DNA from: Prochlorococcus marinus str. NATL2A
GTDB lineage: Bacteria > Cyanobacteriota > Cyanobacteriia > PCC-6307 > Cyanobiaceae
Assembly (NCBI RefSeq): GCF_000012465.1
Contig: NC_007335.2
Location: 1,710,001-1,742,000, forward strand
Reading direction: 5' to 3'
DNA: 32,000 bases
Shown here: piece after piece, positions 1-32,000 of the stretch
Position numbering within the stretch: the stretch's first letter is position 1
How the letters are laid out: every line of letters begins with the position of its first letter
Made by a program: the position numbers and the translations under genes
The notes under the pieces: generated by a model
Told to the model about the DNA's origin: nothing
Seen by the model: the letters and a program-made list of their open reading frames with translations, nothing else
Database searches by the model: none

Positions 1-1
1 T

Positions 2-505
2 GAGTCTCCAAGAAGAGGTGAAACTTTCGTAACAAGGAAAATCACTAGAGGTTTAACAAGAATAAATTTAGGCTTAGAAAAATGCCTAGAGATGGGAAAC
101 ATTGATTCTCTAAGGGACTGGGGACATGCAAAAGACTATGTGGAGATGCAATGGAGAATGCTTCAACAAGAGACACCTGAAGATTATGTGATTGCAACTG
201 GCCAAACAACATCAGTTAGAAATTTTATAGAAAAATCATCTATTGCTCTGGGCTGGGGCGGAATCGAATGGGATGGAGAAAATGAGAAAGAAGTTGGCAG
301 AAGAAAAGACAATGGAGATCTGGTAATAAAAATCAATCCAGAGTTTTACAGGCCTGCCGAAGTAGAGCAATTATTAGGTGATGCGACAAAAGCACATAAC
401 AATCTCGGATGGAAGCCGAAAATAAAAATAGACGAATTAATAATGGAAATGATCAATGCTGATAAATTAATTGCTGAACTAGAACTAAAACAGATGTCTA
501 TTTAA
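2..505 (+). CDS. gmd: GDP-mannose 4,6-dehydratase, C-terminal part (5' end lies upstream of the window)
   Basis: The frame is open from base 2. ESPRRGETFVTRKITRGLTRINLGLEKCLE precedes the first Met of the listed 92..505 ORF. ESPRRGETFVTRKI and RDWGHAKDYVEMQW are hallmark GMD motifs. Stop is TAA at 503-505. Confidence 0.9.
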   Translation, partial: ESPRRGETFVTRKITRGLTRINLGLEKCLEMGNIDSLRDWGHAKDYVEMQWRMLQQETPEDYVIATGQTTSVRNFIEKSSIALGWGGIEWDGENEKEVGRRKDNGDLVIKINPEFYRPAEVEQLLGDATKAHNNLGWKPKIKIDELIMEMINADKLIAELELKQMSI

Positions 506-560
506 ATCAAAAAATCACCAATAATATTTTAGTTGTTATGTTATGTAAAAATATTGATTA

Positions 561-1739
561 ATGCTACTTACTATTGATTCACTTATAAGTGATGAACTCA
601 TAGATCACACAAAATATACATTATCAGGAAGCGAATCACTATCTTATTATGTAGATAAAACTGTAGGAGTTGAAAGCCTAGATAGATATTATTTAGATTC
701 TAATCAACAAACTAAATATTTAGATACAATTAAAACAATTAACCAAGGTCATAACCAAGAAGAGCAGAATTTTATCAAAGATATTTTTAATAGATTAGAT
801 TTAATTATTGATCTTGATTTCTATGAAATGTCACATAATAATGGTTCTATGCTTGATATCTATCACATAACTTACTCATCACATTTCGAACAAAATGTAA
901 TTGGTCAAGCAATTCAGCAAAAAACTAGCACTGGTGGATGGTGGGATATTTTTTGGAAGGATAGTCCTAATGAAAGAAGCTCAGATAGTAAAGAAAACTT
1001 TAATACAATACTCCACGAAATAGGCCATACACTTGGACTTAGTCATCCTAATGATGATCCTTTTGATAAAAATTTTAATTCCCAAGATACAATAATGTCT
1101 TACAATAAAGGTCCAGGAGATTGGGGACACTGGTTCTCCACAAAGGATATTAATGCATTGATAAAAATATGGGGAAGAGAAAATGATCTTGGTTTTATTG
1201 ACTTTGATGGTGATAGTGTTCAATATAAATTTAAAAAGTCAGAGGACAAAAAATACTTCATAGAAACTGAGATTGGGTTCGAAGATATAACTAACATTTA
1301 TAGTTTAAATTTCACAGATAAAACTATTAATGTAGGAGATGATATTATTGATGTTTTTAATTTATTAAATGATAAAGAAGATGCTACCAGCAAAATTTAC
1401 AGGCTCTATAACGCTTCATTTTCTAGGTTTCCAGATAAAGAAGGATTAAAATATTGGATTAATAAGAATAAGTCAGGTGAAAATACTTTTCGTCAAACTG
1501 CCAATTCTTTTATACTTTCGGATGAATTCACAAAAAAATACGGTAAAGATCCTAGCAACATTGATTACATCAAAAATCTCTATCAAAACGTTCTTAATAG
1601 AGATCCAGACATCATTGGACAATCATATTGGTTAGGTAAATTAAATGAAGGTTTGGAGGATAGAACAGAATTATTGATCGGATTTTCCGAATCTGAAGAA
1701 AATAAAAATATGTTTTCAATCGAAACAAATATTTTTTAA
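561..1739 (+). CDS. Metzincin (serralysin/matrixin-like) zinc metalloprotease with two C-terminal DUF4214-type repeats
   Basis: HEIGHTLGLSHP (an HExxHxxGxxH zinc site, nt ~1014-1049) is followed by a Met-turn-like DTIMSY and then DINALIKIWG. The C-terminus has two DUF4214-like units (IYRLYNASFSRFPDKEGLKYW and IKNLYQNVLNRDPDIIGQSYW). There is no hydrophobic N-terminal signal peptide and no tandem RTX block. Confidence 0.75.
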   Translation: MLLTIDSLISDELIDHTKYTLSGSESLSYYVDKTVGVESLDRYYLDSNQQTKYLDTIKTINQGHNQEEQNFIKDIFNRLDLIIDLDFYEMSHNNGSMLDIYHITYSSHFEQNVIGQAIQQKTSTGGWWDIFWKDSPNERSSDSKENFNTILHEIGHTLGLSHPNDDPFDKNFNSQDTIMSYNKGPGDWGHWFSTKDINALIKIWGRENDLGFIDFDGDSVQYKFKKSEDKKYFIETEIGFEDITNIYSLNFTDKTINVGDDIIDVFNLLNDKEDATSKIYRLYNASFSRFPDKEGLKYWINKNKSGENTFRQTANSFILSDEFTKKYGKDPSNIDYIKNLYQNVLNRDPDIIGQSYWLGKLNEGLEDRTELLIGFSESEENKNMFSIETNIF

Positions 1740-1831
1740 ATATCCTCTTATTAACATCTGAACGAAATTTCTTGAAATAATTAAGTATGGATACGCTTTA
1801 CAATATATAGTAGTTAGAAAGCATTAACAAA

Positions 1832-2014
1832 ATGGCCAACGTCACAATAGATGGAAAAGAATACGACGTCGATTCTCTTAGTAAGGAAGCAAAAGAACAA
1901 CTTGCGAGCTTAAAATTTGTCCAAGGTGAGATTCAAAGGCTTCAAGCCCAAATGGCAGTTTGCCAAACGGCAGCTGCTGCATACTCTAATGCATTAAAAA
2001 ATTTACTAGATTAA
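1832..2014 (+). CDS. Small (60 aa) Ala/Gln-rich coiled-coil protein of unknown function
   Basis: ATG start and a clean ORF. G+C is about 39% by my hand count, against much lower values in the flanking spacers. Heptad-like LASLKFVQGEIQRLQAQMAVCQTAAAAY. It sits directly upstream of the T1SS operon. I cannot name the family with certainty. Confidence 0.55.
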   Translation: MANVTIDGKEYDVDSLSKEAKEQLASLKFVQGEIQRLQAQMAVCQTAAAAYSNALKNLLD

Positions 2015-2093
2015 GGTGTTTTAACTAGTTCCATAAAATAATGCTCATATATAAAATACGTATATGAATACGAGAAATTACATATAAACTATA

Positions 2094-2840
2094 ATGGAAT
2101 CAATCAAATGTCTAAATGATGACACAATACAATTATTGTCAAAGCACAAATTACTTAAAACTCTTGTAAGGTCTGAAATAATTAAAGATGAGCTAAGTAA
2201 AATATACATAGATGAGAAGAGAAAAGAGGAGTTAATTTTAGAATTTAAAAAACAACAAAATATAATTGAAGACGATAAATATAAAAATTTCCTCAATATT
2301 AATCATCTCAATGATTATGATGTTGAGGACATCGCTCTAGGAAAAACTAGGATCTATGAATATTCTTTGAAGAATTTTGGTCACAAGATTGAATCTTGGT
2401 TTTTAGAGAGAAAAAGTCAATTAGATATAATCGTTTATAGCTTAATTAGAGTAAGTGATCCTTTTATAGCAAGAGAGCTTTACTTAAGAATACTCTCTAA
2501 AGAGACAGATATTGGTGATTTGGCTACAGAGTTTTCTGAGGGTATTGAGAAAAAAACTAGAGGTATTGTAGGTCCTATATCTATAGGCAATTCTCATCCA
2601 TCTCTTGCAAATTTTTTACAAAATTGTGAAATAGGTAAAGTACAACCACCCTTAAAAATCAATAACTCTTTTTTAATTATTAGAGTTGAGAACTTTGAGC
2701 CAGCAAAACTTGATGAAGACATGAAAAAGAATATGGGAGAAGAATTGCTTAACAAATGGCTGGACATTCAGGCAGATGATATGATAGAAAAATTAATAAA
2801 AAATCACTCCACAAAGTCAAATAATTCCATAACCTCATGA
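2094..2840 (+). CDS. PpiC/parvulin-type peptidyl-prolyl isomerase-like protein
   Basis: The C-terminal half fits a rotamase-domain pattern (ARELYLRI...DIGDLATEFSEG...GIVGPIS...LANFL...GKVQPPLKINNSFLIIRVE). Its stop overlaps the ABC gene start in ATGA (2837-2840), which implies translational coupling. Confidence 0.6.
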   Translation: MESIKCLNDDTIQLLSKHKLLKTLVRSEIIKDELSKIYIDEKRKEELILEFKKQQNIIEDDKYKNFLNINHLNDYDVEDIALGKTRIYEYSLKNFGHKIESWFLERKSQLDIIVYSLIRVSDPFIARELYLRILSKETDIGDLATEFSEGIEKKTRGIVGPISIGNSHPSLANFLQNCEIGKVQPPLKINNSFLIIRVENFEPAKLDEDMKKNMGEELLNKWLDIQADDMIEKLIKNHSTKSNNSITS

Positions 2841-5779
2841 ATGAAAATATTAATATAAGTTTAAGAGATATTGAAGGATTTAATTCAATTAGTGACTACA
2901 GTATTCAAGAGCTAAAAAATGATTTAAAGCCTATAAGATATAAACTTGGAATGCCTATTTGTGATACAAGTAATATTCCTAATAAAATAATAGTTATAGT
3001 TTCTGGCGAGGCAAGAGTTGTAAATGGGCAAATCAATAGTTGCGAATTAATTTCCAAACTAGGAGCTCAAGAATTTATTGGGCTAGCATCTCTTATCAAT
3101 GCTCGAGGTTGCGAATTAATTTCCGCAAGTACAGAACTTATAGGCTTATCATTTTCTGATAAATTAATCATCAAACTGTATAAAGAAGAAGAAAGTTTTA
3201 GAGAATGGTGCAACCAAAAAATACACCTTTCGGAAATCAATCAATTAGCCAATCATCTATATAATGATATAGCAGATTCAAATATCTCTATACAAACATT
3301 ATCAGATATTTTATCAAAAAATATTAGAGTTAAAACTTATAAAAATGATGAATTTATTTCTAATAATACAGAAATTAAAAATTATTTAATTAGTGATAAT
3401 GTTAATGATTCTACAATTTTTGATATTTTAGATCAACAAAAAATATCCACTAGAGGTCCATTTCCTGCAAGAATATTTGAATTAAATAAAGCAATTTATG
3501 CAAATATATCTAAACCTAAATCTACAAGTAAAAAGCCGTCAGAAGACAATATAAATTTAAATAAAAGCTTAAAAAGTGAAGACAAGATGCTTGATATAAG
3601 TTCAGAAAAAGTAGGTCAATACAACACAGAAAAGAACATTAAATTAATCAAAGGTCAAGGTGATCTAAGAGAGGCATTAGCTTGTTTGCAAATGCTTGCC
3701 TCAGAAATCAACTTGCCTTATCGTTCAGATTCTATTGAAAAAATTCTCCGAGATGCTTTAAATCGAGGGAAAAAGCCCAATCTTCAACTTCTTGGAGGTA
3801 TTACCTCAATAATGGGGTTGCATTCAACAATAGCTAAGGTACCTAAATCAGAAGCCAGTAGAATACCCTATCCCTCCATAATTGCTTGGAAAAATAGTTT
3901 TGCTCTTGTCAAAGAAACTAATAGTTTATTTCTAGAAATTATTTCACCAAATAAAGGTATTATCCGCTTAGATACTAATAACTTAGATGATAGTTTTAAT
4001 GACGGATTTATTGAACTACTTTTAGTTGAAAAGAATGATCAAACACCAAATATTAAATTTGGATTAAGCTGGCTTTTGCCTGCAATTAATAGGTATCGAG
4101 GAGTACTTTTACAAGTTTTGCTAGCCTCTTTTATTGCTCAACTTTTTGGGCTAGCAAACCCATTATTAATTCAAGTTGTCATTGATAAAGTTATTAGTCA
4201 GAGAAGTCTTGATACTCTTCAAATATTAGGTATCGCATTAATTGTAATCACAGTTTTAGGCGGAGTAATTAGTAGTTTAAGAACTTTTCTATTTAATGAG
4301 ACTACAAATAGAATAGACTCAAGGCTTGGTTCAGAGGTCATTGACCACCTTCTGCGCATACCCCTGGGATATTTCGATAAAAGACCAGTTGGTGAACTTG
4401 GGAGCAGAATTGCAGAACTAGAAAAAATAAGAAACTTTCTTACAGGTCAAGCCCTTACAACAATACTTGATGCTGCATTTTCAGTCATTTACATAATAAT
4501 AATGGCCCTTTACAGTTGGTTGTTAACCATAGTGGCTCTAATAGTTGTTCCAATTCAAATATTTATAACAATTATTGGTGCACCATTAATAAGAAGACAA
4601 ATAAGAGAAGTTGCTCAAAGAAACGCTAAAACCCAAAGTCATTTAGTCGAAATATTAACCGGTATACAAACCGTAAAAGCGCAAAACATAGAGAATGTCA
4701 GTCGCTGGAAGTGGCAAGAATTGTATGGAAGTTATATATCGAAGTCATTCCAAAAAACAATAACAGGTACAAGTTTAAATGAAATAAGTCAGGTTCTACA
4801 ACAAATATCTCAACTTCTTGTGTTATGGATTGGAGCAGGATTAGTACTAAATGGAAAGTTAACGTTAGGCCAACTTATCGCATTTAGAATTATATCTGGA
4901 TATGTAACTCAACCTCTTTTACGATTAAGTACAATATGGCAAAACATACAAGAACTAAAAGTCTCCTTTGAGAGATTGGCAGACATCATAGATACGCCTG
5001 AGGAATCTTCAGAAGTTGATAAAGCAAAAATTCCACTACCTAGCTTGAAAGGATTAATAGAATTTAAAAATGTAGAGTTTAAATTCAATCAAAACAGTCC
5101 TAATGTACTTAATAACATTAATCTCACAATAAAACCAGGTCAATTTGTAGGTATTGTCGGCCAAAGTGGTAGTGGAAAAAGTACACTTATGAAATTATTA
5201 CCCAGACTATATAAACCTAATGAAGGTAAAATACTAATTGATGGTTACGACATTAATAAAGTTGAACTATATTCTCTCAGGAGACAAATAGGTATTGTTC
5301 CACAAGAACCTTTATTATTTGCAGGTAATATTAGTAGCAATATATCTCTAATTGATCCAGAAGCACCCAGTGATGAGATTGTGAGAGTAGCTAAAATTTC
5401 GAATGCTCACGATTTTATTATGAGTCTTTCAGAAGGATATAGTACAGATATAGGTGAACGAGGAGCGGGATTATCTGGAGGCCAAAAACAAAGATTAGCT
5501 ATAGCAAGAACTTTATTAAGTAATCCGAAATTGTTAATACTTGATGAAGCTACAAGTGCTTTAGATTATCAGACTGAGAGAAAAGTATGTGAAGGTTTAA
5601 GAGAAGCTTGTAAAGAATCGACTGTATTTTTCATTACTCATAGATTAAACACAGTAAAAAATGCTGATGTCATCGTTATGCTTCACGATGGTTGTATTAG
5701 TGAAGTTGGTACGCATGATAAGCTAATGGAGCTTAAAGGTAGATATTTTGCTCTATATCGTCAACAGGACGCTTCATAA
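2837..5779 (+). CDS. Type I secretion ABC transporter (HlyB-like) with an N-terminal cyclic-nucleotide-binding domain and a catalytically degenerate C39-like domain
   Basis: N-terminal cNMP-binding-like fold (KIIVIVSGEARVV...FIGLASL...). A low-complexity Lys/Asn linker follows, then a C39-like segment (nt ~3650-3920) and a multi-helix TMD. The NBD has Walker A GQSGSGKST, signature LSGGQKQR, Walker B LLILDEATSALD and H-loop ITHRL. Confidence 0.9.
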   Translation: MNENINISLRDIEGFNSISDYSIQELKNDLKPIRYKLGMPICDTSNIPNKIIVIVSGEARVVNGQINSCELISKLGAQEFIGLASLINARGCELISASTELIGLSFSDKLIIKLYKEEESFREWCNQKIHLSEINQLANHLYNDIADSNISIQTLSDILSKNIRVKTYKNDEFISNNTEIKNYLISDNVNDSTIFDILDQQKISTRGPFPARIFELNKAIYANISKPKSTSKKPSEDNINLNKSLKSEDKMLDISSEKVGQYNTEKNIKLIKGQGDLREALACLQMLASEINLPYRSDSIEKILRDALNRGKKPNLQLLGGITSIMGLHSTIAKVPKSEASRIPYPSIIAWKNSFALVKETNSLFLEIISPNKGIIRLDTNNLDDSFNDGFIELLLVEKNDQTPNIKFGLSWLLPAINRYRGVLLQVLLASFIAQLFGLANPLLIQVVIDKVISQRSLDTLQILGIALIVITVLGGVISSLRTFLFNETTNRIDSRLGSEVIDHLLRIPLGYFDKRPVGELGSRIAELEKIRNFLTGQALTTILDAAFSVIYIIIMALYSWLLTIVALIVVPIQIFITIIGAPLIRRQIREVAQRNAKTQSHLVEILTGIQTVKAQNIENVSRWKWQELYGSYISKSFQKTITGTSLNEISQVLQQISQLLVLWIGAGLVLNGKLTLGQLIAFRIISGYVTQPLLRLSTIWQNIQELKVSFERLADIIDTPEESSEVDKAKIPLPSLKGLIEFKNVEFKFNQNSPNVLNNINLTIKPGQFVGIVGQSGSGKSTLMKLLPRLYKPNEGKILIDGYDINKVELYSLRRQIGIVPQEPLLFAGNISSNISLIDPEAPSDEIVRVAKISNAHDFIMSLSEGYSTDIGERGAGLSGGQKQRLAIARTLLSNPKLLILDEATSALDYQTERKVCEGLREACKESTVFFITHRLNTVKNADVIVMLHDGCISEVGTHDKLMELKGRYFALYRQQDAS

Positions 5780-5781
5780 AG

Positions 5782-6915
5782 ATGAGCAGCCTAAACAAAA
5801 AATTTTACTCATCGGTAATGAAAATAAAACACGTAGTTCCAAAATTAAAAAAAAAGTTTGGAACCCAAAAAATAATTTTTAAAAATTTTGAAATAAAAAA
5901 ATTATTAAATAATGTCGTAAACGAAAATAGATATTATAAAAAAACAAAAAAAATATTTAATGAGATAAAAATTCAAAATATTCAAGATAATATCGAAAGG
6001 TTATTCAAGAGTGATACTAATAAGATTGTATTAAAACAATCTAAATATTGGGCAAGAGCGATTACTTGGGTTCTTTTAGGAGGTACAGCATTTTCAATAG
6101 GATGGTTAGCCTTTGCCAAAACCGAGGAAATAGCAATTGTAATGGGAAATCTAGAACCGATTGGAGGAGTAGTCGATGTACAGATGCCACTTCAGGGGAT
6201 TGCACGGGAAATTCTAACCGAAGAAGGTTCTAGGGTAAAGAAAGGAGACGTTCTCATAAGGCTAGATACTGAAATAACAAAGGCACGTTTAGATTATCTT
6301 CTCGAAAATTTGAAATCTAAAAATTTAATACTTAATAAGCTAAAACAACTATTAGATGAAGGAGCTGTTTCAGAATTGCAATATCTTGAACAAAAAATCA
6401 GTGTAGAGGAACTAATGAGTGAAATAAAAGCAAATCAAGTGCAATTTAAATATCAAGAAATTAAAGCACCCATATCTGGCACAGTTTTTGATTTAAAACC
6501 TAAAAGCCCAGGATTCGTTGCCCAAACTAGTGAACCAGTACTTAAAATAGTTCCAGCCAATAATTTAATCGCAAAAGTTGAAATTGATAGTCGATCAATA
6601 GGATACATAAAAATTGGTAAAGCGGCAGACATAAGCATTGATACATTTCCTTCAACAGATTTTGGTGTAATTAAAGGAACAGTAACTAGTATTGGTTCAG
6701 ATGCATTGCCACCAGATCCATCGCAAGGTAAAGGATATAGATTTCCGGCAAAAATAAAATTAGATGAACAATTTTTAAAAGTTAAGACTGGAAAAAAGCT
6801 TGCTATTCAAGCAGGAATGGGTTTAACAGCAAATATCAAATTAAGAAAGTTAACTTATCTTCAACTACTTCTTAGTAATTTTAGTGACAAGGCCGAATCA
6901 CTAAATGCTATTTAA
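5782..6915 (+). CDS. HlyD-family membrane fusion protein (T1SS periplasmic adaptor)
   Basis: Starts 2 nt after the ABC gene stop. It has one N-terminal TM helix (ITWVLLGGTAFSIGWLAF) and a lipoyl/barrel-sandwich-like motif (VDVQMPLQGIAREILTEEGSRVKKGDVLIRLD). A coiled-coil middle and a beta-barrel C-terminus (GTVTSIGSDALPP...GMGLTANIK) follow. Confidence 0.85.
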   Translation: MSSLNKKFYSSVMKIKHVVPKLKKKFGTQKIIFKNFEIKKLLNNVVNENRYYKKTKKIFNEIKIQNIQDNIERLFKSDTNKIVLKQSKYWARAITWVLLGGTAFSIGWLAFAKTEEIAIVMGNLEPIGGVVDVQMPLQGIAREILTEEGSRVKKGDVLIRLDTEITKARLDYLLENLKSKNLILNKLKQLLDEGAVSELQYLEQKISVEELMSEIKANQVQFKYQEIKAPISGTVFDLKPKSPGFVAQTSEPVLKIVPANNLIAKVEIDSRSIGYIKIGKAADISIDTFPSTDFGVIKGTVTSIGSDALPPDPSQGKGYRFPAKIKLDEQFLKVKTGKKLAIQAGMGLTANIKLRKLTYLQLLLSNFSDKAESLNAI

Positions 6916-7268
6916 TTCATAGGTGCAGATCAATCTCATAGAGAAATATATGATATATATAAATACAAAAATCTAATAAAAATGCTGCTTATAAAAATAT
7001 TATTTAACTAGCTAAACCAATCAACAAAAAAATAATCGAAAAAGAAGAGATATAATTTATAAAAATGAAAAATTAAATGAAAAATATATAAGAAATAAAA
7101 TTACTCAGGATTAGAAATTTATCTACGATAATTAAACAATCGATAAAACATAAACTTACAATAAAAAGAAATACTAAAAAGAAAATCAGATTAAAGAATG
7201 CAACTTTGATTTCTTAAAGGTTTACTAGTCATTAATTGATAATGACTCATGAATAGTAGTTATAAGGC

Positions 7269-7302
7269 AAAAAAAAACCTCTGGTTTCCCAGAGGCTTTT
7301 TG
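7269..7302. terminator. Bidirectional rho-independent terminator
   Basis: An A9 run (7269-7277) precedes a perfect 7-bp stem, CCTCTGG (7278-7284) / CCAGAGG (7289-7295), with loop TTTC, followed by CTTTTT. It lies ~20 nt downstream of the TAA of the minus-strand 606-aa ORF. It is also the first strong hairpin after the plus-strand hlyD-like gene. Confidence 0.65.
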
Positions 7303-7321
7303 GATAAGTCTTTAATTAAAC

Positions 7322-9142
7322 TTAGATATGGAAAATACCAGCTGCATGAGTAACAGCTACCTTAGTGATAACAGTATCATTAAGTTGGAAGAACTGGTCA
7401 TCTGAGTTATTGGTGTTAGCACCTTCAGAGAAGATGAATGAATCACCACCTGTAGTGTAAGCAACAACATCACCTGCAGCATGTGTACCAGCAGCTGCAG
7501 CAGCTAGGAACTCTAGTCCTGTAGCAGTACCTGTGTTCTTGGTGTAAACACCTTCAGCAGCACCAGTACCAACTGTGTAACCGGTAATAGTACCATCACC
7601 GTCGGTTGCGGTTCCTCCTGGAACAAGAATATTAGCCTCAGTATTTAATGCATATCCGGTAATTATTATCGGTGCACTAGCACTACCAAGGGTCTGACCT
7701 GCAGTAGCTGTGATCGACAATGAAGCTCCAGTTTGATCAATTGTCGTGATTGAAGAAGCAGTAAAGTTAGCTCCAAAAGTGGCTGTAGATGCTGCAGTCG
7801 TAAAATCGAGAATCTCAATACCGCTGATTCCTACAATGTCGGCGTCAACAATGGTTCCTTGATTTGTGATTGAGAGAATGTCACCAGTACCACCTTGACC
7901 ATCAAGAGCTGGGTTAGCAACGCTGAAGGCATCAAAAACAGCATCAGTCACTCTGAAAGTATCGTTACCTGTACCAGCATTAACTGTATCCCCACCAGCG
8001 ACTGTAATGAAGTCTGCAGCAGTACCAGCTGTAATTACGTCAATTTGTGGTGTACCAATGATGTCATTGGCCGTTGTTGGAAGTCCAGTAATTCGAGCAC
8101 CGAATGAGCCAGTAAATCCAGAGAGATCAACATACTCGAAGCCAGTAACGGTTCCAGTTGGTACTGAACCGTCTATGCTGACGATTTGATTCGTTGTCGA
8201 GGTTAAATCAACATTCAAACCACCAAGGATAGCTGCAAAATTAAGATCCAATGTATCTGTTCCGGCACCAGCTGCAATTACGTCACCAGAATTTGCCCAC
8301 ATAAATGTGTCATTACCATCTGAACCTGTATATGTGGCAGCAGCAGTTGAAGATCTTGTAGTCGTCTGTAGAACAGAACCACCTACTCCCATGCCAGATG
8401 CATCAATTACTGTTACATCTTCTGCAGTAGAAATAATTTCAACATCATTTGTACCAGTTAAATTGACCGCCATGGTAGCTCCAGTTGCAGTCATAGACAA
8501 GCCACTAAGGTCCAAGTCAACTTGAAGAGCTGTTTCTGGCTTGATAACAAGTGTTTCAACGTCAGCCATTGTGATCTTCAAATCATCATTTGCGGATGCT
8601 GCTGAAACATTAACTGTTTGAGATTCAGTACCACTGACAGTTGCCAACTTAATTTCTAGTTCTGAAGCAGTACCGTCAGTAGTCGTGTAATCAACCGTGA
8701 CACCAGAAGCCAAACTAGATAGTTCAAGTTTTTCGGATGAAATATCAACGACATTTATCTGAGACAAGCCTGAAGCCTTAGACATATCCAAAACGTACTC
8801 AGTACCATGATCAGCCAAACTTATATCGAAGTTTTCAATACCTGTCATGTTTGGAGTAACGCTAGCATCTGTCGCAGCATCATAGGAAGCTGAAACTGTG
8901 TCTGTATTTGCAGTACCTACAACAGAAATTGTTGTAGCAGCCTCACCATCATCGAAATCATTTAAGCCAAAGGTTAAGTCAGTAATGACTCCTGAATAAC
9001 CTGAGAAATCAAATACAGCACTATTAGTTGCAGTTAAAGTATCAGATGCATTTATACGGAATGAAGACAATGCATTACCACCTGTAACGTTGACTGCTGT
9101 AGCAGCGTTCAAACCGTTAGCAGCATTACCATCTGAATCCAT
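7322..9142 (-). CDS. C-terminal 606-aa segment of the giant Thr/Gly/Ala/Asp-rich repeat surface protein (candidate T1SS substrate)
   Basis: ATG at 9142. Isolated RTX-like nonapeptides are present (AGAGTDTLD, GTGNDTFRV, SDGNDTFMW). The module grammar matches the upstream ORF. I spotted no Cys and no signal peptide. It is in the same frame as 9155..12268. Confidence 0.7.
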   Translation of the reverse strand: MDSDGNAANGLNAATAVNVTGGNALSSFRINASDTLTATNSAVFDFSGYSGVITDLTFGLNDFDDGEAATTISVVGTANTDTVSASYDAATDASVTPNMTGIENFDISLADHGTEYVLDMSKASGLSQINVVDISSEKLELSSLASGVTVDYTTTDGTASELEIKLATVSGTESQTVNVSAASANDDLKITMADVETLVIKPETALQVDLDLSGLSMTATGATMAVNLTGTNDVEIISTAEDVTVIDASGMGVGGSVLQTTTRSSTAAATYTGSDGNDTFMWANSGDVIAAGAGTDTLDLNFAAILGGLNVDLTSTTNQIVSIDGSVPTGTVTGFEYVDLSGFTGSFGARITGLPTTANDIIGTPQIDVITAGTAADFITVAGGDTVNAGTGNDTFRVTDAVFDAFSVANPALDGQGGTGDILSITNQGTIVDADIVGISGIEILDFTTAASTATFGANFTASSITTIDQTGASLSITATAGQTLGSASAPIIITGYALNTEANILVPGGTATDGDGTITGYTVGTGAAEGVYTKNTGTATGLEFLAAAAAGTHAAGDVVAYTTGGDSFIFSEGANTNNSDDQFFQLNDTVITKVAVTHAAGIFHI

Positions 9143-9154
9143 TGATACATCAGC

Positions 9155-9157
9155 CTA
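9155..9157 (-). other. In-frame TAG separating the two halves of the giant repeat-protein reading frame
   Basis: The minus strand reads ...ATT ATC TCA GGT TAG GCT GAT GTA TCA ATG GAT TCA GAT.... 12268-7322+1 = 4947 = 3 x 1649, so both ORFs and the 12-nt spacer share one frame. Confidence 0.9.
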
Positions 9158-12100
9158 ACCTGAGATAATCAGGTTAATAGTGTCAACATCTGAGACATTA
9201 TCAGTGATCGCATCTCCATCACCAAGGGTAAGGTTAAGAACATCAGTTCCTCCATTACCGTTGACAGTGATATCGGCATTAGTGGTTTCTCCGATAGTGA
9301 AGGTGTCATTTTTAGATGAACCAGTAATGTTATGAGCTCTGTCACCTTTAAGGTCAAAGGTAGTAGCTATAGCAGTACCTGCAGTAGCAGTTAGTATTCC
9401 AAAATAACCAGTCGCATCAACAGCTGTTGTATCAGTATCAAGAGTATTAAGCGTCATTGTCTGTCCAGCATCAGCAGCTGAACCGACTACAACAATCTTT
9501 GCTGCATTAAGTGAGTCAACATCAAGACTTGTGTTGGCATTTGAGGTGTCAGTGTCGTCAGTGACGTCAAATGTAACTGTCTCAATTCCAGTTGCTTTTA
9601 CTTCAATAGTGTTTGTATTTGGAGTAGTTCCATCTGTGTCATTCAGGTTGAACGTAAGTGAATCTGAAGTTCCAGAGGAATCAGCAAGACTGATATCGAA
9701 TAAACCATCTACATCACCATCGGTATTGTTGAGACCTGCTCCAACTTTTACTCCAGCAGCCAGATTAGTGATTGTTGTTGAAGTTGTGTTTGTTGTAACA
9801 GCAATTTCACTGGCTCCAGTAACTTTGGAAGCGTCAAAAACAAATACTCCGCCATTAGTTAGGTTCAGAGTTTCTACATTAGAGACATTTAGAGCACCGG
9901 TCGTAGCAGTTAAACCCGTTACAGTTGCAGAAAGTGTATCTGTGCCTGCTCCTCCATCAACGGTGTCTGCATTGTTTAGATTAGAACCGAAGACTAATGA
10001 ATCAGCACCTGAACCAGTAGTAATCGTTTGATTAGCAGCTACTCCATCGAGTTGCAAGTCTCCAGTAAAAGTAGAAGCATCAACAGTGACAAGTTTTGAA
10101 GCAGTTATTGTGCCATCAATATCAAGAGAAGAGTCACCAGTGATCTTCAAAGTAGTCAGGGCGTTTGTACCACCGTCAGTAAGAGTAGATACTACATAAT
10201 CAACTGTGTTAGCTGATAAGCCTGAGGTATTAATAGTAAGTGTCTCAATGTCACCAGCTGAAATTTGCTCAATTGTTTGTGTTAAAGCCTTGTCACCAGA
10301 TGGTGAAGTTAGGTTTACGGTTAGCGAATCTGCAGTTCCTGATGGATCTTTCAAAGAAGCAGTTACTTGAGCCCCTGAACTAATTTCTACAGTTTGATCA
10401 GTTAAATTTGTGAATGAAACGTTTGAGTATCCAACTTCTGCAACAGCAATATTACCGGTACCAGTAATACTGTCGAAATTGATTGTGTCTCCGGTGTCAG
10501 ATGTTCTGGTAATAAAAACACCATCACCTGTTCCGTCTACGTCGACAGCTGTGGCAGTAAATCCTGTCAAGGCGTTGATAGATGCAGCTAGTTCAGCAGC
10601 AACTTCAGCGTCAGTATTGGTGCCCGTAGCGGAAGCAATTGATGTTGATACACCGTTTAGAGAGTATGAATAATCATCGCCAGCTGCGTTCAAAGAACCT
10701 GTCACATGAACTGTTTTTGTGTGCCCAGCTGCTTTTAGAGTTGTAAATGAACCAACTCCATCTGCATTAACTACAGCCGAATCGTTAGTTGGATTGACTT
10801 CTAAAACCTCAACGTTACTTACATTTGCGAATGTTGTACTTGTAAGGGTGGCATTACCCAAATCCAAGCTTAAAGTATCTGTTCCGGCGCCTCCATCAAC
10901 AACATCAGCACTTGTAAAGCCAGTAGAAAACTCAACGAAATCATCACCTGATCCACCAGTTACTGAAGCTATATCTCCTGTATTGAGCTGTATAGAAAGG
11001 TTACCGGTGAATGCAGATGCATCTACAGTTCCATCAATAGCTGTTGTTGTGGCATTGTCTGCAAAATCTACATCACCAACGATTTGAAGATTCGCAGAGC
11101 CAGTTACGTTTAATGCTGTAGCGTTATCGATTACGACATCAGTCAACTGACTTTGAGTCAGAGTTGAGTTGATTGTCAAAGTTTCGATAGAAGCTGCTGT
11201 GAAGGTACCGCCAGAAAGATTACTCACATCAAGAGTAATTGCGTCACTTGAGCCAGATACAGCAGTTGAAGTATGAGTAAGGGTTAAGTCAGCCGCACCA
11301 TTTCTCAACTCTGCATTTGTCAACACAGTCATTCCTTGGAAAACAGTGTCTCCATCAGATCCAGAAGAACTCAAACCAACTGTTGAAGGTGCACCGAGCA
11401 GAGTTGTATCTACGGTTGTAACACCAGTAGGTCCATCAAAGTTAGTTAGTAAAACCTTTTCAATGCCAGTTGCTTGAACACCGCTAAGAGTTGTAGCTGC
11501 ATCACCAGAAACAGCGATGTTTAAAGTATCTACACCTGATCCACCATCAATTACGTCACCAGCTTGGATGGTCGTACCAGTAGCACCGCCAACAATAACT
11601 CCATTAATCTTGTCGTTACCAGCACCACCAGTGACTGAATCCTGATTAGTTGTGAGAGTTAATGTCTTAGATGCAGTAGCAGTTGTTGGCACCCCATTTG
11701 AAGTAATGGTTGCGACACTTGCAGCTATACCTGCAGCAGTTGAAGCTGTATCTTTATCTATTGTTGATAGATAATTTCTTGCAGCGATGATGTTGTTACC
11801 AGCAGCAAAAGTAGAATCAGCTGCTAGACCATCATTTAGAGGCTGATAAGAAAGTATTCCAGCTGTAGTCTCTTTAATTTTGGCTGTATAAGCTACTGCT
11901 GCTTCAGTTCTATTACTTAAGGCTGCTTTATCATCTGCGCTTCCAGAATTATTTTGAGCAGCCCAAATAAGATCATTTGCAATCTCAGCTAATTGCAAAT
12001 TACCTAAACGAATTTGCTGAGACCAATAAGTCAAGCCAGCTACATCGGCATCTCTATCGAATAGATTTTTATAAATCTGGTTTACTTGTGACTCGATGGA

Positions 12101-12268
12101 GAGAGTTCCGTACTCGCTTGTGAATTCGGGCTGAGCATACATATTTGCTGCAAATGCCGCGGTAGTGATCCCTCTTTCCGTCCAGTAATCAAGACCAGTG
12201 GGATCCGCAGCGCGTCCGAAGTAAGCAACGTATAGCTCTTGAAGTTGGGTACTAGTCGCGTTGGTCAT
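9155..12268 (-). CDS. N-terminal 1037-aa segment of the giant repeat surface protein; N-terminal DUF4214 repeats followed by repeat modules with GGxGxDxL calcium-binding-type nonapeptides
   Basis: ATG at 12268. DUF4214-like LQELYVAYFGRAADPTGLDYW and QIYKNLFDRDADVAGLTYW. RTX-like GGAGNDKIN, GGSGVDTLN, GGSGDDFVE, GGAGTDTLS (twice) and GNGGTDVLN. No signal peptide, and I spotted no Cys. C/G-ending codons (ACC AAC GCG TAC TTC CGC CCC) are unlike the neighbouring genes. Confidence 0.75.
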   Translation of the reverse strand: MTNATSTQLQELYVAYFGRAADPTGLDYWTERGITTAAFAANMYAQPEFTSEYGTLSIESQVNQIYKNLFDRDADVAGLTYWSQQIRLGNLQLAEIANDLIWAAQNNSGSADDKAALSNRTEAAVAYTAKIKETTAGILSYQPLNDGLAADSTFAAGNNIIAARNYLSTIDKDTASTAAGIAASVATITSNGVPTTATASKTLTLTTNQDSVTGGAGNDKINGVIVGGATGTTIQAGDVIDGGSGVDTLNIAVSGDAATTLSGVQATGIEKVLLTNFDGPTGVTTVDTTLLGAPSTVGLSSSGSDGDTVFQGMTVLTNAELRNGAADLTLTHTSTAVSGSSDAITLDVSNLSGGTFTAASIETLTINSTLTQSQLTDVVIDNATALNVTGSANLQIVGDVDFADNATTTAIDGTVDASAFTGNLSIQLNTGDIASVTGGSGDDFVEFSTGFTSADVVDGGAGTDTLSLDLGNATLTSTTFANVSNVEVLEVNPTNDSAVVNADGVGSFTTLKAAGHTKTVHVTGSLNAAGDDYSYSLNGVSTSIASATGTNTDAEVAAELAASINALTGFTATAVDVDGTGDGVFITRTSDTGDTINFDSITGTGNIAVAEVGYSNVSFTNLTDQTVEISSGAQVTASLKDPSGTADSLTVNLTSPSGDKALTQTIEQISAGDIETLTINTSGLSANTVDYVVSTLTDGGTNALTTLKITGDSSLDIDGTITASKLVTVDASTFTGDLQLDGVAANQTITTGSGADSLVFGSNLNNADTVDGGAGTDTLSATVTGLTATTGALNVSNVETLNLTNGGVFVFDASKVTGASEIAVTTNTTSTTITNLAAGVKVGAGLNNTDGDVDGLFDISLADSSGTSDSLTFNLNDTDGTTPNTNTIEVKATGIETVTFDVTDDTDTSNANTSLDVDSLNAAKIVVVGSAADAGQTMTLNTLDTDTTAVDATGYFGILTATAGTAIATTFDLKGDRAHNITGSSKNDTFTIGETTNADITVNGNGGTDVLNLTLGDGDAITDNVSDVDTINLIISG

Positions 12269-12304
12269 GGGGGTGATGAAAATTAGTTATTCGTAAAGGG
12301 ATCT

Positions 12305-12401
12305 CCGCAGCTAGACTGCGGCTATCTGTTTTCGGTTGGGGCACTATATAGCCCAACCAGCAGAATCACCGGAACTATACGGTGTATTGCTCATATATCA
12401 A
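12305..12401 (-). promoter_or_regulatory. Candidate promoter plus structured 5' leader of the giant-protein gene (three hairpins)
   Basis: Hairpins: CCGCAG-ctaga-CTGCGG (12305-12321); GGTTGGG...CCCAACC (12334-12358); CACCG-gaactata-CGGTG (12367-12384). On the minus strand, TTGATA (12396-12401), a 16-nt spacer and TATAGT (12374-12379) form a sigma70-like promoter. That promoter would place two of the hairpins in a ~100-nt leader. Confidence 0.35.
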
Positions 12402-12855
12402 GGCTAATTAGATACAAAAACAAGGAATCCCAGACATTTTAGTTCTCGGTCTAAGTTGAATTTCGTGCAATTAAATTGCTCAATCAAAAATAATTTTTTT
12501 TGGCTAAAGGGATTTAAGGAATAGAAAAACCGTTCGTATTACTGAGTTCTCGAGAATATGAATGTTCTGATCCCCCACAAAATCTAAAAAATTAAGAAAA
12601 GCTTTATTCATGCGTTAATCCTATTGAACCTCTAAAGACTGAACCAGCTAACAAAGTGCACACCAACAAAAGATATTGAATCAAAGAGTAAAATTAAAGG
12701 TGAAAAACAGACATAATCACATCAAAAATAGTTAGTTCATCAAGTTTCAATAAATTTATTTCATTAGAAAACTTGTAAAGTTGAAATACATAAAATAATC
12801 TCAAGACAAACAAAAAAACATGAAATCACTTGTTATTAAAAGTGTGGAGTACTAG

Positions 12856-13800
12856 TTGAAAAGTAAAACCGCCGTTGTTCTGGGATGCAAAGGACAAGAT
12901 GGTTCTTTGATGTGCAGATCGCTTTTGGAAAAAAATTACAAGGTAATCGGATTAATTCGTGGAGAATTAAAAGATGAGAGCAATCTTCACAAGCTCGACA
13001 TAAAAAATAAAATAAAAATTGAAACAGGAGACATAAAAGATTTTCAGATCATAAGTAACTTGATTGAAAAATATCAGCCGGATTGCGTGTACAACCTTGC
13101 TGCTCAGTCATCCGTGGGTCAGTCGTTCCAGAATCCAAAAGAAACAATAGATTCAATTGTAAATGGAACGATGAATATTTTAAACGTATGCAAAATTATC
13201 AATTACACCGGAAGAATTTTTTTTGCTGGTAGTAGCGAAATGTTTGGAAATATCGAAAGCAAGGCTAATATTGATCACCCACAACAACCAAATTCACCAT
13301 ACGCTATCGCTAAACAAACAAGCTTCAATCTGGTAAAAATGTACAGAGAGATATATGCATTAAAATGTACAACTGGGATTTTGTTTAATCATGAATCAAA
13401 TTTAAGACCAGAAACATTCGTAACACAAAAAATTATAAAAACTGCTCAAGAGATCAAAAAATATAAAAAAAAGAAATTAATAATTGGCAATATTGATATA
13501 ATAAGGGATTGGGGTTGGGCTCCGGAATACATCAATGCTATTCAGTTGATATCTAATTCTAATTTAATTAAAGATCACATAGTATGCACCGGTAAGGCAA
13601 CAAGTTTAAAAACTTTTATTCAAAAAGTTTTTGCCAAGCTTGATTTAGATTGGGAAGAGTTCACTGTAGTGAATAAAAATTTATTTAGAGCTTCTGATAT
13701 AAAAAGAAGTTGTGGAGATCCTACACCACTTTTTGAAGAATTAGGGTGGAAGTCCAAGGTTAATTTCGATTCAGTAATTGAGAGAATGCTTAATCAATGA
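12856..13800 (+). CDS. Short GDP-mannose 4,6-dehydratase-family SDR (gmd paralogue)
   Basis: TTG start, which is required to retain the Rossmann motif VVLGCKGQDGS. SSEMFG, SPYAIAKQ (YxxxK), FNHESNLRPETFVTQKI and RDWGWAPEY parallel the FNHES.RRGETFVTRKI / RDWGHAKDY motifs of GMD. Confidence 0.75.
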   Translation: MKSKTAVVLGCKGQDGSLMCRSLLEKNYKVIGLIRGELKDESNLHKLDIKNKIKIETGDIKDFQIISNLIEKYQPDCVYNLAAQSSVGQSFQNPKETIDSIVNGTMNILNVCKIINYTGRIFFAGSSEMFGNIESKANIDHPQQPNSPYAIAKQTSFNLVKMYREIYALKCTTGILFNHESNLRPETFVTQKIIKTAQEIKKYKKKKLIIGNIDIIRDWGWAPEYINAIQLISNSNLIKDHIVCTGKATSLKTFIQKVFAKLDLDWEEFTVVNKNLFRASDIKRSCGDPTPLFEELGWKSKVNFDSVIERMLNQ

Positions 13801-13823
13801 GTTAAGTCAAATTGTAATCATAG

Positions 13824-16800
13824 CTATTCATTAATTTCTAGACTATTAATCATATTAAATAAACGAAATCCCAGTCTAGAAAACTTAAAATTATTAATAA
13901 ATTTTTGTTTATTATATTGTAGAATTTCAGCTTCTTTTTTATTTTTTGATCTCTTGATCCAATTAATAATTCCATTGGCAATTTCATCAGAAGTAAACCC
14001 AGGTAGGTATTCAATGCAATCAGAAATATCATTAAATATTGGATTGGGAGTAACTAAAGTTGGTTTTAAAGCCGCTAATGCTTGTCTCACTGAAGCGCTT
14101 GAAGATTCGTTGGTATGTTGATAAGGAAAAACAATCAAATCTTGCGAAGACAAATTTTTTACAGTTTGTTCATCGGCCATATATTCAGTGTTTATGTTAA
14201 CTATATCTCTAATATTCAACTTATGAACTAAATCTACCAACTCATTGTAAACATAAGTAAAGGAATCATTATAGATTGCCGTAAACAAATTTAATTCTAA
14301 ATATATGTTTCTATCAGATAAAATTTTGACTGCCTTAATCAATTCATTGAAACCCTTATTAGGCAAACAAAAACCATATGAAGCTATTCTTAATTTATGT
14401 TTATGACTAAATAAGTTGGCTCTAGAAAAGTCTTTAGATAATTCATGATTAATGGGAACATATTTTATGCCATGCGGAAATAAACTTACATTTTCCTTCA
14501 GGCCTAAAAGCTTTAAGCGATTCAGATCTGTTAATGTATGGACTAATATTCTGCTACATTTAAATAGAGAAGGAATTAAGTTCTCTATACGTTTTTTATT
14601 ATTCCCAATTGGATCAAGAGTCGAATGCATAAATAAGATTATATTGATTTTATGTGATGAAACTTTATCTATGAAACTAGATAATTCAGAGAAATTAAAA
14701 AATCCATAATTAAATTGTATTACTAAAGAAGTTATCTGGGCATTAATAACGTCATTAAATAATTGATTTAAATCTTGCGATATATCATTATCTAATTCCC
14801 AACACTGAATTGTTTCGTAAGTTGTACTAATTTTTTGTGATGAAATTGGAGTAAATATTGTTACTCTTGAGAAAATATTATCTATTAAATTTTTTGAGTA
14901 AGATGCAATACCACATCTAGTTCCCCAGGATGTAATCCATCCTATACGTGGATGAATACTTTGCATATTATTCAAAATATTTTGTGAAAAATCTAGATTC
15001 TTAAGTGCCACATTTTTCCAGGTAAATTTTTCAATATCTGATTTAGCTTTAGAAATTTTAGACCTTAAACTTAACTTATTTGAATGAAATAATTCTTTCA
15101 TAAGTTCCGACAAGTGAGAACAAGATGGCTCTGCCCAATAAGACATGCCTAAATCAAAATGTGTTTTTGCTGATAAAAACTCATAATCAATTAGCCAGCT
15201 ATTTTCATGATTACAGAAATCAGTTTGACCTCCCCAAGCTGTAGTTATAACAGGCAAATCTAGAAACATTGCCTCAGCTATGGGTAAACCAAATCCTTCT
15301 CCCCGGCTTGGTGCTACTAATGCATCTGAGCTAAAATATAATGCTTTTAACTGTGAATCACTTAAATCCTCGTTGATAATCATTACATCTGGATATTTAG
15401 AATTTATAGATTTCTCCTTCTTTAGGATTTGATCTACATTATTATGGGAATTCTTGAATGTTTTTATAATTAAAGTAACGTCATCATAAGAATTAAAAGC
15501 CTGGCCATAAGCTCTTAATAAGATATCAATTCCTTTACGTGGAAAGCATGAAGATACGTGGAGAAACCTAAATTTATTGGAGTTTAGCGAAAAATTCCTA
15601 TCACTTTCTAAATCCTCTAAATGATCTATACCAAGGCCACAAACACTAATGGGAATTCGCACGCCATTATCTATTAAAATCTTTTTTACTTGAGAAGACA
15701 TTACTGAAACACCCTGCAAATAAGTATTAAATTCAACAACCCATTCCTGAGGAAATTCAGATTCCTCCCATCCATATGAGTGAAGAAGATTTATTATTGA
15801 TTGCAAGTCCGCTACTCGCGGAGGATATAAATTTCTGCTAGATACTATTGAAGATTCAGTCGATTCCAAAGATTGTTTATATAGTTTATATATAGAAGGA
15901 TATTGCTTAATAAATTTGATATTAGGAACATAATCACCAGGTCCCTCCGTATTATGTATCGTTACATTTTCTATGATTTTAGTAAGAGATTGAACAAAAG
16001 ATCTATTTAAAATTGCGAGGCTATAATTTGAATCAAATGGACCTTCCACTCTCCAAGAAAAGGGAGAATCTAAAGGAATCAAAGAACGTGATATAAAGTC
16101 TGTTTCTAAATTGACTAAATCAATTGAAGATGCAATTTGGTCTGCGAGATTTTGACTTAAATTAGCCTGAAGGTTCTTATCATTTTTTATTTTACTTAAT
16201 AAAATATTATAGCTATTATTATTTTTATAATTTATATATTCCCAATTACAATTAGAATAATCTTTCGGATTGTCATTAATAATATTTTCACAAGCTTCTA
16301 AGACTTTTCTACTGGTGTCGAACCAAGAAAATTTCTGTGCTTGGTAACTTGCGTTTTTTATTAAAGAATTTCTAAAAACAATATCAGTTAACGCTTTCTG
16401 AATAAGATTCTTAATAGAATCAGTGTCATATGGGTCAAACATTGCATTCGCATCGCCAATAATTTCTGGAATACTTGTACAGTTTGATGCTATTGAAGGA
16501 GCTCCACATGACATTGCCTCTAGAATAGGCAGACCGAAACCCTCATGGAAAGATGGAAAAACAAATAAAGCGCAGTTTTGATATAAATAAACTAAATCTT
16601 TATCTGAAACATAGCCTAAAAGAATTACACTTTTTTTATTGATAGAGAACTCTTTTATCCAACCATGAATTAAATCAGTTTCTGAAGGTAATAACTTTCC
16701 AGAAAAAACAAGTTTGTATTTTAAGAGAACCTCAAAAGGAAGTTTTGAATATGCCTTTAACAAACCTTTAATATTTTTTCTAGGATCGCTTGCCCCAGAA

Positions 16801-17483
16801 TATAAAATATAATGATCAAGGGTATCTAAAACACTGTGTGTTGATTTATCAGTCTCAACTTTCTTTATATTAAATATATCCCTATTACAAGCAGAGGAAA
16901 TATTATAAACTTTATCTTCCGCATAACCTAAATACTTAATTGCTTCATTTTTAGATGATTTCGAAATAGAAAGTAATCCATCTAATGTTTTTAACTTATC
17001 AATTTTATTTAAATAAAATTCTTTAAAAGCTGGATTAGAATTTAAGTATAGATCTGGATGTAATAACGGAATTAAATCATAGAAGATCGATAATACTGGG
17101 GCTGCAAGAATATCGTTATCAAATTCTGTAAAGCAATTGTCTGTATACCCTTCAAAAAAACTAGTTAAAAGAATAACATCAGGAAAAACACGATTGAATG
17201 TATATGATCTTAAATATCTTGCAATATTTAAAGCATTATCATTTTTAGAAATATAATCTAGAGGTGCTAAAGAATACCAATTTATATAATTAATATTACT
17301 CCGACTTAGGTACTTTCTAAAATCAGAACTAATATCTAAAAGACAAGCATTTCCAATCAGAACATATTCATTCTCTGGAAAATTATCTAAAATATTCGAG
17401 ATTATTTCATAAGAATATCTTCCTATACCTCTTTTTCTACTTCCTAAACTTTGAACACCTGAAAGGTCAATAGCAATTCGCAT
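13824..17483 (-). CDS. Three-domain GT4-family glycosyltransferase (1219 aa)
   Basis: Two clear GT4 EX7E-type motifs (EGFGLPILEAMSCGAPSIASNCTSIPEIIG and GEGFGLPIAEAMFLDLPVITTAWGGQTDF). A third GT-B-like C-terminal domain follows (RIGWITSWGTRCGIASY...NESSSASVRQALAALKPTLVT). Confidence 0.85.
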   Translation of the reverse strand: MRIAIDLSGVQSLGSRKRGIGRYSYEIISNILDNFPENEYVLIGNACLLDISSDFRKYLSRSNINYINWYSLAPLDYISKNDNALNIARYLRSYTFNRVFPDVILLTSFFEGYTDNCFTEFDNDILAAPVLSIFYDLIPLLHPDLYLNSNPAFKEFYLNKIDKLKTLDGLLSISKSSKNEAIKYLGYAEDKVYNISSACNRDIFNIKKVETDKSTHSVLDTLDHYILYSGASDPRKNIKGLLKAYSKLPFEVLLKYKLVFSGKLLPSETDLIHGWIKEFSINKKSVILLGYVSDKDLVYLYQNCALFVFPSFHEGFGLPILEAMSCGAPSIASNCTSIPEIIGDANAMFDPYDTDSIKNLIQKALTDIVFRNSLIKNASYQAQKFSWFDTSRKVLEACENIINDNPKDYSNCNWEYINYKNNNSYNILLSKIKNDKNLQANLSQNLADQIASSIDLVNLETDFISRSLIPLDSPFSWRVEGPFDSNYSLAILNRSFVQSLTKIIENVTIHNTEGPGDYVPNIKFIKQYPSIYKLYKQSLESTESSIVSSRNLYPPRVADLQSIINLLHSYGWEESEFPQEWVVEFNTYLQGVSVMSSQVKKILIDNGVRIPISVCGLGIDHLEDLESDRNFSLNSNKFRFLHVSSCFPRKGIDILLRAYGQAFNSYDDVTLIIKTFKNSHNNVDQILKKEKSINSKYPDVMIINEDLSDSQLKALYFSSDALVAPSRGEGFGLPIAEAMFLDLPVITTAWGGQTDFCNHENSWLIDYEFLSAKTHFDLGMSYWAEPSCSHLSELMKELFHSNKLSLRSKISKAKSDIEKFTWKNVALKNLDFSQNILNNMQSIHPRIGWITSWGTRCGIASYSKNLIDNIFSRVTIFTPISSQKISTTYETIQCWELDNDISQDLNQLFNDVINAQITSLVIQFNYGFFNFSELSSFIDKVSSHKINIILFMHSTLDPIGNNKKRIENLIPSLFKCSRILVHTLTDLNRLKLLGLKENVSLFPHGIKYVPINHELSKDFSRANLFSHKHKLRIASYGFCLPNKGFNELIKAVKILSDRNIYLELNLFTAIYNDSFTYVYNELVDLVHKLNIRDIVNINTEYMADEQTVKNLSSQDLIVFPYQHTNESSSASVRQALAALKPTLVTPNPIFNDISDCIEYLPGFTSDEIANGIINWIKRSKNKKEAEILQYNKQKFINNFKFSRLGFRLFNMINSLEINE

Positions 17484-17487
17484 TCTA

Positions 17488-18741
17488 TTAATCCATAAAA
17501 TTTTTGAATAAAGATCTAGATATTTTTTGTGAACGTTTAGATAGTTGATGATGTAACATTAGAAATTTATTAAAATCTTCAGAACTTTTATCTAAAATCT
17601 TATATTTAGCTAAATTAGCTTGATTTTTATTTAAATATTTAGAGAAAGAACCAAAAAGGAATTTGTCGTTCAAAAAATACAAAATTTTATGGATTTTATT
17701 TGAAAAAATAATTTTTTTTATAAAATTATTTTTAATTATTTTATTAAATAATTTAAAAAATAATAAACTGAAATATTTTTTTAATTTAAATAGTATCTTA
17801 TAAAATGGATATAAAATCTTCCGTATAATTCGATAAATTTTAAGGATATACTTTAAATCATTTTTTAAGATATTAACTTCATTATTTAAGAGTTCAAAAG
17901 CGTTCAGTTGATTACTTAAGGAATTTTTTAAAGACGTAATCTCTGTTTGACTAGAAGCATTAATATTTTCTAATTCTAATAGAATTTTCTCATTTCTTAA
18001 ATCAAAATCGACACAAGCATCCATAGTCTTAGGTGCTTGATTTAGCTTTTGCTGCCAATCAATATCTTCAGAAAAAATTAGTTGAGATTTCGATACATTT
18101 TTTGTCGCGACTATCAACAGATCCTGCGCAACACCGTTTAGAATTCTTGTGATTTTAGAATGGTTTTCATTCTTCATAGGACCACCATTAATATAAAAAT
18201 CACTAACTGTTTCAAACCCTATACTTTTCATAGAGAATTTGATTGCTTCAGGATTAATATGAGAAATATGTGTTTGGTCTAAATAAAAAGTATTAGTTGA
18301 TACAATTAAATTATCAATACTAGGTGTTTCAATTATAAAAACACCGTCCTCGCTAAGAACTCTATAACATTCGGAAAGTATTTTAAAAGATTGCTTATAA
18401 TTTATATGCTCAATCATATGAAACATTGTTAATATTGACACAGAATTAGTTGATAATGTTGGCAGAATATCTAATGCATCCCCATCAATAATATTTAAAC
18501 CCTTTTCCGTACATAAAGATATCATCTCTTGGTCATTTTCTATGCCAAAGCAATTCTCTATTTTGTTACTCCATTTTTGAACCCACTCACCTCTTCCAGA
18601 TCCTATATCTATTAATTTTGGTTTTTCAATATCTTTAATAATCAAATCAATTAAAAAATCATACTTTGAGAATTGGGATAAAATTGATTCAGTATCTCCT
18701 CGAAATTTATTCTCAAAGTCTAAATAAAAATTAGATGTCAT
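17488..18741 (-). CDS. Class I SAM-dependent methyltransferase fused to a coiled-coil segment and a basic amphipathic C-terminal tail
   Basis: Motif I LIDIGSGRGEW. Coiled-coil-like LELENINASSQTEITSLKNSLSNQLNAFELLNNEVNILKNDLKYI. Lys/Phe/Ile-rich tail (RKILYPFYKILFKLKKYFSLLFFKLFNKIIKNNFIKKIIF). Only 4 nt separate it from the downstream GT gene. Confidence 0.8.
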   Translation of the reverse strand: MTSNFYLDFENKFRGDTESILSQFSKYDFLIDLIIKDIEKPKLIDIGSGRGEWVQKWSNKIENCFGIENDQEMISLCTEKGLNIIDGDALDILPTLSTNSVSILTMFHMIEHINYKQSFKILSECYRVLSEDGVFIIETPSIDNLIVSTNTFYLDQTHISHINPEAIKFSMKSIGFETVSDFYINGGPMKNENHSKITRILNGVAQDLLIVATKNVSKSQLIFSEDIDWQQKLNQAPKTMDACVDFDLRNEKILLELENINASSQTEITSLKNSLSNQLNAFELLNNEVNILKNDLKYILKIYRIIRKILYPFYKILFKLKKYFSLLFFKLFNKIIKNNFIKKIIFSNKIHKILYFLNDKFLFGSFSKYLNKNQANLAKYKILDKSSEDFNKFLMLHHQLSKRSQKISRSLFKNFMD

Positions 18742-19030
18742 AATTTTAATCTTTAGTTTTTTGATCTGACCAATATATAATACTATCTCTGGAAATACAG
18801 AATAAAAAGTCTATCATTTTTTCTTCCGCTAATCAATCATCAATCAATCAATTATAACTACTAATTATTTATTATACTAATGCAGGCTTAATAAATATGT
18901 ATGAAATTTTTTTTATATTATTATTAAATGTTTTATTTTACAACTTAATAGATGCAAAATGTTACAATAAAATTTAAAATTAAAAAGTTGTTTTCGCCCC
19001 AACTCGATAAAATAGATTTAATCTTCAAAA

Positions 19031-19501
19031 GTGAAGCCAATAATCCTCATCAAACATTTAAACGGAGCTCCAGGTCTCAGACTCTTTGGACTTGGACCAA
19101 AGTGCATTCCGGTAAATGCAATTGATCAACTTAAAAATTTACTTGAAAATCAAAGTTTCTGGGCAAAAGGTCGAAAAAAAAATGAAATAAAAAAAATGAT
19201 TAAAAATAGCAGTTGTGTTATCACTTTGTGGCAAAAAAATAGATTAATAGGTTTTGGTCGAGCAACAAGTGACTATATTTATCGAGCAGTTTTATGGGAT
19301 ATTGTCATTGTTAAAGATCAACAAAATAGTGGGCTCGGTAAATTATTAGTCAATTCACTCTTATCATCAAAATCAATTAAAAAAGTTGAAAAAATTTATC
19401 TGATGACAACAAATTCGCAAGATTTCTATAAAACCTGTCAATTTGAAGAGATCAATACGCAATCATTACTAGTCTATAAATATATTGATCAACAAAATTA
19501 A
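19031..19501 (+). CDS. GNAT-family N-acetyltransferase
   Basis: GTG start. The acetyl-CoA-binding-type motif VIVKDQQNSGLGKLLVNSLL (Q/RxxGxG/A pattern) follows a beta-strand core (IGFGRATSDYIYRAVLWDI). Confidence 0.7.
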   Translation: MKPIILIKHLNGAPGLRLFGLGPKCIPVNAIDQLKNLLENQSFWAKGRKKNEIKKMIKNSSCVITLWQKNRLIGFGRATSDYIYRAVLWDIVIVKDQQNSGLGKLLVNSLLSSKSIKKVEKIYLMTTNSQDFYKTCQFEEINTQSLLVYKYIDQQN

Positions 19502-19518
19502 ATATAAAATTAATAGAA

Positions 19519-21771
19519 ATGGAACAAATTTTTAAGCAATCTCAGGACAAGAAGAAAATCAATGAAGTTAAAACCTTCTCAGTTCCATTTGCTTTAGAAG
19601 AAAACAAAGACAATATTACCATTTATACTAATACTACCTCAGAAACTTCGAAGCAAAAAATCATTAATCAAGCAATCAAGTTTCATTTACAAGGTAATAT
19701 TTTAGAAGCAAAAAAATATTATCAATATATAATAGATCAAGGATTTAATGATCACAGAGTCTTTGCTAATTATGGAGCAATTTTAAGAGATCTTGGCAAA
19801 TTAAAAGATGCAGTATTAGCAGTTCGTGAAGCTATTAAAATTAATCCTAATTTTGCTGAGGCATATTGCAACATGGGAATAATATTTAAAGACCTTGGTA
19901 ATTTACAAGACGCAGAATTTTATACTCGCAAAGCAATTCAAATTAATCCAGATAGTGCATTGGCTTACTCGAATCTGGGAATCATATTGAAAGACCTTGG
20001 TAATTTACAAGACGCAGAATTTTATACTCGCAAAGCAATTCAAATTAATCCTAATTTGCCAGAGGCTTATTCCAATCTGGGAATAATATTGAAAGACCTT
20101 GGTAATTTACAAGACGCAGAATTCTCATACCGCAAAGCAATTCAAATTAATCCTAATTTGCCAGAGGCTTATTTCAATCTTGGAATCATATTGAAAGACC
20201 TTGGTAATTTACAAGACGCAGAATTCTCATACCGCAAAGCAATTCAAATCAAACCTAAATTGGCAAATTCCCATAATAATCTAGGAATAATCTTGAAAGA
20301 TCTTGGTAAGTTACAAGACGCAGAGTTGTCATACCGCAAAGCAATTCAAATTAATCCTGATTACGCAGAAGCTTATTCCAATCTAGGAAGCACATTAAAA
20401 GAGCAAGGTAATTTTACTGATGCTATAAATCAATTCAAGCATGCACTAAAATTGAACAATGAATTAACATCAGCTAAGGCTGGTTTAATGTCTACTAAGG
20501 GTAATATATGCGATTGGAGTGATGAAAGAACTCGTAATATATGGCTTAAATCACTTGGTATTAAAGGAAAAGCTATTAATCCATGGGGATTACTTTCATT
20601 AGAAAATAATCCTTTAAATCATTTAAAAAGATCTAAGAAATTTTATAAAGAAAAATATATACGACCAACTCAATATATTAAACCTTCCCCAAAAAGTTTA
20701 ATTCATATAGGTTATTTCTCTGCTGATTTCCTGAATCATCCTGTAATGCAACTAATTGCTCCTCTACTTGAGCTACATGATAAATATAGGTTTAAAATAT
20801 ATTTATACTCATTTGTGCCAAAAGAAGATGAATATACTGAAAGAGCAAAAAAGTCTGGATGCATATTTAGAAACATCAAAAATTTAAATGATATTGAAGC
20901 AGTTGAATTAGCAAGAAGTGATCAGTTAGATATTGCAGTAGATCTCATGGGATATACCAGACACAATAGAATGCCTATATTCTCATATAGGGTGGCACCA
21001 ATACAAATCAATTACTTAGGTTATAATGGTTCTATTGGCTCAGATACTATTGATTATATTATCGCGGATAAAATCACAATTCCGAGAGAGTATGAAAAAT
21101 TTTATTCCGAAAAAGTAATACGATTGCCAAATTGCTTTATATGTGATGATCATAAAAAAGAAATTTCTAAAGAGTCCATATCTCGTAAAGATTTCAACCT
21201 TCCTGACCAAGGCTTTATATTTACTTGTTTTAATAATAATTATAAAATAACAGAAAAAGAATTTAATATATGGATGAACTTACTTAGAAAAATAGAAGGA
21301 AGTGTTCTTTGGTTATATAAGGCAAATCAATGGTCAATGAATAATTTATACAAGGAAGCGAGTAAACGAAAAGTAGATCGAGACAGAATAATATTCTCTG
21401 AAAAATTACCAATGAGCAAACATCTAGCTAGGCATTCTCTAGGTGATTTAGCACTTGATACTTTTAATTACAATGGAGGTGTGACTAGTTCTAATGCGTT
21501 GTGGACTGGTTTACCAGTGCTTACAAAAATAGGTCAGAATTTTACTGCTAGGATGTCTGCCAGCCTGCTTACATCATTGGGACTTCCCGAATTAATTACT
21601 TATAGTGAAAGTGAATACGAAGATAAAGCTTTATATATTGCTAGCAACTCTGAAGAGATTATTCGATTGAAATCTAAATTAAACAAATCGAAAGAAACAT
21701 CACCACTTTTTAATTCAAAATTATTTACGCAAGATCTTGAAAATATTTATCTTGATCTGGTAAAAAAATAA
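19519..21771 (+). CDS. TPR-repeat protein with a C-terminal GT41 (O-GlcNAc transferase / SPINDLY-like) domain, copy 1 (750 aa, ~8 TPRs)
   Basis: 34-aa TPR units (AYSNLGIILKDLGNLQDAEFSYRKAIQINPNLPE). The C-terminal half has GT41-like motifs (IGYFSADF..HPV, APIQINYLGY.GS.GSDTIDYIIAD, GDLALDTFNYNGGVTSSNALWTGLPVLT, FTARMSASLLTSLGLPELI). It starts 17 nt after the GNAT gene. Confidence 0.85.
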   Translation: MEQIFKQSQDKKKINEVKTFSVPFALEENKDNITIYTNTTSETSKQKIINQAIKFHLQGNILEAKKYYQYIIDQGFNDHRVFANYGAILRDLGKLKDAVLAVREAIKINPNFAEAYCNMGIIFKDLGNLQDAEFYTRKAIQINPDSALAYSNLGIILKDLGNLQDAEFYTRKAIQINPNLPEAYSNLGIILKDLGNLQDAEFSYRKAIQINPNLPEAYFNLGIILKDLGNLQDAEFSYRKAIQIKPKLANSHNNLGIILKDLGKLQDAELSYRKAIQINPDYAEAYSNLGSTLKEQGNFTDAINQFKHALKLNNELTSAKAGLMSTKGNICDWSDERTRNIWLKSLGIKGKAINPWGLLSLENNPLNHLKRSKKFYKEKYIRPTQYIKPSPKSLIHIGYFSADFLNHPVMQLIAPLLELHDKYRFKIYLYSFVPKEDEYTERAKKSGCIFRNIKNLNDIEAVELARSDQLDIAVDLMGYTRHNRMPIFSYRVAPIQINYLGYNGSIGSDTIDYIIADKITIPREYEKFYSEKVIRLPNCFICDDHKKEISKESISRKDFNLPDQGFIFTCFNNNYKITEKEFNIWMNLLRKIEGSVLWLYKANQWSMNNLYKEASKRKVDRDRIIFSEKLPMSKHLARHSLGDLALDTFNYNGGVTSSNALWTGLPVLTKIGQNFTARMSASLLTSLGLPELITYSESEYEDKALYIASNSEEIIRLKSKLNKSKETSPLFNSKLFTQDLENIYLDLVKK
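19756..20469 (+). repeat. In-frame tandem 102-bp (34-codon) TPR-coding repeats, copy 1
   Basis: gcaattcaaattaatcc recurs at about 102-bp spacing. Seven consecutive canonical units follow one degenerate N-terminal unit. Confidence 0.8.
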
Positions 21772-22124
21772 TTTTAGCCTGAACCGTTAATCAATTATTA
21801 GAAGACACATGCTAATAAAAGTTCAACAATCACCTCAAGAATATTTTGAAATTAAAGATTGAATCAGAACTGCCTTATTTAGGTAACTTTTAATACTTTA
21901 GCAGCACCTCATCAGTCTTCCGTCTAAAGGAGGAAAAGAAGTTTTACCAGAAGGGGAAGAGATGAGAAATAACCAAACGCGTCTATTTGCGACATGTCTG
22001 GACTAATTACTTCCCTTTGAAGGGATACAATCACCCTGCTTAATTAAAGGGCAAGATCATTTCAAAGCAAACCCTCAATACAAGGTATAATTCTCACTAA
22101 TAGATCCTTTGCAAAATAAATAAT

Positions 22125-24854
22125 TTGACCGAAGAAAGAAAGAATCAAAAGCAAGAAGGCTCTAAAGTAAAAACATTCCCAGTCTCTTTTGCTTTAGGTG
22201 AAATTAAAGAAAACATCACTATTACGACTAATAGCGCTTCTAATACTTCAAAGGAACAAAAAAGATTTGGAGACCAGAGTAAAACTATAAAGAAAAAAGA
22301 TACCAATACAATTACTAAACCTTCCAAAGATCAAATCATTAATCAAGCATTTAAATTTCATTCACAAGGCAATATAAAAGAAGCAGCAAAAAATTATCAA
22401 TATTTCATTAATCAAGGTTTCTCTGACCACATGGTTTTTTCTAATTATGGAGCAATATTAAGAGATCTTGGTAATTTACAAGATGCAGAATTATATACTC
22501 GCAAAGCAATTAAAATTAATCCTAATTACGCATTGGCTTACTCTAATCTGGGAAATGTATTAAAAGATCTTGGTAAGTCACAAGATGCAGAATTGTCATA
22601 CCGCAAAGCAATTCAAATTAATCCTAATTACGCAGATGCACATTACAATCTGGGAATAATATTGAAAGAACTTGGTAATTTACAAGACGCAGAATTGTCA
22701 TATCGCAAAGCAATTCAAATTAATCCTAATTACGCAGATGCATATTCCAATCTGGGAAATGTATTAAAAGATCTTGATAATTTACAAGACGCAGAATTGT
22801 CATACCGCAAAGCAATTCAAATTAATCCTAGTTACGCAGACGCATATTCAAATCTGGGAAATGTATTAAAAGATCTTGGTAATTTACAAGACGCAGAGTT
22901 GTCATACCGCAAAGCAATTCAAATTAATCCTGATTACGCAGAGGCGCATTTCAATCTAGGAAATCTATTAAAAGATCTTGGTAAATTACAAGACGCAGAG
23001 TTGTCATATCGCAAAGCAATTCAAATCAAATCTGATTACGCTGAGGCGCATTACAATCTAGGAATCATATTGAAAGACCTTGGTAATTTACAAGACGCAG
23101 AATTTTATAATCGCAAAGCAATTCAAATCAAACCTGATTACGCTGAGGCGCATTTCAATCTGGGAATCATATTGAAAGACCTTGGTAATTTACAAGACGC
23201 AGAATTCTCATATCGCCAAGCAATTCAAATCAAACCTGATTACGCAGATGCCTACTCCAATCTGGGAAATGTATTAAAAGATCTTGGTAAGTTAAAAGAC
23301 GCAGAATTGTCATATCGCAAAGCAATTCAAATCAAACCTGATTACGCTGAGGTTTATTCCAATCTGGGAAATGTATTAAAAGATCTTGGTAATTTACAAG
23401 ACGCAGAATTTTCATACCGCAAAGCAATTCAAATCAAACCTGATTACGCAGATGCTTACTCCAATCTGGGAAATATATTAAAAGAGCTAAGTAATTTCAC
23501 TGACGCTATAAATCAATTCAAGGATGCACTAAAATTGAACAATGAATTAACATCAGCTCAGACTGGTTTAATGTCAACTCAGGGTAATATATGCGATTGG
23601 AGTGATGAGGAGACTCATAATAAATGGCTTAAATCACTTGGTATTAAAGGAAAAGCTATTAATCCATGGGGATTACTTTCATTAGAAGATAATCCTTTAA
23701 ATCATTTAAAAAGATCTAAGAAATTTTATAAAGAAAAATATGTACGCGCAACTCAATATATTAAACCTTCCCCAAAAAGTTTAATTCATATAGGTTATTT
23801 CTCTGCTGATTTCAGGACTCATCCTGTAATGCAACTAATTGCTCCTTTACTTGAGCTACATGATAAATATAGGTTTAAAATATATTTATACTCATTTGCA
23901 CCAAAAGAAGATGAATATACTGAAAGAGCAAAAAAGTCTGGATGCATATTTAGAAACATCAAAAATTTAAATGATATTGAAGCAGTTGAATTAGCAAGAA
24001 GTGATCAGTTAGATATTGCAGTAGATCTCATGGGATATACCAGACACAATAGAATGCCTATATTCTCATATAGGGTGGCACCAATACAAATCAATTACTT
24101 AGGTTATATTGGCAGTATTGGTTCAGATACTATTGATTATATTATCGCGGATAAAATCACAATTCCGAGGGAGTATGAAAAATTTTATTCCGAAAAAGTA
24201 ATACGAATGCCAAATTGCTTTATATGTGATGATCATAAAAAAGAAATTACTAAGGAGTCCATATCTCGTAAAGATTTCAACCTTCCTGACCAAGGCTTTA
24301 TATTTACTTGTTTTAATAATAATTATAAAATAACAAAAAAAGAATTTAATATATGGATGAACTTACTTAGAAAAGTAGAAGGAAGTGTTCTTTGGTTATA
24401 CAAATCAAATCAACTTTCCATGAATAATTTATACAAGGAAGCGAGTAAACGAAAAATAGATCGAGACAGAATAATATTCGCTGAAAAATTACCAATGAGC
24501 AAACATTTAGCTAGGCATTCTCTAGGTGATTTAGCACTTGATACTTTTAATTGTAATGGAGGTAAAACAACTTGTGACGCGTTATTGGCTGGCTTACCAT
24601 TACTTACAAAGATAGGTCAGAGTTTTACTGCTAGGATGTCTGCCAGCCTGCTTACATCATTGGGACTTCCCGAATTAATTACTTATAGTGAAAGTGAATA
24701 CGAAGATAAAGCTTTATATATTGCTAGCAACTCTGAAGAGATTATTCGATTGAAATCTAAATTAAACAAATCGAAAGAAACATCACCACTTTTTAATTCA
24801 AAATTATTTACGCAAGATCTTGAAAATATTTATCTTGATCTGGTAAAAAAATAA
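22125..24854 (+). CDS. TPR-repeat protein with a C-terminal GT41 (O-GlcNAc transferase / SPINDLY-like) domain, copy 2 (909 aa, ~12 TPRs)
   Basis: Probable TTG start at 22125. There is an in-frame TAG at 22101 and no in-frame ATG until residue 103. The N-terminus aligns with copy 1 (VKTFPVSFALGEIKENITITTN vs VKTFSVPFALEENKDNITIYTN). The C-terminal half is near-identical to copy 1. Confidence 0.85.
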   Translation: MTEERKNQKQEGSKVKTFPVSFALGEIKENITITTNSASNTSKEQKRFGDQSKTIKKKDTNTITKPSKDQIINQAFKFHSQGNIKEAAKNYQYFINQGFSDHMVFSNYGAILRDLGNLQDAELYTRKAIKINPNYALAYSNLGNVLKDLGKSQDAELSYRKAIQINPNYADAHYNLGIILKELGNLQDAELSYRKAIQINPNYADAYSNLGNVLKDLDNLQDAELSYRKAIQINPSYADAYSNLGNVLKDLGNLQDAELSYRKAIQINPDYAEAHFNLGNLLKDLGKLQDAELSYRKAIQIKSDYAEAHYNLGIILKDLGNLQDAEFYNRKAIQIKPDYAEAHFNLGIILKDLGNLQDAEFSYRQAIQIKPDYADAYSNLGNVLKDLGKLKDAELSYRKAIQIKPDYAEVYSNLGNVLKDLGNLQDAEFSYRKAIQIKPDYADAYSNLGNILKELSNFTDAINQFKDALKLNNELTSAQTGLMSTQGNICDWSDEETHNKWLKSLGIKGKAINPWGLLSLEDNPLNHLKRSKKFYKEKYVRATQYIKPSPKSLIHIGYFSADFRTHPVMQLIAPLLELHDKYRFKIYLYSFAPKEDEYTERAKKSGCIFRNIKNLNDIEAVELARSDQLDIAVDLMGYTRHNRMPIFSYRVAPIQINYLGYIGSIGSDTIDYIIADKITIPREYEKFYSEKVIRMPNCFICDDHKKEITKESISRKDFNLPDQGFIFTCFNNNYKITKKEFNIWMNLLRKVEGSVLWLYKSNQLSMNNLYKEASKRKIDRDRIIFAEKLPMSKHLARHSLGDLALDTFNCNGGKTTCDALLAGLPLLTKIGQSFTARMSASLLTSLGLPELITYSESEYEDKALYIASNSEEIIRLKSKLNKSKETSPLFNSKLFTQDLENIYLDLVKK
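22431..23552 (+). repeat. In-frame tandem 102-bp TPR-coding repeats, copy 2
   Basis: Eleven consecutive canonical 34-aa units (e.g. DAYSNLGNVLKDLGNLQDAELSYRKAIQINPDYA) follow one degenerate unit. That is four more units than in copy 1. Confidence 0.8.
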
Positions 24855-25015
24855 TTTTAGCCTGAACCGTTAATCAATTGCCAGTAAATTTAAAGTAAAT
24901 AATAGTTAATTATTTTATCTCAATATATCTTACAAATAAATATCAAATATCAACTGATTTCTTGAACTATATTTGAATATTTAATTTAATAACAACATAC
25001 AAAGTTTCATAATAC

Positions 25016-25843
25016 CTAATTAATCAAATCCTCAAATTCTTTCAATTCTATTAATAAGTTATAAATATCACCGAAGTTGTTTTCATGAAGGATTAACGAT
25101 TTATTTACAGTATGAGTTGCTTTTATTGGTTTGAGATATTTTTCTGGGGAAATTTTATTAAGAATTAGTATATATTTAATTAGCTCGTATTTAGATATAG
25201 TATTGGTCCCATATACAGATATTGGAGGGAATGAATCAAAATTATTAATTATTTTAAAAGCTATTTCTGCCCATTTTAAAGCAGTTATACCATTCCAAAA
25301 ATGATTAACATAACCATATATTAAATTAGATGATTTGATCCTAGATAATGTCCATGAATATAATGATTTATTTGACTGATCAGAAGCTATTATGGAAGCT
25401 CTTATAACTCTTATGAGATCAATATGAATTTGATAAGTTTTTCTGGAATATAAACATGCTTTACTCTTACCATATAGACTATCACAATCATAATTTGAAT
25501 CTAGCCCATAAGGAGCTAAGTTTGGATTTCCCTTGTAAACACAATCTGTACAGGGATGTATTACTCTAAAGTTATTTTCAAGCAGTAATTCTGGTAATAA
25601 ATAATTGATTTTAAAGTAATCTATTTTTGTGTTTACATTTGTATAATTAGGCATCTTTTGAGGAATAGATCCAGCACAATTTATAACAAAGTCAGCGTTT
25701 TCTAATGAACTTATAAATTCGTTTTTATTTTCTAAATTATATTTTACCGGAAATATTAAATGAATGTCATTACCAAACATAAGAAAATAATTGAATACAA
25801 CCTTGCCCAACATTCCAGAGGGTCCAATTATTGCAATTTTCAT
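25016..25843 (-). CDS. RmlD-like / SDR-family nucleotide-sugar reductase
   Basis: Rossmann motif MKIAIIGPSGMLGKVV, then ADFVINCAGS and YGKSK (YxxxK). It lies 4 nt downstream of the dehydratase gene in the same orientation. Confidence 0.6.
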   Translation of the reverse strand: MKIAIIGPSGMLGKVVFNYFLMFGNDIHLIFPVKYNLENKNEFISSLENADFVINCAGSIPQKMPNYTNVNTKIDYFKINYLLPELLLENNFRVIHPCTDCVYKGNPNLAPYGLDSNYDCDSLYGKSKACLYSRKTYQIHIDLIRVIRASIIASDQSNKSLYSWTLSRIKSSNLIYGYVNHFWNGITALKWAEIAFKIINNFDSFPPISVYGTNTISKYELIKYILILNKISPEKYLKPIKATHTVNKSLILHENNFGDIYNLLIELKEFEDLIN

Positions 25844-25847
25844 ATTC

Positions 25848-26816
25848 TCAAGGCTTAAAATAATTAAATTTATTTAGAATTTTATTAAGTTCTGATTTCG
25901 AAATTAAACAATCTTTTGAGCTATAACTATCATTTCTTAATTGAGTACAATCTGATTTAAATTTGGTACGAAAAGGTTTTAAGATATAAAAAGTCCCACA
26001 ATCTGAATTGGATAACCTTGACATTTCTTCTTGTGTAACTAAAACCTCATGAATCTTTTCTCCAATTCTTGGATAACCTATATTAAATTTTAAGTTAAAA
26101 TTTTCTTTATATATCTCAAACAAATCTAAAACTTTAATACTTTTTGATTTAGGAATAAGTGATGCTTGATCGTATGAAATTCCTTCAAAGATTAAATCAA
26201 TTGCTTGATCAACATCAATAATAAATCTTGTCATTTTCTTAGAAAACAAAGTTAATTCTGTATTTGAATTTATTGATTTCCAAATCATTGGAATAATGCT
26301 ACCTGTAGAATTAAGCACATTTCCATAGATAACTGTAGATAAATTTGTACTAGAATGTCTTTCATAATTATTCTTGAGTATGAATTGTTCACCTGCAAAA
26401 TACTTCAAACTACCATATATAGTTGTCGCAGCTCTGCTTTTATCAGAGCTGATAAATATAGCGCTATCAAATTTATTTTCAATTGCTATATGTTTACTAT
26501 TGATAGCGCCATTAGCTATTGTTTGTAAAGCTTCTTCTGGGTTCTGATCACATGAACTAATTTGCTTTAGACTTGCAGCAAAAATTCCAATATTTGCACC
26601 TTTAGCTGATCTATTTAATAATTCTTTATCTCTGATATCTCCTAGAATAAAATGAACATTTGGATATTTTTCCTTTAAAAAATGATGTTTTGCCTCGTCT
26701 CTAGAGTATATGATAATTTCATTTTTTTTATATAACCTTTCAATAAGACTTCTACCTAAGAAGCCAGTACCACCAGTTATGAAAATTCTTTTATCTTTTG
26801 GAGTAAAACTGTACAC
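25848..26816 (-). CDS. PseB/FlaA1/CapD-like UDP-sugar 4,6-dehydratase family protein
   Basis: GTG start. IFITGGTGFLGRSL, IIIYSRDEAKHH and ILGDIRDKELL are typical of the short CapD/PseB class. SSDKSRAATTIYGSLK carries the YxxxK motif. Confidence 0.7.
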   Translation of the reverse strand: MYSFTPKDKRIFITGGTGFLGRSLIERLYKKNEIIIYSRDEAKHHFLKEKYPNVHFILGDIRDKELLNRSAKGANIGIFAASLKQISSCDQNPEEALQTIANGAINSKHIAIENKFDSAIFISSDKSRAATTIYGSLKYFAGEQFILKNNYERHSSTNLSTVIYGNVLNSTGSIIPMIWKSINSNTELTLFSKKMTRFIIDVDQAIDLIFEGISYDQASLIPKSKSIKVLDLFEIYKENFNLKFNIGYPRIGEKIHEVLVTQEEMSRLSNSDCGTFYILKPFRTKFKSDCTQLRNDSYSSKDCLISKSELNKILNKFNYFKP

Positions 26817-27100
26817 TATGAAACTATTTTACTGAGATTATAGTCATAAAATAGCTGCTGTCTATGATAACTTTTAACTCAATAGAAGTATAATAATTAT
26901 ATAAATTAAAATTAATAATAAAAGTATTTAGCATTTGCTTTGCCAGACAGGATGACTTTATGTTTTAAATTTAATCACGAAAAAAAATATTAAATTCATT
27001 AAATTATAAATACAGTTATCCTATTACATTTAAAGTTTATAACTTAAAAATTATATTACAAAACATAAAAAATATTCAACTATATAATACTTATGATTAA

Positions 27101-27156
27101 ATTTATCTTGATCTGGTAAAAAAATAATTTTAGCCTGAACCGTTAATAAATTATTA
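27101..27156 (+). repeat. Orphan copy of the last 27 nt plus the 3' flank of the TPR-GT41 genes (gene remnant / recombination scar)
   Basis: 27101-27147 (atttatcttgatctggtaaaaaaataattttagcctgaaccgttaat) is identical to 21745-21791 and 24828-24874. With one mismatch it continues to 27156, matching the copy-1 flank (caattatta). It lies between two minus-strand sugar genes. Confidence 0.85.
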
Positions 27157-27227
27157 TCAATAGTGAGCATTTTATAATAATTTTCGTTTTAGAAGCTTAA
27201 AAAATTTATATATAAATCACTATAAAT

Positions 27228-28262
27228 TTAATCACTAATACTCAAAAAGTTCTGATTATCTAGGTACCATCTCACTGTAAAATCTATAGCCTCATAAAAA
27301 TCGTATTTAGGAGACCATTTTAATTCGTTAATTATTTTATTATTATCTATCGCATATCTAAGATCATGTCCGGCTCTGTCTTTAACAAATTTTTTAAATC
27401 GTATATGTGGTGCATTACTTTTTTTATATAAATCCAAATAATCACAGACAATGTTAACTATCTCCTCATTCGTTTTTAGTTGTCTACTACCTATACAATA
27501 TGAATCTCCCAATCTACCTTTTAACATTACTTGAATTAATGCATCCACGTGGTCCTCTACGAATATCCAATCTCGAACATTCTGTCCGTTACCGTAAAGC
27601 GGTATGGATTTACTATTTAAAGCATTATTTATAATCACTGGTATTAATTTCTCAGGATATTGCCATGGTCCAAAATTATTACAGGAATTAGTAATAATTG
27701 CCGGAAATCCATAGGTGTTGCTCCAAGCTTTTACTAAATGATCACTAGCAGCTTTTGTAGCAGAATATGGACTTCTTGGATCATATGAAGTTGTCTCTGA
27801 AAAGAAAAAGCCTTCTTTAATTGATCCAAAAACTTCATCTGTGCTTACATGAATAAGTCTAAAGCTATTCTGTCTATTTATAGACATTAATTCCCAATGA
27901 GTTCGTAATTCTTGTAATAAATTGAAAGTTCCGATTATATTACTATCAAGAAAATCTTTAGGTTTAGAAATTGATTTATCTACATGACTTTCAGCTGCTA
28001 AATGAAAAACCAAATCTGGATTACTAAATCTTATTGCATTTTTTGTATCTTCTATATTGAACAAATCAACATTAAGAAAATGATATTTATTTGAATCGAT
28101 ATGCTCATCAAAAACTTTAAGGTTACTTGCATAATTTATTTTATCTAAATTATATATTTTCAAGGTTGTCTCTCGTAGTAATCTAGAAATAAGATTAGTA
28201 CCTATAAAACCAGACCCTCCTGTAATTAGGATAGAATTTATATTTTCAGGAAAAAGATTCAT
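27228..28262 (-). CDS. rfbB: dTDP-glucose 4,6-dehydratase
   Basis: ILITGGSGFIGTNL, HVSTDEVFGS, SPYSATKAASDHLVKAW, CNNFGPWQYPEKLIP, GNGQNVRDWIFVEDH. Confidence 0.9.
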   Translation of the reverse strand: MNLFPENINSILITGGSGFIGTNLISRLLRETTLKIYNLDKINYASNLKVFDEHIDSNKYHFLNVDLFNIEDTKNAIRFSNPDLVFHLAAESHVDKSISKPKDFLDSNIIGTFNLLQELRTHWELMSINRQNSFRLIHVSTDEVFGSIKEGFFFSETTSYDPRSPYSATKAASDHLVKAWSNTYGFPAIITNSCNNFGPWQYPEKLIPVIINNALNSKSIPLYGNGQNVRDWIFVEDHVDALIQVMLKGRLGDSYCIGSRQLKTNEEIVNIVCDYLDLYKKSNAPHIRFKKFVKDRAGHDLRYAIDNNKIINELKWSPKYDFYEAIDFTVRWYLDNQNFLSISD

Positions 28263-28300
28263 CAGCTAACTTTTGATTTTTTATTATGAAAAAAATTAAA

Positions 28301-29191
28301 TTATTTATTGCTTTCTAAAATTTCATTAAGATACTCTCCATATCTTGAATATTCCAAAGTGTTTGCAAGATTAACAACTTGATTCCTATCAATCCAACCT
28401 TGTCTAAAAGCAACTTCTTCTGGACATCCTATCATTAATCCTTGTCTTGATTGAATTGTTTTTATATATAATGATGCATCAAGGAAAGAATCAAAAGTAC
28501 CAGCATCAAACCATGACATACCTCGCCCAAGCAGTTCAACTTTAAGGAGATTATCCCTTATATAACTATTATTTAGTGAAGTTACTTCTAGCTCGTTTCT
28601 AGATGAATAATTTAATTTCCTAATTCTATCAAAAACAGAGTTATCGTAAAAGTATAATCCAGTAATAGCAAAATTACTCTTTGGAATCTTCGGTTTTTCA
28701 TCTATAGTGAGAACATCTCCATTAGTATCAATATCTACAACTCCATAACGCTCCGGATCACTTACTTGATAGGCGAATATAGTAGAACCTTTATCAAATG
28801 AATCTGAAATTTTCCAAAGATTGTATAAATTATTACCATGAAAGATATTATCTCCTAAAATAATTACCGTATGACTTTGACCAACAAATTCTTCACCCAA
28901 TAATATTGCATCAGCAATACCTTTTGGTTCCTCTTGAATTGAATATTGTATATTTATACCCCACTTACCACCATCACCTAAAAGCTTATTGTATGATTCT
29001 ATTGAACTTTTTAATGTAATAATTAAAATATCCTTGATGCCACCCAACATTAATGTAGTCAATGGATAGTAAATCATTGGCTTATCATATAACAAAAACA
29101 GATGCTTATTAGTAGAGTAAGTAGAAGGTAAAAGCCTTTTACCAATCCCTCCAGCTATAATGATTCCTTTACGTTGAGATTGACTTTGCAA
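28301..29191 (-). CDS. rfbA: Glucose-1-phosphate thymidylyltransferase
   Basis: TTG start. KGIIIAGGIGKRLLP...YDKPMIYYPLTTLMLGGIKDILIIT, ILGDNIF, ERYGVV, AITGLYFYD, GMSWFDAGT. The N-terminal loop is GGIGKRL rather than the usual GGSGTRL. Confidence 0.85.
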   Translation of the reverse strand: MQSQSQRKGIIIAGGIGKRLLPSTYSTNKHLFLLYDKPMIYYPLTTLMLGGIKDILIITLKSSIESYNKLLGDGGKWGINIQYSIQEEPKGIADAILLGEEFVGQSHTVIILGDNIFHGNNLYNLWKISDSFDKGSTIFAYQVSDPERYGVVDIDTNGDVLTIDEKPKIPKSNFAITGLYFYDNSVFDRIRKLNYSSRNELEVTSLNNSYIRDNLLKVELLGRGMSWFDAGTFDSFLDASLYIKTIQSRQGLMIGCPEEVAFRQGWIDRNQVVNLANTLEYSRYGEYLNEILESNK

Positions 29192-30178
29192 TTTAAATCT
29201 CTAGTTATTATTTATTATATATTACCGTAACGATTGCCCTATTTCTCTAGCTTTTCTTTGATATAAATTTTAATTAAGGCTCTAAGATTTATTGATTTTT
29301 TTTTTTTAAGATTTATGATTGGTACCAAGTAGACTTAATATAAAATTAAACTTGGCCAGTTTAAAAAATTGAAGCATCTCGTAAGAAATACTTTTTACTT
29401 ATATTTATCAAGATTCATCTTGTGTATTTTAGGTGGCCACTCTAGAGCGCTTAACTTAATATTAGCAATGGTTTTAGCATGGGCAAATTTAAATATATCT
29501 GATTGCAATTACTGACAATATTTAAACATATCTAGCTATGCGATAGATCCTCAAAGATTAGCGATTCTCTGTTATAAATTGAGTTTTATAACGCTCCCTT
29601 AAGGATTTTACGGGGGGCCCACTTTAGAAGAGCGTTGAGATTCCTATCTAATATTCTGATATAACAAGACTTGGGGCTAAATATTGAACAGTAATTCGCG
29701 AAATGCCCTTGGCAATGTTTATCAAAGCAATACTATAGATGACTATGTCCTTGCATCCTTTCTGTATGCACACTTCGGGATTGAATATCGATTTCGGAAT
29801 TAGGCTTGAATGCACTTCCATTAGCTGAAGGGAATTCAAGTAAGGAAAAAAACTTACCAACAAAAGATATCAAACTTTGAATAGTCTTAATAAGGAAACC
29901 AACGACGAGCATTACTGGCGATTTGCAAGGAGAGTGTTAGTTAAGGTATCTTCCGCAATAATGGGAAAACTAGGACCTCAAGAAAAAAAATACATGTTAA
30001 AGAGCTAACAAATAGTAATTACGCTGTCATACCTGACTACACATGCTCAGTAGATACAACAAGATTACAAAGAAATGAAAATAAATATGTATAGCTTATT
30101 AATAATTAAAATTAACTTAAAATCAATCAGATGAGATTTTCATCAATCATACTAGAATATAAAATTATCTAGTAAGTC

Positions 30179-31090
30179 ATGAGCTCAAAGTTTAAATCAA
30201 GCAAACTTTGGCAGTCAATTTGCAAAAACAATCTCAACAAGCTTAACGATTCTAATATAAGTTCATTCAGGGATATTGGTAATATAAACAATAGAATTTG
30301 CTCCTGGGATCCAACTGAAAGCTCAACTAGATATTTTAAAACACTTTTAATGCGTTTTATTTGGGATTTAGAGCAAAAATCAATAGATCAAAACCTAGAC
30401 ATGAAGCAATTTATTGCAAATATTAAAAACCAACAATTAGGATCACCTATATATATTAATTATTTTGATTTTAAAATTTCCCTTGATTATGCACTTTGTC
30501 TTGAAGAAATATTGTTTCTAAATAAATCAATGACTGGAGTTTCAAAGATTCTTGAAATTGGAGCTGGTTTCGGAAGAACATGCCATGCATTATTGTCAAA
30601 TTTTGATGAAATTAATCAATATATAATCTGTGATTTACCTCCAATAATTAACTTAGCAAAGAATTATCTATATAAAGTTCTAAATGAACATCAATTCAAA
30701 AAAATCATTTTCATAAGTAACGAAATGCTCGAAAGTGCAGATCCTGTTGATTTAACTATTAATATAAACTCTTTTCAAGAGATGGAGTCAGATGTTATTA
30801 ACAATTATATAAAATTTATTGCTAAAAAATCTAGAGCTTTTTTTTGTAAAAATCCCATATGCAAATATGATCCAAATAGCATAAATCTAAAAATTAAAGA
30901 TAAGAATGAGTTTGAATACGCTATGAAATTAGGTCTTTGTAAAGATATAGTTGATATATTTGATCCAAATCAATTACAAATTGCTGCAGCAAAATACGTT
31001 GCTTTATATAGACCAAAAAACTTTAAAATAGAAAGAAATGAAAGATCAAAATTATGGCCCCAACATCATAGTGTGTTATATCTGAAATAA
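30179..31090 (+). CDS. Putative SAM-dependent (sugar O-) methyltransferase
   Basis: Motif I-like ILEIGAGFGRTCHALL, followed by an acidic ICDL motif II-like segment. It sits in a deoxysugar context. The family-level call is tentative. Confidence 0.5.
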   Translation: MSSKFKSSKLWQSICKNNLNKLNDSNISSFRDIGNINNRICSWDPTESSTRYFKTLLMRFIWDLEQKSIDQNLDMKQFIANIKNQQLGSPIYINYFDFKISLDYALCLEEILFLNKSMTGVSKILEIGAGFGRTCHALLSNFDEINQYIICDLPPIINLAKNYLYKVLNEHQFKKIIFISNEMLESADPVDLTININSFQEMESDVINNYIKFIAKKSRAFFCKNPICKYDPNSINLKIKDKNEFEYAMKLGLCKDIVDIFDPNQLQIAAAKYVALYRPKNFKIERNERSKLWPQHHSVLYLK

Positions 31091-31168
31091 TAACATTGTT
31101 TTCCTTTAATAAAAATCTTGAGACGATAAATAAATTTTCAATGTTATAAGGTTATTTTTGATTTCATT

Positions 31169-32000
31169 TTATTTGCTTAGTCCCTTCATAACATGGGATA
31201 AAGAATCTCTCCAATGAAGTGGCTTCATCTTTAGAGCATTCATTGTGGCAAAGCAATCGAGCACAGAATAATTAGGTCGCTTAGCAAGGGTTTTGTAGTT
31301 TTTTGATTGTATCGGCTCAATTCTTAATGGGTTTTGAAATAAATCAAGCTCAATCGCAATTTCACTTATTGCTATGGCAAAGTCATACCAACTAGCGACA
31401 CCAGCATCGCTAAAATGCAAAATCTTAGGAGTATATATTTTACTGCTTACCATAATTGAACGTAAAACAGCAATAGCCAAATTCTTGGTCGATGTAGGTG
31501 AGCCAATTTGATCAGAGACAACCTTTAAAGTTCTAGGTTTATCAGATTCTTCAGAATGTAGGTGTATCATTTTTAGAAGAAAATTATTGCCTACTGGTCC
31601 ATATACCCAACCACTTCGGATTACTATACCTTTATCATAAGCTAAAACAAATTCTTCCCCTCTCGCCTTACTCTTTCCATAAACACACAGTGGCTGTATT
31701 AGGTCAGAAGTTTTATATGGCGAGCTTTGATCGCCATTGAAAACATAATCTGAACTTATTTGAATTATTTGTCCACCATATTTAGTCAAAGCCTCGACAA
31801 ATGCAGCTGGAGCTTGAGCATTTACCTGATATGCAATATTTGGCTCTGTCTCAGCCTTCTCAACATTTGTGTATGCTCCAGCATTTATTACCCAATCAGG
31901 TTTGTGATATTCGACGATAGATTTACATGCATCGTAATCAACTAGATCTAATTCCTCTCTAGTGCATTGAATAATTTCAAGAGACATTTGAGTTGAAAAG
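31169..32000 (-). CDS. rfbD: dTDP-4-dehydrorhamnose reductase (5' end runs off the window)
   Basis: DWVINAGAYTNVEKAE, ISSDYVFNG, VYGKSKARGE and RSGWVYGP are RmlD signatures. The frame stays open upstream of the listed Met to base 32000 (..FSTQMSLEII..). The N-terminal Rossmann motif is missing, so the true start lies outside the window. Confidence 0.85.
   Translation of the reverse strand, partial: FSTQMSLEIIQCTREELDLVDYDACKSIVEYHKPDWVINAGAYTNVEKAETEPNIAYQVNAQAPAAFVEALTKYGGQIIQISSDYVFNGDQSSPYKTSDLIQPLCVYGKSKARGEEFVLAYDKGIVIRSGWVYGPVGNNFLLKMIHLHSEESDKPRTLKVVSDQIGSPTSTKNLAIAVLRSIMVSSKIYTPKILHFSDAGVASWYDFAIAISEIAIELDLFQNPLRIEPIQSKNYKTLAKRPNYSVLDCFATMNALKMKPLHWRDSLSHVMKGLSK

Follow-up and report, generated by a model that had tools for sequence, protein, structure and literature searches.

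HlyB (3ZUA; 7SGR/8DCK) carries a C39-like domain (CLD), a type IV ABC transmembrane domain (TMD) and a nucleotide-binding domain (NBD) in that order. Its CLD has Tyr9 at the position of the catalytic Cys of C39 peptidases and retains the Asp and the His (H83), the latter stacked on a conserved Trp, W77, that lies just before it (PMC8277102). Exporters bearing a CLD pair with large RTX cargo, whereas active C39 domains pair with small double-glycine (GG)-leader peptides (PMC8277102). PCAT1, ComA and LahT (4RY2/6V9Z, 3K8U, 6MPZ) share the C39 fold and exporter core with the protein described here but have an active Gln/Cys/His/Asp tetrad, small GG-leader cargo and no cyclic-nucleotide-binding (CNB) domain. 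The only characterised relative of that protein is HetC from Nostoc PCC 7120, which likewise combines an N-terminal cNMP-type domain, a long linker, a C39 fold, a TMD and an NBD. HetC differs in having a working C39 protease (Cys347/His420) and no adjacent membrane-fusion gene, and is thought to process and export a small signalling peptide. Its cNMP domain is required in vivo and binds ppGpp (Kd 59 uM), GTP and GDP in vitro, with no binding of, or stabilisation by, cAMP or 2-oxoglutarate (PMC10986499).

Cyanobacterial type I secretion systems (T1SS) with large surface proteins as cargo offer a second comparison. Sll1180 of Synechocystis has a length of roughly 1000 aa. In Synechocystis, the S-layer protein leaves the cell through the T1SS Sll1180/Sll1181/Slr1270 (PMC11594277), and SwmA from Synechococcus WH8102 and Sll1951 have been described as RTX proteins, SwmA being apparently glycosylated (PMC11594277, PMC3034196).

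We analysed a 32,000-nt stretch of Prochlorococcus marinus str. NATL2A (hereafter the window, whose coordinates are used throughout; features lie on the plus strand unless stated otherwise). ORF calls and profile searches identified a 980-aa ABC exporter at 2837..5779, with a type IV ABC exporter TMD (residues 427-694, 4115..4918; Pfam ABC_membrane, 181 bits) and an NBD (5108..5776; ABC_tran, 122 bits) whose motifs are intact, including Walker A (GQSGSGKST), the signature LSGGQKQR, Walker B with its catalytic Glu (LLILDEATSALD) and the H-loop FITHRL. The top PDB match to the whole protein was HlyB (7sgr, 536 bits, versus 367 bits for PCAT1), and E. coli HlyB is 40% identical over residues 280-979. 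Among curated families, TIGR01846 (type_I_sec_HlyB, NCBIfam) scored best, at 706.0 bits over residues 281-977, just under its cutoff of 725.55. The ORF is thus an intact HlyB-class exporter, the inner-membrane, ATP-driven pump of a T1SS, and a real yet largely ordinary cyanobacterial variant of the HlyB type. Its domain architecture is already on record in public annotation. Related proteins are called 'peptidase C39' or 'peptidase domain-containing ABC transporter' by NCBI. Our literature search found no experimental work on this exporter or on any member of its family with a dead CLD.

The exporter gene lies between two partners. Upstream, a 248-aa PpiC/parvulin-like protein (2094..2840; Pfam Rotamase 29 bits, cutoff 21.7), in which no signal peptide was found, ends in a stop codon overlapping the exporter's start codon (ATGA). 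Downstream, 2 nt past the exporter's stop, begins a 377-aa HlyD-family membrane-fusion (periplasmic adaptor) protein (5782..6915; HlyD_3 62.5 bits), which reached 143.6 bits against TIGR01843, well below the cutoff of 208.65. As read from the sequence, the PpiC-like, ABC and HlyD genes form a translationally coupled cassette. A hairpin with a 13-bp stem and A/T runs on both sides (7272..7301, unstranded) sits where the HlyD and candidate cargo genes converge and is likely a bidirectional terminator. Directly upstream of the cassette, a 60-aa ORF (1832..2014), annotated as a gene in public assemblies and 52% identical to an ORF in the same position at the related locus L005, had DUF6447 as its sole, sub-threshold Pfam match; it is possibly an accessory protein. 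No TolC-like gene was found within the window.

Cassettes of the same makeup are found in Prochlorococcus, Synechococcus, Nostoc and Leptolyngbya, in most cases with RTX-type motifs in the neighbouring proteins. Just ahead of the ABC gene, loci L001-L007 encode PpiC-like homologues with 33-38% identity, and a PpiC-like gene is placed likewise in Nostoc 7120 (pCC7120alpha), L. boryana and L074; every related locus has an HlyD orthologue after the ABC gene. The divergent locus L076 combines an OEP (TolC-like) gene, a PpiC-like gene, the ABC gene, a membrane-fusion protein and a serralysin that is Pfam-positive for the RTX family HemolysinCabind. The HlyB system, in contrast, has no PpiC-like partner, and the NATL2A cassette has no HlyC-type acyltransferase.

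The exporter also carries about 260 N-terminal residues that HlyB lacks, comprising a CNB-like domain, a middle domain and a linker. An earlier, sequence-only reading of the window had recognised a cNMP-binding fold at the N-terminus, and the profile, Foldseek and alignment results bear this out: residues ~10-145 (2864..3271) have the CNB beta-barrel fold. The protein's own match to Pfam cNMP_binding (PF00027) was below threshold (14.7 bits versus 27.5, E 0.031), and five of six picocyanobacterial orthologues passed the cutoff. A family profile matched PKG, PKA-R and CRP structures in the PDB (E 3e-16 to 1e-6), and the AlphaFold model of residues 1-420 (pLDDT 86.9) had PKA-R and PKG as its top Foldseek matches (E 2e-11). 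Residues ~152-225 (3290..3511; pLDDT about 90-95) form a beta-rich middle domain with an invariant Arg212 in a TRGPxPARI motif. The model suggests that this domain may represent another CNB-like barrel in truncated form, with Foldseek alignments to tandem-CNB proteins covering about 240-250 columns; support for this at the sequence level was looked for and not found. A low-complexity, disordered linker follows (residues ~229-260, 3521..3616; pLDDT <50 for residues 229-248), differing in both length and sequence between homologues.

The CNB-like domain shares the beta-barrel plus helical fold of canonical CNB domains (CRP, PKA-R, PKG) but lacks their Gly-Glu and Arg-(Ser/Thr)-Ala contacts to the cyclic nucleotide. 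The phosphate-binding cassette, FIGLASLINARGCELISAS at nt 3074-3130, has degenerated and reads G82-L83 ... G91-C92-E93, with Leu83 in place of Glu and Cys92 in place of Arg. These replacements are family-wide: position 83 is Leu in 88 members, Ile in 12 and Trp in 11, with Glu appearing once among about 120 scored, and position 92 is Cys in 101 of 123, Arg never occurring among the residues listed. No plausible alternative register of the cassette supplied an Arg or Glu in the roughly 120 members. Where the canonical contacts would be, a Cys-Glu pair (Cys92-Glu93) is conserved, and the cassette region is the most conserved stretch of the domain (G82, S85, C92, E93, A97). Together with Arg60 and Cys125, which are also strongly conserved, this pair could equally well mark a protein interface or a ligand site.

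One alternative is that the CNB-like and middle domains take no small-molecule ligand and form a protein-protein scaffold, which might pack against the NBDs or hold the cargo or the PpiC-like partner, with secretion either constitutive or controlled only transcriptionally. The loss of the canonical contacts is consistent with this, as are the strict association of the PpiC-like gene with the cassette, all the way from Prochlorococcus to Nostoc, and the charged nature of the invariant residues R60, E93, E133 and R212, which might form salt bridges. Conservation concentrated in the cassette region is typical of a retained pocket, however, and the equivalent domain of HetC binds nucleotides in vitro (PMC10986499), and we consider the scaffold rather unlikely. 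We find it improbable that the domain is a true cAMP/cGMP receptor that gates the pump, as the sequence-only reading had suggested. The fold is genuine and most orthologues score as cNMP_binding, and one paralogue is named 'cyclic nucleotide-regulated ABC bacteriocin/lantibiotic exporter' in GenBank, but that name is an automated transfer and not a test. Against such a receptor stand the low Pfam score of the protein itself, the substitutions in nearly all of the family and the failure of cAMP to stabilise the HetC domain (PMC10986499). Without the Glu and Arg needed for cyclic-nucleotide binding, the CNB module is most likely insensitive to cAMP and cGMP. The HetC study (PMC10986499) also partly outdates the view that such an input is uncharacterised for T1SS.

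Between the linker and the TMD lies a C39-like domain (residues ~262-400, 3620..4036), detected by Pfam (Peptidase_C39, 27.7 bits over residues 280-391; cutoff 22), profile alignment, AlphaFold/Foldseek and hhalign. The model of residues 255-420 (pLDDT 85.6) matched LahT (6mpz; TM 0.77, rmsd 2.5 A), PCAT1, the HlyB CLD (3zua) and ComA. A profile built from 29 family sequences and aligned to the peptidase domain of PCAT1 (7n87, E 3e-4) placed Glu279 on Cys21, Ser354 on His99, Ser370 on Asp115 and Gly273 on Gln15, so that the Gln/Cys/His/Asp tetrad of C39 reads Gly273/Glu279/Ser354/Ser370. The sequence-only reading had called both the Cys and the His lost, and its motifs were located correctly to within a few bases: LREALACLQML spans 3665-3697 (residues 277-287) and KNSFALV 3890-3910 (residues 352-358). 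The His is lost wherever the gaps are placed, because the whole segment AWKNSFALVKE contains none. The substitutions extend to relatives. Position 279 is Glu in 73, Ala in 11, Gly in 6 and Ser in 5, with no Cys among about 80 scorable relatives; position 354 is Ser in 38, Gly in 21 and His in 3; and no family member has the full tetrad. With all four tetrad positions substituted, the CLD is predicted to be unable to cleave peptides.

We also aligned the domain to the CLD of HlyB with hhalign, using HlyB residues 1-152 (100% identical to 7sgr on checking). Glu279 falls on Tyr9, and the junction KFGLSWLLP pairs with KFDFTWFIP of HlyB, giving a shared pattern KFxxxWxxP. Cys283 is kept in the NATL2A protein, as is Trp351, the counterpart of W77, which is present in 63 of 84 family members. 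The HlyB-type assignment made from the sequence alone holds for the exporter and its inactive C39-like domain, and the adjacent HlyD gene agrees with it. There is one difference: HlyB retains His83 and Asp where the NATL2A protein has Ser354 and Ser370. The known range of CLD degeneration is thereby widened to a domain in which all four tetrad residues are gone and the CLD-typical Trp is kept. That the protein is instead a PCAT, cleaving and exporting small GG-leader peptides through non-canonical catalytic residues, is very hard to credit: the Pfam Peptidase_C39 match and the NCBI names of relatives point that way, but every tetrad position is substituted, no relative has Cys at the nucleophile position, no small GG-leader ORF was found beside the cassette, and the TMD and NBD are nearer to HlyB than to PCAT1 by the PDB scores above.

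Large proteins with RTX-like motifs adjoin the cassette, which contrasts with the small signalling peptide attributed to HetC. Convergent with the HlyD gene, on the minus strand, lies a protein rich in Thr/Ser/Gly/Asp/Ala, with DUF4214 at its N-terminus (7322..12268), read as ORFs of 1037 and 606 aa that are separated by a single in-frame TAA (9155-9157). Because of this stop, the gene may be a pseudogene in the NATL2A stretch; its homologue at L005 is one uninterrupted ORF of 1452 aa. GxGxDxU (RTX-like) motifs occur six times in the 1037-aa ORF and three times in the 606-aa ORF, scattered and not as tandem nonapeptides, and the HemolysinCabind match of the 1037-aa ORF is sub-threshold (17.9 bits, cutoff 23). 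Proteins with GxGxDxU motifs adjoin the cassette both here and in five of six related loci scanned. From these features we infer that the 1037+606 aa DUF4214 protein is the likely cargo.

A second candidate, possibly also exported, was identified by profile search upstream of the cassette: a metzincin-like protease (HEIGHTLGLSHP; 561..1739) with two C-terminal DUF4214 repeats, in which no signal peptide was found. It has an orthologue in the equivalent place at L005, and the cassette of the divergent locus L076 is adjoined by a serralysin-like, RTX-bearing protease. The expectation that large neighbours are cargo would hold for the DUF4214 pair and fails for a 1219-aa ORF, which we rejected as a GT4 glycosyltransferase. 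The window also contains a large glycosylation gene island. In gene content, the combination of this island, a T1SS and an RTX-like protein rich in Thr/Ser resembles the SwmA and S-layer systems.

Taken as a whole, the locus is probably best explained as encoding, in a low-GC and probably low-light picocyanobacterium, an HlyB-class T1SS pump with a docking CLD and a CNB module that responds to a signal other than a cyclic nucleotide. The exporter would be co-transcribed and translationally coupled with the cytoplasmic PpiC-like protein upstream and the HlyD adaptor downstream, with a TolC-like outer-membrane partner encoded elsewhere. By analogy with HlyB, the dead CLD would serve as a cytoplasmic docking or tethering site for large unfolded cargo that has RTX-like motifs and a C-terminal signal that is not cleaved off. 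The CNB module would be a conserved regulatory appendage, common to other cyanobacterial exporters, that links export to a different cue, most plausibly a guanine nucleotide (ppGpp or GTP, for instance); this analogy comes from a single in-vitro study of HetC, a paralogue with an active peptidase. In this role the module may be joined by the middle domain and by the PpiC-like partner.

A bolder proposal, which we regard as possible but doubtful, is that the cassette represents a cyanobacteria-wide, undescribed T1SS sub-type. In such a system, the CNB pocket with its conserved Cys92-Glu93, Arg60 and Cys125, re-purposed for a non-cyclic signal (ppGpp/GTP or a thiol/redox cue, for example), would license export, and a dedicated parvulin-like chaperone in the cytoplasm would deliver surface proteins rich in Thr/Ser, and possibly glycosylated, to the dead CLD. 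If true, this would amount to metabolite-gated, post-translational control of type I secretion.

T1SS are usually regarded as constitutive conduits whose control is transcriptional only, and a sensor-type domain fused to the pump would be a direct route to post-translational gating. Both extra domains lack their active residues and the same layout is seen across cyanobacteria, so switching by cAMP or cGMP is probably not how this pump is controlled. Members of the exporter family are plentiful in Prochlorococcus and Synechococcus, the ocean's most numerous phototrophs, where grazing, phage adsorption and motility are shaped by the surface proteins that the cells secrete. For the regulation of export in these organisms, ppGpp or GTP and the conserved Cys-Glu pocket would be better leads than cAMP or cGMP, and the conserved PpiC-like partner may be relevant too.

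Searches against models and solved structures placed the ABC protein (2837-5779, forward strand, 980 aa, in a window of 31.7% GC) next to HlyB. Its top solved-structure match was E. coli HlyB (7sgr/8dck, 536 bits), with PCAT1 behind at 367 bits, and its top NCBIfam model was TIGR01846 (HlyB-type T1SS permease/ATPase), which matched residues 281-977 at 706 bits, slightly below the model cutoff of 725.55. Pfam identified ABC_membrane (181 bits, residues 427-694) and ABC_tran (122 bits, residues 758-907), and the Walker A motif, the signature, Walker B with its catalytic Glu and the H-loop were all intact. By appearance, the gene is functional. Close relatives were named as Prochlorococcus proteins. 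An exhaustive profile search recovered 182 representatives at E<=1e-30, compared to just nine matches from a word-indexed homologue search with the N terminus. A single-sequence phmmer search of the PDB with residues 1-412 gave no significant match, and family profiles were required.

Residues 280-391 matched Peptidase_C39 (Pfam, 27.7 bits against a cutoff of 22). The sequence-only reading had called this a degenerate, HlyB-type C39-like domain (CLD) on the basis of two motifs, which we located at 3665-3697 and 3890-3910, and the degeneracy was borne out. Using a 29-sequence family profile of the domain aligned to solved structures, we found that Glu279 occupies the position of the catalytic Cys21 of the PCAT1 peptidase domain (7n87), Ser354 that of His99 and Ser370 that of Asp115, while Gly273 sits on the oxyanion Gln15. 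In an hhalign comparison with HlyB residues 1-152 (100% identical to 7sgr), Glu279 fell on Tyr9, the HlyB CLD residue that stands in for the catalytic Cys, and KFGLSWLLP at the junction with the transmembrane domain paired with KFDFTWFIP of HlyB. The His region was off by one residue in this alignment; AWKNSFALVKE lacks a His whatever the register. The AlphaFold model of residues 255-420 (pLDDT 85.6) matched LahT (TM 0.77), PCAT1, the HlyB CLD (3zua) and ComA.

Across the family, position 279 was occupied by E 73, A 11, G 6, S 5 and Cys 0, position 354 by S 38, G 21 and H 3, and family-wide scoring of these positions found no member with a complete catalytic tetrad. Distant members from Nostoc, L. 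boryana and Gloeocapsa likewise had dead catalytic sites. Catalytic-site loss is a trait of the family. It is more advanced in the ABC protein than in HlyB, which keeps the His and Asp. Trp351, the counterpart of the CLD-typical Trp, was kept; in the HlyB CLD, this residue stacks on His83 (PMC8277102).

A cyclic-nucleotide-binding (CNB) fold had also been proposed for the N terminus. The fold itself held, but the protein's own Pfam match to cNMP_binding was sub-threshold (14.7 bits against a cutoff of 27.5, E 0.031, residues 34-92), short of the significant hit on which the proposal had been staked. Five of six picocyanobacterial orthologues were over the cutoff (24-39 bits), and a 25-sequence profile of residues 1-150 matched structures of PKG, PKA-R and the CRP family, with E values from 3e-16 to about 1e-6. 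PKA-R and PKG were also the top Foldseek matches (E 2e-11) of the AlphaFold model of residues 1-420 (pLDDT 86.9, pTM 0.77). The phosphate-binding cassette was non-canonical. Its Gly-Glu is replaced by Gly82-Leu83 (family position 83: L 88, I 12, W 11 and one Glu in about 120) and its Pro-Arg-Ser/Thr-Ala by Gly/Pro91-Cys92-Glu93, in which 101 of 123 members share the Cys and Glu93 is nearly invariant; the register is uncertain by one residue, and every candidate position is still without Arg or Glu.

Between the CNB-like domain and the CLD, AlphaFold confidently modeled a beta-rich middle domain (residues 152-225, 3290-3511, forward strand), followed by a disordered linker (residues 229-260). 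Arg212, inside a TRGPxPARI motif of the middle domain, was invariant. The length of the Foldseek alignments to tandem-CNB proteins, about 245 columns, is the one observation hinting that the modeled domain could be a second, truncated CNB barrel. With hhalign, its match to the CNB profile was confined to an overlapping helix, and a profile search of the PDB with residues 152-225 yielded no match and detected no sequence relatives.

The only experimental precedent for the CNB-like module is HetC of Nostoc, in which the domain order is that of the ABC protein but the protease is active rather than dead. The cNMP domain of HetC is essential in vivo and binds ppGpp (Kd 59 uM), GTP and GDP, with cAMP and 2-oxoglutarate having no stabilising effect (PMC10986499). 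We favor a module that would take a regulatory input other than a cyclic nucleotide; the main rival explanation is a ligand-free scaffold, perhaps involving the PpiC-like partner. Gating of secretion by cAMP or cGMP, as the sequence-only reading had suggested, is unlikely because of the HetC binding results and the missing residues of the phosphate-binding cassette.

The ABC gene forms a three-gene cassette with an upstream PpiC/parvulin-like gene (2094-2840, forward strand, 248 aa, no signal peptide), the stop codon of which overlaps the ABC start (ATGA), and an HlyD-family adaptor gene starting 2 nt past the ABC stop. A promoter scan was uninformative (43 sites versus 48.7 expected). Immediately 5' of the PpiC-like gene is a 60-aa ORF (1832-2014, forward strand, MANVTIDGKEYDVDSLSKEAKEQL...) which public assemblies annotate as a gene. 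It shares 52% identity with the same-position ORF (8730-8909) in L005, a related locus, has a sub-threshold match to DUF6447 as its sole Pfam match and may be a fourth cassette component.

The same cassette occurs in Synechococcus WH 5701, CS-1330, ELA057, a Cyanobium MAG and Prochlorococcus AG-363-P01, and in MAGs labeled 'Sphingobacterium thalpophilum' (L002, 63.7% GC) and 'Candidatus Pelagibacter' MED605 (L005, 33% GC), the latter with the gene order of the window. Because all other close relatives found were picocyanobacterial, these two contigs are probably mis-binned. The cassette is also present on cyanobacterial plasmids: pCC7120alpha of Nostoc PCC 7120, at record positions 344401-349727, encodes, in order, a peptidylprolyl isomerase, a peptidase domain-containing ABC transporter and HlyD. 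The L. boryana ABC gene is annotated as a 'cyclic nucleotide-regulated ABC bacteriocin/lantibiotic exporter', and in Gloeocapsa PCC 7428 the ABC-HlyD pair is preceded by a hypothetical gene in divergent orientation. A divergent locus, L076 (GCA_902624165.1, 27.7% GC), holds a complete T1SS set comprising a TolC-like outer-membrane protein, PpiC-like protein, ABC protein, membrane-fusion protein and a protease of the serralysin type whose RTX repeats are Pfam-positive. This locus, which carries a divergent member of the family, is adjoined by genes for type IV pilin and prepilin peptidase.

In the window, as in five of the six related loci scanned, proteins with GxGxDxU motifs adjoin the cassette. 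Convergent to the cassette are candidate cargo ORFs at 9155-12268 (reverse strand, 1037 aa, DUF4214 and six GxGxDxU motifs) and 7322-9142 (reverse strand, 606 aa, three motifs), which share one frame split by a single in-frame TAA (9143-9157: ...INLIISG*ADVSMDSDG...). The two look like one RTX-like surface protein of roughly 1650 aa broken by a stop, which could mean that the gene is a pseudogene, that strains differ here or that the sequence contains an error; in L005, the homologue is a single ORF of 1452 aa. A perfect hairpin with a 13-bp stem (7272-7301), flanked by A-runs and T-runs, lies where the HlyD and cargo genes converge and is likely a bidirectional intrinsic terminator. A further candidate is a metzincin-like protein (561-1739, forward strand, HEIGHTLGLSHP) with two DUF4214 repeats and no signal peptide. 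No small GG-leader peptide genes were found beside the cassette, just a 60-aa coiled-coil-like ORF.

The remainder of the window (12856-31987) is a surface-glycan island. It encodes GDP-mannose-dehydratase-family enzymes, a methyltransferase, a GNAT protein and, at 19519-21771 and 22125-24854, two paralogous TPR + GT41 (O-GlcNAc-transferase-like) proteins. Also in the island is a double GT4 glycosyltransferase of 1219 aa (13824-17483), which for that reason was rejected as cargo. The nucleotidyl transferase, dehydratase/epimerase-family and RmlD-family reductase genes of the island look like members of the dTDP-rhamnose pathway. A gmd fragment (92-505) proved not to be a pseudogene: its ORF extends past the left end of the window.

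CLDs in T1SSs and cNMP domains on cyanobacterial C39-ABC exporters are already known, separately, and the domain architecture of the ABC protein is in public annotation. In the literature searched, no paper joined a fully dead CLD, lost cNMP contacts and a conserved PpiC-like partner, and searches on SYNW0193, on type I secretion with cyclic nucleotide, C39-like and HlyB, and on PpiC with HlyD in cyanobacteria turned up nothing.

By an established rule, active C39 domains pair with small GG-leader peptides, and CLDs, which tether the unfolded substrate, pair with large RTX cargo carrying an uncleaved C-terminal signal (PMC8277102). Given this rule and the genomic context, the ABC protein and its partners most likely constitute an HlyB-class T1SS that exports large surface or secreted proteins. 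Sll1180, the S-layer exporter of Synechocystis, may be another member of the ABC protein's family. The glycan island, taken with the Thr/Ser-rich candidate cargo, suggests possible glycosylation of the secreted protein, of the kind reported for SwmA.

Follow-up and report, generated by a model that had tools for sequence, protein, structure and literature searches.

The S-layer protein RsaA of Caulobacter crescentus (PDB 5N8P, 6P5T, and 6Z7P) is held on the lipopolysaccharide by its N-terminal end, continues in calcium-binding, RTX-like β-solenoid repeats, and ends in a C-terminal type I secretion signal, and its gene adjoins transporter and surface-sugar genes. To our knowledge, no S-layer has been described for Prochlorococcus. 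In the 32,000-nucleotide stretch of the Prochlorococcus marinus NATL2A genome that we analysed (hereafter, the window), a giant surface-protein gene, interrupted by a stop codon, encodes a protein for which each of these roles is predicted, next to genes of the same kinds. An AlphaFold model of its 606-residue C-terminal part (pLDDT 86.4, pTM 0.81) had RsaA as its best structural match; the top six Foldseek matches in the PDB were all RsaA (E = 1.7e-4 to 8e-4, probability 0.90-1.00), with TM-scores of only 0.17-0.31 and an rmsd of 14-17 Å. RsaA was also matched by sequence profile, at E = 4.5e-7 and 8.9e-7. The two proteins differ in that their identity is 13-15%, the N-terminal domain in NATL2A is a DUF4214 domain, and the NATL2A protein is 60% longer.

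A second system of this kind is Psh (PP_1794) of Pseudomonas putida, an RTX-DUF4214 "phage shield" that is exported by a neighbouring type I system and is reported to bind O-antigen (bioRxiv 10.64898/2026.09.02.748959). It is from this preprint that we presume an anchoring role for the DUF4214 domain in NATL2A. The Psh system is off in the common laboratory strain owing to a premature stop, a frameshift in the transporter gene aprD (bioRxiv 10.64898/2026.09.02.748959). Psh and the NATL2A protein both combine DUF4214 with an RTX or RTX-like block in one type I cargo, and both systems have been hit by a premature stop. Psh is much smaller, however, and has its RTX region at the N-terminus and its DUF4214 domain at the C-terminus, the reverse of the NATL2A order. 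The lesions also differ, with the transporter gene being affected in P. putida and the cargo gene, by a nonsense codon, in NATL2A, where the transporter genes are intact.

The NATL2A protein shares with CyaA, HlyA, and the serralysins a predicted Gly/Asp-rich repeat block near the C-terminus, adjacent HlyB- and HlyD-type genes, and the lack of an evident N-terminal signal peptide, as judged in our case by eye. A profile of the NATL2A protein family matched the RTX domain of CyaA at E = 7.2e-15 (profile positions 1311-1436) and the serralysin β-roll at E = 5e-6. Unlike those proteins, the NATL2A protein has degenerate repeats and no toxin or enzyme domain. The Pfam HemolysinCabind model scored 17.9 bits in the 1,037-residue part, under the cut-off of 23 bits, and gave no match at E <= 0.01 in the 606-residue part. 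PF00353 has been precomputed for many of the homologues. There are five GGxGxD motifs, all of them before the stop.

Organization of the locus

The window matches the NATL2A genome exactly, and the two reading frames of the giant gene are PMN2A_1227 (1,037 aa) and PMN2A_1226 (606 aa). The 1,037-residue part is 100% identical to P0001 (AAZ58717.1). The source annotation names the two halves "DUF4214 domain-containing protein" and "hypothetical protein" and marks neither as a pseudogene. Neither a paper on either locus tag nor expression or protein data turned up in the searchable literature, and literature searches on a NATL2A pseudogene or nonsense mutation and on a Prochlorococcus S-layer returned nothing specific. 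The features discussed here are collected in Table 1; the giant gene, for which an earlier note on this DNA had given no strand, lies on the minus strand.

Table 1. Positions in the window of the interrupted gene, its parts and flanking signals, and the neighbouring secretion and protease genes
Feature	Coordinates	Strand	Basis
Codons 1-1037, PMN2A_1227; DUF4214 and three complete repeat modules	9158..12268	-	ORF, 100% identity, module search
DUF4214 domain, residues 40-97; presumed cell-surface glycan anchor	11978..12151	-	PF13946, E = 3.8e-14, 52.9 bits against a cut-off of 23.2
TAG, codon 1038; nonsense mutation of a Ser codon	9155..9157	-	Translation, homologue codons
Four-codon "spacer" GCT GAT GTA TCA (A D V S)	9143..9154	-	Intact relative has A D V T here
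ATG of the 606-aa ORF, 12 nt past the TAG	9142..9140	-	Sequence
Codons 1043-1648 and TAA, PMN2A_1226; all-β solenoid with RTX-type block and conserved C-terminus	7322..9142	-	ORF, AlphaFold, Foldseek
RTX-like Ca-binding repeat block, about residues 1313-1438 of the read-through protein	7955..8332 (approximate, from profile positions)	-	Family profile
Last ~60 residues, conserved motif ..G.D.Y/F.F.EGA.T...DD...L......T.V..TH.A...HI; presumed type I secretion signal region	7325..7504	-	C-terminal alignment of NATL2A, SAG, and P0002-P0005
Sigma-70-like promoter match TTGATA-16-TATAGT, ~105 nt 5' of the ATG; candidate for the whole unit	12374..12401	-	10/12 consensus match only
Intrinsic-terminator-like hairpin, 13-bp stem then T-run, 21 nt past the TAA	7272..7301	-	Sequence
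HlyB-type type I secretion ABC transporter with C39-like domain; intact, 980 aa	2837..5779	+	TIGR01846, E = 4.7e-212; ABC_membrane, ABC_tran, Peptidase_C39
HlyD-type membrane-fusion protein, convergent with the giant gene	5782..6915	+	TIGR01843, E = 8.1e-42; HlyD_3
Metzincin-like protease with C-terminal DUF4214; second DUF4214 protein of the locus	561..1739	+	PF13946, E = 3.6e-35; Reprolysin_5 and Peptidase_M10 below cut-offs

The giant gene and the HlyB- and HlyD-type genes sit in a region of cell-surface sugar and glycosyltransferase genes. The HlyB-type transporter scored 706 bits against TIGR01846, just below the cut-off of 725.55, and has the same length in the close relative described below. 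The promoter-like site falls within a tract that is 99% identical to the locus of that relative. Between the two reading frames we found no promoter-like or terminator-like site on the minus strand. The metzincin-like protein and the giant protein are 33% identical in their DUF4214 domains.

The internal TAG and the uninterrupted homologues

Read on the minus strand, 12268..7322 translates to 1,649 codons with one internal TAG and a terminal TAA. The junction reads ...ATT ATC TCA GGT TAG GCT GAT GTA TCA ATG GAT..., and no second stop or frameshift was found in the 606 codons 3' of the TAG. In the ORF listing, the 1,037-residue frame occupies 9155..12268 (-) and the 606-residue frame 7322..9142 (-). 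The earlier note had described a single 4,947-nt frame with one in-frame TAG and a 12-nt spacer, and both its coordinates and its codons were exact on translation. Two reading frames would be in register by chance in one case out of three. The reading as one gene goes beyond chance, since uninterrupted proteins of 1,646-1,657 residues align over the whole read-through sequence, including the junction.

The closest of these homologues is in the draft genome GCA_003214715.1, which is fully syntenic with the window at about 90% DNA identity and has one gene for a product of 1,646 residues (P0122) with TCT (Ser) at the position of the TAG (L004). The gene order in this relative is as in the window: methyltransferase, glycosyltransferase, epimerase, the giant gene, HlyD, HlyB, a PpiC-like protein, a 60-residue ORF, and the metzincin. 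A Tara Oceans contig (L008) with the same neighbours and gene order carries a 1,648-residue gene with TCG (Ser) at the site. Thus a sense codon is found at 9155-9157 in both of the loci that share these neighbours, a comparison that the earlier note had proposed, and its idea of a single ancestral gene with an in-frame TAG is borne out by two uninterrupted orthologues. Given the TCG allele of the Tara contig, one C>A change suffices to produce TAG. From the TCT of the closest relative two changes are needed, and the one-step route therefore rests on the more distant allele.

Ten full-length homologues are continuous through the junction. Among them P0002-P0004 (1,648-1,657 aa) span it at 100% query coverage, as P0122 also spans it. 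The residue aligned to the TAG is Ser in the SAG, P0002-P0005, and P0007 and Ala in P0006 and L005; none of the homologues examined has a stop at this site. A scan of 185,579 species genomes with the family alignment recovered no further Prochlorococcus loci, its only matches being in a Patescibacteria contig and, at 50% identity, in a Luminiphilus MAG, and a junction-spanning query of 350 residues had one distant match (40% identity) in the JGI metagenomes. The four codons between the TAG and the next ATG are, judging from their alignment, ordinary coding sequence of the ancestral gene.

The internal repeats had been counted in the earlier note as three modules before the stop and two after it. 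A regular-expression search recovered the three upstream copies in strict form, at residues 415-490, 729-802, and 950-1032. Past the stop it found only the pieces AGAGTD (1334), GTGND (1432), and ISGIEILD (1481); the downstream copies are looser, and the count of two is approximate.

We consider it very likely that these sequences represent one secreted surface-protein gene that has been inactivated in NATL2A by a point mutation, with translation halting at codon 1038. The interruption is a commonplace nonsense mutation and mechanistically nothing new. A recent nonsense mutation was among the four explanations offered in the earlier note and is the one that the comparison supports. As in an ordinary nonsense-split pseudogene, both parts align in order with a single intact orthologue, a sense codon occupies the site in relatives, and a recoding signal is absent from what appears to be a single transcription unit. 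Unlike such a pseudogene, the downstream part in NATL2A shows no decay at all, so that either the event is very young or the downstream part is still used.

Alternative readings of the interruption

The TAG could instead mark a functional split, in which ribosomes re-initiate 12 nt 3' of the stop and the resulting RTX/C-terminal fragment of 606 residues is exported by the adjacent type I system and retained by selection as a separate protein. The ATG at that distance is in frame and lies on the same transcription unit as the upstream part, and the 606-codon frame that follows is fully open. The fragment would hold both the RTX block and the conserved C-terminus, and for HlyA it is known that C-terminal fragments bearing the signal can be secreted autonomously. 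The dN/dS ratio 3' of the stop, calculated against the close relative, is 0.215, within the 0.12-0.28 of neighbouring intact genes. Polarised amino acid changes in this part are equally numerous in NATL2A and in the relative, 25 on each branch, with no acceleration in NATL2A. The low dN/dS and the equal branches fit the recent mutation that we prefer, but would be expected just as much if selection still acted on a 606-residue product translated by itself. The split is nevertheless improbable, as the gene is continuous in the only close relative and in all of the more distant homologues, and the fragment would be without DUF4214. In the intact relative the supposed start is a Met like any other within the protein, and more distant homologues have Leu or Thr in its place; it thus did not evolve as a start. 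No Shine-Dalgarno sequence precedes the 606-residue frame, but none precedes the authentic start at 12268 either, which makes this test uninformative. An evolved split with coupled re-initiation, which the earlier note had also envisaged, is contradicted by the intact relatives and the internal Met.

We regard it as very improbable that the TAG is usefully decoded, by a suppressor, near-cognate, or phage-borne tRNA, to give a 1,648-residue protein. The frame is kept perfectly on both sides of the TAG, and low-level read-through of UAG by near-cognate tRNAs occurs in all bacteria. However, two other genes in the window, 13824..17483 (-) and 25016..25843 (-), also terminate in TAG. The first of these encodes a glycosyltransferase of 1,219 residues, the same length as its orthologue in the relative, and TAG is here a normal stop and not a reassigned codon. 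No stable RNA structure flanks the TAG (the minimum free energy of a 121-nt segment was -26.1 kcal/mol against a shuffle mean of -26.5, z = 0.11), no tRNA gene occurs in the 32-kb window, and the stop is conserved in no homologue. These observations speak against the stop-codon read-through that had been listed as an explanation.

A reversible, phase-variable switch of an exposed antigen, the sense in which an "off" variant might be understood, is extremely unlikely. The surface protein is encoded in a hypervariable cell-surface region, and exchange of alleles is evident from a recombination tract within the gene. However, the lesion consists of one substituted base in sequence that is not repetitive, and the site has no invertible element, homopolymer, or short tandem repeat that could make it reversible. 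No full-length revertant of the NATL2A allele was found in the 90% cluster, and no revertant among about 100 contigs of the strain.

An error of sequencing or assembly hiding a sense codon, which might be suspected for a gene whose protein has internal repeats, in a reference genome that was assembled long ago, has a negligible probability, given that the TAG and its flanks are identical over 5-9 kb in a separate NCBI assembly (GCA_047285905.1) and in the Logan assemblies of SRR31053296 and SRR2532007 (L001-L003), that the exact 1,037-residue product is recorded on 100 contigs (112 index blocks), and that inspection of the sequence found no tandem DNA repeat at the site. The assemblies with the TAG are 100% identical to the window and so represent the same strain; they exclude a sequencing error and are silent on an origin in the sea or in culture. 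One of the Logan contigs (L003) spans exactly 12345..7329, just the two reading frames. It was tempting to take this contig as a full-length transcript, an idea that we set aside because the run type is not given.

Expected consequences for the cell surface

In the explanation that we prefer, a nonsense mutation in one ancestral gene, the intact product would be a large surface protein for type I export, with an N-terminal DUF4214 domain, RTX-like β-solenoid repeats, a C-terminal RTX block, and a conserved tail. A point mutation in the NATL2A lineage or culture would have changed a Ser codon, most simply TCG, to TAG. The locus would still be one transcription unit, bounded by the promoter-like site near 12400 and the terminator at about 7290, and translation would stop at codon 1038. 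The 1,037-residue product would keep the presumed glycan-anchoring end and lose the C-terminal secretion determinants, and for lack of the latter it should stay in the cytoplasm. Any product of 606 residues, made by re-initiation at the pre-existing internal Met, could be exported and would be without an anchor. With either fragment the surface-displayed protein would be lost. Surface display is thus most likely abolished, since the stop parts the presumed anchor end from the secretion end. A functional remark to this effect in the earlier note agrees with the domain assignments, which place DUF4214 in the 1,037-residue part and the RTX-type block and conserved C-terminus in the 606-residue part. 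We infer the roles of anchor and export signal by analogy with RsaA and with the Psh preprint, and we likewise infer the fate of the fragments.

The mutation could have been favoured as an escape from phage that use this protein as a receptor; relaxed selection in culture is another possible reason. In work by Avrani et al. (2011), as summarised in PMC5520035, phage-resistance mutations in cell-surface genes of genomic islands were selected experimentally in MED4-type Prochlorococcus strains and adsorption phenotypes were measured. The NATL2A mutation resembles those mutations in being of the loss type and in affecting a surface-related gene in a variable cell-surface region, and differs in that the link of its TAG to phage is hypothetical.

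The locus unites DUF4214, RTX-like solenoids, type I secretion, and cell-surface sugar genes in a logic like that of RsaA and Psh, and gives Prochlorococcus a concrete candidate for a surface layer made of protein. It is conceivable, although we think it rather unlikely, that wild low-light Prochlorococcus of the NATL type wear an RsaA-like, DUF4214-anchored, type I-exported coat that serves as a phage receptor or shield and of which NATL2A is a natural knock-out. If so, the envelope, phage host range, and grazing behaviour of NATL2A would differ from those of wild cells. In a lesser variant, the C-terminal fragment of 606 residues may still be made by re-initiation and released to the medium. 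Work on cyanophages and co-cultures uses NATL2A as a standard host. Should the protein be a major surface component, this strain would lack a feature of its wild relatives, which would matter for the interpretation of adsorption, host-range, and vesicle or exoproteome data.

In the annotation, PMN2A_1227 and PMN2A_1226 should become a single entry that is marked as a disrupted gene. Kept as separate entries, they inflate the count of hypothetical proteins and mislead orthologue tables.

The G+C content of the giant gene is 41%, compared with about 30% in the window. We rejected this difference as evidence of a foreign origin, as the third-position value (GC3 = 0.25) is like that of the neighbouring genes (0.18-0.29). 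The excess lies in codon positions 1 and 2 (0.51) and results from the Gly/Ala/Thr/Asp-rich composition of the protein.

One reading frame and its intact orthologues

The giant gene (12268..7322, minus strand) spans 1,649 codons, of which one is an internal stop and the last is TAA, and its junction reads ATT ATC TCA GGT TAG GCT GAT GTA TCA ATG GAT. An earlier note had described a single gene interrupted by one in-frame stop, and its coordinates, codons and arithmetic agree with our translation, the junction sequence and the ORF list. Its module grammar, proposed for both sides of the stop, is strict in three copies before it (residues 415-490, 729-802, and 950-1032) but beyond the stop can be made out only as degenerate copies. 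Both products are known from Prochlorococcus marinus NATL2A: that of 1,037 aa matches PMN2A_1227 with 100% identity, and that of 606 aa is PMN2A_1226. Neither database name ("DUF4214 domain-containing protein" and "hypothetical protein") signals a disrupted gene.

Features of the giant gene and its flanks
Feature	Position	Strand	Basis or remark
Promoter-like site	12401..12374	-	sequence match
1,037-aa ORF	9155..12268	-	ORF list
Internal TAG	9157..9155	-	junction sequence
Next in-frame ATG after TAG	9142..9140	-	junction sequence
606-aa ORF	7322..9142	-	ORF list
Strong terminator hairpin	7301..7272	-	just past TAA

An intact orthologue from the draft genome GCA_003214715.1, P0122 (1,646 aa), falls in the same 90% cluster as the 1,037-aa protein. 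At its locus, L004, the genes follow the order of the window (acetyltransferase, methyltransferase, 1,219-aa glycosyltransferase, epimerase, giant gene, HlyD, HlyB, PpiC-like, 60-aa ORF, and metzincin-DUF4214), with 79-95% DNA identity outside one tract. In a codon alignment, TCT (Ser) of the P0122 gene aligns with the NATL2A TAG, and the sole length difference between the two genes is a two-codon indel far upstream. The 1,648-aa gene of a Tara Oceans contig with the same neighbours (L008) carries TCG (Ser) at this site, a codon that one C>A substitution would turn into TAG. These two Ser codons are the sense codons at 9155-9157 that the earlier note had suggested looking for in orthologous loci. 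Ten full-length homologues (1,517-1,673 aa) pass through the junction without a break, the residue aligned with TAG being Ser in six that were inspected and Ala in the homologue P0006 and in the Luminiphilus locus L005. The "start" Met of the 606-aa ORF corresponds to a Met inside the protein of the intact relative, and homologues further removed have Leu or Thr there, so its origin is not that of a start codon. The syntenic TCT orthologue, the TCG contig and the ten homologues bear out the reading of the two ORFs as one gene.

The L005 homologue (6001-9591 of a Luminiphilus MAG contig, CAJJBO010000035.1) is marine gammaproteobacterial and shares 50% identity with residues 9-1207 of the family query. 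The N- or C-termini of several metagenomic homologues differ. That the family spans phyla suggests horizontal exchange among marine bacteria.

The giant gene has a G+C content of 41%, compared with about 30% across the window. Foreign DNA was rejected as the cause, since GC3 is neighbour-like (0.25) and GC1 and GC2 are about 0.51; amino-acid composition, acting through codon positions 1 and 2, explains the difference.

Origin and age of the internal stop

The interruption is a standard nonsense-split gene, and among the explanations offered earlier it is the recent nonsense mutation that survives. In comparison with the intact relative, the part upstream of the stop has a dN/dS of 0.079 and the part downstream one of 0.215, the latter falling within the range for intact neighbouring genes (0.12-0.28). 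When amino-acid differences between NATL2A and the relative were polarised with four more distant homologues, the derived differences downstream of the stop numbered 25 in each. Neutral drift of the downstream part over the whole branch would be expected to give roughly 4-5 times more changes on the NATL2A side, and the binomial interval on 25/50 gives a ratio of at most about 1.8. By a rough calculation, neutral evolution of this part could have lasted for no more than about a fifth of the NATL2A branch; this estimate is qualified by outgroups that are only ~53% identical and by the giant gene being a recombination mosaic. No second stop or frameshift was found in the 606 codons. Given the equal branch counts, the low dN/dS and the absence of further lesions downstream, either the mutation is recent or the downstream part is still under selection; the rate data fit both equally.

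The promoter region and first ~770 codons form a 2.7-kb tract (~12657..9958, minus strand) that is 97-99.7% identical to L004, as against 79-95% in the rest of the 19-kb syntenic region. Between the giant gene and its relative, dS is about 0.03 in the first 618 codons and 0.27-0.56 from codon 619 on. The tract, which ends about 800 nt upstream of TAG, looks like the result of a recent homologous recombination (allele exchange).

Stop-codon read-through, another of the options raised earlier, finds no evidence of recoding in the other TAG stops, the RNA fold or a tRNA search in the window. TAG is the normal stop of two other window genes, one of them encoding a glycosyltransferase equal in length to its orthologue; a 121-nt stretch spanning the internal stop folds no better than shuffles (z = 0.11), and there is no tRNA gene within the window. 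Because a promoter-like site and a terminator lie outside the two ORFs and none was found between them on the minus strand, the ORFs probably form one transcription unit. The authentic start of the giant gene has no Shine-Dalgarno sequence, so the lack of one before the internal ATG is uninformative.

Sequencing or assembly error, which the earlier note had also considered, is excluded, since the same TAG recurs within 5-9 kb of identical sequence in GCA_047285905.1 and the Logan assemblies of SRR31053296 and SRR2532007, and the exact truncated 1,037-aa protein is recorded on 100 contigs, with 112 index blocks listing it. The 90%-identity cluster of this protein holds no full-length version of the NATL2A allele. 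Being 100% identical to the window, the TAG-carrying assemblies are the same strain, and an origin of the mutation in the ocean or in culture would be compatible with them. One of their loci, L003 (Logan SRR2532007_413), is a whole 5,017-nt contig matching window 7329-12345 and holding just the two ORFs; it extends from 77 nt before the first ATG to within 7 nt of the last base of the TAA (7322). Were the run RNA-seq, the contig would represent one abundant transcript that crosses the TAG.

The encoded protein and its secretion locus

The giant protein has an N-terminal DUF4214 domain (E = 3.8e-14). The family profile matches the CyaA RTX block (E = 7e-15), serralysin beta-rolls, and RsaA, the S-layer protein of Caulobacter crescentus (E about 5e-7 to 9e-7); its strongest RTX match maps to the 606-aa part, and Pfam RTX repeats score below cut-off. 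The AlphaFold model of the 606-aa part is a confident all-beta solenoid (pLDDT 86.4, pTM 0.81) for which RsaA takes each of the top six places among PDB matches (E 1.7e-4 to 8e-4, probability 0.90-1.00), although with low TM-scores (0.17-0.31), a fold similarity that is significant yet loose. Aligned with its closest homologues, the protein shows conservation over its last ~60 residues. Intact genes for an HlyB-type ABC transporter and an HlyD-type adaptor are convergent with the giant gene, and the surrounding epimerase/dehydratase-type and glycosyltransferase genes belong to cell-surface sugar metabolism.

In Pseudomonas putida, the RTX-DUF4214 protein Psh (PP_1794) is reported to leave the cell through a type I system encoded next to it, to bind O-antigen and to shield cells against phages (2026 preprint, bioRxiv 10.64898/2026.09.02.748959). 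The giant protein has the same DUF4214-plus-RTX combination, although in reversed domain order. Our most likely working model, drawn by analogy with Psh and RsaA, is that DUF4214 would hold the protein on surface glycan, the solenoid would make up the exposed part, and export would be driven by the RTX block and tail at the C-terminus. The protein probably works in the manner of surface proteins of the RsaA type or of RTX type I secretion; domain content is what links it to these families and to Psh.

On this model the 1,037-aa fragment would keep the anchor without the export determinants, and the 606-aa fragment, if made by re-initiation, would be exportable and not anchored; either way surface display would be lost. 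Loss of a phage receptor is a plausible reason for the TAG allele, by analogy with Prochlorococcus genomic islands, where surface-gene mutations give resistance according to the summary in PMC5520035. Relaxed selection in culture is also plausible. The interruption involves no new mechanism; its use lies in correcting the annotation and in the caution it calls for with the model strain NATL2A.

Other genes of the window

A 392-aa metzincin-like protease is encoded at 561-1739 (+), its HExxH-type matches all being below Pfam cut-offs. Its C-terminal DUF4214 (E = 3.6e-35) is 33% identical to the N-terminal one of the giant protein. The protease may be another cargo of the type I secretion locus, or a partner of it anchored at the surface. 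The HlyB-type transporter (2837-5779, +) has a ~270-residue N-terminal extension before its C39-like domain, and the first 4 nt of its gene are shared with the end of a PpiC-type rotamase-like gene (2094-2840, +) with weak resemblance to TIGR04500 "peptide maturation system" proteins. Between the metzincin and PpiC-like genes lies a 60-aa ORF (1832-2014, +; MANVTIDGKEYDVDSL...), conserved at L004 17809-17991 with 7 of 60 residues differing, which probably encodes a real small protein.

Two tandem paralogues, 19519-21771 (+) and 22125-24854 (+), carry near-identical 34-residue TPR-like repeats in variable number. The two share 93% identity over their C-terminal 440 residues (95.5% in DNA), which points to a recent duplication or ongoing gene conversion.
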